Shown one piece after another: positions 1 through 64,000 of a stretch of DNA of 64,000 bases. Below the pieces are notes generated by a model, which saw only the letters and a list, made by a program, of their open reading frames with translations, ran no database searches and had not been told where the DNA came from. This DNA comes from Acidobacteriota bacterium (GTDB lineage Bacteria > Acidobacteriota > CAIWXX01). The position numbers were made by a program, and so were the translations under genes. The stretch's first letter is position 1; each line of letters opens with the position of its first letter. Where the stretch lies: the NCBI GenBank assembly GCA_040755995.1, contig JBFMAF010000020.1:64001-128000 (forward strand). The letters run 5' to 3'.

Positions 1-118
1 CCGAAGTCGGGAAGTGCCCACCGCGCTGAGTCAAACCGTTCACGTCGGCGACGGCGTACGCGGCGGCTGCGATGATCATGATTCCCACGAGCGAGAATAG
101 GACGATCCTGCGGCTCAT
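1..118 (-). CDS. 5' part of a secreted protein running off the window edge
   Basis: Reverse strand reads MSRRIVLFSLVGIMIIAAAAYAVADVNG..., a signal-peptide-like start with a GGAGGG RBS upstream; open to position 1. Confidence 0.6.
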   Translation of the reverse strand, partial: MSRRIVLFSLVGIMIIAAAAYAVADVNGLTQRGGHFPTS

Positions 119-277
119 CTGTTGCCCTCCTGTTGCTCGCATTATACGCGCGGCCGCAAGAATCGGCAATGGGCCCGCTTCCGAGCGCCCGAGTCCAATC
201 CCTTGGATGCCGATCCGGCGGATTGGACGATGCTTCCGTTTCTTCCATCGAATTGGACCGCGTGGATGCATCACGCC

Positions 278-293
278 TGGCATGCGTTCCGCA
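278..293 (+). promoter_or_regulatory. Possible sigma-54 (-24/-12) promoter
   Basis: TGGCATGcgttCCGCA has the correct GG-N10-GC spacing about 60 nt upstream of the CDS at 353, but has CC instead of the consensus TT. Confidence 0.3.
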
Positions 294-352
294 CTCACAG
301 AGACAAGAAAGAGGTTCACGATGGCTGATGTCGTGGAAGAGGGAGGATCGCG

Positions 353-2257
353 ATGATCGAGAGATGCGTTGTCCTAGGCCTCCTCGCATCGTCCGCGCTG
401 TCGGTCGCGCTGGCGGGGAATTCGAGCTCCGATGGCGGCTGGGTGGTCCTGCGAGTCGAAGACTACCGCGATCTCATGGAGAAGGCAGTCACGCTCGAGC
501 CCAAGCCGGCTCCACCACCGGTCCACGCCACGCTCACGCAACTCGACTACGACCTGCGCATTTCGGCGGACGCGGCCCATGGTACTGCCCGCCTCGTTGT
601 TGACGTCCTCAATGACGGCTGGGTCAGGGTTGCTATCCCGCGCGACTTCCAGGTGCGCGCGACGCGCATCGACGGCAATCCCGGCTCCGTTGTCGGAGCA
701 GCGAGCGAGAAAGGCGAGGGTCTGATGTACCTCGTGTTCTCTCGTCGCGGCCGGGCCATCGCCGATCTCGACATCGTGATCCCGGTGGCTTCATCGGCGG
801 GTAGCGACTCGATAACGATCCCGCCCTCGATGGCGGCCCTCACCACGACCACGGTGACGATGCCCCGGCGAGGAGTCGAAATGACGGCTTCCCAGGGACT
901 CATCGACAAGGTGATGGAGACTGCATCTGAGAGCCGGTTCGTCGCCCACGGACGTTCGTCGGTGCCGCTCGTGCTCTCGTGGCGCCGAAGGCTGGAGGAC
1001 CGCGTCGCCCAACCCCTGCGCCTGCGCGGCTCCATTAACGAATTCGTAGGATTGGGTGAAGACGGATCACAGGTCAGCGCTGATGTCGACATCGAGGTTG
1101 TTCAGGGGATCCTCAAACAGACCGTCCTTGGAATCGCCGACGGCCTCGTCGTCAACCAGGTCTCCGGCGCTGCAGTGTCAGACTGGGACTATCGGCCTGG
1201 CTCTCTCTCGGTGACTCTTCTCGAGCCGGTCGAGACTGGGACGAAGCTGGTTGTGTCGGGCGAAGCGCACACGCCGCGGGATTCCTGGGTGCAGGTTCCC
1301 TTGGTGAGACTCAGGGATGCCGAGCGTGAGACGGGCGGTGTGGCCGTCGACGTGATCGGCGCTGGCGAGATCAAAGGTCGCCAGGTTCGCGGCCTGGACG
1401 AAACGGATCCATCGGGCCTCGGCGAGTCCGTGGTCTCGCGGGGCTCGCCTTCGATCGCGGCCTTCGTGTTCCGCCCGCAGGATGGAACGGCGCAGAGGAG
1501 TTTGTCGGTGGAGGTCGCGCGGTACACGCCCGAATCCGTTGTGGTCGCGAACGTGGAGGAGGCGCGCTACGAGGCAATCGTCGGCGAGGAAGGCAAGGTG
1601 CTCGTGCGGGGGCGATTCGCGGTGCGGAACAACCAGCGGAGCTTTCTGGCCATGCGATTGCCGCCAGGTGCGGTGCTCTGGAGCGCCGCAGTTTCCGGCC
1701 TCCCACTGCGCCCCGGAAGGTCGGATGACGGCGCTCTGCTCCTGCCCCTCGAGAAGGGCCGCTCCGGTGAGGAAGCGCCGTGCTTTGACGTCGAAGCCGT
1801 CTATGCACAGAAGGGGCCGGCTTGGCAACACGACGGATCGTGGCATCTCGCCCTGCCATCGCTCGATCTGGAGATCTCCCGAATCGGGCTGGTGCTCTAT
1901 CACTCCCCTCGATACCGGATCGAGTTCCTGCCCGGCGTCTTCCGCGAGGAAGAGTACTCCGATCCATACTCGGAGATCCTCGCTCGCGATTCGCCGATCG
2001 CGACACCGTCCACCAGCCCTCCACCGGCCGCCGCTCCCTCCGAAGAGGATCGCAGCGCAGAGGTGGAGGTAGAGAATCTGGTGGCACTGTACAAGAGAGA
2101 AGGGCATGGCGGGCGTGCCGGCAGCACGCTCCCGATTCGAGTCCGGTTTTTCGGCGTAGGCGAGTCGCGCTATTTGGTCTCCGAGCTCACCGCGGAGAAT
2201 ACATCGCCGGCAATCGACCTGCGGTACAAGCAGACGACGAAAGGAGCGTGGAAATGA
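353..2257 (+). CDS. Secreted beta-rich hypothetical protein, paralog of the downstream gene
   Basis: 634-aa ORF with GGAGG RBS and signal peptide; motifs are colinear with the next ORF; ATGA overlap with it. Confidence 0.85.
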   Translation: MIERCVVLGLLASSALSVALAGNSSSDGGWVVLRVEDYRDLMEKAVTLEPKPAPPPVHATLTQLDYDLRISADAAHGTARLVVDVLNDGWVRVAIPRDFQVRATRIDGNPGSVVGAASEKGEGLMYLVFSRRGRAIADLDIVIPVASSAGSDSITIPPSMAALTTTTVTMPRRGVEMTASQGLIDKVMETASESRFVAHGRSSVPLVLSWRRRLEDRVAQPLRLRGSINEFVGLGEDGSQVSADVDIEVVQGILKQTVLGIADGLVVNQVSGAAVSDWDYRPGSLSVTLLEPVETGTKLVVSGEAHTPRDSWVQVPLVRLRDAERETGGVAVDVIGAGEIKGRQVRGLDETDPSGLGESVVSRGSPSIAAFVFRPQDGTAQRSLSVEVARYTPESVVVANVEEARYEAIVGEEGKVLVRGRFAVRNNQRSFLAMRLPPGAVLWSAAVSGLPLRPGRSDDGALLLPLEKGRSGEEAPCFDVEAVYAQKGPAWQHDGSWHLALPSLDLEISRIGLVLYHSPRYRIEFLPGVFREEEYSDPYSEILARDSPIATPSTSPPPAAAPSEEDRSAEVEVENLVALYKREGHGGRAGSTLPIRVRFFGVGESRYLVSELTAENTSPAIDLRYKQTTKGAWK

Positions 2258-4536
2258 ACCAGCGTGCCTTCCGCATGTTGATCATCGCAGCCTTCATGTG
2301 CGGCAGCCGGGGATGGGCGCAACAGACTCCGCCGGGCTCCGTCACGCTTCCGCTGCCCGAGTACAACAGGCTGTTGGAGCTCGCGAAGAAGGCTCCGCGG
2401 CCTCCTGAACGGCCCCCCATTGCGGCAGCCCTGACCGAAGCGGACATCCGTGGCACTGTCGAAGGCGACAGACTCCACGGGACGATGAGGATCTACGGCG
2501 AGGTCTTTCAGAAGGGCCCGACCGAAGTGCGCCTCGTGCAGAATACCACGCTCTTCGGAGCGCGTCTTGGCGGCCGGCCGCTGCCTCTCTGGTTTCACGA
2601 CAACGGCTGCTCGACGGTGCTCGACGGGCCGGCGTCTTTCTCGGTTGAGCTCGACTGGGAGACGCCGGTATCAACCGAGCCCGGACGAGCCACGTTTCAG
2701 ATCAGCGCGCCCGATGCAGCGGGCGTACACACGGCAATTGAAATCCCGGCCGCCATGGCGGACGCGCACGTCGAGCGGGGTATCATTACCGGGAAGACGT
2801 CCCTCAAGGGCAAGACCACGGTCGAAGCAACCCTGGAGCCGGGGCGGCCTGCTCGATTCTGGTGGTCATCGCGCGAGACGACTGCCGCTGCCGCGGTGAA
2901 GCCCGTCAGATTCCTCTCGGACATCAAGACGCTTGTCACCATCGGCGAAGCCGACATATCGATGGCGGCCCTGGTGGATGTGACGGTGCTGCAGGGAGAT
3001 CCCGTGCGCTTTAATGTACGCCTGCCCGAGAGATACGAAGTGACGGGTGCCACAGGCAGCACCGTCGATGCGACCGAGCAGGCGGGCGATACGCTGGCCG
3101 TCGTAGTGCGCGATGCCTCGCGAAGGCGCCGTCAGTTCCTGGTGACCCTGGAGCGGCCGACCGAAGGCGGATCGCTCGAGACCGACGCGGGGCTTCCGGT
3201 TGTCGAGGGAAGCCAGCGTGAGACGGGCGACGTTGCCGTCGAAGGCGCAGGCACAATGGAGCTCACGGTGGTTGAGGGCGGTGGCATGCAGCGCGTTGAT
3301 GTGCGCGAATGCGCCGGGGCCCTGCGCGCTCTGGCACGCTACCCGCTTCTCGCCGCCTTCCGCTACCAGCGGAAGATGTCCGAGCCGCCGGCGCTCACGC
3401 TCGGCGTCAAGCGGTTCCTCGACGCCCCAGTACTGGCGGCTGTCGCCGAGAGCGCGGAGGTCACGACCCTCGTCACCGCGCAGGGTCGCATGCTCACCGA
3501 GGTGTCGCTCACTGTACGTAACCATACGCAACCGTACCTAAAGGTAGGCGTTCCCGATAGCGCGACGCTGCTCTCGGCGGAAGTCGCCGGCGAGGCCGTC
3601 AAGCCGGTCAAGGGAAAGGACGGCACGCGCGTTCCACTTCTGCGCCCCGGCTATCGGCCGGATGCACCCTACCGCGTCTCTTACGTTTACATGGATGCAG
3701 GCGCGGCGCTGGGCAAGGCGGGCACTGCGAAGCTCGCGATTCCGCAGATGGACATCCCGGTGCTGCTCCTGAGATGGGAGATGATGGTGCCCGACCAGTA
3801 CAAGGCGAGGGATTTCGGCGGGGAGGCGATCCAGACAGCCAGCTGCACCGTGGAGGATCGGCGGGCATGGACGGTGTACTCGAAGGCCACGCTGGACGAC
3901 CTTCCAGACAACGTTCCGACAGCACGCGATCCGCTTGTCTCCGAGTCCATGCGTGGCGCCCCCGGCGATGGAACCGTCACCGGGACTGTTGTAGACCAAA
4001 CCGGCGGCGTCCTGCCGGGTGCCACGGTCACATTGACCAACAGGGAGATCGGCACTCAAGCTCGCGTGACTGGAATCAACGGTGATTTCGCATTCCCCTT
4101 CCTCCCGAGCGGCGACTACGACTTGCAGGCCGAGCTGGATGGATTCGCTACGTACGCTCAGAAGCAAGTCCACGTGCGATCTGGGGGAGGCGTCGACCTG
4201 CAGATCATCCTCAAGCCCACCAGCGTTGCCGAGGTCATCACCGTGACAGCCGAGCAGCCCATCATCGACACAAAGAAGACGGGCACCGGATTCAACTTCA
4301 CGCAGGAGGTGTTGAGCGACTCGGGCGGCAGCGGCGGGTACTACTCGGCTCCCAAGAAGGACAGAGAGCGTGAGGCGACGGGGCCATCGAGCAACGTCCT
4401 GAACCTCCAGAAGCGGGTCTCGGGAGTGCTGCCGATCAGGGTAGAGATCCCGCGCGCAGGGGTCTCGTACCGATTCATCCGCTCACTGGTCCTGGACGAG
4501 GAGACGACGGTCACGTTCGAGTACAAGAGGCGTTGA
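2254..4536 (+). CDS. Secreted protein with an inserted carboxypeptidase-regulatory-like domain
   Basis: Start reassigned to ATG 2254 (AAGGAG RBS, ATGA overlap, signal peptide MNQRAFRMLIIAAF...AQ); contains GTVTGTVVDQTGGVLPGATVTL...GDYDLQAELDGF. Confidence 0.85.
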   Translation: MNQRAFRMLIIAAFMCGSRGWAQQTPPGSVTLPLPEYNRLLELAKKAPRPPERPPIAAALTEADIRGTVEGDRLHGTMRIYGEVFQKGPTEVRLVQNTTLFGARLGGRPLPLWFHDNGCSTVLDGPASFSVELDWETPVSTEPGRATFQISAPDAAGVHTAIEIPAAMADAHVERGIITGKTSLKGKTTVEATLEPGRPARFWWSSRETTAAAAVKPVRFLSDIKTLVTIGEADISMAALVDVTVLQGDPVRFNVRLPERYEVTGATGSTVDATEQAGDTLAVVVRDASRRRRQFLVTLERPTEGGSLETDAGLPVVEGSQRETGDVAVEGAGTMELTVVEGGGMQRVDVRECAGALRALARYPLLAAFRYQRKMSEPPALTLGVKRFLDAPVLAAVAESAEVTTLVTAQGRMLTEVSLTVRNHTQPYLKVGVPDSATLLSAEVAGEAVKPVKGKDGTRVPLLRPGYRPDAPYRVSYVYMDAGAALGKAGTAKLAIPQMDIPVLLLRWEMMVPDQYKARDFGGEAIQTASCTVEDRRAWTVYSKATLDDLPDNVPTARDPLVSESMRGAPGDGTVTGTVVDQTGGVLPGATVTLTNREIGTQARVTGINGDFAFPFLPSGDYDLQAELDGFATYAQKQVHVRSGGGVDLQIILKPTSVAEVITVTAEQPIIDTKKTGTGFNFTQEVLSDSGGSGGYYSAPKKDREREATGPSSNVLNLQKRVSGVLPIRVEIPRAGVSYRFIRSLVLDEETTVTFEYKRR

Positions 4537-4591
4537 GAGCGCCCGTATCCAGGCGATGGTGACGGGAGCGCGTTGCGCCGGCGGCGAATGC

Positions 4592-5860
4592 TCAGCGCGG
4601 GAAGGTCAGGCGGATCACGAGTCCGCGGGAGGGGGAGTGCTGGTTCTCGGCCGAGATCCTACCGCCGTGAGCCTCGATGATCCTCTTGCACATGGCCAGC
4701 CCGAGGCCCCAGCCACCGGTCTTTCTGGAGCGGGAGCGGTCGGCGCGGAAGAACGGCTCGAAGATGGCTTCGAGATCGCCCGCACCGACTCCAGGACCGT
4801 CGTCGGCGACGCGCATCGTCACAGCTTCCGGCTCGACGCTCATCGTGATCTCGACCGACCGGCTGTCAGGGAGCGAGTACTTGACGGCGTTTTCCAAAAG
4901 ATTCCGGAACAGGACGCGGATCTTGTCGGCATCGATGTCCAGGAGAACCGGCTCGGCGGGTGTCGTCACACGGACGCCGGGAGCCGTTTCGGCGAACTGG
5001 CCGGCGACGTCGCGGACGATCGCTACGATGTCGCGACGCTTGATTGAGAGGCCGCGACCGTCCCGCAGGCGCTCGAGCTCCAGTATTCCCGTGATCATCC
5101 CTTCCATCTCGGCAACGTCAGCCTCCATCCGGGTGCGCTTGTCACCCTCGGGGAGCAGCGCCAGCGCGACTTTCATGCGGGTGAGCGGCGAACGCAGCTC
5201 GTGACTCACGTCGATCAGCAGGCGGTCGCGTAGCTGGATCATCTCCTTGACGCGTCGAGCCATCTGGTTGAAGGCATCGGTCAGCGCACCGAGCTCGTCC
5301 CGCGACTGGCGCTCGACGACAACATCGAACTGGCCTTCGCCGAAGCGACCGACGGCGGCGTAGAGAAGGCGGACGGGGCGAAGCGCGCGCCGGATGACCC
5401 CGTGAGCCACGAGCACGATGATGATCATGAGGGTGAGCAGCAGAGCAAGCAGCCTATCGTGAGCGACCTTGAGCGAGCGGCCGAACTCCCACGATAGAGT
5501 GTAACGGCCGCCGCCCGCGGCAGCAGCGACGTGGCGGCTGTGACCCCAAGCCGAGTGGGGTGTCGCGACGGCAGTCCCCTTCGAGTCGCCGGTGGTCCAG
5601 GCACCTTGCGGTCCCTCATAGGAAATCGTGATCCCCGCCTGGCGCGCCACGACTCTGGCTGTCTCAAGATCAGGCGGGCGGGAGGCGATGTCCTGGGCAT
5701 ACGCGTCGAGCACGCGATCAACCGCCTCCCCAACGCTCGGACTGACGGCGAAACCGAAGAAGCCGACCACCATCAGCATGAGGCAGACCGCCATGCCTAC
5801 CATGATCGCGACCAGCTTGACGAAGACGGACCCGTGCAGAGTTGCGAGCTTCTCAGGCAT
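4592..5860 (-). CDS. HAMP sensor histidine kinase
   Basis: Two TM helices, HAMP, H-box DVSHELRSPL, N-box NLLENAVKYS, G-boxes DDGPG and GLGLA; start at MPEKL overlaps the regulator stop. Confidence 0.92.
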   Translation of the reverse strand: MPEKLATLHGSVFVKLVAIMVGMAVCLMLMVVGFFGFAVSPSVGEAVDRVLDAYAQDIASRPPDLETARVVARQAGITISYEGPQGAWTTGDSKGTAVATPHSAWGHSRHVAAAAGGGRYTLSWEFGRSLKVAHDRLLALLLTLMIIIVLVAHGVIRRALRPVRLLYAAVGRFGEGQFDVVVERQSRDELGALTDAFNQMARRVKEMIQLRDRLLIDVSHELRSPLTRMKVALALLPEGDKRTRMEADVAEMEGMITGILELERLRDGRGLSIKRRDIVAIVRDVAGQFAETAPGVRVTTPAEPVLLDIDADKIRVLFRNLLENAVKYSLPDSRSVEITMSVEPEAVTMRVADDGPGVGAGDLEAIFEPFFRADRSRSRKTGGWGLGLAMCKRIIEAHGGRISAENQHSPSRGLVIRLTFPR

Positions 5861-6551
5861 CGCCGCCTCCGATGAACCTGTAGCCCGCCGCATGAACGGT
5901 CTTGATGAAACGCGGCCTGCGGGCGTCGTCCCTGAGCTTCCCGCGCAGCCGGCTGACGAGCACGTCGACCGATCGATCGAACGCCTCACAATCGCAGCCG
6001 CGAGTGAGCTCCATGATGCGATCCCTGCTCAGTACACGACCCCGGTTGCGGACTAGAATCCCGAGCAGCGTGAGCTCGGCTGTTGTCAGGTCGAGCGGCC
6101 GCCCGTCGAGTGAGGCCGAACGCGAGCCGAAGTCTACTTCGAGCCCGCCAACTCGCAGGCGCTCTTGGCTCTCCGGCTGAGCTCCCCGACGCAACACCGC
6201 CTGAATGCGCGCCACCAGCTCGCGGGGCTCGAACGGCTTGGGAAGGTAGTCGTCCGCTCCCAGCTCGAGCCCTACGATGCGATCCACCGTATCGCCGCGC
6301 GCCGTCAGCATGATGATCGGCACCCGGCTCCTCTCGCGAATGACGCGGCACACGGCGAAGCCGTCCATTCCCGGCAGCATCACGTCAAGGATGATGATGT
6401 CGGGAGGGTCGCGATCGAGCATCCCGAGCCCATCCTCCGGGGTCGCGGCTGCTCGCGCCGACAGACCGAATCCACCCAGAAGCTCGATGAGCAGCGCCGT
6501 GAGCTTCTCATCGTCGTCGATGAGCAAGACATCCGTTCTGTGTGGCGTCAT
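5853..6551 (-). CDS. OmpR/PhoB-family response regulator
   Basis: IDDD, LDVMLPGMDG, GADDYLPKPF and a winged-helix C-terminus (DRSVDVLVSRLRGKL...GYRF). Confidence 0.95.
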   Translation of the reverse strand: MTPHRTDVLLIDDDEKLTALLIELLGGFGLSARAAATPEDGLGMLDRDPPDIIILDVMLPGMDGFAVCRVIRERSRVPIIMLTARGDTVDRIVGLELGADDYLPKPFEPRELVARIQAVLRRGAQPESQERLRVGGLEVDFGSRSASLDGRPLDLTTAELTLLGILVRNRGRVLSRDRIMELTRGCDCEAFDRSVDVLVSRLRGKLRDDARRPRFIKTVHAAGYRFIGGGDA

Positions 6552-6569
6552 GGTCCCTATTATGATCCA

Positions 6570-7787
6570 TCAGGACGCGCGGAGTACATCGATCGGCACC
6601 ATGCGCGCCGCCTTGCGAGCGGGTAAGGCCCCGAAGGCGACGCCGGTTAGAACTGTGACGGCAAAGCTCGCCACGAGACCCGCACGAGGCGCGCCGACCG
6701 TCCAGCTGGTGGCGATCGCCAGTGTCGCCGCGCCCAGGCCGCCGGCGGCGGCGCCCGCGACCCAACCACCGAGAGCGAGTGCCGAGGCCTCGACGAGGAA
6801 CTGCGTGAAGACGTCTGCCGGGCGAGCGCCCAACGCCATTCGCAGCCCGATCTCCGCCGTGCGCTCCTTGACCGAAAGGAGCATCACGGCCAGCACGCCG
6901 ATGCCACCCACGACGAGAGATACGCCGGCGAGCCCGGTCGCGAGGAGCGTGAGCGAGTCCGCCACCGCCGCGCGCACGGCAAGGAGCTTGGCCTGATTCT
7001 GGATGTCGAAGTCGTCCGGCCTTCCAGCGGCGAGCCGGTGGCGGTCGCGCAGCAAACGCCGGATCTCCTGTTCGGCCTCTTCCATGCGATCAGGATGGGC
7101 GGCCGCTACGAACACCTCTGAGAGCGAAGTTGTGTTGAAGAGGCGACGTAGGGCCGTTCGGATGGGCACGAAGACGTTGCCATCCTCGTCTGACCCGTCC
7201 GCCAGCACGCCGCGGGCGGCAAGCACCCCCACAACCTGGAAGGGAATGCCGTTGATTCGGAGCGATTCGCGGATTGGCCGCTGACCGGGAAACAGTGTGT
7301 CGGCGACGCGAGCGCCAAGCACAGCGACACGCTCGGCCGCGTCGTTCTCGGCCGGATCGAAGAAGCGGCCGGAGGACAAGGTGAGACCGCGGAGCGAGCG
7401 AAACGCGGCGCCCGTGCCCATCACCAGGGCGTCCATCGATCTGGGTCCCACCTTGATGCGCATGTCACGTTCGGAGCCCGGAGCCGCCTCGCGCACGCAG
7501 GCCAAAGCCGCGATCTCCTCGCAGTCCTCCGCGCGCAGGCTCGTGACCCGTCCGCGAACCTCGCGGCGCGCCACGAGCGTGCCGAGCTGAGCGGGCCTCA
7601 CCAGGAGCAGGTTCGCGCCCATCGCACCGACATCACGCAGGACAGCGTCCCGCGCTCCCTGGCCGAGGGCGCTGGTGACGAGAACCGAGGCGACGCCGAT
7701 CGCCACGCTCGCCGTCGCAAGCCCCGCTCGAACCCTGTGCGCAGTGAGCGCGCGCACGGAGAGTGCAAACCCGCGCCGGAGCCTCAT
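6570..7787 (-). CDS. MacB/FtsX-family ABC permease
   Basis: VGGIGVLAVMLLSVKERTAEIGLRMALGA...QFLVEA...PARKAA motifs. Confidence 0.93.
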   Translation of the reverse strand: MRLRRGFALSVRALTAHRVRAGLATASVAIGVASVLVTSALGQGARDAVLRDVGAMGANLLLVRPAQLGTLVARREVRGRVTSLRAEDCEEIAALACVREAAPGSERDMRIKVGPRSMDALVMGTGAAFRSLRGLTLSSGRFFDPAENDAAERVAVLGARVADTLFPGQRPIRESLRINGIPFQVVGVLAARGVLADGSDEDGNVFVPIRTALRRLFNTTSLSEVFVAAAHPDRMEEAEQEIRRLLRDRHRLAAGRPDDFDIQNQAKLLAVRAAVADSLTLLATGLAGVSLVVGGIGVLAVMLLSVKERTAEIGLRMALGARPADVFTQFLVEASALALGGWVAGAAAGGLGAATLAIATSWTVGAPRAGLVASFAVTVLTGVAFGALPARKAARMVPIDVLRAS

Positions 7788-8992
7788 CGCAGCGCATCCG
7801 AAGGTCGCAGGAGTGCGGCACGCCGCGCCGGAGTCACGCCGGCGAGAAGGCCGGTGAGAAGCGACAGAGCCAGACCCAGCGCGATGGCACCGGGGCCCAA
7901 CCGCGCCGAGAGGCTGATGCGCGCGGCGACCAGGGCCGTGACCAGGCCGCCGAGGATGACGCCGGCGATGCCGCCGGCGAGCGTCGTCGCGGCGGTCTCG
8001 AGCAGGAACTGCAGCCGGATGTCCGCGGGTCGCGCCCCGACCGCGCGCCGCAGGCCGATCTCGGCCGTCCGCTCGTTCACCGAAGCCAGCATCAGACTTG
8101 CCGCCACGGCGAGGGCCGCAAGCAGGGAGGTGGCGGTGACGAGAGGGATGTACAGGAACACGACTCGCTCGATGCGTCCCACCATCTGCCGGACGGCGAC
8201 GGAGTTGATGACGGTGAAATCGTCGGGCTGACCTTGCGCCAGGCGGTGACGTGCCCGCAGCGCCAGCGAGACTTCTCTGGTGACGGCCTCGACGTCGGCC
8301 GGCTCGGTCACCAGGAGTTTGGCGGCGCGGATCGAGTCGACATTCATCACGCGGCGCATTGCGGTCGTGACCGGGATCACGATCTCGTTGTCGCGATCCA
8401 TCCCATGGATGTCAGTTCCGAACCGCTCCAGGATCCCCACGACGCGGAACGGCACGGAGCCGATTTGGATGTCCTGTCCGTCCGGGTAGTCCTCTGCGAA
8501 CAACGCCCGGGCCGCAGTCTCGCCGATGAGCGCCACCCGGGCCGATCCGGCGACGTCGGTGGCGTCAATGAAGCGGCCGCGTTCCGCCCCACGACTCCAC
8601 GCGCGCTCGGCGCGCTCAGACTGGCCCATCAGGCGCACCAGGCAGTTGCGATCCCCGCGTCGGACGGATGCGTCAGGAACGACGACCATCGGGTCCCAGG
8701 TGTCGATTCCCGGGACGTCCCGCACCACCGCCTCGATGTCGTCGATCGTCAGTCGGGTCGCGTCGCGCGGCCCGCCCATGAAGAAGCCCCCGCCGGAGGA
8801 GACGACGATCGAGGACGCGCCGAAGAGCTGTTGAACCGTTGCCAGCAGCTTGTTCACGGCCGCCCCGCCCAGAGCGACCACGAACGAGAGCGCCGCGACG
8901 CCGATCAGGGGGCCCACCATCATGAAGCCGGTGCGCAGCTTGAAGCGGGAGAGGGAGCGCATGCAGTCCTTGACGATTCTCAATGTTCTCAT
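7784..8992 (-). CDS. MacB/FtsX-family ABC permease
   Basis: SVNERTAEIGLRRAVGA...QFLLE...PARRAA; periplasmic GRFI and DDFTV motifs; 4-nt overlaps with both neighbours. Confidence 0.93.
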   Translation of the reverse strand: MRTLRIVKDCMRSLSRFKLRTGFMMVGPLIGVAALSFVVALGGAAVNKLLATVQQLFGASSIVVSSGGGFFMGGPRDATRLTIDDIEAVVRDVPGIDTWDPMVVVPDASVRRGDRNCLVRLMGQSERAERAWSRGAERGRFIDATDVAGSARVALIGETAARALFAEDYPDGQDIQIGSVPFRVVGILERFGTDIHGMDRDNEIVIPVTTAMRRVMNVDSIRAAKLLVTEPADVEAVTREVSLALRARHRLAQGQPDDFTVINSVAVRQMVGRIERVVFLYIPLVTATSLLAALAVAASLMLASVNERTAEIGLRRAVGARPADIRLQFLLETAATTLAGGIAGVILGGLVTALVAARISLSARLGPGAIALGLALSLLTGLLAGVTPARRAALLRPSDALR

Positions 8993-9711
8993 GAGTTCTC
9001 CTGAGAGGCGGCGACGGGGCGAGGGCCTACACCGTCGCTCACGAGCCGGCCGCTGTCGAGCCGCGCGACGCGGGTGCAGTGCGCGGCGACGCCGGAGTCA
9101 TGTGTCACGATCACGATCGTGCGCCCTGCGGCGTTCAAGCCCCGGAAGATCTCCATGATCTCCTGCGCCGCCTGAGCATCGAGGTTGCCCGTGGGTTCAT
9201 CGGCCAGAAGCAGGTCCGGATCATTGACGAGCGCCCGTGCGATCGCGACCCGTTGCTGTTGGCCGCCTGAGAGCTCTCCCGGCGTGTGCCGGGCACGGTC
9301 GGCGAGACCGACGGCCTTGAGTGCCGCAAGGCCCAGGCCTTCGATGGCCGCGCGTCGCGAGTACAGCAACGGCAGCTCCACGTTCTCCAGTGCACTGACG
9401 CGCGGGAGCAGGTGAAACGCCTGGAAGACGAATCCGATCTTCTCGTTGCGGAGCTGCGCCTGCAGCTCCAGGTCGAGGTCGGCGACGTCGCGCCCATCGA
9501 GGTGATAGCTCCCCGCGTCGGGCTGGTCGAGCAGGCCGATGATGTTCATGAGCGTCGACTTGCCCGAGCCGGACGCGCCAACGAGTGCAACCATCTCGCC
9601 GCGGTCGATATCCATCGACACCTCATCCAGGGCGCGGACGGCCTCTCCGCCCGGTCTCACATACGTTCTTCTGATTCCACTCAGCCTGATCATCATCTTG
9701 TCGTTCCTCAC
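8989..9711 (-). CDS. ABC ATP-binding protein (MacB/LolD type)
   Basis: Walker [10 protein letters not shown], signature [15 protein letters not shown], Walker [17 protein letters not shown]. Confidence 0.96.
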
Positions 9712-10793
9712 TGTTGGATGCGTGCACCTGGGTCGACTCGGCCGACGAGGACTGTTTCGCCATCGGTGAGTCCTGACGTGACCTCCCAGAGGCTGTCGTT
9801 GGAAGCCCCGGTCGTCACCGGTCGTACGACGACGTCACCTCCATCGCGCCGGCAATAGACGAAGGTGCGCCCCCCTTCCCGGTGAAGCGCGGCGCGTGGC
9901 ACGGCCAGAACGTCCCCATGTTTGTCGATCGTGATCTGAACCGTCGTGGTCATCTCGGGCCGCAGCGTCCGGCCACTCGGTGCCTCGAAATCCACGACGG
10001 TTATGTAGTCGACGACGTTGTCTCGAATCTCCGGCGTGGGATAGATCGCGCTCACCCGGCCCTCGAACTCCTCGCCAGGGTAGGTGTCGACGGTGAAGTG
10101 GGCGGCTTGTCCGATCCGGATGCGTCCGATGTCGGTCTCGTCCACGTATGCCCGCACCTCCAGGCGCGCCAGGTCCACGAGCGTGACGAAGGTGGGGGCC
10201 GCGAGGCTGGCCGAGACCGTCTCGCCTTCCTGTGTCGAGATGGAGGCGACGACGCCGGCGATGGGCGCGTCGATCCGCGCGTAGTCGAGCTGCGTGCTGG
10301 CGAGGGCGAGGTTGGCCGCGGCCTCGGCCTTCCTCTGAGCCGCCACTGCGCGATCGCGCTCCGCAAGCTCGAGATCTGCTGGAGCGACTAACCCGGACGC
10401 CCAGAGCCGGCGCGTGCGGTCGAGGTCCGCGACGTCGCGTTCGAGATTGGCCTGGGCTGCGGCCAGCGCGGCGGCGGCCTGGTCGCGGCGCGCCTGGAGC
10501 TCGCGGTCATCGAGCTCCGCGAGAAGCTGTCCCTTCTCGACCCGGTCGCCGATCTTCACGTGGAGTTGTGCCACGACTCCTGAGGCGCGCGAGCCGACCT
10601 TCACCTCCGCACCCACCATTGCCTTGATGACGCCGGTCGCCTTGACGTTGGTCTCGACGGGACGACGAGTCACCCGAGCACTCGTCCAATCCCGCGAGGG
10701 CTGCGCGTCGTCTCGGGCGGCGCTCCGAGTCAGAATTGCCACCGGGATGACCACGATCCCTGCAATCACGATTCCCCATGCCAGCTTCTTCAT
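9708..10793 (-). CDS. MacA-like periplasmic adaptor (membrane fusion protein)
   Basis: Start at MKKLAWG with GGAGGA RBS; N-terminal TM, VKIGDRVEKGQLLAELD, IDAPIAGVV, VDETDIGRI. Confidence 0.92.
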   Translation of the reverse strand: MKKLAWGIVIAGIVVIPVAILTRSAARDDAQPSRDWTSARVTRRPVETNVKATGVIKAMVGAEVKVGSRASGVVAQLHVKIGDRVEKGQLLAELDDRELQARRDQAAAALAAAQANLERDVADLDRTRRLWASGLVAPADLELAERDRAVAAQRKAEAAANLALASTQLDYARIDAPIAGVVASISTQEGETVSASLAAPTFVTLVDLARLEVRAYVDETDIGRIRIGQAAHFTVDTYPGEEFEGRVSAIYPTPEIRDNVVDYITVVDFEAPSGRTLRPEMTTTVQITIDKHGDVLAVPRAALHREGGRTFVYCRRDGGDVVVRPVTTGASNDSLWEVTSGLTDGETVLVGRVDPGARIQQ

Positions 10794-10834
10794 TCCGAGC
10801 TCCTCCACGCCCCAGGGGAAAGATAGAACACGAA

Positions 10835-10868
10835 GTTGTCTCGGTTGTGTCTGAGTTGTAACAGGTTG
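10835..10868 (-). promoter_or_regulatory. Four phased direct repeats, candidate OmpR-family binding array
   Basis: GTTG at 10835, 10844, 10855 and 10865 (spacing 9/11/10) just upstream of the efflux operon start. Confidence 0.45.
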
Positions 10869-11316
10869 AAACAATAAGAAGGCTCCTCTGGTGTAATCAC
10901 CAGAGAGCGGTCCGTCCGCGACGAAGGAAAATCTACAGACCCCTTGAGACTATGACCCTTTGGCCCTATATTCCTACTCGTGGGGTATGATGTCGATGGG
11001 AACTCGAACATGGTACCATTTGCCACATCCACCGATCTGGCTATCGGAGAGTTGGAGAAGCAATCTTCTATTGCCTCGCCCAGTGGATACGTGGACCCCG
11101 CTGTATTGCCATGCGTGGAGGGGTTGACAGGTGGGAACATCGAGGTCTGGTCGCGCGCGCCCACCGGCGAGGTGCTCGGAAGCGTGCCGGCCATCCACGG
11201 AATCTGCAGCATCGTCCGAGTTCGACAGGTCCTCTGGACCGGTGCTCTTTCCACGATCGACACGAGCACGCCGAGCTAGAGGGTTTTGCCCGGCCGTGCG
11301 GAGTGCGGAGGCGAAT

Positions 11317-13923
11317 ATGAGGCGTTCCCGGCTGATTCTCCTTGCCACGGCCCTGAGTGCGTCAACCCTGGCAATTCCCGCGACTGCTGTTGTTCTGCAC
11401 GCTTCGAATGACGTCGATGGTTGGGTCAAACACGAGCTCGGTCATTCGGTGCGATGGGGCCGGATCGTGGCGACGCAAGCATCATTGGTCTATGCGGCTG
11501 CGGACGCTCAGACGTCCCCCGCGGGCGTCTTCTTGTCAACTGACGGGGGCGCCACATGGGACGATGCGAATGGCAACCTGCCCGAAACCGGGATACGTGC
11601 CATCGCCGTCGACCCGCTCGACTCGAAGGTCATCTACGCTGCGCTCTCGATTCATGGTGTCTACAAGAGCCTGGATCAGGGGCGCAGCTGGAACCTCGCG
11701 ACAGCGGGGCTGCCTCCCGATATCGAAACAACGTGCATTCACGCGAACCCTCGAGCGAGCAGCTCTCTGCTGCTCGGGCTCAAAGGCGGCGGCGTCTTTG
11801 TTAGCACGGATGGGGCCGGCACATGGACTCGGGCCGCCACCTTCAGCGGCGACGTCACCGCAATCGCTTCAGATCCGGACGATGGGAATGTGTACTACAT
11901 CGGGACGTCCGATCAAGGAGTTTACAGGTCCGCGGACGGGGGCTGGACCTGGCTCGCGACACAGGTTGGCCAGTCGGGAAGGGCCGAGGGTCCGATAACG
12001 GCGATCGTCGTCGATCCGTCGGCGACGAATAACGTCTACCTTGCCACAGCATCCGACGGAATCTGGAAATCGACAGACGCCGGGGACACGTGGGCTAGAG
12101 AGACAGGGGGACTGAATGACTCCAGGATCAACGACCTGATTCTCGACAGCACGGATGCGTCCATTCTCTACGCGGCGACGGCGAGCCAAGGCGTTTTTAC
12201 ATCGATCGATGGTGGCGCGCACTGGGTCCAGTTTCCGACCCTGGACATGGCGGACATGAGAGTGCTCGGTCTTGCACTGGATAGAACGGACGGGGATCGC
12301 CTTTACGCGTGGACCCCCACAGCCCTCTACGTGTACCGAATGCAAGCGGCTCCGCGGATCTTGAAGTTCCGGGCAGATCCCGAGAACGTCTCGCGAGGGG
12401 AATCGTCGACTCTGTCCTGGACCGTGGCGAACGCCACCTCCTGTACGATCGATCACCGGATCGGTCACGTCCGGTCGAAGGGACGCAGAACAGTCTCCCC
12501 GCGAACGACAACGACCTACACTCTCACCGCCAAAGGTAAGGGCGGAGCGGCCCGGGCACAGGTCACGGTGACGGTGGGAAGTGGGCGACCCATTATCGAG
12601 TCGTTCGCGGCAAACCCTTCGGCGATTGTTGCCGGGAGCAGCACGACGCTCAGTTGGGCAACCAAGGGCGCGACCCGCTGCGCACTTAACCACGGGATTG
12701 GAGAAGTCCCAACGAGCGGCTCGGTTGTGGTCTCGCCATCGGCAACGACGACTTACACGCTGAGGGCGACGGGCAGCGGCGGTGTCACGGCCTGGTCCGT
12801 GACGGTCTCGGTCTCCCCCATCGTGATCGACTCCTTCTCCGCCACCCCCTCGGCGATTCTTGTCGGGAGCAGCGCGACGCTCAGTTGGTCAACCCAGGGG
12901 GCGACCCACTGCGCACTTGACAACCTGATTGGAGAAGTCCCCACGAGCGGCTCGGTTGTGGTCTCGCCATCGGCGACGACGGTCTATACTCTAACCGCGA
13001 GCGGGTCTGGCGGCACGACGACCAAGACGACGACGGTGACGGTCACTGCCATTTACGGCTTCGCAGCGAGCCCGGCGTCGATCAACACAGGCGATAGCAC
13101 GACCTTATCCTGGCAGGCCGGAGGCACCTCCGCCTCAATTGACCACGGCATCGGCGGCGTGCCAATCAACGGCTCGATTGTCGTCTCACCCGCCACGACC
13201 ACGACTTACACGCTCACGGCATGGGCTCCGGGAGGGTTTTCAGTCACGGCGGCCGTCACTGTTCTCGTAAACCAGCTTCCCACGATAGACAATCTCACGG
13301 CAGCGCCCGATCCTGTCGAAAGCGGCCAACAGGCAACGATCACCTTCACGCTCAACGATCCGGAAGGGGACACGATGAGCTGGACGGCGACAGTGTCGAA
13401 CGGAGGCGGCGGGGTACTCGACGTCACCGCCGGGAGCGGTGTCAGTTCCGGGTCGACGGTGACCGTGCATTTCACTTCGTCAGCCGTCGCACACGTTTCG
13501 GTTCGGATTGACGTCAGCGACGCAGGCGGCGCGACGAACAGCGCGACCGCCGCCTTCGCCGTCAAACTCACCCGGAGCGTTGTGGGAACCCTCACAAGGC
13601 CGGCTCCTGGGACTATTATCATCCCAGGGCTATTTGTCCCCGTACCGTACGCGAGGGTTTCTTCCGCATCCACACTAATGATCACCGCCACCGTAACCGG
13701 CTCGACCTTCAGCTATCTCGCCGTCTCCCTCGCGAACGCCGGGAGCGGCACGTATACTCCATTCGAGCCTCTTGTGAACGGCCTGAACACATACGCGATC
13801 CAGAATGATGGGACGAACAACGCTTGGTTCGGCCTTGGGTTGCCGGGGAGTGTGTATGACGGTGTCGGCTTTGACTTCTCGGCGGGAGCTGCCAATTTGA
13901 ACATCTCCTGGGTCTGGCAGTAG
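11317..13923 (+). CDS. Secreted BNR/Asp-box beta-propeller protein with tandem Ig-like repeats
   Basis: ATG 11317 with GGAGG RBS and signal peptide; repeated S-x-D-G-G-x-T-W boxes; four approximately 78-aa repeats containing LSW...TTTYTLTA. Confidence 0.88.
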   Translation: MRRSRLILLATALSASTLAIPATAVVLHASNDVDGWVKHELGHSVRWGRIVATQASLVYAAADAQTSPAGVFLSTDGGATWDDANGNLPETGIRAIAVDPLDSKVIYAALSIHGVYKSLDQGRSWNLATAGLPPDIETTCIHANPRASSSLLLGLKGGGVFVSTDGAGTWTRAATFSGDVTAIASDPDDGNVYYIGTSDQGVYRSADGGWTWLATQVGQSGRAEGPITAIVVDPSATNNVYLATASDGIWKSTDAGDTWARETGGLNDSRINDLILDSTDASILYAATASQGVFTSIDGGAHWVQFPTLDMADMRVLGLALDRTDGDRLYAWTPTALYVYRMQAAPRILKFRADPENVSRGESSTLSWTVANATSCTIDHRIGHVRSKGRRTVSPRTTTTYTLTAKGKGGAARAQVTVTVGSGRPIIESFAANPSAIVAGSSTTLSWATKGATRCALNHGIGEVPTSGSVVVSPSATTTYTLRATGSGGVTAWSVTVSVSPIVIDSFSATPSAILVGSSATLSWSTQGATHCALDNLIGEVPTSGSVVVSPSATTVYTLTASGSGGTTTKTTTVTVTAIYGFAASPASINTGDSTTLSWQAGGTSASIDHGIGGVPINGSIVVSPATTTTYTLTAWAPGGFSVTAAVTVLVNQLPTIDNLTAAPDPVESGQQATITFTLNDPEGDTMSWTATVSNGGGGVLDVTAGSGVSSGSTVTVHFTSSAVAHVSVRIDVSDAGGATNSATAAFAVKLTRSVVGTLTRPAPGTIIIPGLFVPVPYARVSSASTLMITATVTGSTFSYLAVSLANAGSGTYTPFEPLVNGLNTYAIQNDGTNNAWFGLGLPGSVYDGVGFDFSAGAANLNISWVWQ

Positions 13924-14161
13924 ACGCAGACGAAGTCCCCGACGCGGCGAGGCCGCGACAGTGCAGGTGGCTCGACCAGCTCGGGGAGCCCCTACCCGAA
14001 CGAATGGGGAATGAGAAGTCAGGAACGACGATCTACGGGGTATTCCTGAGTTCCCTGTTCCTCTCATTCTGAGGCCGGAGCCCAAAGAATCGATATGCCG
14101 GCCCGGCATGGATCATCAGGTCAAGGCGTTTCGCCAGTCCACTGCACAGGGCTCAAGGCGG

Positions 14162-15388
14162 CTATTTCCGATCATCCGGTGCCACTTTGGCGGTCAGCAA
14201 CGCCAGAACCCATTCCAGGCTGTACCTGCCCCTGGTCTTCTGCCAGAGATACAACGTCACCTCGAGCGCCACGATCGCGGCGAGGCCGCACGCGAGCGCC
14301 GGGATGTCATTCATGAGCGAGGAGATGCGGTACTGGCCGCTGACAAGGTATACCGCCAAGAGCGTCCAACCGATGATCAGGTAGTGCAGGAAATAGAAGG
14401 AAAGCGAGAACCTGCTGGTAAGGCTGAGGAGGCGCCCGAAGTGTCCTTCGGCTGCATTGCCTATCTTGAGCACGTCGAAGAAGTAGAACAGGAAGCTGTA
14501 GGACGCGAGCACCATCCCGGTCTGGAACAGGACCATGCTGGAGGAGTCCGGGCTGAAACTCAGGGGGGCGATGAAGCCGCCGATGACGGCCGCCGCAGGG
14601 GCGCCGCGGGCTGCATACGCCGTTGCGAGCCCGGCCGTCGCCAACGACGCGCCGAGAACGAATAGGTGCAGCACATCTCCCCGAGCCTTCCCCTCGACTA
14701 TGCGCCGACCCAGCACGAACCCGATCAACGGAAACATGAGCCACGGGAAGAGAGGGAAGTATCCGTTCGCCAAGAAGCCGAGGACGATCGGCTTGACCTG
14801 CCAGATGACATGGTACTTCGCGATCGGCTCGACGTAAGCCCCGGGTAGGTACTCAGAAATGAACGGTACGTTCCTCAGCCCGCCTCCCCAGTAAGCGGCG
14901 AACTCGGTGGTCCCGCGCAAGATGGGCGCGGCCAGGCCCAGGCCGGCGGCCGACAACAGAATCGCCCGCGAGCGCAGCGAACGGCAGCCGTATAGGACGA
15001 CCGTCGCAAACCCCATGAGAGTCAGGATGTCCCACTGCCACAGCTGGCTCGGTCCCCAGGTGAGTGCGAGCATCAGTAGCCCGATGCCGAAGATGTACAA
15101 GCTGCGAATGACGGCACGCCTGAGGAGCAGACTATCGTCGGGGAATCCCCGCCTCGCGGTTGAGAGCACCTGGCTCATTCCCATCATCATGAGGAAGCAG
15201 GCGGCTCCCCAGTCGCCCAAAGCGTGATCCATCAGGAAGTAGGGCCAGGTGTTGGCCGCCTGGTCGTTACCGAAGTAGAGCTGGAAGTGGTCCAAGACCA
15301 TCCCGATGAGCGCGCAGCCGCGCATCACATCGATGGATAGAACTCGCTCGGAGTGCTGGTGAGAGGAGCTGACCGATTCTGTTGACAT
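14162..15388 (-). CDS. Membrane acyltransferase-like protein (HGSNAT catalytic / DUF1624-DUF418-like)
   Basis: RVLSIDVMRGCALIGMVLDH N-terminal motif, WDIL, YFPLFPW, SLSFYFLHY, C-terminal LEW; multiple TM helices. Confidence 0.82.
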   Translation of the reverse strand: MSTESVSSSHQHSERVLSIDVMRGCALIGMVLDHFQLYFGNDQAANTWPYFLMDHALGDWGAACFLMMMGMSQVLSTARRGFPDDSLLLRRAVIRSLYIFGIGLLMLALTWGPSQLWQWDILTLMGFATVVLYGCRSLRSRAILLSAAGLGLAAPILRGTTEFAAYWGGGLRNVPFISEYLPGAYVEPIAKYHVIWQVKPIVLGFLANGYFPLFPWLMFPLIGFVLGRRIVEGKARGDVLHLFVLGASLATAGLATAYAARGAPAAAVIGGFIAPLSFSPDSSSMVLFQTGMVLASYSFLFYFFDVLKIGNAAEGHFGRLLSLTSRFSLSFYFLHYLIIGWTLLAVYLVSGQYRISSLMNDIPALACGLAAIVALEVTLYLWQKTRGRYSLEWVLALLTAKVAPDDRK

Positions 15389-15975
15389 GGTACCCGTTTC
15401 CGGCCTTCCTTGCTTCTTCCGCTTTACTACATCAGTAGTATCGCATTCAGGGGACGCATTGAGCCTGGTCAGCTATCAGAAGCGAGCCCGAATCCTTCCC
15501 ACGCCAGAATACCCTCCACCGACCAGCAATGCAAGTTCAGCGCCGCGGATGAACTGCCGACTCCATCGGCGTTCCTATCATCCAATCTCGGAGCGCTCGG
15601 CGGGCGATTCCTCCTCAGCTCACTCGCTCCTCCCTACTCACACATGCGCAACTCGACCTCCAAACCGCGTTCTTTTCTCGAAAGGCAGATGGGATGCACA
15701 ATGTCGATACCGCCGCATGGTGATCTACTGGCCGACTGCGGACCCTTGAAATACCCCGCGAGGGTGCTATGTTGAGACAATTGGGGCAGGGCAGGACCCA
15801 AGAGTAGACGCGGGTGTTGTCTGTGATCACGCGGGTGGCAGGGGGCGGGTCCGATGGGTGGCAGTCGATGCCGGGACGGGGTTTCCTCGCCACCCCCCGA
15901 GGGGGCTTGCGCGTGTTCTCGGGCTCGATCGCACGGGCGCGACGCGTTTGCACAGGAAATCAGGAGTAGAAACGA

Positions 15976-16851
15976 ATGAAATCACATCGGTTCCCCTCAA
16001 CTGCGGCCCTCACGGCGGCGGCAATTGTCGTAGTGATCCTCCTCATGGGAGGCCTTGCTCTATCGGCGGCTGAGCCGGCAGACAGCGAGCAGTTGCAGGC
16101 AGGCGCAGGTCCCGCCTTCATCCACGTCGCCAGTCCTGCGAATATCTCCGGCAACTACACCGACATCGACAATCCGGCATCGAACAACAGACCGGATGCG
16201 GTCATGCAGGTCACGGCGAATTGGGCCCCCCACAGCGTCTACAACAACCACCCTATCGGCGTCTGGTACCACAACAATCGGTGGTCCATCTTCAACCAGG
16301 ACCTGGCAGCCATGCCCGACCAGGCGGCGTTCAATGTCCAGGTGCTCAAGAGAAGCAGGGCAGCGTTCATTCATTCGGCCAGCAAGGCGAACAGCGTCGG
16401 CAACTGGACGGACGTCAGCAGCCCCAAGACGAACGGCAAGCCCAACGCTCTGGTGTTGGTAACACCGAACTGGGCGCCTCGCCACGTCTACGACAACCAC
16501 TCCATCGGCGTTTGGTACCACTCCAAGTGGTCGATCTTCCACCAGGACGGTGCGCCCATCCCCCGCAAGGCGGCATACAATGTCCAGGTCCTCAAGACTG
16601 GCCCATCAGCCTTCATTCACGTGGCGGATCCCTCCAACAGCGCTGGCAACTGGACCGACATCGACAGCGCCGCCACCAACGCCCGGCCGGACGCCATCGT
16701 GATCGTCACACAGAACTGGGCTCCACACGGGGTCTACAATGACCATCCGATCGGGTTGTGGTACCACAGCGGCAAGTGGTCCATCTTCAACCAGGACTTG
16801 ACACCCATCCCCAATCAGGCAGCCTTCAACGTGCACGTGCTGTATCCCTGA
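15976..16851 (+). CDS. Secreted protein with three tandem ~83-aa repeats (DUF7452-like)
   Basis: AGGAG RBS and signal peptide; three copies of AFIH...GNxTD...NWAP..VY..H.IG.WY...WSIF.QD...AAxNV. Confidence 0.88.
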   Translation: MKSHRFPSTAALTAAAIVVVILLMGGLALSAAEPADSEQLQAGAGPAFIHVASPANISGNYTDIDNPASNNRPDAVMQVTANWAPHSVYNNHPIGVWYHNNRWSIFNQDLAAMPDQAAFNVQVLKRSRAAFIHSASKANSVGNWTDVSSPKTNGKPNALVLVTPNWAPRHVYDNHSIGVWYHSKWSIFHQDGAPIPRKAAYNVQVLKTGPSAFIHVADPSNSAGNWTDIDSAATNARPDAIVIVTQNWAPHGVYNDHPIGLWYHSGKWSIFNQDLTPIPNQAAFNVHVLYP

Positions 16852-16872
16852 CCGGTGGCACGAGCCCGCTTC

Positions 16873-16925
16873 GCGCGGCGCGTTGGACCAGGGGAGGGAG
16901 CCGATTCGTCTCCAGCGCGCCGCGC
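16873..16925. terminator. GC-rich stem-loop between convergent genes
   Basis: GCGCGGCGCGTTGGA pairs with TCCAGCGCGCCGCGC (15 bp, one G-U pair); no U-tract. Confidence 0.4.
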
Positions 16926-17040
16926 CGGGTCTGGCGCGGACTGGCCGAGATGCAGGTTCTGCTGAAGACGGACGCCCACGATGTAGTGGTCGTCGGGATA
17001 GACGATCTTGGCGCGATTTACGGAGAACCCGTGAGCGGTC

Positions 17041-17556
17041 CTAGATCAGTGCGTTCCCCCCGGCTACGTACGCATCCTGCAGCGCATCGACGTGTCTCTT
17101 GAGATCCGCCCAATCCTTCCAGAATTTCCTGTCGCAGGTGCGTAGACTCTTGCACTGGATGCAAGAAGCCAGCTTCTTGTCGACCGCGCATTTCAGCACC
17201 GTGCACCGCTGGTTGTTTGCGTTGGTCGGCTTGCCTGGGGCCTTGCACCCGTAGCAGAAGACCTTGTCGGCGTCGAAATCCTCTCCGGTGTTGGCCTTCC
17301 ACCCCCACTCGTCGTAGACGGCACGTTTCATCTCGACGTTGTTCTCCTGGGTAGCCTTGTAGAGCTTGCAGTCTGGGCCGCAAACCAGACCGCAATATGA
17401 GAGTTTGTCGGGGTCCGGCGGAGACGGCTTCTCGCCCGATGACGTCTGCCCCGCCTCCGCGGCGCGAGCCTGAAACGGACACAGAGCTAGCGCGCAGGTC
17501 ACTCCAGCTTGTGAGCACACTTTCATGAAGTCGCGGCGTCCAATGATGTCCAGCAT
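17041..17556 (-). CDS. Tat-exported Cys-rich DUF3795-like protein
   Basis: GGAGG RBS before ATG 17556; GRRDFMK Tat motif; YCGLVC..C, CYGC, CIQC pattern. Confidence 0.82.
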   Translation of the reverse strand: MLDIIGRRDFMKVCSQAGVTCALALCPFQARAAEAGQTSSGEKPSPPDPDKLSYCGLVCGPDCKLYKATQENNVEMKRAVYDEWGWKANTGEDFDADKVFCYGCKAPGKPTNANNQRCTVLKCAVDKKLASCIQCKSLRTCDRKFWKDWADLKRHVDALQDAYVAGGNALI

Positions 17557-18071
17557 ACGAATCCTCCAAATTATCGTGTCGCAGTTGTTCTGCCAGTTCG
17601 CCCGAAGCTCGCCTTCGCGGCCCTCTGGAATCGATCCAGCCACAAGCTACAGGAAACGCCGCGACCGCCAATCGGCGTTGTTGCCGATCGCCGGATTCTC
17701 GGGACGAAGTGGCCCTGACCCGGGGTGACAACTCGGGAGATCCGCTCGGCGGGAGACTCGGCGCGGAGACGGGAGACGGGGAGGCCGCCGCGTTGGCGTG
17801 CAGGTGCGGCGACATGGTAACGTCTGCGCCGAATTCCGGAGAGATGATCTCTCTTGAAGACGGCTGAAGGGCACCCTGCGCTGATTGTTTGCGTTCACTC
17901 GTTCCGGGGCGGCACGGGCAAGTCGAACACGACGGCGAACATGGCGGCCCCGTAGGCGCCAGCTGCTTGCGCTAGCAACTCCTCTCGTGATCCAGGACAA
18001 GGGGAGGCAGGACCATGATCGCTGGGTGAGCACCGCGCCGAGGACCGTTGCGGCCGCCCGATGATCGACTA

Positions 18072-18863
18072 CTAAGGCTTCCTGGCGGCGTAGCCCTCTT
18101 CCAGAAACTGGGGGAAGCCTCTGTCTGAGGCACGTTCGATGAGGAGCTTTGCGGGGAACGCAGCGGCAAGCGAACGGATCATCCGTCCGTAGGTCGGATA
18201 GCCGAGCGACTTCGTGCCGTCCTCGCTGACATAGGCCATGAGCTGTTCCCAGGTCAGTTGTGGCGAGTCGCCCACTCGCGCCTCGAAGTTCCCAGCGCAC
18301 AGAATGGCCAGCCCCTCGAAGAACCACGTCGGCCCCATCGCCTCCTCACTTCCGTGCAGCGACACAGCGACTCTCGCATGGGCCCGGTGGGCAACTTCGT
18401 GCGCGATCAGACCACGATACTGCGCCTCATCCCACGGCCAGTCCGGGTAGAGCCGAATATAGGTCTTCCGATAGACCTCCGGGCACACAACGAACAGGGT
18501 CTTCTGGTCGACTGTGCCGCTGAACGAATCCGGGACGGCGGTCCGGTCGACCCCGAAATGGGCGGCCACCTTCGTCTGCGCTGTCTCGATGTCACCAAGA
18601 ACAACGGCCCTGTCGATCAGGTCCTCCCTGCGCGTCTCGAATCCCTGTTGCGTGAACCACGCCGCGACCCGGTCCACGGCCGCCAGGATGTCCTCTCGAT
18701 AACGATCCCGCTCCCCCTCCAGATCGGCTGGAAGCTCGATTCGAATGTCGTGGTTCATGTTCCGATCCTGTGCGGCGGTCGCGCGTGACCACAACGTCAC
18801 CGAAAGAGCGCAGAAGAACAAGGCACGCCTGCCACACCTCTTCTCCACGTCGAATACCCTCAT
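18072..18863 (-). CDS. Zincin-like (clan MA) metallopeptidase-domain protein
   Basis: HEVAH followed by WFFEGLA; possible signal peptide; exact start uncertain (18863 or 18872). Confidence 0.7.
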   Translation of the reverse strand: MRVFDVEKRCGRRALFFCALSVTLWSRATAAQDRNMNHDIRIELPADLEGERDRYREDILAAVDRVAAWFTQQGFETRREDLIDRAVVLGDIETAQTKVAAHFGVDRTAVPDSFSGTVDQKTLFVVCPEVYRKTYIRLYPDWPWDEAQYRGLIAHEVAHRAHARVAVSLHGSEEAMGPTWFFEGLAILCAGNFEARVGDSPQLTWEQLMAYVSEDGTKSLGYPTYGRMIRSLAAAFPAKLLIERASDRGFPQFLEEGYAARKP

Positions 18864-18960
18864 CTCACCCATCCTCTCCAAGGGCCGACAACAACTCTTC
18901 GATACGAGCGTTGGGAGCTGGAAGTTCCGACCCCACCTCCGCTTGCGGTGGATATCCTTC

Positions 18961-19423
18961 CTACCGGCGCGACGCGAGCTCGTCGCGCACGAGGCTCTCG
19001 GCTCCACCGGCTGCGACGAGACGCTGCATCGCCGGCAGGAGAGGAGGGATACTCCATGACCTGTCTCCAACGCTCACGGTGGCCTTGACGAAGTCGATCG
19101 TCGCCGTCAGGCCGGTCACGATGGTCTTCTCCGCTTTCGCCCTGTCGGCAAACTGCGTGGCGATCGCACCAGCGAACTCTGGGCAGTCCAGGCAGATGTA
19201 GCCGTTGTTGAATGCGTTGCGCGAGTATGTCTGGCTGAAGCTCACGGCGATCACGAGCTGGATGCCGCGGTACTTGAACTTCGGGATGACCGCCCCGGGT
19301 GTTGTCGTGCGTCATCACATGTTTCGGACGGACCGCCACGAAGTCCAGCGCGTGGACCTCGAACCCCTCCGGCATATCTACCGCAAACTTCTGCGTCACC
19401 TTCTCGATAAGCGTCTGTGCCAT
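18961..19423 (-). pseudogene. Internally deleted, frameshifted homoaconitase (LysF/Lys4-like aconitase family)
   Basis: N-terminus MAQTLIEKVTQKFAV...VRPKHVMTHDNT; removing one extra C gives GAVIPKFK joined directly to swivel-domain sequence YRGIQLVIAVSFSQTYSRNAFNNG; the Fe-S core is missing. Confidence 0.8.
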
Positions 19424-20015
19424 GGGCTCCTCCCGTGCACGAATGCGAGATCCCATCATATCAGACGATCCCGCGCGCTCGGAGAGAGCGATCTCGACTG
19501 CTGCCAGGTGCCAGGAGTGATCGGCCTCGACTTGCGGGTGCGTCCGCCGTCTGCAAAGCGCGGGCACGCCTGCTCCGACGCCATCACGCGTCGCCGCGCG
19601 GCCCGCCATGGCAGCGTTCGCCAGAGAGCTGTACCCGGGAGAGTTCCCGGGAAGCGTTTGAGCAACACGCAATCGACTCGTCGAGGCCGCAGAGAGCACA
19701 GGGGGGTGCGGCCGGCCGGGCAGCTCTCTGCGGTCTCCGTATGCGCCGCTCTGAGCAGCCTCAGGTAGGACGCCCGAGATCGTCTCGGAACTGACGGGAA
19801 TCGGCTCATACGGGAGCCATTTCTCATACGCGCGCGCGGGGATTTGGGCGGTCGTTCCAACAAAACTCCTTGCGCCGGTGGGTCTCCGCAACTATCATTT
19901 ACCTCTTGTTGAGGGGGCAGACGGCTGCTGTGAGATCGAGACGCACTGGCATGCGTCGACCAGTCTGGAGGGACTTCATATTCGACCACCGCCCTGATCC
20001 TGAGAGGAGGAGCGC

Positions 20016-20951
20016 ATGACTGCGGTTTTGTTCGGGATCGTCTATGCGGGGGTATTGGTGTTCGTCATCGCCAGTATCGCCCGCGCATGCTACTACGCGA
20101 AACTACCGATTCATCTCCGGTGGGAGCTCTACCCGGTGCCGCACGAGGACCCGAAGCGAGTCAAGCATGGCGGCTCGTATTTCGAGGAAATTGATTGGTG
20201 GACCAAGCCGCGCAAGACCAACCTGGCCGGTGAGCTGGCCGCCATGGTGCCGGAGATGCTGTTCATGGTGGCGCTGTGGGAGCACAATCGGAAGCTCTGG
20301 ATTCGTTCATTCCCGTTCCATTTCGGGCTTTATCTCTTGATTGGGACGACCGGGCTGCTGCTCATCAGTGCGCTCCTTACGATCTTCGTGCCCGCCCTGA
20401 TGGCCGGCTCATTCGGGCTGTTCATGCACTGGGTCTACACGGTCACCGGGATTGCCGGCGTGATTCTGAGCATACTGGGTGCGGCCGGCCTTCTGGCCCG
20501 GCGGCTCACGGACAAGATGCTCAAGCCGTACACCACCGCGGGTGACATCTTCAACTTAGTGTTCTTCATCGCCACGTTCGTCGTCCTGGGCGCCGCCTAC
20601 CTGATCCATCGCCCGGACTTCGGCGGCACGCTGGCGCTGACGGTCGGCCTGCTTCGCTTCGACACCGCCATCCAGGTGCCGTTGCTGGCGAAGGCCGGCA
20701 TCGTCATGGGGGCGGTCCTGGCTGCCTACATCCCCCTCACCCACATGTCCCACTTCGTAGGGAAGTACTTCACGTACCACGCGGTACGGTGGAGCGACGA
20801 GCCGAACATGCGGGGGAGCGAGCTGGAGAAGAGGCTCGCCGAGTACCTGACCTACAGGCCGACCTGGGCCGCCTCGCACGTGACGGCCGACGGCCTGAGG
20901 ACCTGGGTCGACATCGCCACCACGAATCCAGCTCAAGGGGGGCGCAAGTGA
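20016..20951 (+). CDS. NarI-family cytochrome b membrane subunit (DsrM/HdrE-like)
   Basis: AGGAGG RBS; about 5 TM helices; LRWELYPVPHE, FPFHFG, YIPLTHMSH; GTGA overlap with the Fe-S gene. Confidence 0.85.
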   Translation: MTAVLFGIVYAGVLVFVIASIARACYYAKLPIHLRWELYPVPHEDPKRVKHGGSYFEEIDWWTKPRKTNLAGELAAMVPEMLFMVALWEHNRKLWIRSFPFHFGLYLLIGTTGLLLISALLTIFVPALMAGSFGLFMHWVYTVTGIAGVILSILGAAGLLARRLTDKMLKPYTTAGDIFNLVFFIATFVVLGAAYLIHRPDFGGTLALTVGLLRFDTAIQVPLLAKAGIVMGAVLAAYIPLTHMSHFVGKYFTYHAVRWSDEPNMRGSELEKRLAEYLTYRPTWAASHVTADGLRTWVDIATTNPAQGGRK

Positions 20952-22555
20952 AACCTGACGTCAAACTGTCCGATATGTCGCGGGAGGAGCGGACTCCCAT
21001 CATGCACCTCGAGATCGAGAACCTGATGCGGATGCCTGAGCCGCTGGAGAATCCATCGAAGGACCGCCCGCTTCCGCCGCTGCAGGAACAGGCTCGCGAA
21101 CGCTACGAGTGCCTTCTCGACGACACATCTGCACTGAACATTCCCAAGCCGAAGACGAAACAGGACGAAGACGAGCTCGTCAGGAAGTTCCTCTCCGGTC
21201 TCGAGAAGCTGTTCACCAGGGAGAACAACTGGACGTTCCTCCAGCCGCTCGTGCTGTCGATGGAGCACTGTGCGAAGTGCCAGACCTGCGCCGAGGCCTG
21301 CCATATCTGGGAGGCGAGCGGCGAGAATGAGCTGTACCGGCCGACGTACCGTTCCGAGCTCGTGCGCAGACTCTACTTCAAGCATGTGAAGAAGGGCGGC
21401 CTGCTGTCGGCATGGCAGCACGGCGACGTCAAGCTCAACTGGCCCTTCGTAGCGCGCCTCGCGGAGCTCGCCTACCGCTGCAACCTGTGCCGGCGCTGCG
21501 CGCAGACATGCCCGATCGGCGTGGACAACGGGCTGATCGCGCACGAGCTGAGGAAGCTCTTCAGCCAGGAGCTCGGGATCAACTCGAAGGAGTGCCACGA
21601 CAACGGCTCGATGCTCCAGCTCAAAGTCGGCTCCTCCACCGGCATGAACGCTCTCGTCGTCAAGGACAACATCCAGTTCATCGACGAGGACACAACCGAG
21701 AAGTCCGGCATCACGGTGGAGACGCCGTGGGACGTAGAAGGCGCCGACGTCCTCCTCATGCACAACGCGGGCGAGATCATGGCCTGGCCCGAGAATCCGG
21801 GCGCGTTCGCCGTCATCCTCAACGTGGCCGGCATCAAGTGGACCCTCTCGTCCGAGCTCGCCGCATACGACGCCATCAACTACGGCCTCTGGTACGACGA
21901 CTCGCAGTTCGCGCGCGTCGCCATCCTGCACGCCCAGGCCGCCAAGAAGCTCGGCGTGAAGAAGATCGTCATGGGCGAGTGCGGGCACGCCCACAAGGCA
22001 CTCTCCGTCATTGCCGACCGGGTGCTCACCGGCGACTTGAACATCCCGCGCGAGAGCGCCATGACGCTGCTGCGCGATATCGTCATGAACGATCGGATCA
22101 AACTGGACCCGTCACGCAACGACTTCCCAGTGACCTTGCACGACCCGTGCAACCTGGTCCGCCTCATGGGTGTCGTGGAACCTCAACGCGAGATCGTCAG
22201 GAAGATATGCCCCAAGTTCCGCGAAATGGAGCCGCACGGTGTCAACAACTACTGCTGCGGCGGGGGCAGCGGCTTCGCCATCATGAGCGGAGGCAACTTC
22301 GCCGACTGGCGGCACCATGTCTCCGGAAGGAAGAAGCTGCAGCAGATCCTGGATGCGTTCGCCGACTGCAAGGAGCCGTCGATCAACAAGTACGTCTGCG
22401 CTCCGTGCAGCAACTGCAAGGGTCAGCTCCGCGATATCCTCGCGTACTACGACATCTGGGAGAAGAACCGGATTCTGTACGGAGGACTGGTCGAGCTGAT
22501 CGTGAACGCCATGACCGACGCCAAGCCGGGATTCATCGAGTGGGAGTGGCACTGA
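20948..22555 (+). CDS. HdrD/DsrK-like Fe-S oxidoreductase with CCG domain
   Basis: GTG start at 20948; CAKCQTCAEAC and CNLCRRCAQTCP ferredoxin motifs; ECGH, HDPC, CCGGGSG, PCSNC. Confidence 0.9.
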   Translation: MKPDVKLSDMSREERTPIMHLEIENLMRMPEPLENPSKDRPLPPLQEQARERYECLLDDTSALNIPKPKTKQDEDELVRKFLSGLEKLFTRENNWTFLQPLVLSMEHCAKCQTCAEACHIWEASGENELYRPTYRSELVRRLYFKHVKKGGLLSAWQHGDVKLNWPFVARLAELAYRCNLCRRCAQTCPIGVDNGLIAHELRKLFSQELGINSKECHDNGSMLQLKVGSSTGMNALVVKDNIQFIDEDTTEKSGITVETPWDVEGADVLLMHNAGEIMAWPENPGAFAVILNVAGIKWTLSSELAAYDAINYGLWYDDSQFARVAILHAQAAKKLGVKKIVMGECGHAHKALSVIADRVLTGDLNIPRESAMTLLRDIVMNDRIKLDPSRNDFPVTLHDPCNLVRLMGVVEPQREIVRKICPKFREMEPHGVNNYCCGGGSGFAIMSGGNFADWRHHVSGRKKLQQILDAFADCKEPSINKYVCAPCSNCKGQLRDILAYYDIWEKNRILYGGLVELIVNAMTDAKPGFIEWEWH

Positions 22556-22718
22556 GCGGCCCGGGTCGCTCGAACATTCGGACTGGCGCGGCCGGAGGCC
22601 GGCTCGAGTTCCGGTTGCGCCGGACCGGTGGTATGATGACAAGAGACTGCTGTCCACAAGGCCCGGGGCGCGAGCGTCTCGCCTCGGCGCAGGAACATTG
22701 ATATTGGGGGGCACTCGA

Positions 22719-23093
22719 ATGGGAAAGAAGATACTGGTTGTCGACGATGAAATGGATGCGGTGACCTATTTCTCGACCGTCTTGAAGGACAACGGGTACG
22801 ACACCATCACGGCGGTGGACGGGCTGGAGGCTCTCAAGAAGATGCGGAGCGACAAGCCGGACCTGGTCACCCTGGACATCACCATGCCCGAGAAGTCGGG
22901 CGTGGGGGCTTACCGCGAGATGAAGAACGACCCGGATCTGAAGAAGATCCCGGTCGTCATCGTGACCGGCGTCACGCATGACTTCAAGAAGTTCATCTCC
23001 ACGCGCCACCAGGTGCCGCCGCCGGAAGGCTATCTGGAGAAGCCGGTCAAACCGGAAGATCTGGTGGCCGAGGTCAAGAAGCACATCGGATAA
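22719..23093 (+). CDS. Single-domain response regulator receiver
   Basis: ILVVDDE, LDITMP, VTG, EKPV; no output domain; extended -10-like TGGTATGAT at 22629-22637. Confidence 0.92.
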   Translation: MGKKILVVDDEMDAVTYFSTVLKDNGYDTITAVDGLEALKKMRSDKPDLVTLDITMPEKSGVGAYREMKNDPDLKKIPVVIVTGVTHDFKKFISTRHQVPPPEGYLEKPVKPEDLVAEVKKHIG

Positions 23094-23255
23094 CGAGGCG
23101 CGGCCTCGGGCAGACCAGCTCGCGACGCAGCCGTAGCCGGCCGGAGCTGCAACCGGGTGCAGGTACGGGCACTGGAACAGCTACGCGCACCCGTTGTGCG
23201 TGGCGATGAGGCAACTGCGGTACGGGCGGGGTGCTGTGGATGCGGCAAGGTGTGC

Positions 23256-23284
23256 TTGACAGCTCTGTTGGCCAGTCATATCCT
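23256..23284 (+). promoter_or_regulatory. Sigma-70 promoter
   Basis: TTGACA-N17-TATCCT upstream of 23342. Confidence 0.6.
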
Positions 23285-23341
23285 GGCGCCCATCTCCCAA
23301 ATAGGAGACGGGCGCAGAATGCCATCAGGAAGAGGTGAAAC

Positions 23342-24073
23342 ATGAGACGGTCCTTGCTCGCAATCTTGTTTGCGATGTCCTTCTCATTCGCGCTGCTGCA
23401 GGCGGATGTGACCATCAGTTACTCGATCAAGAGGTCCGTAGATGGCACACCTGCCGACGGCGGTCGCGTGATGTTCGTCAAGGGCCCCAGGCTGCGGATC
23501 GACGACACGATCGGCGGGAAGACTTCAACGCGAATCATCGACCTGCGGAGTGGCCTGGCCATCGAGCTCGACGACGAAGCCATGCGGGCGATTACGATGC
23601 GGCTCTCCAGGTGCGCCGCGGATGTGAGCGACTCCGTGCCGCCGGACAGAACGGAGGTCGAGGTCAGGCCGAGCCAGCTGCGGAGAGAGATCCGGGGGCA
23701 GTCCTGCGGCGGCTACGATCTGGTTCTCTCCCGACGGGATGCTAAGGCCAACGCGAGAGCCTGGGCCACCCGCGACGCACCGGGCGCCGCAGAGTATGTC
23801 GCCTTCTGGAAGGATGCGGCATCCGGGTGTCTGCCCATCGAGGAGTTCGACCCGGACCACCCCGCATCGGCCGAGAACATCATGATCACGGAGGCGTTCA
23901 GGAGGATCGCTGAAAACGGCGGGATGCCCTACGAGTGCGTGATGACGCTCACGGTGTCGACCGCAGGAAAGGATCTGGTCCGCGAGTACGTCTGGAGGCT
24001 GACGGATGTATCGTGTGCCCCCATAAGAGACGACGCGTTCGCCGTACCATCATCCTACGCGAGCACCAGGTAG
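23342..24073 (+). CDS. Secreted hypothetical protein (DUF4412-like)
   Basis: GAGGTG RBS; signal peptide ending LQAD; VKGPRLRID...IIDL pattern. Confidence 0.72.
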   Translation: MRRSLLAILFAMSFSFALLQADVTISYSIKRSVDGTPADGGRVMFVKGPRLRIDDTIGGKTSTRIIDLRSGLAIELDDEAMRAITMRLSRCAADVSDSVPPDRTEVEVRPSQLRREIRGQSCGGYDLVLSRRDAKANARAWATRDAPGAAEYVAFWKDAASGCLPIEEFDPDHPASAENIMITEAFRRIAENGGMPYECVMTLTVSTAGKDLVREYVWRLTDVSCAPIRDDAFAVPSSYASTR

Positions 24074-24107
24074 GCGGCCCGTGGACTGGATGATGAAAGG
24101 AGATACC

Positions 24108-25241
24108 ATGGTTTCGAAGCAGCTTCGTGCAATCACCTTGTCTATTGCGGTCCTCGGCCTTGGGATTTCACCCGCTGTCCACGCGGCGCAGGACCTGCTG
24201 GTCTCCAACTGGTTCGGAGACGCATACCGCTTCGACGGGCTCACGGGCGTCGCCAAGGGGGTGTTTGCCAGCGGAGTGAATATTGCAGAGGGGATGACTC
24301 TCGGGCCCGACGGGAACCTGTACGTCTCAGACAACCAGTTCGATCGCGTCCTGAAGTTCGATGGGAACACGGGAGCCTACATGGGCATCTTCGCCAGCGG
24401 CGGCGGACTGGACGGGCCGCACGGCCTGGTATTCGGCGCGGACGGATACCTCTACGTCTCCAGCTACTGGAGCAATCAAATACTGCGATACAACGCCTCG
24501 ACCGGCGCTTTCGCGGGCATCTTTGTAACAGGTGATGTGTTCTTTGCTCCGACGGCTCTGGCGCTGCCCGCAGGTGGAGCCCTGTATGCGTGCAACTGGT
24601 TCGGTGAAGTCCGCCGGTACGACATCACAACCGGAGCGTTGCTGGGGACGTTCGCCACGGACACGGGTGTCGTCCAGGGCGAGGTGTTCGGCCCCGATGG
24701 CAACCTCTATATCACCGACTACGCTAACGACAAGCTGTTGCGGTACGACTCGGCGGGCACCTTCCTCGGGGAAGTGGCCTCGGGGGCGCCGATGGATGGG
24801 CCGCGCGGCGTCACGTTCGGACTGGAGGGCGACTTCTACATATCGAGCTACTGGAGCCGCCAGGTACTGCATTACGACTGGGCTACCGGAGGCTTCGAGG
24901 GTTTCTTCGTTACTGGAGACACCTTCTTCGCTCCAACCTACCTCATGTTTGCCAACATCGTTGACAGCAATCCAGTGCCAAGTATCCGGCGGCTCAGGCC
25001 CGGCAGCGCGAGAGCAGGCGGTGGCGCCTTTCAGCTCATCGTCTCTGGCGCCAAGTTCGTCAGCAGCTCGAAGGTCAAGTGGAACAAGACATACCTGATA
25101 ACGACCTACGTTTCATCCGCAACTCTGCGCGCTCAAGTGCCTTCGAAGCTCATTCGCCGGCGCGGAACGGCGAACGTCACCGTCGTCAATCCGGCGCCGG
25201 GAGGGGGAACGTCTAACACGAAGACGTTCAATATAAACTAG
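24108..25241 (+). CDS. Secreted NHL/Vgb-like beta-propeller with C-terminal IPT/TIG domain
   Basis: AAGGAG RBS; signal peptide ...VHAAQ; repeated FGPDGNLYVS blades; NPVPSI...VTVVNPAPGGGTSN. Confidence 0.87.
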   Translation: MVSKQLRAITLSIAVLGLGISPAVHAAQDLLVSNWFGDAYRFDGLTGVAKGVFASGVNIAEGMTLGPDGNLYVSDNQFDRVLKFDGNTGAYMGIFASGGGLDGPHGLVFGADGYLYVSSYWSNQILRYNASTGAFAGIFVTGDVFFAPTALALPAGGALYACNWFGEVRRYDITTGALLGTFATDTGVVQGEVFGPDGNLYITDYANDKLLRYDSAGTFLGEVASGAPMDGPRGVTFGLEGDFYISSYWSRQVLHYDWATGGFEGFFVTGDTFFAPTYLMFANIVDSNPVPSIRRLRPGSARAGGGAFQLIVSGAKFVSSSKVKWNKTYLITTYVSSATLRAQVPSKLIRRRGTANVTVVNPAPGGGTSNTKTFNIN

Positions 25242-25297
25242 CGAGGCTGCGCCTCAGACCCACGAGGCATGTCGCGGCTGGAGCGGCGCAGCCTCGC
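25241..25297. terminator. 13-bp perfect inverted repeat between convergent genes
   Basis: GCGAGGCTGCGCC (25241-25253) and GGCGCAGCCTCGC (25285-25297). Confidence 0.45.
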
Positions 25298-25428
25298 GTC
25301 GAGGGTCGAAGGTCGAAAGTGAACACCGTGGGAATTGAGGGCCAATGACGCACCGCACCAAAGATTTGACTCAATCGCAACACGTTTTTCGCCTCAAGCC
25401 ATACTAGCGGGACGCGCTCGGCCGCCGC

Positions 25429-25842
25429 TCACCCTCGATCGCCGCATGAGTTGTCTCTTTCCAGCTTGCGCAGGATCGTGAGCAGCACCTGCGGGTCGAC
25501 CGGCTTGGCCAGAAGTGCGTCGGGGCCGCGGATACCGTGTTGTGAACCCAGATATGACTGGCAGTCGTCCTGCAGGATCTGGTCCAGGCCGGTGATAACC
25601 ACCATGCAGATGTCGGTCCACCGAGGATCCCGTCGCAGTGTGACGAGCAGATCGAGCCCGGACCGGCCGGGCATCAGCACGTCCAGAAGGATCGCATCGG
25701 GGCGGAAGCCGTCGAGCGCAGCGATGGCTCTGGTCGAGTCGCCGGCGCCCCGCGCCTCATACCCGTTGTCCTCGAGAAACGAGGTGAGGTAGATCACCAC
25801 GTCCGGGTCGTCGTCGACCACCAGTACTCTGTTGTTCCACAT
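25429..25842 (-). CDS. Single-domain response regulator receiver
   Basis: Start at MWNNRVLVVDDD, 4 nt after the kinase stop; LLDVLMP, ITG, AKPV. Confidence 0.9.
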   Translation of the reverse strand: MWNNRVLVVDDDPDVVIYLTSFLEDNGYEARGAGDSTRAIAALDGFRPDAILLDVLMPGRSGLDLLVTLRRDPRWTDICMVVITGLDQILQDDCQSYLGSQHGIRGPDALLAKPVDPQVLLTILRKLERDNSCGDRG

Positions 25843-25846
25843 GGAC

Positions 25847-27304
25847 CTAGTTGGCTCCGGCCGTCTGCGGTGGGACGCTCCTGTTGTTCGCGTGCGTGCT
25901 GGGGCGGGGTTCCAGCGGCAGCCGTACGACGAACCGGCTGCCGCGGCCGGGTTCCGAGTCGACGTCGATACCGCCGCCGTGCTTGTCCGCGATCTTGTTG
26001 GCAATGAAGAGGCCCAGGCCGGTGCCGCTGATCCCCTTGGATGAGAAGAACAGCGAGAAGATCTTCTCGCGGGTCTCCCGGTCCATTCCGATGCCGTTGT
26101 CTTCCACTTCGAAGAACATCCACGGAGCGAGACGGCGCACCGCGAATGATACGCGGTGCGATGTTTTCGACGTGTCCGCGCGGCAGGCGTCGAGCGAGTT
26201 CTCGAGGATATTCACGAGCATCGCGCGAACGGCCTTGGCGTCCCCAGGGACGCACCCGGCACCCGGCTCGACGGTCAAAGAGAGCGCGACATCGAGCTCC
26301 GTAGCCCGCTGCTGCAGCGACTCGACCATGTCCTCGGCTAGCTTCTGCACCTCGACGTCGTTCACCTGGAGCTCCCGGTCCTTTGCGTAGTAGAGGATGT
26401 CGAGCACCATGCTGCGGATGCGTTCCACGTTGCGCTGCACCATTCCCCAGCCCTGCTTGACGCGGTCGGGGCGGTTCTTCTCGAACCCGGAGTTCACCAT
26501 GTAGAGCCCGCCGTCGAGCCCCGTGAGCAGCCCCTTGATGCCGTGGGAGATGGAGCCTACCAGGAGGCCGATCGATGTGAGCTGCGATTGCAGCTCGCGG
26601 AGCTGGGTGATGTCGGTCGACATCTCGATGATCGACTCGACCTCGCCGGCCGAGTTGCGAAGCGGCGCCGCAACGCAGAGCACGTGCATCCTCTTCCCCG
26701 CGGCCGACACCACGACCTCCTCGTGCTCCATCGTGACCCCCTCGTCGAAGGTCCGCTGCGAGGTGCACACCAGGCACTGCTCGTCGCGGTGCTTGTAGAC
26801 CTGCCAGCAGTACTGGCCTACCCCGTGCCCGAAGGTCTCCCGGAACTTGCGATTTGCGTGCTGGATGACGCGATCCCGCCCCTGCACCGAGATGAAGCAA
26901 GGCACCTCCTCGAACATCTGCGCAAGGCGGGCCTGCACTTTCTCGAGCTGCTTCTCGAGACGCTTGATTACTCGGAGATCCGTGTGCATCTCCATCACGG
27001 CCTCGATCTCGCCTGCATCGTTGCAGATCGGCGCGGTCCGGACTCGCACCGGGATCGACACGCCGCCGAGAGTGGTCAGCGTCTGCTCGCTGACCTGCGG
27101 GGTGCCGCCGACGAAGGTCTGCTCGACCGGGCAGTCAGGGCACTTCTCGGCTCGTCCCTTGTAAACGCGGTAGCAGTACTCCCCGATTCTGTCTCCGAAA
27201 TCCTTGCGGAACAGCCGGTTGCCTTCCACGATCCGGTACTCCCGGTCGTGAACCGAGAGGTAGCAGGGCATATGCTCGAAGTACTGCTGGAATCGTTCCG
27301 TCAT
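25847..27304 (-). CDS. Cytoplasmic tandem-PAS sensor histidine kinase
   Basis: Two PAS repeats each with C-x10-C-x2-C; H-box ISHGIK, NILENS, DNGIG, GTGLGL; no TM helix. Confidence 0.93.
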   Translation of the reverse strand: MTERFQQYFEHMPCYLSVHDREYRIVEGNRLFRKDFGDRIGEYCYRVYKGRAEKCPDCPVEQTFVGGTPQVSEQTLTTLGGVSIPVRVRTAPICNDAGEIEAVMEMHTDLRVIKRLEKQLEKVQARLAQMFEEVPCFISVQGRDRVIQHANRKFRETFGHGVGQYCWQVYKHRDEQCLVCTSQRTFDEGVTMEHEEVVVSAAGKRMHVLCVAAPLRNSAGEVESIIEMSTDITQLRELQSQLTSIGLLVGSISHGIKGLLTGLDGGLYMVNSGFEKNRPDRVKQGWGMVQRNVERIRSMVLDILYYAKDRELQVNDVEVQKLAEDMVESLQQRATELDVALSLTVEPGAGCVPGDAKAVRAMLVNILENSLDACRADTSKTSHRVSFAVRRLAPWMFFEVEDNGIGMDRETREKIFSLFFSSKGISGTGLGLFIANKIADKHGGGIDVDSEPGRGSRFVVRLPLEPRPSTHANNRSVPPQTAGAN

Positions 27305-27370
27305 GACAGCCTCTCCTCAGGCGCGGGCAGAGCGCCCTGGCGGGCCTCTTCGGTCCGAGGCCGCGGCCCG

Positions 27371-29146
27371 CTAGGCGCTCGGCTTGTGATGGTCGCGGAG
27401 CTCGAGAATACGCCGCAGGTTGTCGACGAGCTCATGTTCCTTCACCGGCTTGTCCATGTATCCGTCTGGAACGGGCACGGCCCGCTGGTAGATGACCTCG
27501 CGGAACTCCGGATGGCCCGTGACCACGCACACGGGAGTACGGGCCAGGCTCGGATCCCCGCGCAGCTCGGCGAATGTCTCGATCCCGTCCTTGCCCTCCA
27601 TCGACAGGTCGAGGGTGATGAGATCCGGCTTGACCTGGCGAGCCATCGCGAGAGCGGCGTTGCCGTCGGCCGCCTCGAAGACCTCCGCACCGGCATCCTC
27701 CAGCACGGTCCTGATGAACACCCGTATGTCGGGCTCGTCGTCCACGACGAGGATGCGACGGTTGTGCAATGGGAGAGCAGGTTTGGGCATTTCGACCACC
27801 GCCTTTGGTTTCTTCATTACGGCGCACTCTTCGATGAGCAGCGCGCCCGCTACCAGGTCGACGAGCTGTTGCACCTCGCACCCCAGTTTGTAATGCTTGA
27901 TGAGATCCGAGAGCCCGTCCACACAATTGTGACACGATGTTACCACTACTTGCGCACCCGTGGCCTTTATCTGTTCCGCCTTCACCTTTGCCGACTTGAG
28001 GCGGCGCGGCGTGTATTCGGACATCGACATGGCGCCGCCGCCGCCCGTGCAGCAGAAATTCTCGGCGCGATTGGGAATCATCTCGACGAAATCGGTGGTC
28101 ACGAGGCGGAGCAGCTCGCGCGGCTCCTCGGTGACCCCGCACGAGCGGGCCAGGTTGCAGGAGTCATGGTAGGTCACTCGCTTGCCGAGCCGTGTGGGAT
28201 CGACCTTGATGCGGCCCTCCTTGATGTACCTGAGCATCGTGAACACCGAGCTCTCCATGTCGAAGTCCTGGTCGATGCCGGCCCAGTTCGGCCCTTCGCA
28301 GCGCGTCGACCTGTAGCCATGGCCGCACTCGGAGATCACGATCCGCTTCGCCTTCAGCTCCGCCATCTTCTCATACACGCGGCGAGCCGCGGTGCCGCCC
28401 AGCTGGTCATCTCCTGAGAAGAGGCCGAAGTTGGTCTGGTCCCAGCCCTCCGATGGCATCGTCCAGCTCTCTCCGGCCGCCCAGAAGATCTTGGCGGCTG
28501 CCGCTATCGTGCGTGGATCGTACTTCGCTTCCCGTGGGTTGATGGTGTACATCACCTCGACATTCGGCTTGTCGATGGGTATGCGGGCCGTCTCATCCTC
28601 CACCTCACTGACCAGCTCATCCGACATCCACTCGAGGGTCTCCAGGTAATCTTCCCTCAGCACCCCCATCTGGTTGCCGATCTCCCACTGGTCTTTCGAG
28701 ACCACCCGCACACCCTCGGGCATCACGCCGACCGCCGTCAACAGGCCTCGCATCACACGGTTCACGACCGCTGTGTCCACACCCATCGGACAGTTGATGG
28801 TGCAGCGGCGGCAGTTGGTGCACGTGCCGAACGCAATGTCCTTCAGACGATCGAGATCGGCGTCCGTGAGCGGCTCCTTCGCACCGACCCACCAAGGGAA
28901 GACGCGGCCCGTCCAGTCGTAGTTGTACTTGAAGAGCTTGCGGAGCTGGTCGGCTTTGAAGGAGGGTGTCATCTTGGGATCGTCCGGGTGCGTCAACACA
29001 TAGTGGCATGCCTCATTGCACATGCCACAGTGAACGCATGCAACGAGCGACCCCACCAGGGGGCGAGTCAGCTTCTTCGCGAGAATCTCGCGCATCACCT
29101 GGATCTTGTATGTGCTATCCGAATTCCGTCTCGTATTGGTGTCCAT
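27371..29146 (-). CDS. HdrD/TmcB/HmcF-like Fe-S oxidoreductase fused to a C-terminal receiver domain
   Basis: CVHCGMCNEAC, CTNCRRCTINCP, ECGH, HDSC, CCTGGGG, SCHNC, then in frame RILVVDDE...LDLSM...VTG...DKPV. Confidence 0.92.
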   Translation of the reverse strand: MDTNTRRNSDSTYKIQVMREILAKKLTRPLVGSLVACVHCGMCNEACHYVLTHPDDPKMTPSFKADQLRKLFKYNYDWTGRVFPWWVGAKEPLTDADLDRLKDIAFGTCTNCRRCTINCPMGVDTAVVNRVMRGLLTAVGVMPEGVRVVSKDQWEIGNQMGVLREDYLETLEWMSDELVSEVEDETARIPIDKPNVEVMYTINPREAKYDPRTIAAAAKIFWAAGESWTMPSEGWDQTNFGLFSGDDQLGGTAARRVYEKMAELKAKRIVISECGHGYRSTRCEGPNWAGIDQDFDMESSVFTMLRYIKEGRIKVDPTRLGKRVTYHDSCNLARSCGVTEEPRELLRLVTTDFVEMIPNRAENFCCTGGGGAMSMSEYTPRRLKSAKVKAEQIKATGAQVVVTSCHNCVDGLSDLIKHYKLGCEVQQLVDLVAGALLIEECAVMKKPKAVVEMPKPALPLHNRRILVVDDEPDIRVFIRTVLEDAGAEVFEAADGNAALAMARQVKPDLITLDLSMEGKDGIETFAELRGDPSLARTPVCVVTGHPEFREVIYQRAVPVPDGYMDKPVKEHELVDNLRRILELRDHHKPSA

Positions 29147-29152
29147 AAATCC

Positions 29153-29839
29153 TCAGCCGCGCTGCAGCGGGAAGGTGCCGCGGTGACCTAGCGTCCTGCC
29201 CAGCCAGTACCGCGTGAACGGGTAGTAAAGGTAGTGAGAAATCTTGGAGAACGGAACGTAGAGAAGGAAGAAGCTTGTCGCGAGCAGATAGGCGATGACG
29301 TAGCGATCGCCCTCGATCCTGCCCACTATGCTCGCCTCCGCGAAAACGCCGAGCAGGAACCAGATCGTCAGCATGATGACCGAGAAGTAGTCGTCGGGTG
29401 TCGAAATCAGCCGCATCACCGGCCGCACCACCCGGCGCACGATCCGATACAGGCCGATCGCGAACGCAGCCAAGAGCAGTGCCATCGTCGCATTGGCGAT
29501 GATCGGTATCTGAAGGAACGAACGGCTCAGGGTTGAGAGAAACGCGAGGCCGATACCGGCCGCGACACCGAGATGGAACAACGCGAACGTAAGATAGAAA
29601 GCGAATCCCCGGCGAGTGCTCTCCATCCCCCAGGGCATGAGAACGTTTGCGAGCGAGTAGTAGGCGCCGCGCCGGGCATCGGTGCGCCCCGGATTGCCGG
29701 GCGCCTGCCGGTCGCGGGTGGCGCGGAACGACAGCAGCCAGCGGATGCGCATGGTGTACACGACGGCCATGACGCCGAGCGCCACCCAGTGGATCACCTC
29801 CACCGTGCCCAGCAGGCCGGAAGGTTCGTGGACGGGCAT
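29153..29839 (-). CDS. NarI-family cytochrome b membrane subunit
   Basis: Start MPVHE with GGAGGT RBS; about 5 TM helices; LFHLG, ISTPDDY, VPFSKISH. Confidence 0.83.
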   Translation of the reverse strand: MPVHEPSGLLGTVEVIHWVALGVMAVVYTMRIRWLLSFRATRDRQAPGNPGRTDARRGAYYSLANVLMPWGMESTRRGFAFYLTFALFHLGVAAGIGLAFLSTLSRSFLQIPIIANATMALLLAAFAIGLYRIVRRVVRPVMRLISTPDDYFSVIMLTIWFLLGVFAEASIVGRIEGDRYVIAYLLATSFFLLYVPFSKISHYLYYPFTRYWLGRTLGHRGTFPLQRG

Positions 29840-29840
29840 A

Positions 29841-30368
29841 TCAGTTACCTCCTTGGATCTGCGCGGCAAACGGCTTGTACTCGCGCGAGTCCACCGCAAC
29901 GAAGATGACTTCGCGCAGGTTCGAGCTGTTCTTCAGGTGCTCCTTGACCGCGGACACCAGAACCTTGGCGCTCAGATCCAGGGGCACCTGGTATAGGCCC
30001 GTTCCGAGCGGAGGCAGCGCGAGAGTCTTCATGCCTTTCTCCTCGGCTCGCGCGAGCACCGCCCCGACTGCCTTCTCCAGCTTCCCCTTCGTCTCGGGCT
30101 CGCAAAACTTCGGGCCGTTCACGTGGATGATGTTCTTCGCCTTGAGCTTGCCGCCGGACGTCACGATCGCCTCGCCGGTGGCGCACTTGCCGGCAGCGGC
30201 CAGCTGATCCTGGATCGCTTTGCCACCGCGCGATCCGATCGCGCCTCCATAGCCGGATCCGAGCCGGCAGTCCTCGGTGATGTCATACACGAAGGCATCC
30301 ACCTCCATGTCCGTGATGTCACCCCGGACCAGTTTGATGACCTTGTCACCGATCTTCTGTTCGATCAT
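29841..30368 (-). CDS. Divergent macrodomain (Appr-1''-p processing family)
   Basis: GDIT, GSGYGGAI, GEAIVTSGGKL, IIHVNGP, PPLGTG; start MIEQ with AGGAGG RBS. Confidence 0.88.
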   Translation of the reverse strand: MIEQKIGDKVIKLVRGDITDMEVDAFVYDITEDCRLGSGYGGAIGSRGGKAIQDQLAAAGKCATGEAIVTSGGKLKAKNIIHVNGPKFCEPETKGKLEKAVGAVLARAEEKGMKTLALPPLGTGLYQVPLDLSAKVLVSAVKEHLKNSSNLREVIFVAVDSREYKPFAAQIQGGN

Positions 30369-30933
30369 AGTGCCACCCTCCTGGACATCCGCCGTCGTCA
30401 GTATGCGCGACTCCGGCGGACGATTGTTTGCCCTTGCCTTGCACGTTCCTGCCGGCTCCCGCCCTGCCGGGTTTCCTCGCGGTCCCCGGCTGGTCGATCC
30501 GGCTGCCGGCGAGCGCACACCGAACCCGCTCCACGTCCAGCAGGTCCGCCAGAGTGAACTCGTCCAGCGCCTCGGTGATCCTCTTGTTGATCAGCAGGTA
30601 CACCACCCGGCATTCGCACCTGGCGCTCTTCGCGCAGATGCTGGGGTTCTCGACACATTCGACGATGTTGATCGGCCCGAGCACCGACTCGATCACGTCC
30701 CTGACCGTGATCTCCTCGGGGCTCCGCGCCAGGCTGAACCCGCCGCCCTTCCCGCAGACGCCGCGCAGCAATCGGTGGGCGCGCAGCGCCACCGTGAGCT
30801 GCTCCAGATAGCCGCGGGACAGATGCGTCTGCTCGGCAACCGTGGCCAGGCTCATCGTCTCCTCGGTGCCGGCCGTGCGCGCCACCTCGATCATGAGCCG
30901 CAACGCATATCGCGGCCGCGTCGACAACCTCAT
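30346..30933 (-). CDS. Rrf2-family transcription regulator with Cys cluster motif
   Basis: MRLSTRPRYALR, YLEQL, GKGGGFSLAR, CVENPSICAKSARCEC. Confidence 0.92.
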   Translation of the reverse strand: MRLSTRPRYALRLMIEVARTAGTEETMSLATVAEQTHLSRGYLEQLTVALRAHRLLRGVCGKGGGFSLARSPEEITVRDVIESVLGPINIVECVENPSICAKSARCECRVVYLLINKRITEALDEFTLADLLDVERVRCALAGSRIDQPGTARKPGRAGAGRNVQGKGKQSSAGVAHTDDGGCPGGWHYDRTEDR

Positions 30934-30940
30934 CGCATCT

Positions 30941-31020
30941 TTGTAATACGATTAATCCTATTTGTCAACCTATTTTAGTAGGAGTATAGTTCTGGTATTC
31001 CTACTCAATGGCTATGAATT
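30941..31020 (-). promoter_or_regulatory. AT-rich rrf2 promoter with repeated CCTA(C/T)T half-sites
   Basis: TTGACA (30968-30963)-N17-TACAAA ending 6 nt before the ATG; half-sites at 30957, 30969, 30977 (inverted) and 31000. Confidence 0.55.
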
Positions 31021-31137
31021 TCGCATTCCCGAGCTCCAGACGCCGGCCGGCTTCCGTGTGTCCTCGCCGTTGTGTGCTACAGAGGCTTTGTTGAAGGCCG
31101 GTGGCGGGTATGATTGCGAATCCGGCTGATGAGCCGA

Positions 31138-32679
31138 TCAATGGTCGGCAAGCGCGATCTCTTGTGCCAGGACTGAGCCGTCGCAGCGGGGCTGCCAGGA
31201 GTAGGCGTTGCTGATGGCGTACAGGTCCATGTCCGCATACAGCGGTATCCACGGGAGATCCTCCACAAGCGCCCGCATGATCTCTTGCATCGAGCGCTTC
31301 CGTTCCTGCGGGTCGATCGCCTTCGCGCAGTCTTCGATGGCCCGGTCGATCGTGGGGTTCCGGTACCGGCCGTAGTTGGACCCGCCGTAGCGCCCGACCG
31401 GATCCGGGGAATGGATGCATGCTTCGAGGACGTCGCTGGCGTCGCCGGTGGCGCAGCCGAAGCGGGAGAGGAAGAACGAGGCGTCGTGGTTGTTGAGCGC
31501 GTCGAAGAACTCGGGGTCCTGCATCAGCTTGACCTCTACGCGAATCCCGACGGGGGCCAGTTGCTGGCGGACGAGGTCCGCGGTAGCGCGGAGTATCTGT
31601 CGAGAGTGCAGGGTGACCTCGAATCCTCTGGGGAACCCGGCGCTGGCCAGCAGACGCCTGGCCTCTGCCGGATCGCAGTGAGGCAGCGGCATGCTCGGGT
31701 CATACCCAAAAATGAAGCTCGGGACCGGCTGGGCCGCAGGGGTGGCGGGTGCGGCGAGATCTCTTACAAGGGAATCCCTATCGATCGCAAGCTGAATCGC
31801 CTGGCGCACGGCCCGGTTCCTGAAGGGGTTGGGCTTCGCACTGCAGTACGGGGTGTCGTCGCGCATGAGATCGTAGCCAAGGTATTTTACAAAAATGCTG
31901 TCGTGCTGCAGGATGTGGTATCCGCCGTGAGCCTTGACGGTGCGAGCCAGTCTCACGTCGTTGCTCTGCACGAATGCGCTCCGCCCCGACCCCATATCTC
32001 GAATCACCTGTTCGGGTGTTCTTCCGAGCAGCAGGGTCACATCGCGCAATGCGGGTGTGCGCCCCCAGTACTCGTCGTACCGCTGCATTGAAATCTGACG
32101 CCCCTTCCGCCACTCGACCAGCCTGTACGGTCCGGTTCCATCTTCCCTGTCCCGGAGAGTCTCGGATGAGGAATTCTCCGGCACGATCGAGACGAAAAGC
32201 AGCTTGTTCAGGAAGACGCTCTGTGTGCGCCTCAGGTGGATCGTGACCTGCAGAGGCCCGGTGGCGCGCACGTCCGCTACGTTCGACATCAGGGTTCTCA
32301 CTTCGAGCTCCGGGTGATCGAGAAGCCGCTGGATCGAGTAGGCCACATCCGATGACGACAGCTGCTTGCCGCTGTGGAAGGTGACCGACGGCTCGATGTC
32401 CAAGATCCATGTCGACGGGTCCGGGGTTCGCCATGAGCGCGCAAGGCATGGGTGAATTCGCAGTTGAGCGTCCGTGCGCACAAGCGACTGATAGAAGTGC
32501 GAAGCCGTGGCGAAGTCGCTGATAGTGTAGCTGGCGTGAGGATCGAGGGTCTCGGGCTCGTACGGCACAGAGATCACGATGGAGTCCAGCCGGCCGGAAC
32601 CGTTCGAACCGCACGCAGCCAGCAGCAGACACGCAGCAGCCGGCGCGAACCACACCGTCCCGAACGTCCGCGGCATCAT
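31138..32679 (-). CDS. Family-5 (peptide/nickel) ABC substrate-binding lipoprotein, orphan
   Basis: Lipobox LLAAC; TLDPH, LARSW, FHSGK, GTGPYRL, VRQAI..AIDR; no adjacent permease. Confidence 0.9.
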   Translation of the reverse strand: MMPRTFGTVWFAPAAACLLLAACGSNGSGRLDSIVISVPYEPETLDPHASYTISDFATASHFYQSLVRTDAQLRIHPCLARSWRTPDPSTWILDIEPSVTFHSGKQLSSSDVAYSIQRLLDHPELEVRTLMSNVADVRATGPLQVTIHLRRTQSVFLNKLLFVSIVPENSSSETLRDREDGTGPYRLVEWRKGRQISMQRYDEYWGRTPALRDVTLLLGRTPEQVIRDMGSGRSAFVQSNDVRLARTVKAHGGYHILQHDSIFVKYLGYDLMRDDTPYCSAKPNPFRNRAVRQAIQLAIDRDSLVRDLAAPATPAAQPVPSFIFGYDPSMPLPHCDPAEARRLLASAGFPRGFEVTLHSRQILRATADLVRQQLAPVGIRVEVKLMQDPEFFDALNNHDASFFLSRFGCATGDASDVLEACIHSPDPVGRYGGSNYGRYRNPTIDRAIEDCAKAIDPQERKRSMQEIMRALVEDLPWIPLYADMDLYAISNAYSWQPRCDGSVLAQEIALADH

Positions 32680-32729
32680 CCCTCGCAAGCCCTCGTACGA
32701 TCCTACCACAAGGCGGTAGGAAGTTGCCC

Positions 32730-32758
32730 TTGACGAATGGAGCCGTTGCGCCTAGAGT
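32730..32758 (+). promoter_or_regulatory. Sigma-70 promoter
   Basis: TTGACG-N17-TAGAGT, 11 nt before ATG 32770. Confidence 0.55.
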
Positions 32759-32769
32759 TGTCTTTAATC

Positions 32770-33192
32770 ATGTGGTGCCCGAGTTGCAGGAGTGAATACA
32801 GGGCGGGGATCGCGGAATGCCCGGAATGCCGCGCGCGCCTCGTCGACGAGGCGCCTCCGGTCGACGCCTTGGAGTACATCCCGGATCGCTGGCACAAGCT
32901 GGAGGAATTCGGCGACGAGATCGCGGCGCGGATGGTGGAGGGGTTTCTCGTCGCGCAGGGCATCGAGTGCCGCGTGCAGGATCTCACGTTCCGCGCCGAG
33001 TTCGTGCCGATCGCCCCGCAGCTCGCGAAGTTCCGGCTGTGGGTCGAGCCGAGCCAGGCGGACGAGGCGCGGCGCCTCCTGGCGGAGTCCCGGCCGGCGG
33101 CCACGTGCCCGGAGTGCGGCCTCACCCTCGATGCCCCGGGGGCGCCGTGTCCGGCGTGTTCAGAGGCGGACGCTGGTAGAAGGCCTGGTTGA
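32770..33192 (+). CDS. DUF2007-like protein flanked by two zinc ribbons
   Basis: MWCPSC...CPEC at the N-terminus, A...GFL...GIEC core, CPEC...CPAC at the C-terminus. Confidence 0.8.
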   Translation: MWCPSCRSEYRAGIAECPECRARLVDEAPPVDALEYIPDRWHKLEEFGDEIAARMVEGFLVAQGIECRVQDLTFRAEFVPIAPQLAKFRLWVEPSQADEARRLLAESRPAATCPECGLTLDAPGAPCPACSEADAGRRPG

Positions 33193-33215
33193 GCGCACGG
33201 GCCATCTATCACCGG

Positions 33216-33244
33216 TTGACTCGCGAGAGACACGCCCCTACAAT
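33216..33244 (+). promoter_or_regulatory. Sigma-70 promoter for pncA-pncB
   Basis: TTGACT-N17-TACAAT. Confidence 0.7.
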
Positions 33245-33326
33245 CTCATTCCAGGCTCGCATGCATGAGAGAGCCTCGAACGCGCTCCTCTGGAGGGGCG
33301 TGATGAGCGGTGCCACAGGAAGAGCG

Positions 33327-34379
33327 ATGAGTAACGTGAAAGCCACCGGTTCCTCTGCGCGCGAGGGCGAGCTGCCGATCCCACCCCATTTCGATCCGGA
33401 TCGTGCCGGCGCGGTTTGGCGCGTCGAGTATGCCGAGCGGGCGCGAGAGGCCGAGGCGTGGGCACAGCAGCACGGAGTCCCGACGGCTGCGTCCGACAAG
33501 ACTCGAATCTGTCTCGTGGCGATCGACGCACAAAACACATTCTGCCTGCCGGGATTCGAGCTGTTCGTGCAGGGGAAATCCGGCAACGGCGCCGTGGATG
33601 ACAACGTGCGCCTGTGCCGCTTCATATACCGGCATCTCCATCGCATCACCGAGATCGTCTCTACGATGGACACTCACACGGCCATTCAGATCTTTCACCC
33701 GGTCTTCCTCGTGGACCGTTCCGGCCGGCATCCGGCTCCGGTGACCCCGATCTCCCGTGAAGATGTCGAGAAAGGCGTCTGGCGGATCGATCCGGGTGTG
33801 GCGAAGAGCCTGGAAGCCGGCGACCACACACGAATCGAGGAGCACCTCCTGCACTATGCGCGCCAGCTCGAGCTTGGCCGGAAGTATTCGCTCATGACGT
33901 GGCCGTATCACGCCATGCTGGGAGGAATAGGACACGCGCTGGTTCCCATAGTGGAGGAAGCACTCTTCTTTCATGCGATCGCGCGAAGGCAGCCGACACG
34001 GTTCGAGATCAAGGGCGACAATCCGCTCACGGAGCATTATTCGGTGCTTGGGCCCGAGGTACGCGCCGCGGCTGACAGGCGCGAGTTGGGGCACAAGAAC
34101 ACCGGCCTGACCCGGCGGCTTCTCGAGTTCGACGCCGTGTTGGTCGCCGGTCAGGCCAAGAGCCATTGTGTAAGCTGGACGATCAGGGACCTGTTGGATG
34201 AGATCGCCACGATCGATAGCGACCTGGCCAGGCGGGTATACCTGCTCGAGGACTGCATGTCACCGGTCGTTGTACCTGGAGTAGTCGACTTCTCGGATGC
34301 GGCCGACTCTGCATTTGCGTCCTTCCGTTCGGCCGGCGTGCAGATAATACGATCGGTGGATCCTCTCGTGTTGCGCTGA
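33327..34379 (+). CDS. pncA: Nicotinamidase / isochorismatase-family cysteine hydrolase
   Basis: IDAQNTF, DTH, WPYH, KG, GQAKSHCV; adjacent to pncB; start uncertain (33303 or 33327). Confidence 0.78.
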   Translation: MSNVKATGSSAREGELPIPPHFDPDRAGAVWRVEYAERAREAEAWAQQHGVPTAASDKTRICLVAIDAQNTFCLPGFELFVQGKSGNGAVDDNVRLCRFIYRHLHRITEIVSTMDTHTAIQIFHPVFLVDRSGRHPAPVTPISREDVEKGVWRIDPGVAKSLEAGDHTRIEEHLLHYARQLELGRKYSLMTWPYHAMLGGIGHALVPIVEEALFFHAIARRQPTRFEIKGDNPLTEHYSVLGPEVRAAADRRELGHKNTGLTRRLLEFDAVLVAGQAKSHCVSWTIRDLLDEIATIDSDLARRVYLLEDCMSPVVVPGVVDFSDAADSAFASFRSAGVQIIRSVDPLVLR

Positions 34380-34405
34380 CGGCACGAGTCGGAGGGGAGT
34401 AGCAG

Positions 34406-35992
34406 TTGAGTACTACGAATCGGCTCGTCAATCCACTGCTGACCGATCTGTACGAGTTGACCATGGCGTACGCATATTGGAAACATGGCCGGCACGAGGA
34501 GCACGCGGTCTTCGATCTGTTCTTCCGGAAGAACCCGTTCAGAGGCGAGTTCACCGTGTTCGCAGGGCTGGAGGAAGTCCTGAGTTTTCTCGAAGGCTTC
34601 CGGTACAGCGACGAGCAGGTAGACTACCTGCGGACCTTGCTTCCGGAGAGCGAGCCGGCGTTCTTCGAATGGCTTCGCCGGGTGGACCTGTCGGGCGTCA
34701 CCGTCCACGCCGTCTCCGAAGGATCGATCGTATTTCCCAGGGTGCCCCTGCTGCGCGTGGAGGGGCCGCTGGCTCTGGCCCAGCTCCTCGAGACGACGCT
34801 TCTGACGCTGGTCAACTACCCAAGCCTCGTGGCCACCAATGCAGCTCGATTCCGATTGGCGGCCGGCATGAGGAAGACGCTGCTGGAGTTCGGCCTGAGG
34901 CGGGCTCAGGGCCCCGACGGGGGCATGTCTGCGTCGCGGTACGCGTTCATGGGCGGCTTCGACGCCACGTCGAATGTGCTGGCCGGGATGCTGTTCGGCA
35001 TCCCGCCACGGGGCACGCATGCTCATTCCTATGTCCAGTCTTTCCAGAGTCTGGAACAGATTCCCTCCAGAGTAGTGCCTGCGAGCGACGGTCAGAGCGT
35101 CGATCTGGTGGAGAGGACTCTGGCGATCCGTGACCGGCTGCGTTTCAATCACACCAATCAGGGTGAACTGGCTGCATTCGTCTCATATGCACTGGCGTTC
35201 CCCGAATCGTTCCTCGCGCTGGTAGACACCTACGACACGCTCAACTCGGGCGTTCCGAACTTCATCTGCGTGGCCTTCGCACTGATGGAGATGGGACACC
35301 AGCCCATCGGCGTCAGGCTCGATTCCGGCGACCTGGCCTTTCTGTCCAAAGCCACCCGGAACATGTTCGCTTCGTGCGGTGAGCTCCTCAACAAGGATGT
35401 CTCACACTTCAAGATAGCGGCCTCGAACGACATCGACGAGGCCGTGCTGATGTCGCTCAATAGCGAGGGGCACGAGATCGACATCTTCGGGATCGGGACA
35501 CGCCTCGTGACCTGCGAATCGCAGCCCGCGCTCGGCTGCGTGTACAAGCTGGTGGAAATCGGAGGCTCTCCGCGCATAAAGCTCTCACAGGACCTGCAGA
35601 AAGTGACGATCCCCGGGAGGAAAGAAGCCTACAGGCTGTACGGCCAACGGGGATTCCCGTTGCTCGACCTCATGGTACAGGCCGGTGAGACTCCACCGCA
35701 TCCCGGAGATCAGATCCTCTGCAGGCACCCATTCGACGAAACCAAGCGTGTGCTCGTCACTCCATCACGCGTCATGCCGCTGCATCAATGTGTTTGGAAC
35801 GGCGGCCGGATGGCGGCCGAGAGATCGATCCACGACATACGCGCAGATGTGCTGTCCCAACTCGCCAGTTTCCGCCAGGACCATCTTCGCCTCCTCAACC
35901 CAACACCGTACAAGGTGTCAGTCAGCGCAAAGCTCTATGACTTCATACACAGGCTGTGGGTGGAAGAATCACCGCTCCCGGAGTTGCGCTAG
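34406..35992 (+). CDS. pncB: Nicotinate phosphoribosyltransferase
   Basis: LLTDLYELTM, EFGLRRAQ, GTHAHS, LVDTYD, GVRLDSGDL, ASND, GIGT, VYKLV; TTG start with GGAG RBS. Confidence 0.96.
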   Translation: MSTTNRLVNPLLTDLYELTMAYAYWKHGRHEEHAVFDLFFRKNPFRGEFTVFAGLEEVLSFLEGFRYSDEQVDYLRTLLPESEPAFFEWLRRVDLSGVTVHAVSEGSIVFPRVPLLRVEGPLALAQLLETTLLTLVNYPSLVATNAARFRLAAGMRKTLLEFGLRRAQGPDGGMSASRYAFMGGFDATSNVLAGMLFGIPPRGTHAHSYVQSFQSLEQIPSRVVPASDGQSVDLVERTLAIRDRLRFNHTNQGELAAFVSYALAFPESFLALVDTYDTLNSGVPNFICVAFALMEMGHQPIGVRLDSGDLAFLSKATRNMFASCGELLNKDVSHFKIAASNDIDEAVLMSLNSEGHEIDIFGIGTRLVTCESQPALGCVYKLVEIGGSPRIKLSQDLQKVTIPGRKEAYRLYGQRGFPLLDLMVQAGETPPHPGDQILCRHPFDETKRVLVTPSRVMPLHQCVWNGGRMAAERSIHDIRADVLSQLASFRQDHLRLLNPTPYKVSVSAKLYDFIHRLWVEESPLPELR

Positions 35993-36039
35993 CTGTGTCG
36001 GACTCGTGACCAACGTTGCAGGGGCTGGCCAAGGACGTT

Positions 36040-36849
36040 TCAGGTACGGCACAACTCCATCCAATAGTGATCCCCGAGCCGATTGAACAGAGGCAACTCG
36101 GCTGCCCAGCGCTCCAGATGCTCCAATGCGGCTAACAATGTCCGGCGGCGGGCCACCACCGGCTGAACATCGCTCGGCGGCAGAAATACACCGAGCCCGC
36201 ACACTCGTTCCACATGAAAAGAGAAGCCAAGCTCGCGGGCAAGCCGGCGCGGCGTCGGGTAGTACACCGGAAACGAAACTCCCTCGATCTCCGCAATCGA
36301 TTGCCCTCGCCAACGCCGCGTCGCGGTCCTGAGATCACCGTGCGCGGTGTGCCATAGCACTTCCCACGGACATATCGGCCCCATCACCGCTACACCGATC
36401 CGTCCGCCGGATCTTATCGATCCTTCCAGCGCCTTGCCCACCTCGCGCCAACTGCCTACGCAGTTGAGCGCGCCGAAGTTGGAATACGCGCCATCTAACG
36501 CTTTGGCAGGCAAGTTCCATTGATCGGCGTGGGCCAGATCAAGCTGGACGAACGCAATCCGATCGGCGACTTCTGCAAGCTCTGCCTTGCGTTGTGCTTG
36601 GGCCAGCATTTCCGCGCTCGAGTCGGCAGCGGTGATGAGCACGCCGCGCTTTGCCAGCCAGACGGCATCCTCACCCGTGCCGCAGCCGATATCCAGCACG
36701 CGCGCGCCCGGTGGATACAGGCGTTCGAGCCAGTTCCACACGCGTCCGCGCAGCCAGCGATTGATCGGCGCGTCAGCCGCCTCCGCATCATAACGCGCTG
36801 CAAGGCGATCAAAAGGATTGTCAGGGAGTTTCTCCACGCCCGTCGGCAC
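36040..36849 (-). CDS. Class I SAM-dependent methyltransferase
   Basis: VLDIGCGTGEDA, SNFGALNC. Confidence 0.9.
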   Translation of the reverse strand: MPTGVEKLPDNPFDRLAARYDAEAADAPINRWLRGRVWNWLERLYPPGARVLDIGCGTGEDAVWLAKRGVLITAADSSAEMLAQAQRKAELAEVADRIAFVQLDLAHADQWNLPAKALDGAYSNFGALNCVGSWREVGKALEGSIRSGGRIGVAVMGPICPWEVLWHTAHGDLRTATRRWRGQSIAEIEGVSFPVYYPTPRRLARELGFSFHVERVCGLGVFLPPSDVQPVVARRRTLLAALEHLERWAAELPLFNRLGDHYWMELCRT

Positions 36850-36860
36850 GACCGTCGCCT

Positions 36861-38366
36861 CTACTTCGCGGAGGATGAATCGAGACTCGTCAGCTCCACA
36901 CGCCGCACGAAGACGCCCAGCTCCCGATCGTCCTCAGACGGCGCATCGTCCTCGCTCGGGACGAATGCCGACGTGATGGCAAAGCGGATATGCAGGATCG
37001 AACCGGGAATCTGCGAGATTTCGAGCCGTTGCGCCAGCCGCCCATTGTGAGCTTCCAGAATTGCCACTGGGACCCCATTGACCACGATCTCGCCCGTAGT
37101 AAGGTTGAACGGGTTGTGGAGGTCCATGTCGATGAACAGAGACTTCTCGTCGTCGCGTCTCTGGAGAACCAGCGATGCCTCACCCTGCGTCCAGCGCCCT
37201 GCTGGAAGTCCATCGCCCCATGGCTCGCTCGACCACCAGCCTTCGTCGAGCTCCGGCTGCTCGTCAGGAGCCGCCGCGAGATCGATGGAGGGATGATACG
37301 CGTAATCAGTGTCGACAACCCCTCTGGACTCGAGGTAAGCGAGGACGATCTGGGCCATGAGGTGGCAGCCACGACGGCTGAAATGGGAGTTGTCCGCGAA
37401 GCAGTCCGCCTTCTCACGAAAGTCGGTCTCGATATCCAGGCAGTCGACATCGAGGTCCCTGGCGGTTTGCCGCGTCTCGTCATTGTACTGCTCCACGTAC
37501 ATCGCCCAGCTGTGCGGGTCGTCGGAGGTACCGATGTGGGGGCGAGTCAGAAGGACAGGAATAATTCCTCGCTCGCGCGCCGTCTGCACGAAAACCGAGA
37601 GGTTGCGGCGATAGTCCTCGATCGACACACGGTGGATGATCCCAGATTCCGGCCTGATGCGATCCAGGATGCTCCATGCCAGATGCGCCGCAGGCAGTGC
37701 CAGCCGGAGCCGGCTCCACCGCCCGAGTCTCTCGATGCGGCGGGCGTATTCCTCGTCGCTCACTCTCACCGGATGCGCATCGTTCGCCCCGAAGCTGAAG
37801 AAGACGAGGTCAGGGCGCCAGGGCAGTACCTGCTGGAATCGGCGGAGCCCCTGGAACGAAGAATAGCCAAAAACACCGGCGTTGACCACCAGGATGGGGC
37901 GAGCGGAATGATTGAGCGCCGCCATGTCCTGAAGGGACCCAGGCCAACTCTCGGCTCTGTCCAGAGGTCCGATGGTGTTGGAATCTCCAATGGCGATGAT
38001 GAGGTACTCATTGCCGTTCCTGTCCGGGCGAACCACGGGACCCCGGCAGCCCTGGTCGTTCACGAATCTACTGCCACCTGGATTGAGCTTCCACAGCAGC
38101 ACAGGGTCGAACAGGGTGAGGGGTCCGTCGCCCGATCCGGGCCGCCCGTCACCCTGCATGTGATGCGGGCGCCAGTCATTCTCGTTGTCCGGCCAGACGA
38201 AAACGATCGGAGAGAACCGGTAGTCGAGGAGCCTCAGGATCCCTTCTGCAAGAACAAGGCTGATCAGGATCGAACCGATGAACAGCGCGGCGACGCGCGA
38301 GCGTCGGCACCACTTCGACGAGGGACTCCGACTTCCGTATTGCAGCGCCCGGCGATCTCCTGCCAC
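36861..38366 (-). CDS. Membrane-anchored SGNH/GDSL hydrolase
   Basis: N-terminal TM LAEGILR; GDSNT, NAGVFGY, GAND, DNSH blocks; C-terminal beta domain; start uncertain. Confidence 0.87.
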   Translation of the reverse strand: MAGDRRALQYGSRSPSSKWCRRSRVAALFIGSILISLVLAEGILRLLDYRFSPIVFVWPDNENDWRPHHMQGDGRPGSGDGPLTLFDPVLLWKLNPGGSRFVNDQGCRGPVVRPDRNGNEYLIIAIGDSNTIGPLDRAESWPGSLQDMAALNHSARPILVVNAGVFGYSSFQGLRRFQQVLPWRPDLVFFSFGANDAHPVRVSDEEYARRIERLGRWSRLRLALPAAHLAWSILDRIRPESGIIHRVSIEDYRRNLSVFVQTARERGIIPVLLTRPHIGTSDDPHSWAMYVEQYNDETRQTARDLDVDCLDIETDFREKADCFADNSHFSRRGCHLMAQIVLAYLESRGVVDTDYAYHPSIDLAAAPDEQPELDEGWWSSEPWGDGLPAGRWTQGEASLVLQRRDDEKSLFIDMDLHNPFNLTTGEIVVNGVPVAILEAHNGRLAQRLEISQIPGSILHIRFAITSAFVPSEDDAPSEDDRELGVFVRRVELTSLDSSSAK

Positions 38367-38510
38367 TGATTATACTCAACACGAAGGCTCCAGCGGCTGC
38401 CCAACACGCCGCATGACTCGGACGAGCACGACACTTGCTCGCCGCGGCCGACTCGCGGCGGGCCGCTTCTCGATGCGCCGTATCGCCAGGCCGCGCAGTG
38501 CGGATCGCCG

Positions 38511-38735
38511 TCAGAACTTGATCTGGCAGCGTTTGACTCCGCCTCCCTCGTCCCGCAGCCAGACAAGCACCTTCTTGGCCCGCACACACCAATCCCGCAC
38601 ATCTGTCTCGAAACTCGGACAATCGGCAACGATGTCGAGCACGTCGCCAGTCTTCAATTTGATTGCCATGACGGAAATCCTGAGGGTCGGTAACGGGCAC
38701 CTCAGGCCCTTCAGGTCAGCGTGAACTGTGGCCAT
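38511..38735 (-). CDS. tusA: TusA-family sulfur carrier
   Basis: 74 aa; DLKGLRCPLP, GDVLDIVAD, DVRDWC; AGGAGG RBS. Confidence 0.9.
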   Translation of the reverse strand: MATVHADLKGLRCPLPTLRISVMAIKLKTGDVLDIVADCPSFETDVRDWCVRAKKVLVWLRDEGGGVKRCQIKF

Positions 38736-38794
38736 TTCTGCGTCCTCCTACTGTGTTGTGCAAGTGCCATTGCGAGATCAAGCCGGTGCTCCAC

Positions 38795-39235
38795 TTACTG
38801 ATTGTTCCGCAGCGGTCCGAGCGCCCTGACGGTCTCGACCATGCTGGTGATCACGCTCACAAACCTGGTGCCTTCACTTGCCGAAACAAATTCGAATCGG
38901 CAGCGATCTTCGGCTATCCCAAATTGCTTCAGCAGCCTTACGAGCAGCCTGTGGCGCTGGAGCGCGCGGTAGTTGCCCTCCTTGTAGTGGCAGTCGCCCG
39001 GATGGCAGCCCAGGATTATCACGCCGTCAGCCCCGAGCTCATATGCCCTCATGACGAACTGCGGGTCGATCCTCCCGGTGCACATTACCCTGATCACGTA
39101 GACATTCGGCGGATAGGGTGTTTGAAAGGTGCCGGCCTTGTCTGCGCCGGCATACGCGCACCAGTTGCAGAGGAACCCGATGATCTTGGGCTCGAAACCC
39201 TCGCCGCTCGGGGGAATCGCGATCTCGGGCATCAT
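38795..39235 (-). CDS. mvhD: MvhD/FlpD [2Fe-2S] subunit
   Basis: GFLCNWCAYAGAD, RVMCTGRID, GCHPGDCHY, SASEG; start overlaps the hdrA stop. Confidence 0.94.
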   Translation of the reverse strand: MMPEIAIPPSGEGFEPKIIGFLCNWCAYAGADKAGTFQTPYPPNVYVIRVMCTGRIDPQFVMRAYELGADGVIILGCHPGDCHYKEGNYRALQRHRLLVRLLKQFGIAEDRCRFEFVSASEGTRFVSVITSMVETVRALGPLRNNQ

Positions 39236-41196
39236 TCCAACACTCCTGCCAGTTCCGCACAGATCGCGCGGTCGGTGAAGAATTGCCCCTCTATTACCCC
39301 GGCCGGACACGCTGCCACACAGGTGCCGCAACCCTGGCAGAGGACGGCGTTGACAACGGAGACCTCCTTGTCCGCGTCGAACGATATCGCCTTGTACGGG
39401 CACACTTTGCCACAAACGCGGCAGCCCGAGCATCTCTCTGCGTCGATTGACGCCGTGATCGGCTCGACATACAGCTTCTTGCCTTCGACGAGCCCCGACA
39501 GGATATAGCCCGCGGCCGCCGCGCCCTGGCTCATCGCATGTTGGATATCCATGGGCGACTGGCAGGCGCCGGCCAGATATATGCCTCGCACGGTGCTCCT
39601 CCCGGCATCCAGCCGGTCATGAAGCTCCTCGAAAAAGCCGAACCTATCGCAATTCGTGTCCATCGTTGCAGCGAGGTTCGCGGCCGAATCGGAGGGGACG
39701 ACGGCTGGACAGAGGACCACAATGTCCGCGTCGAAGCTCCCGAGGCTTCCGGTCGTATCTCTGTATGCGACATTCGGGTTTCCAGCCGAATCCGAGACTC
39801 TGATGTCCTGGATGTCCCCGTACCGGACGAAGGCAGCGTTGGGATTGGCACGCGCCCTGTGGAGTATCGACGACTCATGCTTGCCAGGCACCGCGATCTC
39901 CTTGTAGAGATGCAACACCTTTGTCCCGGGCAGTTTGGTCTCGATCATGTGATTGAACTTGAATGCGTACTGGCAGCAGACGGCCGAACAGTAGTCGTTG
40001 CGCCGGACGTCCAGGCTCCCCACGCAGTGGATGATGGCCACGGCATCAGGGGACTCGTGTCCGGCGAGCTGAAGGAGCCCTGCGGTAGGGCCGTTTGACG
40101 CGAGAATCCGTTCGAAATCGAGCGCGGTGAGAACTCCGCCGATGCGGCCGTAGCCGAGGTCCGGCAGCTTCCTGCAGTCGTAGAGGCTCGCCCCAATGGC
40201 GACGACGATTGCGCCCACCTCCCGCTCGATCATCTGCGCGGCCTGCGCGTGGTCGATCACGCTCTCACCCACCGGGCATGCGGCTTTGCACGCCTGGCAG
40301 TCCTCTCCGCGGAATCGGATGCATGTGTGCGCATCGAGAGAGGGGACGTTCGGGAGGGCTCCGGGGAATGGCACATCTATAGCTTTTCGTTCGTTGAGGC
40401 CGCAGTTGAACTCATTCGTTGCGCTCACTGGGCAGACAGGGATGCACTCGCCACAGCCGACGCAGAGCTCGCTGCTCACGTACCGAGGCGACTGGCGTAT
40501 CCTCGCCGTGAAGCGGCCGTGGAAACCTACGACGTCGACGACCTCGGCGAGGGTCCGGATCTCGATCCGCCCGGAGTGTTCGCCGTGGAGAATCTCGCCA
40601 AGCAACGGCTCCAGCATGCACGATCCGCACTCCATGGTCGGCGCGATCTCCTCGAACCGCACAGGCAAGCCCCCGAGGACCGGCGACTTCTCCACGACGG
40701 TGACCCTGCGGCCGGCCTCGGCCAGGGTAAAGGCCGCCTTCAGTCCCGCCGGCCCGGCTCCGACGACCAGAACCTCGGGACAGACATCCAGCTCCTGCCT
40801 GTCGAGCGGCTGATGGAGCCGGATGCGTGCCACGGCACCGCGGATGAGCCTCGCAGCTTTCTCTGTGGCGCGGGCTGGGTCGGGAGTCACCCAGGCCACC
40901 TGTTCCCGGATGTTCACCATCTGCATCAAGTACGGGTTCACTCCCGCTGAGGCGAGGACACGCCTGAAGGTAGGCTCATGGTCCCTGGGCGAGCAAGCAG
41001 CGATGACGACGCGATCGGGGGCATTGTCGCGCAGATTCGATTCGAGCGCGGCCTTGCCTTCCTCCGAACACATGAAGTCGATTGCCTCGAGATAGACGGC
41101 CTCTGTGTGACCGTGCAGCGACTCCATCAAGCGCGCGCTGCTGATTCTCTCGCTTATGCTGGTGCCGCAGCTGCAAAAGTAAATGCCGACCTTCAT
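39232..41196 (-). CDS. hdrA: Heterodisulfide reductase subunit A (FAD, Fe-S)
   Basis: Start MKVGIYFCSCG; AACSPR, NIREQ, GAGPAG, FER, HCVGS, CSAVCC, C-terminal 2x[4Fe-4S]. Confidence 0.95.
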   Translation of the reverse strand: MKVGIYFCSCGTSISERISSARLMESLHGHTEAVYLEAIDFMCSEEGKAALESNLRDNAPDRVVIAACSPRDHEPTFRRVLASAGVNPYLMQMVNIREQVAWVTPDPARATEKAARLIRGAVARIRLHQPLDRQELDVCPEVLVVGAGPAGLKAAFTLAEAGRRVTVVEKSPVLGGLPVRFEEIAPTMECGSCMLEPLLGEILHGEHSGRIEIRTLAEVVDVVGFHGRFTARIRQSPRYVSSELCVGCGECIPVCPVSATNEFNCGLNERKAIDVPFPGALPNVPSLDAHTCIRFRGEDCQACKAACPVGESVIDHAQAAQMIEREVGAIVVAIGASLYDCRKLPDLGYGRIGGVLTALDFERILASNGPTAGLLQLAGHESPDAVAIIHCVGSLDVRRNDYCSAVCCQYAFKFNHMIETKLPGTKVLHLYKEIAVPGKHESSILHRARANPNAAFVRYGDIQDIRVSDSAGNPNVAYRDTTGSLGSFDADIVVLCPAVVPSDSAANLAATMDTNCDRFGFFEELHDRLDAGRSTVRGIYLAGACQSPMDIQHAMSQGAAAAGYILSGLVEGKKLYVEPITASIDAERCSGCRVCGKVCPYKAISFDADKEVSVVNAVLCQGCGTCVAACPAGVIEGQFFTDRAICAELAGVLE

Positions 41197-41660
41197 GACA
41201 GTCTCTCCGCTATGCGACCGACGATCCGTTCGGCAGCGAGGGGCACGGATCGCGCGACCGCCTCGGTCAGCTCTCCACTGAACGTGTCGACGTCCTGCGC
41301 CTCGATCCCCCAAACCTCGATCACATCCGGCATCGGCAGCCCCAGCGCGCGGCCCAGTTCCAGGGCCACGGGGAGGCTGGTGTCGTGGGACGACGCCAGG
41401 TTGCGTGTTGCGGGCCGCCGGCTGAGCGGCACGGCCTGAATGGTCCCCGGCTCGACGATCCCGGTGACCATGGCATCGACGACTATGGCCCGCTCAAATC
41501 CTGCCATGGCCTCCATCAGCCCCAGACCTCCGACGTAAGCCTCTTTGACGTGAACGTCCGGGCGGCTGCTCATCTTCTCGCTCACCAGGCATGCGACGCG
41601 AAGTCCGACGGCGTCGTCAGAACGAACCGGATTGCCGAGCCCGATCACCACGGTCTTCAT
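41193..41660 (-). CDS. [NiFe]-hydrogenase maturation endopeptidase
   Basis: Start MKTVVIGLGN..RSDDAVG; IVVDA, SSH. Confidence 0.93.
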   Translation of the reverse strand: MKTVVIGLGNPVRSDDAVGLRVACLVSEKMSSRPDVHVKEAYVGGLGLMEAMAGFERAIVVDAMVTGIVEPGTIQAVPLSRRPATRNLASSHDTSLPVALELGRALGLPMPDVIEVWGIEAQDVDTFSGELTEAVARSVPLAAERIVGRIAERLS

Positions 41661-43144
41661 GCGTCCCTCTTGAGCGTCCGCAGCAGCTCGCCTTCGGCGC
41701 TGCGTACGTTGACGACGAGCGGCATGCGACCCGGCAGCGCGTGCGTCGCGCACGAGAGGCACGGATCATAGAGCCTGAAGGCCATCTCGATTCGATTGAG
41801 CAGGCCGTCAGTCGCAACCACGCCTCTCTTGATGAGCCCCTCGGCCGCTCTCCGGATGCTCATCGAAATCGGCGCGTGGTTGTTGGTGGTGCCGACGACA
41901 AGGTTCACCCGCGTGAGGACGCCGCGCTCGTCGGACTCGTAGTGGTGCGTGAGCGTGCCCCGCGGCGCTTCGACGCACCCGATCCCGATTCCGACTATCT
42001 TTTCCGGGATCCGGCGCACTTCCGGCGAGGTCAGCACCGGATCCTCGGCCAGTTCGAGCATCCGCTCGGATGCGTACAGCATCTCGATGAGCCTCGCCCA
42101 GTGCGTCGCCAGCCGATGGTGCACGGGCTGGCAGCGCCCGTTCACCCTCTTGCACCCGAACGCCTCGTAGAACCTCTCGAAGTGCCCCTGCGCCTTCGGC
42201 GTCGCCATGCGATCCGACACGTTGAGCCTCGCGAGCGGCGATGCGCAGTAGACGCCGCTGTCGCTGCCATCGACGAAGCCCTTCCATCCGGTCTTCCTCA
42301 AGAACGGGAATTTCAGGTATGTCCATGGCTCGACGTGCTCGGCGATGTGCTCAAGATAGGCGTTCGCATCGTACTTCACCAGCTCTACGCCGTCGGGCCC
42401 GACGATCCTGATCATACCGTCGTAGAAGTTGGCCCGGTTCTGATCGTCGACCATACCCATGTAGTACGTGCGGTGCAGAAAGAGATCCGACGTGAGAAGC
42501 TCGGCATGGGCCGGATTCGACAGAACGATGTCATGGAAGACCTGCAGGCTGAAGAGCGCGAAGTCGATGTTCTTCCGCGCTATTTCCAGGAGCTCCATCC
42601 GTTCCGGTTCCGTCACTGCTCTGCTCCAGCCTCCCGGTACTCCAGCCACCGGGTGGATGCCGCGCCCCCCGAGCATCTCGATCGCGTGGTGGTTTCTCTT
42701 GCGGCAATCGATCACTGCCTTGCCGATCTCGACACCGACCTTGCGCACGACGCCGAAGATGTTTCGCTCGCTCGGGGGCGCGTCCGGCCCAACGATGAAG
42801 TCCGGACCGCCGAGCGCATAGAAGTGAGTGGTGTGGTCGCTGACGTAGAACGCCGAGTACACCAGCTCGCGGATCACCCTCCCGGCGGGCGGGGGGTCCA
42901 CGCCGAAGAGCGCATCGAGTGCCTTCGCCGAGGCCATGTGGTGTGCTTCCGGACAGACCCCGCAGATCCGGCTGGTGATGACGGGCATGTCTTCGGCGAG
43001 CCTCCCGATGCAGAAGTGCTCAAACCCCCGCAGCTCCGGCACCTGGAAGTACGCGTTCGCGACGTCACCCTGGTCGTCGAGGAATATCTCTATCCGGCCG
43101 TGACCCTCGAGCCTGGTGATCGGATCGATCGAGATGCGATTCAT
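41657..43144 (-). CDS. mvhA: [NiFe]-hydrogenase large subunit, group 3c (MvhA type)
   Basis: IDPITRLEGH, RGFE, L1 RICGVC, EAPRG, L2 DPCLSCATH plus cleavable tail. Confidence 0.95.
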   Translation of the reverse strand: MNRISIDPITRLEGHGRIEIFLDDQGDVANAYFQVPELRGFEHFCIGRLAEDMPVITSRICGVCPEAHHMASAKALDALFGVDPPPAGRVIRELVYSAFYVSDHTTHFYALGGPDFIVGPDAPPSERNIFGVVRKVGVEIGKAVIDCRKRNHHAIEMLGGRGIHPVAGVPGGWSRAVTEPERMELLEIARKNIDFALFSLQVFHDIVLSNPAHAELLTSDLFLHRTYYMGMVDDQNRANFYDGMIRIVGPDGVELVKYDANAYLEHIAEHVEPWTYLKFPFLRKTGWKGFVDGSDSGVYCASPLARLNVSDRMATPKAQGHFERFYEAFGCKRVNGRCQPVHHRLATHWARLIEMLYASERMLELAEDPVLTSPEVRRIPEKIVGIGIGCVEAPRGTLTHHYESDERGVLTRVNLVVGTTNNHAPISMSIRRAAEGLIKRGVVATDGLLNRIEMAFRLYDPCLSCATHALPGRMPLVVNVRSAEGELLRTLKRDA

Positions 43145-44142
43145 CCCATCTTCCCTTTGAGGATCGAGTGAGCGAGGCTGTACTTGTAGAACGTCCCCGC
43201 GCAGTCGGGAATGGCGTCGAGGATGGCGTCGATACGGTCCTGTCCCGACGGCCCGCCTTTCGCACGGCCCAGGTCCAGGATCGATCCAAGGGAGGCGACC
43301 ATCTTCGCGCCCTGGTCCTGCACCCCTTCCGGCGCCCCGTAGCAGCCGGTGCACGGCATGTTGACCTTGGGGCAGAGCCCGCCGCAGCCGTCTCTCGTTG
43401 CGATCCCCATGCAGATTAGCCCCTGCTCGAGGAGGCATTGATCGGGATCCGGTATGAGCTCGAATGTCCGGTGAAACCCGCCGATGATCTTGTCCTGCTT
43501 CTTCCGCGTGCACTCGTCGCACACGGTGGACCGGCCGGCCCCGAGGACGCTCCCCTTCGGGGGCAGGGGCGCTCCCCTAAGGAGCAGATCGACGACGTTC
43601 GAGAGTTGGCGAGGCTCAGGCGGACACCCCGGGATGAAGTAGTCCACATCGGTGACCTGCTCGAGCGTCTGGACTCGATCGAAGAACTCGGGAAGGCGCA
43701 GCTCCCCTTCGGCGACCGGCGTCCCAGGCGCAGGTGTGGCCCGAGTGGGGTTGTCGAGCGAGGGACTCTCGATGTAGATCGTACGCATGTGTTCGGAAGC
43801 AGTCGAGAGATTGCTGAGAGCCGGCATGCACCCCTCGTACGCACACGATCCGTACGCGACAAGCACCTGGGACTTGTGGCGCAGGAGCCGCGCCATTTCG
43901 CGGTTCTCCTCGGTTCTGACCGCCCCATTGAAGAGCGTGACGGCGATCCCACGGTCCGGGAGCGCCTCGACCCCCGCCTTCTTCGTGTCCACGAGGCAGG
44001 GGCAGAAGACCAGATCGAAGTGCGCATCGATCTCCAGTATCTTCTCGTGCAGGTTCAGCAACGAGATCTCGCATCCTCCGCAGGAGGCAGCCCAGTACAT
44101 ACTCAGCAGCGGCTTGTCCACTTTGGTGTGCTCCCTGAACAT
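43141..44142 (-). CDS. mvhG: [NiFe]-hydrogenase small subunit (MvhG type), cytoplasmic
   Basis: SCGGCE, YGSCA, PGCPP, CDEC, CLLEQG..CMG, C...CP...PCTGC; no Tat signal. Confidence 0.93.
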   Translation of the reverse strand: MFREHTKVDKPLLSMYWAASCGGCEISLLNLHEKILEIDAHFDLVFCPCLVDTKKAGVEALPDRGIAVTLFNGAVRTEENREMARLLRHKSQVLVAYGSCAYEGCMPALSNLSTASEHMRTIYIESPSLDNPTRATPAPGTPVAEGELRLPEFFDRVQTLEQVTDVDYFIPGCPPEPRQLSNVVDLLLRGAPLPPKGSVLGAGRSTVCDECTRKKQDKIIGGFHRTFELIPDPDQCLLEQGLICMGIATRDGCGGLCPKVNMPCTGCYGAPEGVQDQGAKMVASLGSILDLGRAKGGPSGQDRIDAILDAIPDCAGTFYKYSLAHSILKGKMG

Positions 44143-44361
44143 GATGACGCCGGCTCGCCGGTGCGCTCAGTCGCGCAACCCGGTCGCCGGCCAATCACGC
44201 ATGAATGGCCGCGGCGTCGCGTTCAGTCCCTCCCGGTTTTCTCTCTGCCCCGTGGTTGCCCCACCACATGTGCGCGCTAGTGTATCACATCCACACCGGT
44301 TCTGCAGCAGCTGATTCAAGGGGAATCCATCTGTCCACGAACGTGTACGGGGACGGGGCTG

Positions 44362-44390
44362 TTGACAAGGTCGGCTTGTCGGGCTAGTTT
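44362..44390 (+). promoter_or_regulatory. Sigma-70 promoter with overlapping inverted repeat
   Basis: TTGACA-N17-TAGTTT; GACAAG-N5-CTTGTC at 44364-44380. Confidence 0.65.
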
Positions 44391-44465
44391 TACGTCTCGG
44401 AAATCGCACAAACAGAATGAGAGGAACTTCCCAGGCCAGATGTGGCGCCGGCGAGTGGGTAGGGA

Positions 44466-45242
44466 ATGACTGAGTGGTACTATCTGGATGGCGGACAACA
44501 GATCGGGCCGCTCTCAGATGATGATATCAAGAAAGCGGTCGCGAGGGGGGCGGTGACGGGCCAGACGCTGGTCTGGCGAGCCGGGCTGGCCGGATGGGAG
44601 AAGTATGAGATCGCGAGCTCGGCCGGCGCATCGGACGCCTTCGGCGTAGCGCCGGTAGCAGGCATCTCAACTGGCAGCGTCGTCTGCTCACAGTGCGGCG
44701 GGCGCTTCACGACCGAAGAAGCGATCCTCTTCGAGAGCCTGTGGGTGTGTGCCGGGTGCAAGCCAACGTTCTTCCAGAAGCTCAAGGAAGGGGCACGACC
44801 GGCGGGGCTGATGGAGTATGCGGGGATCGGCCAGCGGTTTCTCGCGCGTGTGCTGGATGGGCTGATTGTCGGCGTCCCTCTGATGATTCTACTCGGTTTG
44901 TCGATGTTTCTGCTGATCGGTCGGATGGAATCGCAGCCGGCTGACAGCGCCTTGCCACTGGCGTCCGTCCTGCTGATGGAGTTGGGCATGTATGCGATCT
45001 GGGGCGCTTACAACATCTTGATGATCGGCAGATACGGCGCAACGGTGGGCAAGATGGCCCTCAAGATCAGGATCGTTACGGCAGGAGGCGGGCGTGTCAG
45101 TTATGCGAGAGCAGCCGGGCGGTTCTTCGCGGAAATCCTCAGCGGAATGATCCTGTACATCGGCTACATCATCGCCTTCTTCGACAGCGAGAGACGTGCG
45201 CTTCATGACCACATCTGCAGCACGAGGGTGATCCGTGCGTGA
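44466..45242 (+). CDS. GYF_2 (DUF4339) + zinc ribbon + RDD-family membrane protein
   Basis: WYY..GGQQIGP...TLVWRAGL..W; CSQC/CAGC; YAG..RFLARVLD, GKM..I, LHD. Confidence 0.9.
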   Translation: MTEWYYLDGGQQIGPLSDDDIKKAVARGAVTGQTLVWRAGLAGWEKYEIASSAGASDAFGVAPVAGISTGSVVCSQCGGRFTTEEAILFESLWVCAGCKPTFFQKLKEGARPAGLMEYAGIGQRFLARVLDGLIVGVPLMILLGLSMFLLIGRMESQPADSALPLASVLLMELGMYAIWGAYNILMIGRYGATVGKMALKIRIVTAGGGRVSYARAAGRFFAEILSGMILYIGYIIAFFDSERRALHDHICSTRVIRA

Positions 45243-45444
45243 CGGCGCCAATGGGCTCGATGCGAGAGAGACGTTGCGATCGAGCATGGTTTGCCGCATC
45301 GTGCCATGGGTTTCTGATCTGTGCCCGTACCAGATCCCGATTCGGGGCGGGCACGGCGACGGGTACTGGCCTCTCGTGAGACCCTGCCTCGCCGGTCCGG
45401 GGCCGATTGCGCAGCGGCGCAGATAGGCGGTCGGATCTTGAGCC

Positions 45445-46029
45445 ATGCTCCCTGAGGATCTGACCTGCAGCTCCTGTGCAGCGCCTATCATCCCCGCGCT
45501 TGTCAGCCCGCACCGGACGCTTGAGTGTCCGCGATGCGGCTCCACGCTGGACGTGCACGTGTTCCCGGCGCTCTTCAAGCCGCCGGCCCGCGGCACGGCG
45601 GGAGAACAGGTACAGCTCGAAGGCGAGCCAAGCTGCTACTACCATGCGCAGAAGAAAGCAGTCGTGCTCTGCGACAACTGCGGGCGATTCCTCTGCGCGC
45701 TTTGCGACGTGGCCATGGCCGGGGGCCACTACTGCCCGCAGTGCCTCGACAGGCGTGGCAAAGTGGCCAGGGTGAAGACTCTCGAGAACCATCGCGTGCT
45801 CTATGACAGCGTCGCGCTCTCCCTGGCGATCGTGCCGCTGCTCATCTTTTACTTCGTCATCATCACGGCTCCGATAGCCATATTCGTGGCGATCCGTCAC
45901 TGGAATTCGCCGGGCAGCCTGGTCAGGAGGACGAAGATCCGATTCGTCGTGGCCATCGCGTTGGGCTGCATCGAGTTCGCACTGTGCGTCCTCTTCATCT
46001 ATGCGCTGTTCTTCGCGCGGCGTGGCTGA
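45445..46029 (+). CDS. Zinc-ribbon / B-box-like membrane protein
   Basis: CSSC, CPRC, CYYH...CDNC...CALC...CPQC followed by TM helices. Confidence 0.82.
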   Translation: MLPEDLTCSSCAAPIIPALVSPHRTLECPRCGSTLDVHVFPALFKPPARGTAGEQVQLEGEPSCYYHAQKKAVVLCDNCGRFLCALCDVAMAGGHYCPQCLDRRGKVARVKTLENHRVLYDSVALSLAIVPLLIFYFVIITAPIAIFVAIRHWNSPGSLVRRTKIRFVVAIALGCIEFALCVLFIYALFFARRG

Positions 46030-46550
46030 TGGGTGCCGAGAAGGAATACAGGCGGCTGCCCGGTGTCGGGCGCGGAATGGTTCGGCATACCAGGCTCTAT
46101 CTCGGGCGTGATCATCTGCTCCTGGTGGAATCCGCTGGATACTCGGAAGACTACAAACGGTTCTACTTCCAGGACATTCAGGCGTTCGTCTGCCGCAGGA
46201 CCAGGCGGCGGTCTTGGTGGAGTGCCGTTCTCACGATACCGATTGCTCTGGGCGCGGCTGCAATCTTCGCCAGTTCTGAGGGAGCACTGCGCGTGATGTG
46301 GGCGGTGCTGGGGAGCCCGTTCGTCGTTGCTCTTCTGGTGAACCTGCTCAGGGGCCCCACCTGCGTGACACACGTTCACACGCCGGTGCAGATTGTCAAG
46401 CTGGCGTCGCTCGGCCGTCTGCGCCGAGCGCGCAAGGTGATAGGCAGGCTCCAGGTTGTGATCGAGAGCGTTCAGGGTGCCGTCGACCCCGCCGTGCTCA
46501 AAGCCGGCACGGCCGCCTCCCACGAGTCACTGGCGACCCCTATTGGCTGA
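46029..46550 (+). CDS. Hypothetical two-TM membrane protein
   Basis: ATG overlaps the upstream TGA (TGATG); two hydrophobic helices; operon context. Confidence 0.78.
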   Translation: MGAEKEYRRLPGVGRGMVRHTRLYLGRDHLLLVESAGYSEDYKRFYFQDIQAFVCRRTRRRSWWSAVLTIPIALGAAAIFASSEGALRVMWAVLGSPFVVALLVNLLRGPTCVTHVHTPVQIVKLASLGRLRRARKVIGRLQVVIESVQGAVDPAVLKAGTAASHESLATPIG

Positions 46551-46584
46551 CAGTTGCATCGGCCGGCGATGAGGCTGCAAGACA

Positions 46585-46956
46585 ATGGCCATGCGAAGCG
46601 CTGATCAATCCGCAGAATCTGCAGCGCTTGATCGGCGCTGTTTCTACCACGCATCCAGAGAGGCTGTCGCACGTTGCCCCGGTTGCAGGAGATACTACTG
46701 TCGCGAATGCGTGACGGATCACGAAGGTCGCGCCCTCTGCGCATCCTGCCTGAAGAAGCAGCTCCGGCCTCACGGGGCGCGCAGCCGGAAGCTGCTGCGC
46801 TGGATGGGTTCCTCGATCCGGGTGCTCGCCGGCATATTCCTCGCCTGGGCGTTCTTCTACTACATCGGCCTCGCTCTCTTGCGAATCCCATCGGCATTTC
46901 ACGAGGGATCGATCTGGTCGGACGGGCCATCGGAACCTCCGCCCTCGCAACGATGA
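46585..46956 (+). CDS. Small B-box-like zinc-finger membrane protein
   Basis: CFYH..EAVARCPGC..YCREC...CASC plus one TM helix; ATGA overlap with the next gene. Confidence 0.8.
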   Translation: MAMRSADQSAESAALDRRCFYHASREAVARCPGCRRYYCRECVTDHEGRALCASCLKKQLRPHGARSRKLLRWMGSSIRVLAGIFLAWAFFYYIGLALLRIPSAFHEGSIWSDGPSEPPPSQR

Positions 46957-48632
46957 CTCGGCCAAGCCGTCCGGCGCCCGAGCACGGCGCAATCGAAGTC
47001 CTCGAGGGTGCATTCGGGCTGCTTCGGTCGGCAGATGGGGCCACAGTGATGGCCTATGCCCTGGGAACACTACCGTTCCTGTTGACCGTTCTCTATTTCT
47101 GCGGCGACATGAGCCGTGGTGCATCTGCTGCCGGACACCTGCCTGAGGCAGCCCTCGGCGTGGCGCTCTGTTTCATCTGGATGAAGACCTGGCATGCGAT
47201 CTTTGCCGGCCGGCTCATGGCTCTGCTGACCGAGGCCGCGCCGGCGCGTATCGGCGTTCTACGCTTCCTGAAGACCATGGCCGGCCAGTCGTTCATCCAG
47301 TCGACCGCCCTTGTCGTATTGCCGCTCTCGGTTATCCTGCTGGGTCCTTTCGGATGGGTTTATGCCTTCTTTCACAATTTCTCGGTGTACGGGGCGGGCG
47401 ATGATGCCAGAGCCGCCTATTCGAAATCCGAACGGTTCGCCCTGATCTGGCCGATGCAGAACCACGCCATGATCCTGATCCTCTGGCTGTTTGGTCTGTT
47501 CGTTTTCGCAGATGTATTTGCCAGCCTCCTCCTGGCTCCTTTCCTCCTGCACACGCTGTTGGGAGTCGAGACGGTCTTCACGAGGAGCCCCTACGCGTTA
47601 TTGAACACGACGTTCCTGGGAATAGCCGTATGTCTCACATACCTGTGCGTGAACCCGCTCTCGCTCGCGGCCTACGTCCTGCGATGCTACCATGGCGAAT
47701 CGGTGCGCACCGGGGAGGACTTGAAAGTGGAGCTGAAACGAGCTGCACGGGACAGGGCGAAGCAGGCTGTCGTGGCGCTCCTCCTCGCCGCAATCCTCAT
47801 CGGCGGAACACCTGCTCGATGCCATGGCTCCAGCGCCGCAGTGGGACGCACGGACGCGAGCGCGTCCTCGACCATCAGCCCCGAGGACCTCGATCGGACG
47901 CTCCGAGAGGTGATGGCGAGGCGGGAGTTCGCGTGGAGGGCGCCGGGGGAAGAGGGACCGAGCGAGATGGTCATCCACGAGGGTCCGATCGCGCGTTTCC
48001 TGGAAGCCGTCGAGGACTTGCTTGCCAGCTGGTACAAGAAGATCAAGCGATTGATCGGGAGGCTCCTGGCCTGGATTCGAGAGCGCTTGAAGTCCGAAGA
48101 GACCGCGTCCGGCGAGCCGCACGGCTCCGTGCTCTGGATGTTCTATACGCGCGCACTGTTGTTTCTGCTGCTGGCCGCGGCCCTGAGCGTCCTCGCCGTC
48201 TCCGGACTGAGGCTGTACAGGAGGCGGACGAGGGATGAAGCAGAAGCATCGCTGCAACCGCGGGCGATGCGAGTCGACGTGAGCGACGACTCTGTCGGCG
48301 CCGGGGAGCTTCCTGCAGAGGAGTGGCTCGAGATGGCCAGGGCTCTGACCGAGAAGGGCGAGTTCAGGCTGGCAGTGCGGGCACTCTACCTGGCCACGAT
48401 GGCCCGGTTGGCACGCGCCGAGCTGATCACGCTGTCAGTGTACAAGTCCAATGCCGAGTACCAACGAGAGCTCCGCCGCAAGGCCGCAAGCCGGGTGGAT
48501 GTCCCCGACTGCTTTTCACTGATGCTGCAGACCTTCGAGCGCGTCTGGTATGGGCGCTTCGCTGCCGACGAGAATCTGGTGGAAGACACCAGGCAGCTGA
48601 TGGAGCGGATGAGGATCGAAGCCGGTGCGTAG
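46953..48632 (+). CDS. Multi-TM protein with C-terminal DUF4129-like domain
   Basis: Start ATG 46953; multiple TM helices; AVRALYLA...SNAEY...FERVWYG. Confidence 0.83.
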   Translation: MTRPSRPAPEHGAIEVLEGAFGLLRSADGATVMAYALGTLPFLLTVLYFCGDMSRGASAAGHLPEAALGVALCFIWMKTWHAIFAGRLMALLTEAAPARIGVLRFLKTMAGQSFIQSTALVVLPLSVILLGPFGWVYAFFHNFSVYGAGDDARAAYSKSERFALIWPMQNHAMILILWLFGLFVFADVFASLLLAPFLLHTLLGVETVFTRSPYALLNTTFLGIAVCLTYLCVNPLSLAAYVLRCYHGESVRTGEDLKVELKRAARDRAKQAVVALLLAAILIGGTPARCHGSSAAVGRTDASASSTISPEDLDRTLREVMARREFAWRAPGEEGPSEMVIHEGPIARFLEAVEDLLASWYKKIKRLIGRLLAWIRERLKSEETASGEPHGSVLWMFYTRALLFLLLAAALSVLAVSGLRLYRRRTRDEAEASLQPRAMRVDVSDDSVGAGELPAEEWLEMARALTEKGEFRLAVRALYLATMARLARAELITLSVYKSNAEYQRELRRKAASRVDVPDCFSLMLQTFERVWYGRFAADENLVEDTRQLMERMRIEAGA

Positions 48633-49839
48633 ATTGAGCTCGGCCGCGCTGTTGGTCTTGTGTCTCGCCTTCTCCGCCGGGCTGATCCGCCTGTTGAGCT
48701 TGCGCTTTTCCACAGGCGACGTCTACCCGGCATATTCATCCCTTCGCGCGGATCCGCTAGGTACGAAGGCTCTGTACGAGGCCATCGGCATGATCGAGGG
48801 ATGTTCGGTGCAGAGGAACTATGGCCCGGCCGACGACATCCCGTCCGGGAAAGGCCGGACGCTGGTCGTCGCAGGCCTGCACGCGTTCGAGCTGAAGGCT
48901 GCAGCCGGAGGTGACATCAGCGATCTCGCGGATTGGACCAATCGAGGCGGCAGACTGATCATCGCTCTGTATCCCGCAACCTACAGGCCGGAAGAGGAGA
49001 AGGAGGAGAGCAGCGAGAAGAAGCCCGAGAAGCGCTCAGCCCCTCGCGATGGATGCTCGACCGGTTCGCCGGCTCGTGGCATCGAGAGGCTGTGGGGCTT
49101 CGAACTGGAGCCCATCCCGCCAACCGCGGGCTCTCAGCACGACAGGAAGGAGGCGTTGGCGACGAGGACCGTCGAAGTCGCTATGCTGCCCCCGAGCGTC
49201 CCGTGGCACAGCGCACTGGCTTTCCGGACGGTCAAGCCGGGCTGGAGGCCGATTCTCGTGATGAACGGCTCCTTGCCCGTCGTCGTCGAGCGCGCTTTCG
49301 GGCAAGGAACCGTCGTGCTCTGCTCGGATTCGTACCTCCTGAGCAACGAGGCGATGAAGAAGGATCGGCAGCCTGCGTTCCTGACCTGGTTGATTGGATC
49401 GAGCTCGACGGTCATCTTCGACGAAACGCATCTCGGCGTATCTGACCCGATAGGGGTAGTGTCTCTGATCCGCGGATATGGCCTGGACGGCCTGCTGCTG
49501 GGCCTTGCCGCACTCGCGCTCCTCTTCGTCTGGAAGAACGCCGTGAGCTTCCTCCCGCCACTGGGGTCCACTGGAGGCGAAAGATCCGGCGTGCAAGGCA
49601 GGGACTCGACGGCGGCCTTCGTGAGCCTGCTCCGCAGAAACCTGCGCGACAAGGATGTCTTGCGCGTGTGCCTCGACGAGTGGAAGCGCACTGCCGGCAG
49701 CGCGCGCCGCATGACGCCCGAACAGATCGCCCAGATGGCTGCCGTGGTGGAACGGAGCTCCAAGTCGAAGGGGGCTCACAGTGACATCGCAGCAGCGTAT
49801 CGAGATCTATGCGACATCGTACGCAGATCGCAGACCTAG
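48625..49839 (+). CDS. DUF4350-like membrane-anchored protein
   Basis: YSS..DPLGTKALY, GGRLII, GQGTVVL, SNE, VIFDETH. Confidence 0.8.
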   Translation: MRRLSSAALLVLCLAFSAGLIRLLSLRFSTGDVYPAYSSLRADPLGTKALYEAIGMIEGCSVQRNYGPADDIPSGKGRTLVVAGLHAFELKAAAGGDISDLADWTNRGGRLIIALYPATYRPEEEKEESSEKKPEKRSAPRDGCSTGSPARGIERLWGFELEPIPPTAGSQHDRKEALATRTVEVAMLPPSVPWHSALAFRTVKPGWRPILVMNGSLPVVVERAFGQGTVVLCSDSYLLSNEAMKKDRQPAFLTWLIGSSSTVIFDETHLGVSDPIGVVSLIRGYGLDGLLLGLAALALLFVWKNAVSFLPPLGSTGGERSGVQGRDSTAAFVSLLRRNLRDKDVLRVCLDEWKRTAGSARRMTPEQIAQMAAVVERSSKSKGAHSDIAAAYRDLCDIVRRSQT

Positions 49840-49854
49840 AAAGGTTGATCCGGA

Positions 49855-50820
49855 ATGAGCCAGGAACTTGACTATCTCAAGGACGTGCTGAAGCGGGCGA
49901 AGGATGAGGTTTCGAAGGTCATCATCGGCCAATCGGAGGTGATCGACCATTCGCTCGTGGTCATCTTCACGGGGCACCATGCCATTATCGAAGGTGTTCC
50001 CGGTGTCGCCAAGACGCTTCTCGTCAGAACTCTCGCGCAGATCATCAAGTGCGATTTCGCCCGCATACAGTTCACCCCCGACCTGATGCCTGCCGACATC
50101 ACCGGGACCAATGTGTTCAATCTCCAGAGGAACGAATTCGCATTGGTCAAGGGTCCTGTGTTCACGACGTTTCTCCTGGCGGACGAGATCAATCGCGCGC
50201 CGGCCAAGACTCAGTCGGCGCTGCTGCAGGCGATGCAGGAACGGCAGGTCACGATCGATCGCGAGACCTACCCGCTCTCGCCCCTCTTCACCGTGTTCGC
50301 AACGCAGAACCCTATCGAATACGAAGGGACGTACCCGCTGCCGGAGGCCCAGAAGGACCGATTCATGCTCAAGATAATCATGGGGTGCCCCGAGCAGGAT
50401 GAGGAACTGGTACTCGCACGCCGGATGCTCGGGCGCGATTCTCCCGAGGCCACGCTCGCGAGCGGCGCGGTCAAGCCGGTGCTGGGCCCGGAGGAGCTGC
50501 TGAGGCTGCGGCCGGTGTTCGAAGAGGTGACGGTGCGCGAAGAGCAGCTCGCGTATGTCGTCGAGCTTGTCCGGCGGACTCGCAGTCACCAGAGCCTCAT
50601 GGTCGGCGGCGGCCCGCGCGCCACCCAGTCCCTTCTCCTGGCAAGCCGGGCGCACGCAGCGCTGCAGGGGAGGGACTTCGTGACCCCCGACGACATCCGG
50701 TTCATGCTGTTGCCCGTCCTGGATCACCGCCTGATCCTGCGTCCGGAATTCGAGGTCGAAGGGATGACAGTCCGGGAAGCCGTCCAGAACCTGCTCAACG
50801 CAGTGCCGGTGCCGCGCTGA
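49855..50820 (+). CDS. moxR: MoxR-family AAA+ ATPase
   Basis: EGVPGVAKT, RIQFTPDLMPAD, LADEINRAP, ATQNPIEYEGTYPLPEAQ.DRF. Confidence 0.96.
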   Translation: MSQELDYLKDVLKRAKDEVSKVIIGQSEVIDHSLVVIFTGHHAIIEGVPGVAKTLLVRTLAQIIKCDFARIQFTPDLMPADITGTNVFNLQRNEFALVKGPVFTTFLLADEINRAPAKTQSALLQAMQERQVTIDRETYPLSPLFTVFATQNPIEYEGTYPLPEAQKDRFMLKIIMGCPEQDEELVLARRMLGRDSPEATLASGAVKPVLGPEELLRLRPVFEEVTVREEQLAYVVELVRRTRSHQSLMVGGGPRATQSLLLASRAHAALQGRDFVTPDDIRFMLLPVLDHRLILRPEFEVEGMTVREAVQNLLNAVPVPR

Positions 50821-50848
50821 GGCAGCGGGACAGGGAGGCGCAGGGGAA

Positions 50849-52183
50849 ATGAGAATCGTCCCCCGGACCCGGCTGCTCGTTTGGGTGGCCGTCGTTGCAG
50901 TCCCACTCGGCACGATGGTCTCCATCAGCCGGTCCACGGCGTCGATCACTGCGATTCTCCTGGCGTGCTTCGCGATCTTCGTTCTCAGCGACGCGTTCCG
51001 CTCCCTGGCCTCCCTCGATCGCGTCTCAGTGAGACTGCCTGCTGTGATCCGAATGACCAAGGATCGAGATGCTCGGATCCCAGTCGAGATCTCGAACGAA
51101 TCGCGAGGCGACCGCCCGGTCCGGATCGGGATGGCGCTCCCGGCGTCAATACAGACGCCGCTCGACGTGGCCAGCCTCCTGCTGCCTCGAGACCAACCTC
51201 TCTCTCGCGTCGACTGGCCCTGCCGCCCGCAGTCGCGCGGCAGTTTCGCCGTTGAAGGCTGCCACCTAGAGACCTGTTCGCCAGCCGGCTTCTGGTCCGT
51301 GTGCAAGAGGATCGCGTCGGCCTCCGAGATCCGCGTCTATCCGAACCTGTGGGAAGAGCGCAAGGAAGTCGGGTTTCTCTTCCTGAACCGCGGCACGATC
51401 GGCATCCACTCCCAGAGGCAGCTGGGCAAGGGCCGTGATTTCGAGAAGCTGCGTGACTACATACCAGGCGATCCTTCCGACGAGATCCATTGGAAGGCGA
51501 GTGCCAAGCGAGGGCGCCCTGTCACCAAGGTCTTCCAGGTCGAGAGGACTCAGGAGGTATACGTCGTCATAGACAGCTCGCGCCTGACGGCGCGGCGCTC
51601 GGGCGGAGCCTCCTCGCTCCCGGTGATCGAGCGGTTCCTGACGGCCGCGCTGGCGATGGCATTGGCCGCGCAGCGGCAAGGGGATCTCTTCGGGCTGCTC
51701 GCCTTCAGCGACCGCGTCGACAGGTTCGTGCGCGCACGAAGCGGGAAGGGGCATTTCCAGAGCTGCCGCGAAGCACTGTATACTCTGCGCACTCGCCCCG
51801 TCAGCCCTGATTTCGCGGAGATCATGACGTTTCTTCGCAACCGGCTCAGACGCCGGGCTCTGGTCATCTTCCTCACTGCACTTGATGATCCGCTGCTGGC
51901 TGAAACCTTCGTGCGGCAGGCCGACCTCATACGCAACGCGCATCTCGTGCTTGTGAGCATGGTACATCCGGCGAACGCAGTACCTCTGTTCTCCACCGCA
52001 GGCGTAGACTCTGTCTCGGATCTTCATGAACGGCTCGCATCGCACTATGCCTGGCACAAGCTCAAGGAGCTGGAGTTGACTCTGAGGCGGCGAGGGGTCT
52101 CGTTCATGCTCCTGGACCACGAGAAGATGTGCGCGCAATTGGTTTCGCAGTATCTCAACGTGAAGAAGCGCCAGTCGATCTAG
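50849..52183 (+). CDS. DUF58 (vWA-like) protein
   Basis: VYP, FEKLRDYIPGD...IHWKASA, IDSSR, IFLT. Confidence 0.92.
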   Translation: MRIVPRTRLLVWVAVVAVPLGTMVSISRSTASITAILLACFAIFVLSDAFRSLASLDRVSVRLPAVIRMTKDRDARIPVEISNESRGDRPVRIGMALPASIQTPLDVASLLLPRDQPLSRVDWPCRPQSRGSFAVEGCHLETCSPAGFWSVCKRIASASEIRVYPNLWEERKEVGFLFLNRGTIGIHSQRQLGKGRDFEKLRDYIPGDPSDEIHWKASAKRGRPVTKVFQVERTQEVYVVIDSSRLTARRSGGASSLPVIERFLTAALAMALAAQRQGDLFGLLAFSDRVDRFVRARSGKGHFQSCREALYTLRTRPVSPDFAEIMTFLRNRLRRRALVIFLTALDDPLLAETFVRQADLIRNAHLVLVSMVHPANAVPLFSTAGVDSVSDLHERLASHYAWHKLKELELTLRRRGVSFMLLDHEKMCAQLVSQYLNVKKRQSI

Positions 52184-52184
52184 C

Positions 52185-53186
52185 ATGATCATCGACGTAG
52201 CGAAGTTCGTATCGGCGGAAAGGCTGTACTGGGTCAGGCTCGAGGGGCTCCTGGACAGGATCGAGAGCGATCCCGAGTCGCGCCTCGACATGGCTGGCAT
52301 CAAGGAGCTGCACTACCTGTACGAGCGCACTTCGGCCGATCTGGCCAGAGTATCCACATTCGCCTCGGAACGAGAGATTCGTGTGTATCTCGAGTCGCTC
52401 GTGGCGCGTGCTTACGCAGAGATGCAGGAGACGGGGCGAAGGGAATCCCGGATGCGACCCATCTCGTGGTTCTTCACTGCTGTCCCGCAAACGTTCAGGC
52501 GGCGCATCACCGCCTTCTGGCTCGCCGTTGCGGCTACCACTGCGGGCGCAACGCTGGGGATTCTCGTCACAGTGCTCGACCCGGCTTCGAAGGGCGCGCT
52601 CATCCCGTTCGAACACCTTCGCATCAGCCCGCAGGAACGTGTTGCTGAGGAGGAAACCGGTGATGAGGACCGGCTTGCCGGCCACAAGGCGTCCTTTGCC
52701 ACAGCCTTGATGACGCACAACGCCAGAGTAGCCGTCCTGACGCTGGCTCTCGGCGTCACGTGGGGTCTCGGCACCATCGTGGTGCTCTTCTACAACGGAG
52801 CCGTTCTCGGTGCAGTGGGAATGGACTACATCATGGGAGGCCAGAGAGAATTCCTGCTGGGTTGGCTGCTGCCACATGGCGTAGTGGAGATCCCGGCGGT
52901 GCTGATCGCGGGGCAGGCAGGGTTCGTACTGGCGCGAGCACTTGTGGGCTACGGCGATCGTACTCCAATCAGAGCGAGGCTGCGCCTGGCCGCGCCGGAC
53001 ATCGTCACGCTGATCATCACCGTTGCGGTCCTTCTCGTGTGGGCGGGTTTCGTCGAGGCGTACGTTTCGCAGCACCACCAGCCCGCTCTGCCGTACGCGC
53101 TCAAGATCGGCTTCGGCCTGGTCGAGCTTGCAGTGCTGGTCTCCTTTCTTGCGTTCGCCGGCCGGCGCTCAGGAGAGGCTGCATAG
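52185..53186 (+). CDS. SpoIIM/DUF95-family membrane protein
   Basis: LY...SADLA, HN..V, FYNG..LG, LPHGVVEIPA, AGFVE. Confidence 0.9.
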   Translation: MIIDVAKFVSAERLYWVRLEGLLDRIESDPESRLDMAGIKELHYLYERTSADLARVSTFASEREIRVYLESLVARAYAEMQETGRRESRMRPISWFFTAVPQTFRRRITAFWLAVAATTAGATLGILVTVLDPASKGALIPFEHLRISPQERVAEEETGDEDRLAGHKASFATALMTHNARVAVLTLALGVTWGLGTIVVLFYNGAVLGAVGMDYIMGGQREFLLGWLLPHGVVEIPAVLIAGQAGFVLARALVGYGDRTPIRARLRLAAPDIVTLIITVAVLLVWAGFVEAYVSQHHQPALPYALKIGFGLVELAVLVSFLAFAGRRSGEAA

Positions 53187-53198
53187 CAGGAGCCGTCG

Positions 53199-54002
53199 AT
53201 GCCTGGAGGAAAGACTCTCACGATCACGACCCCGGAAGGCATCAGCTTCTCCATGCCGCTGGCCGGGCCGATCTCGCGTTTTCTCGCCTGGTGCATAGAC
53301 TGCGCATGCGTCGTGCTCCTGGGAACCGCGGTTGGGGTTCTGGTCTCGCTGCTGTCGATTGTGAGCGGCGACGTTGCGCAAGCTCTTGGAGTGATCGGCT
53401 ACTTCGTGCTCTCGATCGGATATCGCATCTTCCTGGAGTGGAAATGGCGCGGACGCACTCTGGGCAAACGCCTGTTGCGCCTGCGAGTGATCGATGTGCA
53501 GGGCATGCCTCTGCAGCTCAACCAGGTGATCATCCGAAATCTCCTCCGTGCAGTCGACTCGCTGCCTCTGTTCTACGTGGTCGGCGGCGTGGCGTGCCTC
53601 CTGAGCGCCCGATCTCAGCGGCTGGGAGACCTGGCGGCGAATTCAGCCGTGATCCGCCAGCCTCGCGCCCGCGAACCGGATCTGCGCCAGGTGTTGCCGG
53701 GCAAGTTCAATTCGCTGCGGGATTACCCGCACCTCTGCGCGCGGCTGCGCCACCGCGCGACGCCGCAGGAAGCCGGCCTGGCGCTGCGCGCTCTGCTTCG
53801 CCGGGAAACGCTCGACCCTGAGGCCCGCATCGAGCTCTTCGCCGGCCTCGCAACGCACTTCCGCGCGCTGGTGCAATTCCCCGCCGAGACGACCGAAGGC
53901 GTCACCGACGAACAGTATCTCCGCAACATCGTCGACGTGCTTTGTCGAGGCTCCGAGGCTCGTGAAGATCGACCGGACGGTCCCGATGGGATTGTGGCTT
54001 GA
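53199..54002 (+). CDS. RDD-family membrane protein
   Basis: TPEGI...LAG..SRFLA..ID, GRTLGK..LRLRV, IRNLLR.VD, QRLGDLAA. Confidence 0.92.
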   Translation: MPGGKTLTITTPEGISFSMPLAGPISRFLAWCIDCACVVLLGTAVGVLVSLLSIVSGDVAQALGVIGYFVLSIGYRIFLEWKWRGRTLGKRLLRLRVIDVQGMPLQLNQVIIRNLLRAVDSLPLFYVVGGVACLLSARSQRLGDLAANSAVIRQPRAREPDLRQVLPGKFNSLRDYPHLCARLRHRATPQEAGLALRALLRRETLDPEARIELFAGLATHFRALVQFPAETTEGVTDEQYLRNIVDVLCRGSEAREDRPDGPDGIVA

Positions 54003-54019
54003 TGGCCGAGGCGCGGTCC

Positions 54020-54038
54020 TGTACAATGTTCCTGTACA
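54020..54038 (+). promoter_or_regulatory. yefM-yoeB operator (paired TGTACA palindromes) overlapping the -10
   Basis: TGTACA at 54020 and 54033; TACAAT at 54022-54027; TGTACA is the known YefM/Axe operator core. Confidence 0.75.
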
Positions 54039-54059
54039 TATGAACTATGGGGAGATGCC

Positions 54060-54338
54060 ATGAGCACGGAAACGACGTACACTCAAGCACGGGCCGCCTT
54101 CGCATCGCTGTGCGACCAGGCCGCATCGTCCAGAGAACCGGTCATCATCCATCGGCGAGGCGCGGATGATGTGGCGCTCATTTCCGCTGATGAGCTTCGC
54201 GGCATTCTCGAGACCGCCCACTTGCTCCGGTCGCCCCGCAATGCCGCGCGGTTGCTCAGAGCGTTGTCACGGGCGCGAGGGAGGCGCGGACGGCCCCAGT
54301 CTGTGGAGTCTCTGCGGCGTGAATTCGGCCTGGACTGA
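54060..54338 (+). CDS. yefM: YefM/Phd antitoxin
   Basis: TYTQAR, EPVII.R, ETAHLLRSP.NA.RL. Confidence 0.93.
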   Translation: MSTETTYTQARAAFASLCDQAASSREPVIIHRRGADDVALISADELRGILETAHLLRSPRNAARLLRALSRARGRRGRPQSVESLRREFGLD

Positions 54339-54341
54339 GCC

Positions 54342-54614
54342 ATGCCGGCGTCCCACCGGCGGAGTGCCGTTTTTGAGCCCGAGTTCCGCGAGGATCTGAG
54401 GTTCTGGGTCGAGACCGACCGCAGGGCTGCCCTCCGAGTGCTCAGCCTGGTCGAGTCTGCCTTGCGGGATCCATTCGCTGGAATTGGCAAGCCTGGAGCG
54501 CTCAGGTACTTGGGCCCGGGTGTGTGGTCACGCCGGCTGACCGAAGAGCACAGAGTGGTCTACCTGGTGGAGAGCGATCGAATCAAGTTCCTTCAAGCGC
54601 GTTATCACTACTGA
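54342..54614 (+). CDS. yoeB: YoeB/Txe mRNA interferase toxin
   Basis: DPF.GIGKP, WSRRLTEEHRVVY, terminal RYHY. Confidence 0.93.
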   Translation: MPASHRRSAVFEPEFREDLRFWVETDRRAALRVLSLVESALRDPFAGIGKPGALRYLGPGVWSRRLTEEHRVVYLVESDRIKFLQARYHY

Positions 54615-54707
54615 CCAGCGCTCCTCACGCGGGATGGATTGCGGCCGCCATCCTGCGCGGGCAAGAAGTCTTCAGGGGCATCGACGCAACGGGAAAGGCG
54701 GAATCTG

Positions 54708-55772
54708 TCACGCCCGCCCGTAATGCATTGTGAACAGGTCCAGGTAGTCCTCGGCAAGGGTTGTTATGTCGCACAGGCATGTGAATTCAGGGCCGAGTCC
54801 GTGGCGGAACAGGTCATGCCACTGCCAGCGCAGGGCGTGATAATCGGTACGCTTGCCGCGGGGCAGCGACAGCATGCTGACCGCCTCCGCCATCAGAAAA
54901 TTGTCGACCGCTGCGATGGCGAGCTCCACGGGCGCATCGTGGCTGAAGACCCAGTCGATCACCCGGCCGTAGAGCTGGTAGACCGAGAGGGCCAACTCGG
55001 GTGTATCAAGCTCGGGCAAGTCATTGTTGCTGTCCAGCTCGAACAGGACGAAGTGGTCAACCCAGGGAGAGAGCTTGCGAAGGTTGAAGAGCTTGGTCTC
55101 GTACGGCACGTGGTGAAAGGCGAACGAGCTGACCGCCAGGTCATAGCGCTCGTTCAACTCCAGGCTGAACTCCTGGACAGAGCTCTTGACGCCGCGGATG
55201 GCGGACGGCGGAAACACCTCCCCCACTGTCCGCACGGCAAGCTCGACCATTGCCGGCGAGGGATCGACGAGGAGGATCTGGCCGATCTCCGAAGCCTTGC
55301 CGATCTGCTGCAGCCTCTGTACCAGGTCTGCCGTGAGCGCGCCGTTCCCGCAGCCTATGTCCATGATCCGTACCCCGGCAGGGAACCTTGGCAGCGAGTC
55401 GCACGCCTGCCGCACAAACTCCTCACGGCTCCTCTTCAGCACAGGAACGCTTGCGAAATGCATGAACGGCCGCGGGTCGACAAAGGGCTGCTCCGGCATG
55501 AGGAATCTGCCCTTCTGACGCTCCAGGAAGCTGTTTACGAATCCGTTGAAGAAAAGCCCCTCTTCCTCTTCGACCACGCCTTCTTGAAACCATTTCCTCC
55601 CGAGCGCCGTGAGCCCGTGCGACATGAGCAAGCCGCCGGCGTAACACCGGAAGCAAGGTATCAGCTTCTCCCGTATCCTTCCCCGCAGGGGAAAAGGGGT
55701 CATTTGCCTGGCCACAACCTCCCTGCCGATCTCCCTCCAACATGCGCTCTCACTGCGTGTAAGAAAAAGCAT
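54708..55772 (-). CDS. Class I SAM-dependent methyltransferase with N-terminal extension
   Basis: IMDIGCGNG, VDPSPAM, YDLAVSSFAFHH; AAGGAG RBS. Confidence 0.85.
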   Translation of the reverse strand: MLFLTRSESACWREIGREVVARQMTPFPLRGRIREKLIPCFRCYAGGLLMSHGLTALGRKWFQEGVVEEEEGLFFNGFVNSFLERQKGRFLMPEQPFVDPRPFMHFASVPVLKRSREEFVRQACDSLPRFPAGVRIMDIGCGNGALTADLVQRLQQIGKASEIGQILLVDPSPAMVELAVRTVGEVFPPSAIRGVKSSVQEFSLELNERYDLAVSSFAFHHVPYETKLFNLRKLSPWVDHFVLFELDSNNDLPELDTPELALSVYQLYGRVIDWVFSHDAPVELAIAAVDNFLMAEAVSMLSLPRGKRTDYHALRWQWHDLFRHGLGPEFTCLCDITTLAEDYLDLFTMHYGRA

Positions 55773-55854
55773 TGGTTCACTCCTTCAGAAATCCAGCTTG
55801 AACGAAGGGCTGCACAGGCCGGCTCTGCCAACGTGTGTTCGGCATGTTCTTGTG

Positions 55855-55940
55855 CCGCCCCTCCGGGGCTGCCTCATCCTCCATCCATGTTAACCCATGG
55901 CTGACGCCCTGGGCTACCGTTTTTTCGCCCCTTCGGGGCT
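55855..55940. repeat. REP/MITE-like triple-hairpin element
   Basis: GCCCC-TCC-GGGGC, CCCATGGC-TGAC-GCCCTGGG and GCCCC-TTC-GGGGC in one intergenic stretch. Confidence 0.7.
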
Positions 55941-55981
55941 TCGGCCATGGTTCGCTTGAGGGGAAGCCCGTCTCCGCAACT

Positions 55982-58900
55982 CTAGAACGCCTGGCCGAGC
56001 GTGAAGTACCAGCGGCCGCGCAGGCCTGTGGAGCCTTCCCCGATGGGGTGGCCGTAGTCCAGCCGGAACAGCCCGAACGGCGTGCGATAGCGAAGGCCGA
56101 GGCCGGTGCTCAGGCGCGAGATCGTCTGCGCCCTGTCGTCGAGAGTCGATCTGAGCCGCCCGTAGTCCAGAAACGCCGCCCCTCTGAGCGACCTCCACAG
56201 CGGCACTCTGAGCTCCTCGTTCAGAATCAGCAGGCCGCTGCGGCCTCCGAGCAGATCGACGACGTCGCGGATGTCGAGCCAGTCGTCGGGGTACCCTCGT
56301 ACCGTGTTCGCCCCGCCGGTCGGGAGCCGGTCGGTGGCCAAGAGCGCCTCGCCCGCGCCAGCAGAGTTCTCGTATCTCGCAGCGAGCGCCAGCACAGTCT
56401 TGCGATAGAGCGGCAAATAGGCGAACTGCTGGATCAGGATTTTTTGGAGATCCACCTGGGAGCCGATCGCAGGCGCCGCATATTCTACGCCTGTAGAATG
56501 GAACCAACCTCGCATCGGATCCATGAAGTCATCGCGCCGGTCGAGCGCGAGGGTAGCCGTGATCCGCGCCAGCCTTGCATCGAAATCGAACCTGCGCCCT
56601 TCGATCGGCTGCGCGCTCTGCAGGTCCAGCCACTGAATTTCGTACGCGTATGCGACCTCGGCAAGCGATCCGATCCGCGCCCGCTGTTCGAACGTCAACC
56701 CCGTCTCGGTGTCCAAGAACTCCTTGGCGTCGTACCAGATGTGCTCGCGCGAGAGCGTCAGGTAGAGGCTCGAACGAATCGGCAGGCCGAATGCGCGTGG
56801 AATAGAGGCGTAGGCGCGGGCGCTCTCGTACTCCTTGCTGTATCTCAGCGACAGCCCGCCTGCGAAAGGGCGGCCGGCGAGCGCGCGGCGCGTGATATCG
56901 ACAACACCGCCCAGCCCCCTGGCATGCACTACCTCGTCGGCCAGCGGCTGCGGCTGGTCGAGGAGCTGCAGGCCGTACCTGAGCCTCCAGGGCGCCCACT
57001 CTTCCACCAGCAGCCGCAGCCGCACCGGCTCGGCAGCGGCGTCCGGAGTCACGGCCAGCGGCTCTATCTGAAAATCGACCCTGCGGAACGCACCGGTGTC
57101 GACAATCTTCTTCTGCGCGCGCTCCAATTGCGCGGGCGCAACCGGCTTGCCGGTCTCGAGACTGGTCGCCGGAGACACCGCTCGGGGCGAGATGCGACGG
57201 AGCCCGTCGACCACGACCTCTTTCAGTATCTGCTGCCGCCCTTCCTTCACGACAAGATCCACTTCGGCTGCGTCGCCATCCGGCGCGCGACGAACATTCA
57301 CGTCCACATCGACTGCGGCGAAGCCGAGGTTGTGGTAGAGCTGGAGGATGCGGCGGTAGGCGTCGAGGAGGGTCACTATCCGCAGCGGCTGGCCCGGGGA
57401 GAGCCCGGCGGCCTGGCGCACCCGATCCTCCGATATGCTGCGAGTCCCCTGCACGCGGACTACTGAGATCACAAACTGCGGCCCCTCCTTTATGTGCACA
57501 GGCAGCTCTGCCCGTTGCCCGAAGAACCGCGGCGGGCCCACGTCGAACTCCGCCGAGATCATCCCTTCGCTCCTGTACAGCGCAAGCAGCGCATGCGCGA
57601 GCGACGTCGGGTCCGCCCAGGCGTTGCTCTTGACCTCCGGACGGCTGGCAACCTCCACCAGGCGTCTTTCGTCGATCCTCACGTTCCCTTCAAACACGAT
57701 CTTCTTCGAGTCGCTCCGAGGCCCGGGGTCGACCGTTACGTACAGCGTCTTCTTGTCGCCATCCGCGGACTTGACGGCCTTGGCGGATACACGTGCGCGC
57801 ACGAAGCCTCGCGAGCTCAGGTCCACAAGCACGCGGCGCGCCGATTCCTCCTCCAGGAACCGAGATGATTCCGATGTTTGCCAGACCTGGCGTATCTCGC
57901 GGAGCCAGAGCTCCTCGGCCGCGCGCCCCGTGACGACGATCTCGGTTCGTGGACCGCGACGCACGCTGTAGTCCAGCCGCACGAGGTCGCCTTCGTGGGG
58001 CTCGGAACGGAACGGGGGATCGCGCCGCGCGCCCACGCGGCTCTCCAGGAACCCCGCCTTGGCGAGGGCCGCCTGCAGGCGGTCCCTGTCCTCGCGCCAT
58101 TTGTAATAGTCGAAGCGGGCCCCGACGGACAATCGCAGAGCTCGCCGTAGATCGGACGGCAAAGGATCGCCGCTGAAGCTGATGCTCTGGATCCTCTCGG
58201 CGGGGACCTTCCTGGTCAGCGGGCGGTGGGCCGTGGCAGGTCGCCCCGAGCCTCCTCCGAACGACAGGTCGTGGCGGAACTCGATGAAGCGGGTGTCATC
58301 GTCCTGCTTCACCGCTCGCAGCTCCACCTGTCTGAGTGGGGTGTAGTCGATGACCCAGGTCAGCCCACCGGCGTTTTGGAGACTCTGCGAGAAGGTGACA
58401 GTCACATTAGGGCCGACAGCTTTCGACGCGGTGATGCGGGACGTCGGGTTCGTCTCCGAGGCGATGTTCATCGGGTCAAAGGTAGGATCGACGCTGGGGT
58501 CACCTCGTTGGATTCTGAGGCCCGACAGGTTCAGAGCTCGTCCTGCACTTCCCAGAAGCCCCGCCGACAAGATGTCCGCCACCGATCCGCCCTTGGCGAG
58601 GTCCACCGACCCGCCCGCCCCAGTCTTCTGACCCGTGAGAAGCAGCGAGAGGATCTCGTTCTCGGGCAGGTCCGGTTCCGAGACCAGATGCGTCTTCACC
58701 TTCTGCAGATCGCCGGTGAGGCTGACCATGACGAAATACCCGGCGACCTTCGTGGTCGCCGATGCGGTGAGTCTGCTCTCGCTGCTGATTGCACTCGGGA
58801 ATTCCAGAGTCGCGCTCTCGACGAGGTAGGTCGTGCCGCCGAAGTAGACCTCGCTGCCTGGGCTGAGGAACACCCGGCCCTGCATCCCTGGCATCCCGAC

Positions 58901-61900
58901 ATCACCCGTCAAGCGGAAGTCGAAGCCGCCTCCCACGCGCCCGTAGTTGCTGTCGACACGCAGATCCTCTTTCGTGCGCAGGCGCAGGTCGAGCGCGACA
59001 TTGTCGATCGGCGAACGTGTTGCGAGGGCGAGAGGATCGGGTTGGCCATACGACAGGTGCAGCCCCGCAACGGGCGAGGCTCCTCGGAAGTCGCCTCGCA
59101 GCACCTCGATCTCCCCCGAGACAACCGGCCGTCCCGCCTTCATTGTCAGGGCCAGATCGGCATTCAGCTCGGTCCGCCAGCCGCGCGGCCAGTCCAGGCC
59201 CGCGTTTCGCACGGTGCATGCGAGCCGAGATCCGGCGTCCGCCGGTCGGAGGAGCCCGATCTGTCCGGTGATGTCGAGCGTCCCTCCGTTGACCATGCCC
59301 TTGACGCCGACCGCCTCGAGGCCGCCACTGCTCAAACGGAGCGTGCCGGAGAGGCCGTCGACAAAGACGCGCGCCTGGCGGACCCACGCCTCGCAGTCGT
59401 AGAGGTTGATCTCCCCTTCGGGGACCGGATGCGCCAGCGGCCCGTGGAGCCGGATCTGCAGCTCGGTCCTGCCTCCAAGCTCCACACCCGGCACCGATGC
59501 CGAAAGCACCTGCAGCCTGGTTTCGCCTGCAGCCTGCAAGTCCAGCCGGCTCTGTCCGATGGTCTCGCCCAGCTCCAGCCCTCCACTGAGCGTCAAGCTG
59601 ATCCCCTCCCCGGTCCACGTCCACGGATGCAGAGTCATCCGGCCGGCTTCCAGGTCCACGGCAGCGGGCCCGTCCGTACGCAGAGGGATACCGGAGGCAG
59701 ACGCGTCGGAGACCCGCAGTCCAAGATGACCTCGAGCGCGGCGCAGGTCGAGCGACGGCGACTGCAGAGTGATATCCGCGCTGGCCGTCCAGCCGACATT
59801 CCCCGGAGGCCTGACGTTGACCGGCAGCGAATCGGCCCTGAAATTCGCAACATGCGCAGTCAGCCTGATCGCTTCCGATGTACCCTCACCGGCGGCCCAT
59901 CGCTGTGAGAGGACCGCAAGCGGCAGATTGCCCTCAGCAACGATCGATGCGCCACGCCAGTTCGCGATGAGGTGCTCGACGGCCAGAGCACTGCCATCCA
60001 GACAGGCGCGTGCATCGAGCCCATCCAGCTTGCCGAGCCTGGGTATCTCCAGGGAGCCTGCTTCGACTGAGATTTCGCCGGCGACCTGGGGATGCAGACG
60101 ATCACCGGCGACTCGCACTTGTGCATTGAGCATCCCTTGCCCCGCGACGGGCGAGGGCTTCCCAAGGAGCTCCAGAAACGGGACCACGTCGCCGATCTCA
60201 CCGGCGAGGGAGACATCGAGTGGCGCGGCGGCGCCAACGCCCAGACCGCCAACGGCGGCGACCTTGCTGGCGCCTGCCAGAAGCTCCACGTCAGCCTCGA
60301 TCGCGTCCGGCCCGATCGCAACGCGTCCGGGCCGCTCCGTTCTGATCGAGACACCACCGGCTCGGGCGTCGAGATGCCTCAGTGAGAGATCGAGCCGGCC
60401 GAGGCGCCACGGCGAAAGCGTGCCGTTGAGCCTGCCATCGAACGACACGGCGCCGGCCAACGGTGTGCTCGCCATCGTGCTCTCGAGCGCCGCCAAATCG
60501 AACCCCTCGGCCGACGCCTGCACCTCGAACATGTGCGCTCCGTCGAGGCTCGTCCAACCTCTCACGGCGCCTCCCGCCGATTCGACAAACAGCCAGTCAT
60601 CCCGCAGATCCAGCAACAGGCTGGCACCCCCGAGCGGCCGATCGGCCCAATACGCGTCTTCGATCCGCAGCTCGCCGCTCGCGCGTGGCCCGTCGGGCAG
60701 ACCTTCGGCTCGAGCCCGGAAGTCGAGGCGCGCGCGCAACGGCAGGCCGCGTTGGCCGGCGTAGGCAGCTGGCACACGATCGACCCTCAGATTCTGGCCG
60801 GACGCCTCGAGTGAGAACTCCGTCGGACCCGCGTAGCGGCCGTTGAGCTCGACGTGACCGTCAGCCTGGTCGGCAGTCAACCGGGCGGTCGCCGCGCCGC
60901 GCTCGTATGTGAGCTCCCCGGCGACGTGATCGAACGATTGTCCTGCGACGCACAACGGCGCCGCATCGATCTCAACCACTGCCCGCGGGCTTTTGACTGT
61001 CCCGGAGATGCTGCCCGATGCATGAACGCTTCCACCCGGATTCCACGGGATGCCGAGCGGCACTTCCGAAAGATCGGCGCAGTCAGCCTTCACATCAACC
61101 GTCATCGTTCCGTCCGGGAGCGAGATCGTACCGCGCCCACCGCTCACGATTCCGCCAGCCGTCAGCTCCACCGAGTCGATATCTACCTTTGTTCGTTCCG
61201 CCCTGACGTGCGCGGACAGTCGCGCCGCGGGCAGGAATTCCGCCGAAGCTGAGCGCAGCCCATCGATGGCCACGCGCGCGTCGAGTTTCGGCTGTTCGAA
61301 CGTTCCAGCGACCTCCGCGCGGACGCTCCCCGTCCCGGACGGCATCCACGGGACGCGGCGCTTCGGCGCGAGCAGAGTCGTCACCAGGCTCACCGCGGAC
61401 TCGACCGAGATTCCTTGGCCCGTTACGGAGCCGCCGACCGCCGTCCCGGGATCCCCGTGCAGCGACGCATCCCAGCGGCCGAGACGCCCGAGCGAGTGCG
61501 AAGCGTCGAGCGACCAGCTCCGATCGGCCTCCATCTCGAACACGGTCCGGCCGGAGATGCCGGGGCGGCCCGCGGGCGGGGCGATCGAGTTCACCAACCT
61601 CAACCTGCAGCGCTCAAACCGGGCTCCCGCCCAATCGAAGGTCGCCTTGCCCTGCAGGATTCCTTCCGGGACGCTTTCCGGCGGCGTGGCAGGCAGCAGC
61701 TCATGCAACAGGGCCGATGCACCGGCACTGTGCCATTCAAGCTTCAGGCTGTTGGAGGCCGCCTCGCCGACATCGAGCCGGGCAGTACCGCGGATCTCGC
61801 CGTTCGCGACGCGGGCGCTGAGGACGGGCACGTCGAGGACTCCGCGTTCCAGCTTGGCGCCGACAGCCAGATCGCCAATTCGGAGCCGGCCGCAGAGGGT

Positions 61901-62740
61901 CTCCTCCGAGATGACGTCGAATGAGAAGATCGGGGACGAAACCGTGCCCGAGGCCTGGGCGAGCACCATGAGCTCGCCCTGCAGCCCCCTTTCCGGGAAC
62001 AACGACGCGAGATCGTAAGTTGCTCGCGCCGTCGCTTCGATAGTCTCTGAGTCCCGATCGATCCTGCCGTGTAGTCGAATAGTCCCTTCGCGAGCGCGCG
62101 TCGTGATGGGAGCGAGCGAGACGCGTCCTTCGTCGAACCGCACAACGGCCTCCGAGATCTCGATCGAGCCGGTTCGGGATCGAGCCTCCCATCGGGCCGG
62201 CTCGCCGAAGCTCGCTCGCAGCGAGCCGGTTCGCGCGACTTCGGCCAGCAACGAAACGTCGGCGGTCGCGATGCGTACGTTGCGTTGCTCGTCGTGGAAG
62301 TCGATCGAGACTCCCGGCGCATCGAATCGGAGGCGTCCGAGGCCCGGCCCGCCGCGCGGGCCATTGCCGCCCGGCGGCAGGTTCAGACGCCCGCCTGCGT
62401 CTCGCACGACGTTGATAGCGCCGCCGTACAGCTTGATTGCAGGCCCATCGCCCATTCCAATGATGGTATTCCAAGGGATATCGACCGCAAGCTCATCCGC
62501 CTTCAGGAATGGAACGCCGGGCGTCGCCCTGCAGGCGATTCGGAGCTGACAGACGCGAAAGGTCAACCTCAGCAGGTTGTAGTCAAGGCGCTCCGCGGTG
62601 AGCACGACCCCGTAGTGCATCGACGCATATGCGGCGGCCCGCTTCAGGCACCACGAGCGGACAGGTGGTGTATGGAGCGCACCGAGCAGCACGGCCAGCG
62701 CGAGAACGACGAGGCCGACCTTCCAAAGCCTATTCATCAT
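55982..62740 (-). CDS. TamB/AsmA-like protein fused to POTRA domains and an Omp85 (TamA/BamA) barrel, about 2250 aa
   Basis: Start MMNRLWK with N-terminal anchor; long AsmA-like beta repeats; DUF490-like SEPDLPENEILSLLLTG; POTRA-like repeats; GGANTVRGY, GLGLRY.TPFG.FRLDYG, terminal GQAF. Confidence 0.9.
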   Translation of the reverse strand: MMNRLWKVGLVVLALAVLLGALHTPPVRSWCLKRAAAYASMHYGVVLTAERLDYNLLRLTFRVCQLRIACRATPGVPFLKADELAVDIPWNTIIGMGDGPAIKLYGGAINVVRDAGGRLNLPPGGNGPRGGPGLGRLRFDAPGVSIDFHDEQRNVRIATADVSLLAEVARTGSLRASFGEPARWEARSRTGSIEISEAVVRFDEGRVSLAPITTRAREGTIRLHGRIDRDSETIEATARATYDLASLFPERGLQGELMVLAQASGTVSSPIFSFDVISEETLCGRLRIGDLAVGAKLERGVLDVPVLSARVANGEIRGTARLDVGEAASNSLKLEWHSAGASALLHELLPATPPESVPEGILQGKATFDWAGARFERCRLRLVNSIAPPAGRPGISGRTVFEMEADRSWSLDASHSLGRLGRWDASLHGDPGTAVGGSVTGQGISVESAVSLVTTLLAPKRRVPWMPSGTGSVRAEVAGTFEQPKLDARVAIDGLRSASAEFLPAARLSAHVRAERTKVDIDSVELTAGGIVSGGRGTISLPDGTMTVDVKADCADLSEVPLGIPWNPGGSVHASGSISGTVKSPRAVVEIDAAPLCVAGQSFDHVAGELTYERGAATARLTADQADGHVELNGRYAGPTEFSLEASGQNLRVDRVPAAYAGQRGLPLRARLDFRARAEGLPDGPRASGELRIEDAYWADRPLGGASLLLDLRDDWLFVESAGGAVRGWTSLDGAHMFEVQASAEGFDLAALESTMASTPLAGAVSFDGRLNGTLSPWRLGRLDLSLRHLDARAGGVSIRTERPGRVAIGPDAIEADVELLAGASKVAAVGGLGVGAAAPLDVSLAGEIGDVVPFLELLGKPSPVAGQGMLNAQVRVAGDRLHPQVAGEISVEAGSLEIPRLGKLDGLDARACLDGSALAVEHLIANWRGASIVAEGNLPLAVLSQRWAAGEGTSEAIRLTAHVANFRADSLPVNVRPPGNVGWTASADITLQSPSLDLRRARGHLGLRVSDASASGIPLRTDGPAAVDLEAGRMTLHPWTWTGEGISLTLSGGLELGETIGQSRLDLQAAGETRLQVLSASVPGVELGGRTELQIRLHGPLAHPVPEGEINLYDCEAWVRQARVFVDGLSGTLRLSSGGLEAVGVKGMVNGGTLDITGQIGLLRPADAGSRLACTVRNAGLDWPRGWRTELNADLALTMKAGRPVVSGEIEVLRGDFRGASPVAGLHLSYGQPDPLALATRSPIDNVALDLRLRTKEDLRVDSNYGRVGGGFDFRLTGDVGMPGMQGRVFLSPGSEVYFGGTTYLVESATLEFPSAISSESRLTASATTKVAGYFVMVSLTGDLQKVKTHLVSEPDLPENEILSLLLTGQKTGAGGSVDLAKGGSVADILSAGLLGSAGRALNLSGLRIQRGDPSVDPTFDPMNIASETNPTSRITASKAVGPNVTVTFSQSLQNAGGLTWVIDYTPLRQVELRAVKQDDDTRFIEFRHDLSFGGGSGRPATAHRPLTRKVPAERIQSISFSGDPLPSDLRRALRLSVGARFDYYKWREDRDRLQAALAKAGFLESRVGARRDPPFRSEPHEGDLVRLDYSVRRGPRTEIVVTGRAAEELWLREIRQVWQTSESSRFLEEESARRVLVDLSSRGFVRARVSAKAVKSADGDKKTLYVTVDPGPRSDSKKIVFEGNVRIDERRLVEVASRPEVKSNAWADPTSLAHALLALYRSEGMISAEFDVGPPRFFGQRAELPVHIKEGPQFVISVVRVQGTRSISEDRVRQAAGLSPGQPLRIVTLLDAYRRILQLYHNLGFAAVDVDVNVRRAPDGDAAEVDLVVKEGRQQILKEVVVDGLRRISPRAVSPATSLETGKPVAPAQLERAQKKIVDTGAFRRVDFQIEPLAVTPDAAAEPVRLRLLVEEWAPWRLRYGLQLLDQPQPLADEVVHARGLGGVVDITRRALAGRPFAGGLSLRYSKEYESARAYASIPRAFGLPIRSSLYLTLSREHIWYDAKEFLDTETGLTFEQRARIGSLAEVAYAYEIQWLDLQSAQPIEGRRFDFDARLARITATLALDRRDDFMDPMRGWFHSTGVEYAAPAIGSQVDLQKILIQQFAYLPLYRKTVLALAARYENSAGAGEALLATDRLPTGGANTVRGYPDDWLDIRDVVDLLGGRSGLLILNEELRVPLWRSLRGAAFLDYGRLRSTLDDRAQTISRLSTGLGLRYRTPFGLFRLDYGHPIGEGSTGLRGRWYFTLGQAF

Positions 62741-62768
62741 GAGCCTCGCTCGACCGCGCACAGGGCCG

Positions 62769-64000
62769 TCATTTCTCGGTGCGGCGCTGGTGCTGCTTCG
62801 CCTTCTCCAGCGCCTGCTGGACGAGCTGAGGCTGGTCTCTTCTACTGTATACATCCGCGAGCAAGAAGTACGCCAGCGCCTTGTGCTCGGGAGTCCGCGC
62901 AAGCACCAGTCCCTTGTTGGCGAGATCCAGGATCTCGCCGGGATCTGCGTCCTGCTGCAGCAGACCGCGCGCCAGAAACAGGTAGCCCAGCGGGTTCTCG
63001 GGTGCGATCCGAGTGACCTCGCGCATCTGTTCCATGTAGTGGTCGAGGTCCCCGCGGCGCAGGAGAATCCGGCCGAGATTGAAACGGGCCATGTAGCAGT
63101 CGCCATTGAGATCGATCTCGGCCCGGTACGCCTGCGTGGCTGCGGGCAGATCGCCCATCCCCTCGTAGAGCAATCCAAGGTGGAAATGCGCCAACGGGAA
63201 CTTCGGGTGGGCGGCGAGTATCTCGTCGAGAGTGCGTTGTGCATCGGCATACCGCTTGAGGCCGATCATGCATGCGGCGAGATTCAAGTGGTTCTGGGTC
63301 AGCTTCGGCTGGATCTCGACGGCCCGCTGCAGACTGGGCAGCGCATTGGCATAGTCTTGGCGGTCCATGTACGCCTGGCCCATCAAAGTGTGCGCCAACG
63401 TATTGCGTTCGTCGACCTCCAGCGCGCGCTTGCACACCCTGATCACGTCCTCGCCCTGGCCCTCGCCCTGCAAGATCTTGGCCATGCACACCAGGGCCTG
63501 CACGTTCCTGGGGTCTTGCTGGAGGACGGAGCTTAGAAGCCGCTTGGCCTCGTTCGATCGCTCCAGCTCGACGTAGCAGTTTGCCAGCAGGAGCATCGCC
63601 TGTGGGTTGGCAGGATCTTCGCGGAGAACCTGTTCGAGTGTGCACGATGCTTCGGCATACCTGTCGAGGTTGCTGAGCTCGCCGGCGCGCTGTATCGCCT
63701 CGTGCACGGCGAGCCCGTCCTTGGGATCGATCAGAGGCGCGTGCGCGCCTGTTCGCGGTCTCTCCGGGATCGGAGCGCCGATGTAGCCCAACGCGGCCAG
63801 GCGGGCGACGGTCTCGCTGTCGAGGTCGGCCGCGACCGGCGCAGGCGCTCCGGAGCTCGAATCCGCGATCAGCTTCTCCAGAAGCGCGCCGTACTCGGCC
63901 ACAAGAGGTGACGAGGTCGCACCAAGGTCTGCCAGCTCGTGAGGATCATCCCGGAGATCGTAGAATTCCGGCCGCGGCGCGTCGATGTACTTGTGTGCGG
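62769..64000 (-). CDS. C-terminal part of a sulfatase-like hydrolase with TPR repeats (5' end outside the window)
   Basis: KYIDAPRPEFYDLRDDPHE, RLAALGYI and DPKD, followed by multiple TPR repeats; frame open to the window end. Confidence 0.85.
   Translation of the reverse strand, partial: AHKYIDAPRPEFYDLRDDPHELADLGATSSPLVAEYGALLEKLIADSSSGAPAPVAADLDSETVARLAALGYIGAPIPERPRTGAHAPLIDPKDGLAVHEAIQRAGELSNLDRYAEASCTLEQVLREDPANPQAMLLLANCYVELERSNEAKRLLSSVLQQDPRNVQALVCMAKILQGEGQGEDVIRVCKRALEVDERNTLAHTLMGQAYMDRQDYANALPSLQRAVEIQPKLTQNHLNLAACMIGLKRYADAQRTLDEILAAHPKFPLAHFHLGLLYEGMGDLPAATQAYRAEIDLNGDCYMARFNLGRILLRRGDLDHYMEQMREVTRIAPENPLGYLFLARGLLQQDADPGEILDLANKGLVLARTPEHKALAYFLLADVYSRRDQPQLVQQALEKAKQHQRRTEK

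What the first reader, a model, noticed from the sequence alone, without database searches (positions are those of the whole stretch)
25429..30933. Rrf2-macrodomain-cytochrome b-HdrD::REC-PAS kinase-receiver operon: a candidate signal-controlled heterodisulfide-reductase-like system
Seen: six tightly spaced, co-oriented genes that join a membrane redox module (NarI-like + CCG Fe-S subunit) to three regulatory layers: a Cys-motif Rrf2, a macrodomain and a two-component system whose receiver is fused to the enzyme. Known: the Desulfovibrio hmc and tmc loci pair HdrD-like subunits with Rrf2 or receivers, but they also carry cytochrome c subunits, which are absent here. Inference: a quinone-to-disulfide/persulfide reductase regulated post-translationally by redox state. 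I know of no characterised system with this composition.
Basis: partly seen in the sequence, partly recalled or inferred. Interest (0 to 1): 0.85.

Follow-up and report, generated by a model that had tools for sequence, protein, structure and literature searches.

The report
Macrodomain-capped single-heme sulfur redox complex
Many uncultured sulfate-reducing bacteria share a six-gene cassette for a DsrMK-type membrane redox enzyme whose cytochrome b has lost the ligands of its outer heme and whose iron-sulfur subunit is predicted to be capped by an ADP-ribose-binding-type macrodomain, which would make it a tightly controlled, likely non-energy-conserving bypass in sulfur respiration.

Summary
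The six genes are real and form a conserved cassette. In 80 genome loci found with the macrodomain, cytochrome b follows in 80/80, the Fe-S subunit in 77/77 with room, and all six genes in 46/59; 74/80 hosts carry dsrA. Two corrections: the Fe-S subunit is DsrK/TmcB/HmcF-type (one non-cubane site plus ECGH), not HdrD, and the cytochrome b keeps only the two proximal-heme histidines (79/79), as in single-heme EtfD. The macrodomain lacks the NAAN motif and is predicted to dock its ADP-ribose cleft on the Fe-S subunit (score 0.90, best control 0.00; the mark was reached by 116/157 solved and 2/215 mismatched pairs). A palindromic operator lies at or near the Rrf2 promoter. Best reading: a likely non-electrogenic menaquinol:DsrC-sulfur oxidoreductase, a bypass of DsrMKJOP under Rrf2, phospho-receiver and macrodomain control. 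Substrate, direction and ligand are inferred; nothing is tested at the bench. This scan noted the cassette before in another genome (e1-3230986); the heme loss, docking prediction, dsrA link and operator were not in the lines of that note I saw. New variant of a known kind.

The parts
30997..31019 (.). Palindromic site matching ACTCCTA-N9-TAGGAGT with 3 mismatches; putative Rrf2 operator
   Evidence: best match at most 3 mismatches in 35 of 65 Rrf2 upstream regions versus 18 of 3250 shuffles (consensus read from these same sequences); in most relatives the palindrome straddles the -35 box
30940..30968 (-). Putative sigma70 promoter, TTGACA-17-TACAAA, 6 nt before the Rrf2 ATG (likely leaderless mRNA)
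   Evidence: TTGAC[AT] 33-38 nt before the ATG in 34 of 65 loci; not reported by the strict scanner
30346..30933 (-). Rrf2 regulator with C93-X6-C100-X5-C106; likely Fe-S-binding
   Evidence: three Cys in 65/65
29841..30368 (-). Divergent macrodomain: [YF]D[IV]T in place of NAAN, adenine Asp17 and both Gly loops kept; predicted to bind the Fe-S subunit through its ligand cleft
   Evidence: motifs; predicted complex
29153..29839 (-). Five-helix NarI-family cytochrome b with only the proximal-heme ligands H89 and H202
27371..29146 (-). DsrK/TmcB/HmcF-type Fe-S subunit (two cubane motifs, one CCG/non-cubane motif, ECGH Cys274) fused by a variable linker to a DVU0259-like receiver (Asp513)
25847..27304 (-). 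Soluble histidine kinase with two PAS domains, each with four conserved Cys (C..C-X10-C-X2-C); His254 invariant
   Evidence: no hydrophobic segment above threshold
25429..25842 (-). Stand-alone DVU0259-like receiver without output domain

Best explanation
The cassette encodes a DsrMK-type membrane enzyme whose cytochrome b keeps only the cytoplasm-side heme ligands and which likely passes electrons between menaquinol and a sulfur-loaded DsrC-type carrier without charging the membrane, with the macrodomain predicted to sit on the iron-sulfur subunit as a dedicated regulatory cap. Shown: gene order, ligand patterns, link to dsrA hosts. Inferred steps: (1) one heme b with a quinone site next to it, as in EtfD; (2) electrons run through two cubanes to one non-cubane cluster and the ECGH cysteine, which would reduce DsrC-trisulfide as DsrK does; (3) because this route would waste the proton gradient that DsrMKJOP conserves, it works as an overflow valve and is gated three ways: an Fe-S Rrf2 would repress the operon at the palindrome, the Cys-PAS kinase would phosphorylate the fused receiver, and the macrodomain would bind the enzyme through its ADP-ribose cleft, so that an ADP-type nucleotide could compete it off.
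For: H89 and H202 in 79/79; position 184 is Tyr 61/Phe 18; a His 8-17 residues after H89 in only 1/79, whereas TmcC, DsrM and a third cytochrome b of the same genome keep both distal His. H89/H202 align with NarI H56/H205 (weak E 0.1; fold hits NarI and EtfD, E 7e-3 to 0.2). Precedent: EtfD has one heme with a putative menaquinone 4-5 A away (PMC13083937, passages), read as transfer without energy coupling (10.64898/2026.08.18.745454, passages and part of Results). All cluster Cys and ECGH invariant in 60/60, the DsrK/TmcB/HmcF signature (10.1101/2023.08.03.551783, passages). dsrA in 74 of 80 hosts. Macro-less relatives lie beside dsrC (5 loci) or dsrE2/tusA. Complex prediction 0.90 versus best control 0.00, runs agree in at least 98% of contacts, partner pLDDT at least 92; mark reached by 116 of 157 solved and 2 of 215 mismatched pairs, counts only rough for own alignments. 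Interface = macro 17, 37-43, 87-91, 124-127, 159-162 on Fe-S 138-164 and 248-259. Macro, cytochrome b and Fe-S genes stay together when Rrf2, receiver or kinase are missing.
Against: No bench data and no expression data. E14 (79/79) and H17 (74/79) at the outer end of helix 1 could form another distal site; SaEMO shows that distal sites in this fold can be non-canonical, though these two residues are not kept in distant relatives. dsrC lies within the fetched flanks of only 5 of 80 macro-anchored loci, so the substrate rests on family and on macro-less relatives. 6 of 80 hosts show no dsrA (incomplete MAGs), and 1 of 13 macro-positive genomes of the phylum sample lacks it (G169, 96% complete). 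The macro-linked Fe-S proteins form one clade (support 0.97), so interface conservation reflects one event; E155, the central contact, is also kept in 7 of 10 macro-less proteins. The ligand of the macrodomain and the direction of electron flow are untested.
Confidence: 0.42

Rival explanations
1. The membrane pair is mainly a sensor: it reads the quinone pool through heme and clusters and its fused receiver feeds a phosphorelay with the kinase and the free receiver.
For: No DNA-binding response regulator in the cassette; receiver fused in 59 of 65 loci with room; loss of the distal heme ligands.
Against: Catalytic signature (CCG Cys, ECGH) invariant in 60/60; receiver absent from the Fe-S gene in 4 genome loci; macro-less relatives lie beside sulfur carriers.
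Confidence: 0.18
2. The cytochrome b is electrogenic after all, through a non-canonical distal site (E14/H17, S102), or takes electrons from another membrane complex such as Tmc, Hmc or DsrJOP rather than from free quinol.
For: E14 79/79, H17 74/79, S102 67/79; SaEMO has E22/H109 at its quinone pocket and a Ser/Ala distal ligand position; other MK, Tmc or Hmc-like genes lie near the cassette in some loci.
Against: The last-helix distal His that SaEMO uses (18 residues before the proximal His) is absent in 79/79 and in 61/61 distant relatives that keep both proximal His; no partner gene recurs with the cassette across lineages.
Confidence: 0.17
3. The macrodomain reads or removes an ADP-ribose mark on an acidic residue of the Fe-S subunit (D152/E155), a DraT/DraG-like on/off switch.
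For: E155 is predicted to lie at the phosphate-binding loops of the cleft; Asp17, Gly loops and Tyr126 are conserved; the genome has an ADP-ribosylglycohydrolase elsewhere.
Against: NAAN is replaced in all 79 sequences; no transferase recurs in the flanks; no DraT found in G000 (weak: the family rang in no control genome either); the docking is predicted without any modification.
Confidence: 0.12
4. An ordinary stand-alone TmcBC/HmcEF paralogue with a macrodomain gene that only travels along.
For: Best NCBIfam hits are HmcF and TmcB; macro-less versions with the same Rrf2, receiver and kinase exist (L189, L191, L204, L210).
Against: Scores far below cut-off (331/750, 316/735); macro-cytochrome b adjacency 80/80 and Fe-S-anchored macro 62/62; predicted specific interface.
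Confidence: 0.08

Closest known systems
DsrMK module of DsrMKJOP (menadiol:DsrC-trisulfide oxidoreductase)
   Same: NarI-type cytochrome b plus Fe-S subunit with two cubanes, one CCG motif and ECGH cysteine; dsrAB hosts
   Different: DsrM is dihemic, here only proximal ligands; DsrK score 233 versus cut-off 400; no JOP; the host has a true dsrMK(JOP) elsewhere; adds macrodomain, fused receiver, kinase
TmcBC and HmcEF of Desulfovibrio, with DVU0259-type receivers and Rrf1/Rrf2
   Same: Nearest profiles (HmcF 331, TmcB 316 bits); single-domain receiver and Rrf2 nearby (Rrf1 beside hmc: PMC13344952, passage)
   Different: Far below cut-offs; no cytochrome c, TmcD or HmcBCD; distal His lost; receiver fused to the enzyme; macrodomain; the host has a true tmcCB elsewhere
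EtfD/EMO of Mycobacterium smegmatis (PDB 9OJN)
   Same: Best fold match of the Fe-S subunit (E 1.9e-13); NarI-type membrane domain with a single proximal heme
   Different: One polypeptide, two non-cubane sites, partner is ETF; keeps the distal His although no heme binds; no receiver or macrodomain described in the passages read
HdrDE of Methanosarcina
   Same: Overall architecture: cytochrome b plus cubane/CCG subunit
   Different: HdrD has two CCG motifs; here the first is degenerate (Y-T-I-N, T-N-F-G, ECGH)
MacroD/YmdB-type macrodomains (TTHA0132, PARP14 macro, YmdB)
   Same: Fold-level sequence match (E 1e-22 to 1e-14), GDIT aspartate, two glycine loops, aromatic residue of loop 2
   Different: NAAN replaced by [YF]D[IV]T, GGGV by GSG[YF]; below all NCBIfam cut-offs; tied to a respiratory module

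Membership tests
HdrD | Two complete CCG (non-cubane) motifs | tested here: not met
   Only C330, C365, C366, C405, C408 form a full motif; the N-terminal one keeps only C274
DsrK/TmcB/HmcF type | Two cubane motifs, one CCG motif, ECGH cysteine | tested here: met
   60/60; definition from 10.1101/2023.08.03.551783 passages
DsrK, TmcB or HmcF equivalog | NCBIfam curated cut-off | tested here: not met
   233/400, 316/735, 331/750; the genome's own DsrK and TmcB score 717 and 732
DsrM/TmcC/HmcE/NarI dihemic cytochrome b | Four histidines for proximal and distal heme | tested here: not met
   Proximal pair 79/79; distal pair absent
NarI fold | Five transmembrane helices, NarI-like structure | tested here: met
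   Five hydrophobic segments, model pLDDT 82; top eight Foldseek hits are NarI, probability 1.0 but E only 7e-3 to 4e-2
Tmc/Hmc complexes | Periplasmic cytochrome c subunit in the operon | tested here: not met
   None in the cassette; no further gene recurs across lineages
DsrMK-type oxidoreductase | Quinol:DsrC-trisulfide activity | not testable with these tools
   Needs purified complex
MacroD-type ADP-ribosyl hydrolase | NAAN motif (recalled as the hydrolase signature; seen in aligned PDB chains and the genome's other macrodomain) | tested here: not met
   Positions 28-31 are [FY]-D-I-T
Macrodomain, ADP-ribose binding | Adenine-binding Asp and two Gly-rich phosphate loops (roles recalled) | tested here: met
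   D17 78/79; G39, G41, G122, G124, Y126 79/79; binding itself untested
Phosphorylatable receiver / histidine kinase | Acidic pocket, Asp, Thr/Ser, Lys; H, N, G boxes | tested here: met
   D470, D513, K566 60/60; H254, N369, D402, G404 54/54
Fe-S-binding PAS (NreB-like) | Four conserved Cys binding a cluster | tested here: inconclusive
   Four Cys per PAS conserved (49-50 of 54, four kinases lacking PAS1; 52-54 of 54); spacing differs from NreB as recalled; cofactor unknown

The most novel reading that the evidence does not exclude
A macrodomain has been recruited as a stoichiometric subunit of a respiratory enzyme: it plugs its ADP-ribose cleft onto the Fe-S subunit of a single-heme DsrMK paralogue and is released or locked by an ADP-type nucleotide (ADP-ribose, ADP, NAD(H) or APS), so that sulfate reducers of many phyla gate an uncoupled bypass of their energy-conserving step by nucleotide status and by a receiver fused to the enzyme.
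Probability: 0.3. Interest if true: 0.88.

Novelty: new variant of a known kind. Interest (0 to 1): 0.72.

Why it matters
How sulfate reducers couple DsrC-trisulfide reduction to energy conservation, and why they keep several DsrMK-like paralogues, is open. A clade that has lost the distal-heme ligands is a natural uncoupled control for DsrMKJOP and predicts that cells choose between coupled and uncoupled routes. The receiver fusion gives a testable role for the output-less receivers beside tmc and hmc: direct control of the enzyme. A macrodomain bound to a respiratory Fe-S protein through its ligand cleft would be a new job for that fold, and the two soluble proteins can be co-expressed for a simple pull-down.

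Tried and rejected
Sequencing runs: no RNA holder listed, so expression is open. Rfam: nothing at gathering threshold in 22500-31300. The strict promoter scan found no minus-strand promoter; the candidate comes from comparison. Patterns CCTA-N6-TAGG and AAATAGG were not conserved (1 of 65 each). No DsrMK, Tmc or Hmc chain turned up in PDB searches. Paper searches: macro domain + heterodisulfide reductase + sulfate-reducing, 0 papers; ADP-ribosylation/macrodomain/sulfate-reducing/DsrK, 1 unrelated listing; macrodomain/iron-sulfur/heterodisulfide/ADP-ribose, 5 listings, none on this by title or abstract start; TmcB/HmcF/Acidobacteri, 3 listed; no paper holding DVU0259 among the 15 listed. The Sulfomarinibacter paper has no 'macro', 'Tmc', 'Hmc' or 'DsrK' in its main text (supplements not read and could list these genes). 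PMC3333781 held none of the terms; PMC4215793 gave two passages of little bearing; a comparative genomics review was not held. Subscription papers are not searched. Searches gave nothing of use. The control macrodomain was mis-extracted and redone. 'HdrD' and 'macrodomain hydrolase' labels were rejected on motifs.
Full report
Observation. Six ORFs lie head to tail on the minus strand between 30933 and 25429 with gaps of -23, 1, 6, 66 and 4 nt: Rrf2, macrodomain, a 228-aa membrane protein, a 591-aa Fe-S protein with a C-terminal receiver, a soluble PAS-PAS kinase and a lone receiver. The host genome (7.7 Mb, 99.8% complete) has dsrA over the cut-off, dsrC, and by ORF reading dsrB, apr, qmo-like and dsrTMKJOP-like genes (labels other than dsrA, dsrC, DsrM, DsrK, TmcC, TmcB rest on my reading of the sequences). 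It holds a true DsrM/DsrK and a TmcC/TmcB pair elsewhere, so this cassette is an extra module.

Conservation. The macrodomain belongs to a tight 175-aa subfamily (563 proteins at E<=1e-3 among 2223 candidates, top 120 at 60-87% identity). A genome scan gave 95 relatives, of which the best 80 were kept; record titles name Acidobacteriota, Myxococcota, Planctomycetota, Gemmatimonadota, Spirochaetales, Zixibacteria and Deltaproteobacteria, all MAGs. Cytochrome b follows the macrodomain in 80 of 80, the Fe-S gene in 77 of 77 with room, a fused receiver in 59 of 65 (two of the six misses look frameshifted, four lack it), the kinase in 56 of 60, a receiver after it in 54 of 60, Rrf2 directly upstream in 65 of 78, all six in 46 of 59. 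dsrA is found in 45 of 50 and 29 of 30 of these hosts. The reverse scan with the Fe-S protein in metagenomes (best 80 of 503) gave cytochrome b in 72 of 72, macrodomain in 62 of 62 and fused receiver in 58 of 63 with room; its seed patterns favour this clade. An unbiased search with the cytochrome b profile hit 23 of 351 genomes of the host's phylum: 13 with the macrodomain, 9 without, 1 without upstream sequence. Twelve of the 13 have dsrA, out of 37 dsrA genomes in the sample. A second phylum sample hit 17 of 151: 5 with macrodomain, 11 without, 1 cut by the contig end; 15 of the 16 checked have dsrA. So the core is macrodomain-cytochrome b-Fe-S; the macro-bearing forms are one clade (FastTree support 0.97, 24 of the 71 macro-linked sequences used) nested among macro-less forms, some of which already have Rrf2, fused receiver and kinase.

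Fe-S subunit. Eight cubane cysteines, one full CCG motif and the ECGH cysteine are invariant in 60 of 60 fused proteins. That is the DsrK/TmcB/HmcF pattern, not the two-motif HdrD pattern (10.1101/2023.08.03.551783, passages). Scores are far under the DsrK, TmcB and HmcF cut-offs. The best fold match is EtfD. Eight of the ten macro-less or untestable members of the first sample are in genomes without dsrA; five of these lie beside dsrC, four of them seen also beside a cysteine desulfurase, and a more distant one beside dsrE2 and tusA. This points to a protein-bound sulfur substrate for the family (inference).

Cytochrome b. Only H89 and H202 are invariant (79 of 79; window plus 78 loci, one truncated and one frameshifted locus dropped). 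They align with NarI H56 and H205 (weak) and with the proximal ligands of the genome's TmcC and DsrM. The distal positions hold no His: residue 184 is Tyr or Phe in 79 of 79, and a His follows H89 at +8 to +17 in 1 of 79. In 61 distant relatives keeping both proximal His, none has the last-helix distal His. The three control cytochromes of the same genome keep both. EtfD has a single heme and a putative menaquinone beside it (PMC13083937, passages); a 2026 preprint reads such single-heme domains as exchanging electrons with menaquinone without coupling to the proton gradient (10.64898/2026.08.18.745454, passages and first part of Results). Against this: E14 and H17 at the outer end of helix 1 are conserved in the macro clade, and the same preprint shows unusual distal sites in this fold.

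Macrodomain. It keeps the GDIT aspartate, both glycine loops and Tyr126 but has [FY]-D-I-T where the genome's other macrodomain has NAAN; the roles of these motifs are recalled. A complex prediction with paired 40-row alignments scored 0.90 in three runs against 0.00 for the best of three controls; the runs agree in at least 98% of contacts and the partner's pLDDT is at least 92; the mark was reached by 116 of 157 solved complexes and 2 of 215 mismatched pairs, counts that hold only roughly for own alignments. It supports binding and does not show it. I saw no like complex in PDB searches. The contact surface is the ligand cleft (17, 37-43, 124-127, plus 87-91, 159-162) on Fe-S residues 138-164 and 248-259, with E155 at the glycine loops; the receiver is not among the confident contacts. 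Residues 147-161 are low-confidence in the lone model. Of 13 interface positions at least 95% conserved in 71 macro-linked proteins, 5 are at most 30% conserved in 10 macro-less ones (one without upstream sequence), against 18 of 204 elsewhere (p 0.006, overstated because the gain happened once). E155 itself is kept in 7 of the 10.

Regulators. Receiver and kinase residues are intact. Each PAS domain has four conserved cysteines; the same motif is in two kinases at the genome's tmc locus, so this wiring is shared by MK-like modules; a paper on PAS families gave nothing on this motif in the passages read (PMC10468136). Rrf2 has three cysteines in 65 of 65. Upstream of Rrf2, TTGAC[AT] lies 33-38 nt before the ATG in 34 of 65 regions, inside a palindrome; a match with at most three mismatches occurs in 35 of 65 versus 18 of 3250 shuffles (consensus taken from the same, partly closely related, sequences). 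In the window the full palindrome is at 30997-31019 and a half site follows the -35 box. Autorepression and a leaderless mRNA are inferred.

Mechanism and verdict. The most likely reading (0.42) is a non-electrogenic menaquinol:DsrC-sulfur oxidoreductase acting as an overflow route beside DsrMKJOP, gated at transcription, by receiver phosphorylation and by a macrodomain cap. Rivals: sensor (0.18), hidden electrogenic site or partner complex (0.17), ADP-ribosylation switch (0.12; no DraT found, weak), passenger gene (0.08). It works like DsrMK but fails membership of DsrM/TmcC/HmcE (distal His), HdrD and MacroD. Ten paper searches showed no description of the cassette; subscription journals and supplements were not covered. 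The scan's own notes hold the cassette from another genome and the missing NAAN motif; both were checked here. Novelty: new variant of a known kind; interest 0.72.

Noticed in passing
window 20016-23093 (+): A second DsrMK-like pair plus DVU0259-like receiver 2.3 kb away; its cytochrome b also lacks both distal His, its Fe-S protein scores 319/400 on DsrK. The same pair lies near the cassette in 6 of 80 loci.
   Followed up: partly
G000 C10:102695-108678 (L003, L008): A third module: Rrf2, dihemic cytochrome b, DsrK-like protein (345/400), receiver, kinase, Rrf2, receiver; same regulatory logic without macrodomain.
   Followed up: partly
G000 C10:389441-398149 (L002): Canonical tmcCB locus preceded by two kinases with the same Cys-rich PAS motif and two receivers.
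   Followed up: partly
L184-L188: Macro-less sister clade in genomes without dsrA: cytochrome b and Fe-S genes beside dsrC and (seen in four) a TIGR01977 cysteine desulfurase; a possible cysteine-fed DsrC persulfide reductase.
   Followed up: partly
L193 5768-8442: More distant single-heme pair directly after dsrE2 and tusA genes in a genome without dsrA.
   Followed up: partly
G000 C25:2984-3739 (L014, L015): Protein with two tandem DsrC domains; relatives lie near the cassette in L018, L075, L089, L147.
   Followed up: no
window about 38800-44142 (-): mvhG/mvhA-like, hdrA-like and mvhD-like ORFs (read from sequence); already followed up by another agent (e1-9979000).
   Followed up: no
G000, several contigs: Twelve further sites match the palindrome with 2-3 mismatches; no chance estimate was made, so they may or may not mark an Rrf2 regulon.
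   Followed up: no

Follow-up and report, generated by a model that had tools for sequence, protein, structure and literature searches.

The window, that is, the whole stretch of 64,000 nucleotides analysed, carries on its minus strand a six-gene operon in which an Mvh-type [NiFe] hydrogenase, HdrA and MvhD are encoded together with a TusA-like protein. The operon is tight, the module lacks hdrBC, its HdrA belongs to a separate clade marked by Cys496 and its TusA holds a cysteine pair. Tentatively, and at somewhat short of even probability, we propose that the encoded proteins would use H2, by way of HdrA, to reduce the TusA cysteine pair or sulfur bound to it, and would couple this to ferredoxin reduction. 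Many uncultured bacteria have the same mvh-hdrA-tusA module, frequently with chemotaxis genes as neighbours; it is unstudied, and we found no paper describing it in the literature.

Gene content and layout of the operon

The operon runs from mvhG, the [NiFe]-hydrogenase small subunit (43141..44142, 333 aa; Pfam Oxidored_q6, 82.8 bits), through mvhA, the large subunit (41657..43144, 495 aa; Pfam NiFeSe_Hases), and a HycI/HybD-type hydrogenase maturation protease (41193..41660, 155 aa; Pfam HycI) to hdrA, for an FAD and multi-[4Fe-4S] flavoprotein of the TusA-linked clade (39232..41196, 654 aa), mvhD, for a [2Fe-2S]-type electron-transfer subunit (38795..39235, 146 aa; Pfam FlpD, 165.3 bits), and finally a tusA-like gene (38511..38735, 74 aa; Pfam TusA, 43.8 bits against a cut-off of 28.6), all on the minus strand. 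The best NCBIfam matches of mvhG and mvhA were VhuG (221.4 bits, short of the 450 set for an equivalog) and VhuA (358.8 bits across model positions 1-418 of 418, short of its cut-off, 800). The mvhD gene matched VhuD with 122.9 bits, below the cut-off of 215, and the protease matched TIGR00072 with 103 bits, above its cut-off of 47.45.

All four junctions between mvhG, mvhA, the protease gene, hdrA and mvhD are ATGA overlaps. The mvhD stop codon occupies 38795-38797 and the tusA ATG begins at 38735, leaving a 59-nt spacer (38736..38794, minus strand) in which AGGAGG, 7 nt upstream of the start codon, forms the ribosome-binding site of tusA. Between 38200 and 44600 the operon strand showed nothing resembling a promoter or a terminator. 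The 4-nt overlaps and the position of tusA 59 nt further on, as described in the first-pass annotation, were confirmed from the sequence, Pfam and NCBIfam. The gene order goes far beyond chance, as unrelated assemblies share it. The best explanation for the six genes would be a single soluble complex, in which a cytoplasmic Mvh-type [NiFe] hydrogenase with its own protease is wired by MvhD to HdrA.

The MvhA sequence has RICGVC near its N-terminus and DPCLSCATH followed by a tail at its C-terminus, and five cysteines of MvhD were invariant across 36 relatives. HdrA aligned end to end with methanogen HdrA structures (8rvv_A, E 4.7e-136; 5odc_A, E 1.4e-133). The FER and CC..A.K motifs that HdrA was said to retain were both read in the sequence, as DFERIL and CSAVCCQYAFK, and their residues E362, R363, C403, C407, C408, A411 and K413 were invariant in the 36 relatives. 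All cluster-binding cysteines of HdrA were likewise invariant, as were the extra Cys496 and Cys545.

Conservation of the tusA linkage and of its partners

From the TusA-centred metagenome scan the best 80 of 514 relatives were kept, of which 10 were uninformative, leaving 70 informative loci. Adjacency of tusA, named beforehand as a refutation test, was conserved among these best 80 of 514: tusA touches an mvh or hdr gene in 61 of the 70 loci, in three gene orders and across two rearrangements. It follows mvhD directly in 54 (median gap about 50 nt), follows mvhA directly in 6 with the order hdrA-mvhD-mvhG-mvhA-tusA, and precedes mvhG in 1. The complete six-gene order was present in 17 loci of the same best 80, and in the remaining 9 of 70 no mvh or hdr gene neighboured tusA. 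An HdrA-centred search returned hdrA-mvhD-tusA in 6/6 close relatives (HdrA identity 54-59%), namely five Nitrospirota/Nitrospiraceae MAGs and one Ignavibacteriota MAG, with the full six-gene order in all 4 that had enough sequence. Across the three gene orders, and in no fewer than three phyla, the module retained tusA but not hdrBC.

A distant type of TusA (45-52% identical), found with dsrE in one MAG each of Thermoplasmata, Fibrobacterota, WOR-3 and an unclassified bacterium and in G402, also adjoins mvhD and a split hdrA; MvhD and HdrA are therefore the common partners of this TusA type. The 9 of 70 loci without an mvh or hdr gene and an orphan tusA in G274, a genome with no HdrA above 38% identity, indicate that this TusA type can work without the hydrogenase-HdrA complex. 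Another orphan tusA (L129) follows the protease of a different, group-1-like hydrogenase.

The two cysteines of TusA are Cys13, in CPLP, and Cys39, in ADC. Both were invariant in 36/36 relatives and in a 10-row TusA alignment that included the distant type. Aligned with E. coli TusA (1dcj/3lvj), C13 corresponds to Cys19, C39 to Asp45 and C50 to Cys56; in the E. coli protein the Asp45 side chain hydrogen-bonds the NH of the active Cys19 (PMC2854127). The change of Asp45 to cysteine and the strict two-cysteine signature separate this subfamily from housekeeping TusA. Because the second cysteine lies beside the active one, the earlier proposal of a TusA-bound disulfide or persulfide as electron acceptor is borne out as far as chemical plausibility goes.

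In the HdrA tree, the TusA-linked HdrAs (n=37) fell on one side of a branch of length 0.7 (SH-aLRT 100) and 17 other HdrAs on the other. Cys496 was invariant in 36/36 relatives and retained in the divergent G056 member; all other HdrA rows in the comparison have A, S, M or T at this position, and methanogen HdrA has Gly. A separate TusA-linked clade with its own invariant cysteine fits a changed partner better than a shared one.

HdrB, HdrC and CCG-domain proteins

We scanned 48 ORFs of the window, chosen by length and codon-position GC so that short or atypical genes could escape, against Pfam. None of the 48 was HdrB or HdrC, and the CCG domain occurred in only two, at 20546-22552 and 27374-29152, both of HdrD/DsrK type. 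The first-pass annotation had suggested that electrons might reach TusA through these two proteins. This route is not supported: their genes lie 10-18 kb away in other operons, and the two proteins and the NarI-like protein of the window, compared with 86 other loci, gave matches only through the receiver domain of the CCG-REC fusion.

The absence of hdrBC held for the window and for the locus in relatives but not for the genome. There the CCG domain was matched 20 times, and several HdrB/HdrC sets are encoded, all of them adjoining hdrA paralogues of their own. These include a fused HdrCB on contig C4 (478 aa; TIGR03288, 266.9 bits), hdrC and hdrB on C26, a fused CCG protein adjoining hdrA on C8 and two CCG domains on C29. 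The other Mvh-HdrA sets of the genome (C18 and C26) had no adjoining tusA in the stretches examined. The genome is of sulfate-reducer type, with AprA, QmoABC, Sat, DsrMKJOP and TmcB/HmcC.

Among the best 80 of 514 TusA-centred loci, HdrB/HdrC-like matches occurred in only 2 (L111 and L115), both times as part of a distinct hdrC-hdrB-hdrA-mvhD-mvhA cluster that lies some 2.2 kb downstream of tusA. The flanks of L041-L046 contained no HdrB/HdrC-like match. At the genome level, 4/5 relatives had an HdrB-like gene, located in its own hdrCBA-type cluster next to folD or an HdrA/MvhD fusion; the fifth, G043, which may be incomplete, had no HdrB-like match at E <= 1e-5.

Proposed electron path and competing explanations

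By homology with solved methanogen Mvh-Hdr complexes, H2 would be oxidised at MvhA and its electrons would reach the HdrA FAD by way of the clusters of MvhG and then that of MvhD. There the pair may be split, with one electron passing through the ferredoxin-like domains of HdrA to ferredoxin. In methanogens the other electron travels via HdrC and HdrB to CoM-S-S-CoB; here the second branch might end on the co-encoded TusA-like protein. Oxidised TusA could be a Cys13-Cys39 disulfide, or carry a persulfide or sulfur bridge on the pair, and would be reduced to the dithiol, with sulfide released if sulfane sulfur was bound. The clade-specific Cys496 of HdrA is a candidate contact or relay. The likely use in this sulfate reducer would be to bring electrons from H2 to ferredoxin in the cytoplasm, with thiol or sulfane-sulfur reduction covering the cost, and in many relatives the TusA state may also be read by signalling proteins.

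Several points count against TusA reduction. To our knowledge no site that reduces disulfides or persulfides is known in HdrA, and HdrB does that chemistry in all solved complexes. The orphan tusA genes, L129 among them, weigh on the same side. The split HdrAs of the distant dsrE-tusA-linked type lack Cys496, a search for fused TusA-HdrA or TusA-MvhD proteins found none, which speaks weakly against it, and the HdrB/HdrC or fused HdrCB proteins of the genome might serve HdrA in trans. In this last case HdrA would dock HdrBC, HdrCB or a DsrK-type protein from elsewhere and use a conventional thiol acceptor such as DsrC trisulfide or disulfide, with TusA only giving sulfur to, or taking it from, that acceptor. 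We consider this unlikely. The sulfate-reducer type of the host genome, its many HdrB/HdrC-type proteins, the HdrB-like genes of the four relatives and the clusters at L111 and L115 are consistent with it, and TusA-to-DsrC sulfur relays are established in sulfur oxidisers (PMC11094781). However, every HdrB/HdrC set in the source genome and the relatives sits beside its own hdrA paralogue, the module has tusA and not hdrBC in all three gene orders and across the phyla, its HdrA clade has its own invariant cysteine, and the possibly incomplete G043 has no HdrB-like match. That TusA supplies sulfur to build or repair a cofactor of the complex (iron-sulfur clusters or a modified site), with no part in turnover, is very improbable. 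In E. coli, TusA acts in cofactor and tRNA thiolation as a general sulfur hub (PMC2854127; PMC11582611), tusA stands last in the operon behind a spacer as many accessory genes do, and the L129 orphan follows a maturation protease; but the two-cysteine signature with its Asp45-to-Cys change is unlike housekeeping TusA, the Mvh-HdrA sets on C18 and C26 manage with no adjoining tusA in the stretches examined, and it would be left unexplained why orphan tusA genes so often sit next to signalling genes.

A sensory role is a serious rival, if one on the unlikely side, because 23 of 64 dereplicated modules directly adjoin an MCP or cheW gene, almost all co-oriented. It shares with the preferred reading the step in which the complex reduces TusA and differs in purpose: rather than a bulk metabolic enzyme, Mvh-HdrA-MvhD would be a low-turnover H2 or redox sensor that determines whether TusA is in the thiol, the disulfide or the persulfide state, and TusA would be a small diffusible input to chemoreceptors or CheW, diguanylate cyclases and HD-GYP-type phosphodiesterases. 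If true, this would mean taxis towards H2 or sulfur, or a lifestyle switch. Dereplication at 95% TusA identity gave 71 groups, 64 of them informative, and in 31 of the 64 a signalling gene starts or ends within 300 nt of the module. Downstream of tusA, cheW follows after 6-281 nt and then MCP-cheB-cheR-cheA (for example L041, L081, L090), or an MCP ORF follows directly (L089, L106, L109, L110); an MCP gene directly precedes mvhG in L042, L046, L076, L077 and L107 and is inserted between mvhD and tusA in L138. Orphan tusA genes lie beside an MCP (L141), a CheA/CheW hybrid (L127), GAF-HD proteins (L126, L144) and a GGDEF protein (G274). The five carrier genomes have few MCP genes (12, 16, 12, 2 and 15), and one of the only two in G044 adjoins the module. 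The signalling neighbours are spread over several separate HdrA subclades, including L110, the nearest relative of the window's module. In Geobacter sulfurreducens the Mvh cluster GSU2416-2423 runs from cheW (mvhQ) to an MCP (mvhV) (PMC7894505), and the proposed passing of sulfur from TusA to sulfane-sensing repressors is a precedent (PMC11582611). However, the counts are not independent events, because the signalling queries were taken from the same loci and the synteny of relatives is shared by descent, and signalling neighbours are lacking in 33 of the 64 groups. As listed, the Geobacter cluster includes a ferredoxin and no named HdrA, MvhD or TusA (PMC7894505), so the chemotaxis link may belong to Mvh hydrogenases generally. 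No MCP, che, GGDEF or GAF-HD gene was found within about 8 kb either side of the window's module, and the four MCP genes of the source genome are all on other contigs. MvhA has a C-terminal tail and a dedicated protease, as in catalytic hydrogenases, and a full six-cluster HdrA would be elaborate for a sensor.

Among known systems, methanogen MvhAGD-HdrABC (H2:CoB-CoM heterodisulfide, ferredoxin reductase; structures 5ODC, 8RVV/8RVU, 9SFI, 7BKB) shares MvhA, MvhG, MvhD, a full-length HdrA with all cluster cysteines and the FAD fold, whereas the module here has no HdrB/HdrC at the locus, a two-cysteine TusA and an HdrA of the Cys496 clade. As far as we know, its host is a bacterium without the CoM/CoB metabolism of methanogens. 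The Mvh/Hdr and Flx-Hdr sets of sulfate reducers include HdrBC, and DsrC is their proposed 'bacterial heterodisulfide' substrate; a sulfate-reducing host, a soluble HdrA-MvhD complex and the proposed reduction of a protein-bound cysteine pair are common to both, but the present module lacks HdrBC and has TusA, not DsrC, as its conserved partner. The dsrE-tusA-mvhD-split-hdrA operons (L047, L049-L051, G402) likewise place a two-cysteine TusA beside MvhD and HdrA with no recognisable HdrB. They differ in having no hydrogenase, an HdrA in two genes without Cys496, DsrE-like, FrhB-like and Fer4_8 proteins and a second MvhD. In the sHdr system that sulfur oxidisers have together with a TusA/DsrE3/rhodanese relay, an Hdr-type complex is also genetically tied to TusA and receives sulfur on protein cysteines (PMC11094781). 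As described there, sHdr is oxidative, contains HdrB1/B2, HdrC1/C2 and lipoate-binding proteins and lacks both hydrogenase and MvhD; its TusAs carry, besides the CPXP cysteine, one at the C-terminus that is dispensable for transfer, and no cysteine at the Asp45 position is described for them in the accessible text of PMC11094781. Compared by listed names alone, GSU2416-2423 differs by an mvhF ferredoxin and two hypothetical proteins and resembles the module in its cytoplasmic Mvh-type hydrogenase with a protease, bracketed by cheW and MCP (PMC7894505). Similar chemotaxis bracketing was present in about a third of the modules found here.

Organization and distribution of the operon

The six genes lie on the minus strand in a GC-rich window (GC 0.61-0.69) and are flanked by unrelated genes: downstream one for a GDSL lipase, upstream a divergent one for a GYF/RDD protein. 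The product of mvhG (43141-44142) matched Oxidored_q6 (PF01058, 82.8 bits), with VhuG as its best NCBIfam match (221.4 bits, below the equivalog cut-off), and that of mvhA (41657-43144) matched NiFeSe_Hases (PF00374) and had VhuA as its best NCBIfam match, aligned over the whole model (358.8 bits against an equivalog cut-off of 800). These are followed by a maturation protease of the HycI/HybD type (41193-41660; TIGR00072, 103 bits), hdrA (39232-41196, 654 aa), mvhD (38795-39235; FlpD, PF02662, 165.3 bits; best NCBIfam match VhuD, 122.9 bits, below the equivalog cut-off) and tusA (38511-38735, 74 aa; 43.8 bits for PF01206, cut-off 28.6). Each of the four junctions from mvhG through mvhD is an ATGA overlap, and 59 nt separate the mvhD stop from the tusA start, with AGGAGG 7 nt 5' of the tusA ATG. 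The first-pass annotation of a six-gene operon with 4-nt overlaps, closed by tusA after a 59-nt gap, was borne out in every detail by the Pfam and NCBIfam matches and by reading the sequence. A simple scan of 38200-44600 found no promoter-like site, a result informative only for the absence of an internal signal, and one terminator-like site, on the opposite strand and outside the operon, with none inside the unit. A look-up of sequencing runs covering 38300-44400 gave no entry, RNA included.

The MvhA sequence carries RICGVC and DPCLSCATH followed by a C-terminal tail of about 27 residues. These motifs have the form RxCGxC (N-terminal) and DPCxxC (C-terminal), which we take to be the nickel-binding motifs of the [NiFe] hydrogenase large subunit. 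Together with the tail, MvhG and MvhD, they identify an Mvh-type (group 3c-like) [NiFe] hydrogenase. Regulatory (H2-sensing) hydrogenases have a large subunit without a C-terminal tail and no dedicated protease, whereas the module has both the tail and a protease gene. Residues 2-652 of HdrA aligned to residues 2-641 of the methanogen HdrA 8rvv_A (E 4.7e-136), and the alignment to the solved methanogen HdrA 5odc_A also covered the whole length (E 1.4e-133). As in MvhAGD-HdrABC, the protein has the FAD-binding fold, the N-terminal cluster domain and the inserted and C-terminal ferredoxin domains.

The distribution of the module was examined from both ends. Scanning from the HdrA side, with each species represented by a single genome, returned 12 loci. 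The six closest (54-59% HdrA identity), one in an Ignavibacteriota MAG and five in Nitrospirota/Nitrospiraceae MAGs, each showed hdrA-mvhD-tusA, and the full order mvhG-mvhA-protease-hdrA-mvhD-tusA was present in all four with enough sequence. Four more distant loci, from Thermoplasmata, Fibrobacterota, WOR-3 and unclassified bacterial MAGs, lacked a hydrogenase; in them dsrE-tusA-mvhD preceded a split hdrA and genes for additional iron-sulfur proteins. At L047 (20-4192), a Thermoplasmata locus, a 1391-aa protein with eight rhodanese domains is encoded just upstream of tusA-mvhD-split hdrA.

For the TusA-side scan of metagenomes by TusA alignment, we took the best 80 of 514 relatives and tested their neighbours by tblastn with the six window proteins and with HdrB, HdrC and fused HdrCB of the own genome. 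Having been chosen as the top matches to the query, the 80 loci are mostly orthologues; some are near-copies, and they form 71 groups at 95% TusA identity. Ten had less than 450 nt upstream and were uninformative. Among the remaining 70, tusA directly followed mvhD in 54 (median gap about 50 nt), directly followed mvhA in six, in the order hdrA-mvhD-mvhG-mvhA-tusA, directly preceded mvhG in one and had no mvh or hdr neighbour in nine. The complete six-gene order was found in 17 loci. HdrB/HdrC-like matches occurred in two of the 80 (L111 and L115), there in an hdrC-hdrB-hdrA-mvhD-mvhA cluster of its own, which lies some 2.2 kb beyond tusA. Conservation of the mvh-hdrA-tusA linkage had been set beforehand as a test that could refute the proposed association; the linkage passed it, being kept through three gene orders among these best 80 loci.

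Among 40 relatives of the own genome, the best non-self HdrA match was 45% identical, and matches at E <= 1e-100 were found in 8 of 41 genomes, the own genome included. The TusA type of the module occurred in 4 of 401 sampled genomes of the phylum, again counting the own, and in neither of two family mates. The other three of these four genomes differed in what they encode: G056 carried a divergent mvhA-protease-hdrA-mvhD-tusA, G402 a dsrE-tusA-mvhD-hdrA set and G274 an orphan tusA followed by a gene for a GGDEF protein. Simple vertical inheritance was rejected on the basis of the 45% HdrA identity and the rarity of the TusA type in the phylum. The module is patchy across genomes and is probably mobile between phyla. 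A full-text literature search, with most subscription journals outside its coverage, found no published description of an mvh-hdrA-mvhD-tusA unit.

HdrB, HdrC and the conserved cysteines

In MvhAGD-HdrABC, HdrB, with two CCG domains, and HdrC bind HdrA and are encoded with it; at this locus neither is encoded. Among 48 window ORFs scanned, CCG domains turned up in only two: that of a DsrK/HdrD-like protein (20546-22552), which follows the gene of a NarI-like membrane protein, and that of a Fer4_8-CCG-receiver fusion beside a PAS histidine kinase (27374-29152, minus strand). Both genes lie 10-18 kb from the module in other operons, and we rejected a link between them and the module, and with it the suggestion that the high-potential branch runs through these nearby HdrD/DsrK-like CCG proteins. 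Unlike the sHdr system, in which HdrB1/B2, HdrC1/C2 and a lipoate-binding protein are encoded beside hdrA and tusA, the module operon encodes no CCG-domain protein. Neither HdrB nor HdrC was found in the operon or the 48 window ORFs, and Pfam searches of the flanks of the compared loci L041-L046 found no CCG protein.

The first-pass annotation had described the operon as lacking hdrBC, which holds for the locus and the window but not for the genome. The own genome (7.74 Mb, 56 contigs, 99.8% complete) had 20 CCG-domain matches and many HdrA paralogues, and NCBIfam annotation of 76 proteins around the CCG and HdrA matches revealed a sulfate-reducer gene set (AprA, QmoABC, Sat, DsrMKJOP and TmcB/HmcC). 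HdrB/HdrC sets were found on four contigs. On contig C8, hdrA is accompanied by a gene for a fused HdrCB-like protein. Contig C4 encodes a fused HdrCB of 478 aa (TIGR03288, 266.9 bits), an HdrL-like protein and an HdrA-MvhD fusion whose gene contains an in-frame TGA. Two CCG domains on C29 lie alongside NuoEF/HoxU-like genes, MvhD and an HdrL of 1109 aa, and C26 has hdrC, hdrB and an hdrA fragment with NuoF, a HoxU-HdrA fusion, MvhD, VhuG and VhuA. A further set, on C18, has an HdrA-MvhD fusion, VhuG and VhuA. Each HdrB/HdrC set adjoins its own hdrA. In the five genomes behind L041-L046, the HdrB model matched in four (148-254 bits, all below the curated cut-off) and gave no match in the fifth, a genome without a completeness figure. 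In these relatives, too, the HdrB-like genes have an HdrA of their own, being part of hdrC-hdrB-hdrA-like clusters that adjoin folD or follow an HdrA/MvhD fusion. HdrA paralogues on C4 (L024) and at L034, L035 and L038 have an in-frame TGA precisely where the window HdrA has Cys193 (TMECGSCM motif) and are probably selenocysteine forms.

The module TusA belongs to its family by its PF01206 match and by Cys13 of the CPLP motif, which is invariant in 36 of 36 relatives. In the alignment to E. coli TusA (1dcj, 3lvj), Cys13 corresponds to Cys19, Cys39 to Asp45, Asp45 to Asp51 and Cys50 to Cys56. According to Shi et al. (PMC2854127), E. coli Asp45 is shared by every homologue with more than about 24% identity, is buried and is hydrogen-bonded to the NH of the active Cys19. 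However, the window TusA and all 36 relatives have Cys39 at this position (ADC instead of ADD), as does the distant dsrE-linked TusA type. Because Asp45 contacts the active cysteine and Cys39 occupies its place, the two thiols must adjoin; the side-by-side geometry predicted from this alignment suits a disulfide or a bridging sulfur. The sHdr-linked TusAs are described as having, besides the cysteine of CPXP, a C-terminal one that is dispensable (PMC11094781). Proteins of 131-2000 aa yielded no fused TusA, with none of four candidates scoring, which counts as weak evidence, and a search near the length of TusA returned only 13 proteins, each a plain TusA. The Protein Atlas yielded nothing beyond generic TusA clusters.

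In the 36 TusA-linked relatives, 24 cluster-motif cysteines of HdrA are invariant and Cys8 and Cys10 are kept in at least 90%. Two further cysteines are also invariant, Cys496 (VVLCPAV) and Cys545. Position 496 is A, S, M or T in all compared HdrA rows not linked to TusA, comprising own paralogues, HdrAs of relatives and split HdrAs, and Gly in methanogen HdrA. The divergent HdrA of G056 has Cys496 and lacks Cys545, and Cys545 was rejected as a marker of the TusA-linked clade since it is present in many HdrAs without such a link. In a quick IQ-TREE analysis of 54 HdrAs, a branch 0.7 long (SH-aLRT 100) separated the 37 TusA-linked sequences from the rest, and the window HdrA grouped with that of L110 (SH-aLRT 91). 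One TusA-linked HdrA, at L085, has a single in-frame stop.

Signalling neighbours and the proposed exit of the high-potential electron

We annotated the flanks with Pfam and searched them by tblastn with signalling queries. Chemotaxis and c-di-GMP genes lay directly beside the module in many loci. In the 71 dereplicated groups from the best 80 of 514 TusA relatives, 31 of 64 informative groups had a signalling gene within 300 nt of the module, a count made with queries drawn from the same loci and among relatives that share synteny. Genes for an MCP or cheW adjoined the module in 23 of the 64, almost all co-oriented; this count is given apart because the CheA, CheB and S54act queries also match generic kinase and receiver domains. 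The arrangements included cheW directly after tusA and then MCP-cheB-cheR-cheA, an MCP directly before mvhG, an MCP directly after tusA and, at L138, an MCP between mvhD and tusA. Orphan tusA genes had as neighbours an MCP (L141), a CheA/CheW hybrid (L127), GAF-HD proteins (L126, L144) and a GGDEF protein (G274). At L129 (3011-7222), the gene immediately before an orphan tusA encodes the maturation protease of a [NiFe] hydrogenase that is group-1-like and has a membrane subunit of the NrfD type, and a SulP sulfate permease is encoded downstream on the opposite strand.

Five carrier genomes had 12, 16, 12, 2 and 15 MCP genes, and one of the two in G044 adjoins the module. By crude hydropathy, many module-adjacent MCPs have two membrane-like segments, and in some the predicted intervening loop is very short. 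The G. sulfurreducens Mvh cluster GSU2416-2423 is listed, in Table S2 of PMC7894505, as cheW (mvhQ), hypothetical, small subunit, large subunit, ferredoxin, hypothetical, protease and MCP (mvhV); GSU2416-2423 are absent from the supplements of PMC8691401. With regard to the signalling partner of regulatory hydrogenases, the immediate neighbours seen in nearly half of the informative dereplicated groups contrast with the window, where no chemotaxis or c-di-GMP signalling gene was found within about 8 kb of the module. The own genome has four MCP genes, on contigs other than that of the module.

Anaerobic energy conservation depends centrally on electron bifurcation by HdrA, and to our knowledge the only understood exit for the high-potential electron of HdrA is HdrBC with a low-molecular-weight heterodisulfide. 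In MvhAGD-HdrABC the high-potential substrate is CoM-S-S-CoB; the host of the present module is a bacterium of the sulfate-reducer type. The data fit a self-contained Mvh-HdrA-MvhD core with the two-cysteine TusA as its conserved partner. By analogy with solved homologues, electrons from H2 would pass through MvhA, MvhG and MvhD to the HdrA-bound FAD and from there to ferredoxin. The high-potential branch would end on TusA. The gene linkage, the missing HdrBC, the cysteine pair and the clade-specific Cys496 make this ending on TusA a tentative proposal, with a little less than an even chance of being right. Its main weakness is that we know of no disulfide-reducing site in HdrA.

The same chemistry could instead serve a sensory purpose, which the signalling neighbours bring into consideration and which we regard as rather unlikely. 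A doubtful version of it is an H2-responsive redox signalling device, in which the core would write the H2/ferredoxin state of the cell onto the TusA cysteine pair, to be read by MCP/CheW arrays, diguanylate cyclases and HD-GYP phosphodiesterases; TusA would then be a free-standing input protein with a logic comparable to that of H-NOX proteins. A conventional complex completed by trans-encoded HdrBC or DsrC is unlikely: HdrB/HdrC sets do exist in the own genome and in relatives, but they adjoin HdrAs of their own, though they might be shared. A maturation role for TusA is very improbable.

That a widespread hydrogenase-HdrA unit has lost HdrBC and kept a TusA with two cysteines suggests another exit, in which a cysteine pair or sulfur bound to a protein takes the electron. 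If TusA is the acceptor, it would represent a new acceptor class for flavin-based bifurcation, explain Mvh-type hydrogenases in bacteria without CoM/CoB and, in sulfate reducers, Nitrospirota and others, connect the oxidation of H2 in the cytoplasm with sulfur trafficking. Because chemoreceptor and c-di-GMP genes so often adjoin the module in the same orientation, it is a concrete candidate for how bacteria sense H2 for taxis, and the signalling device, if real, would explain at the molecular level how bacteria move, or switch lifestyle, towards H2 or reduced sulfur.

Other features of the window

The fusion at 27374-29152 combines a Fer4_8 dicluster domain, a CCG domain of the HdrD/DsrK type and a C-terminal receiver domain in one protein, and the PAS histidine kinase adjoins it at 25850-27316 (minus strand). 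It could be a phosphorylation-controlled redox enzyme or the redox output of a two-component system. A NarI/DsrM-like membrane protein, the DsrK-like Fer4_8-CCG protein and a receiver-domain protein are encoded in a row at 20004-23090 (plus strand), and contig C10 of the own genome (L063:2762-6682) repeats the pattern with DsrM-like, DsrK-like, response regulator and histidine kinase genes.

A single open frame of 2427 aa at 55985-63265 (minus strand) unites DUF748, TamB and POTRA repeats with an Omp85 barrel, as if the two components of the translocation and assembly module (TAM) had been fused. At 49855-54002 (plus strand), genes for MoxR AAA+ ATPase, DUF58/VWA, SpoIIM-like and RDD proteins, a common, poorly understood, membrane-associated set, stand in a row behind those for DUF4129 and DUF4350 proteins, and a YoeB-type toxin gene (104 bits) lies at 54339-54611 (plus strand).
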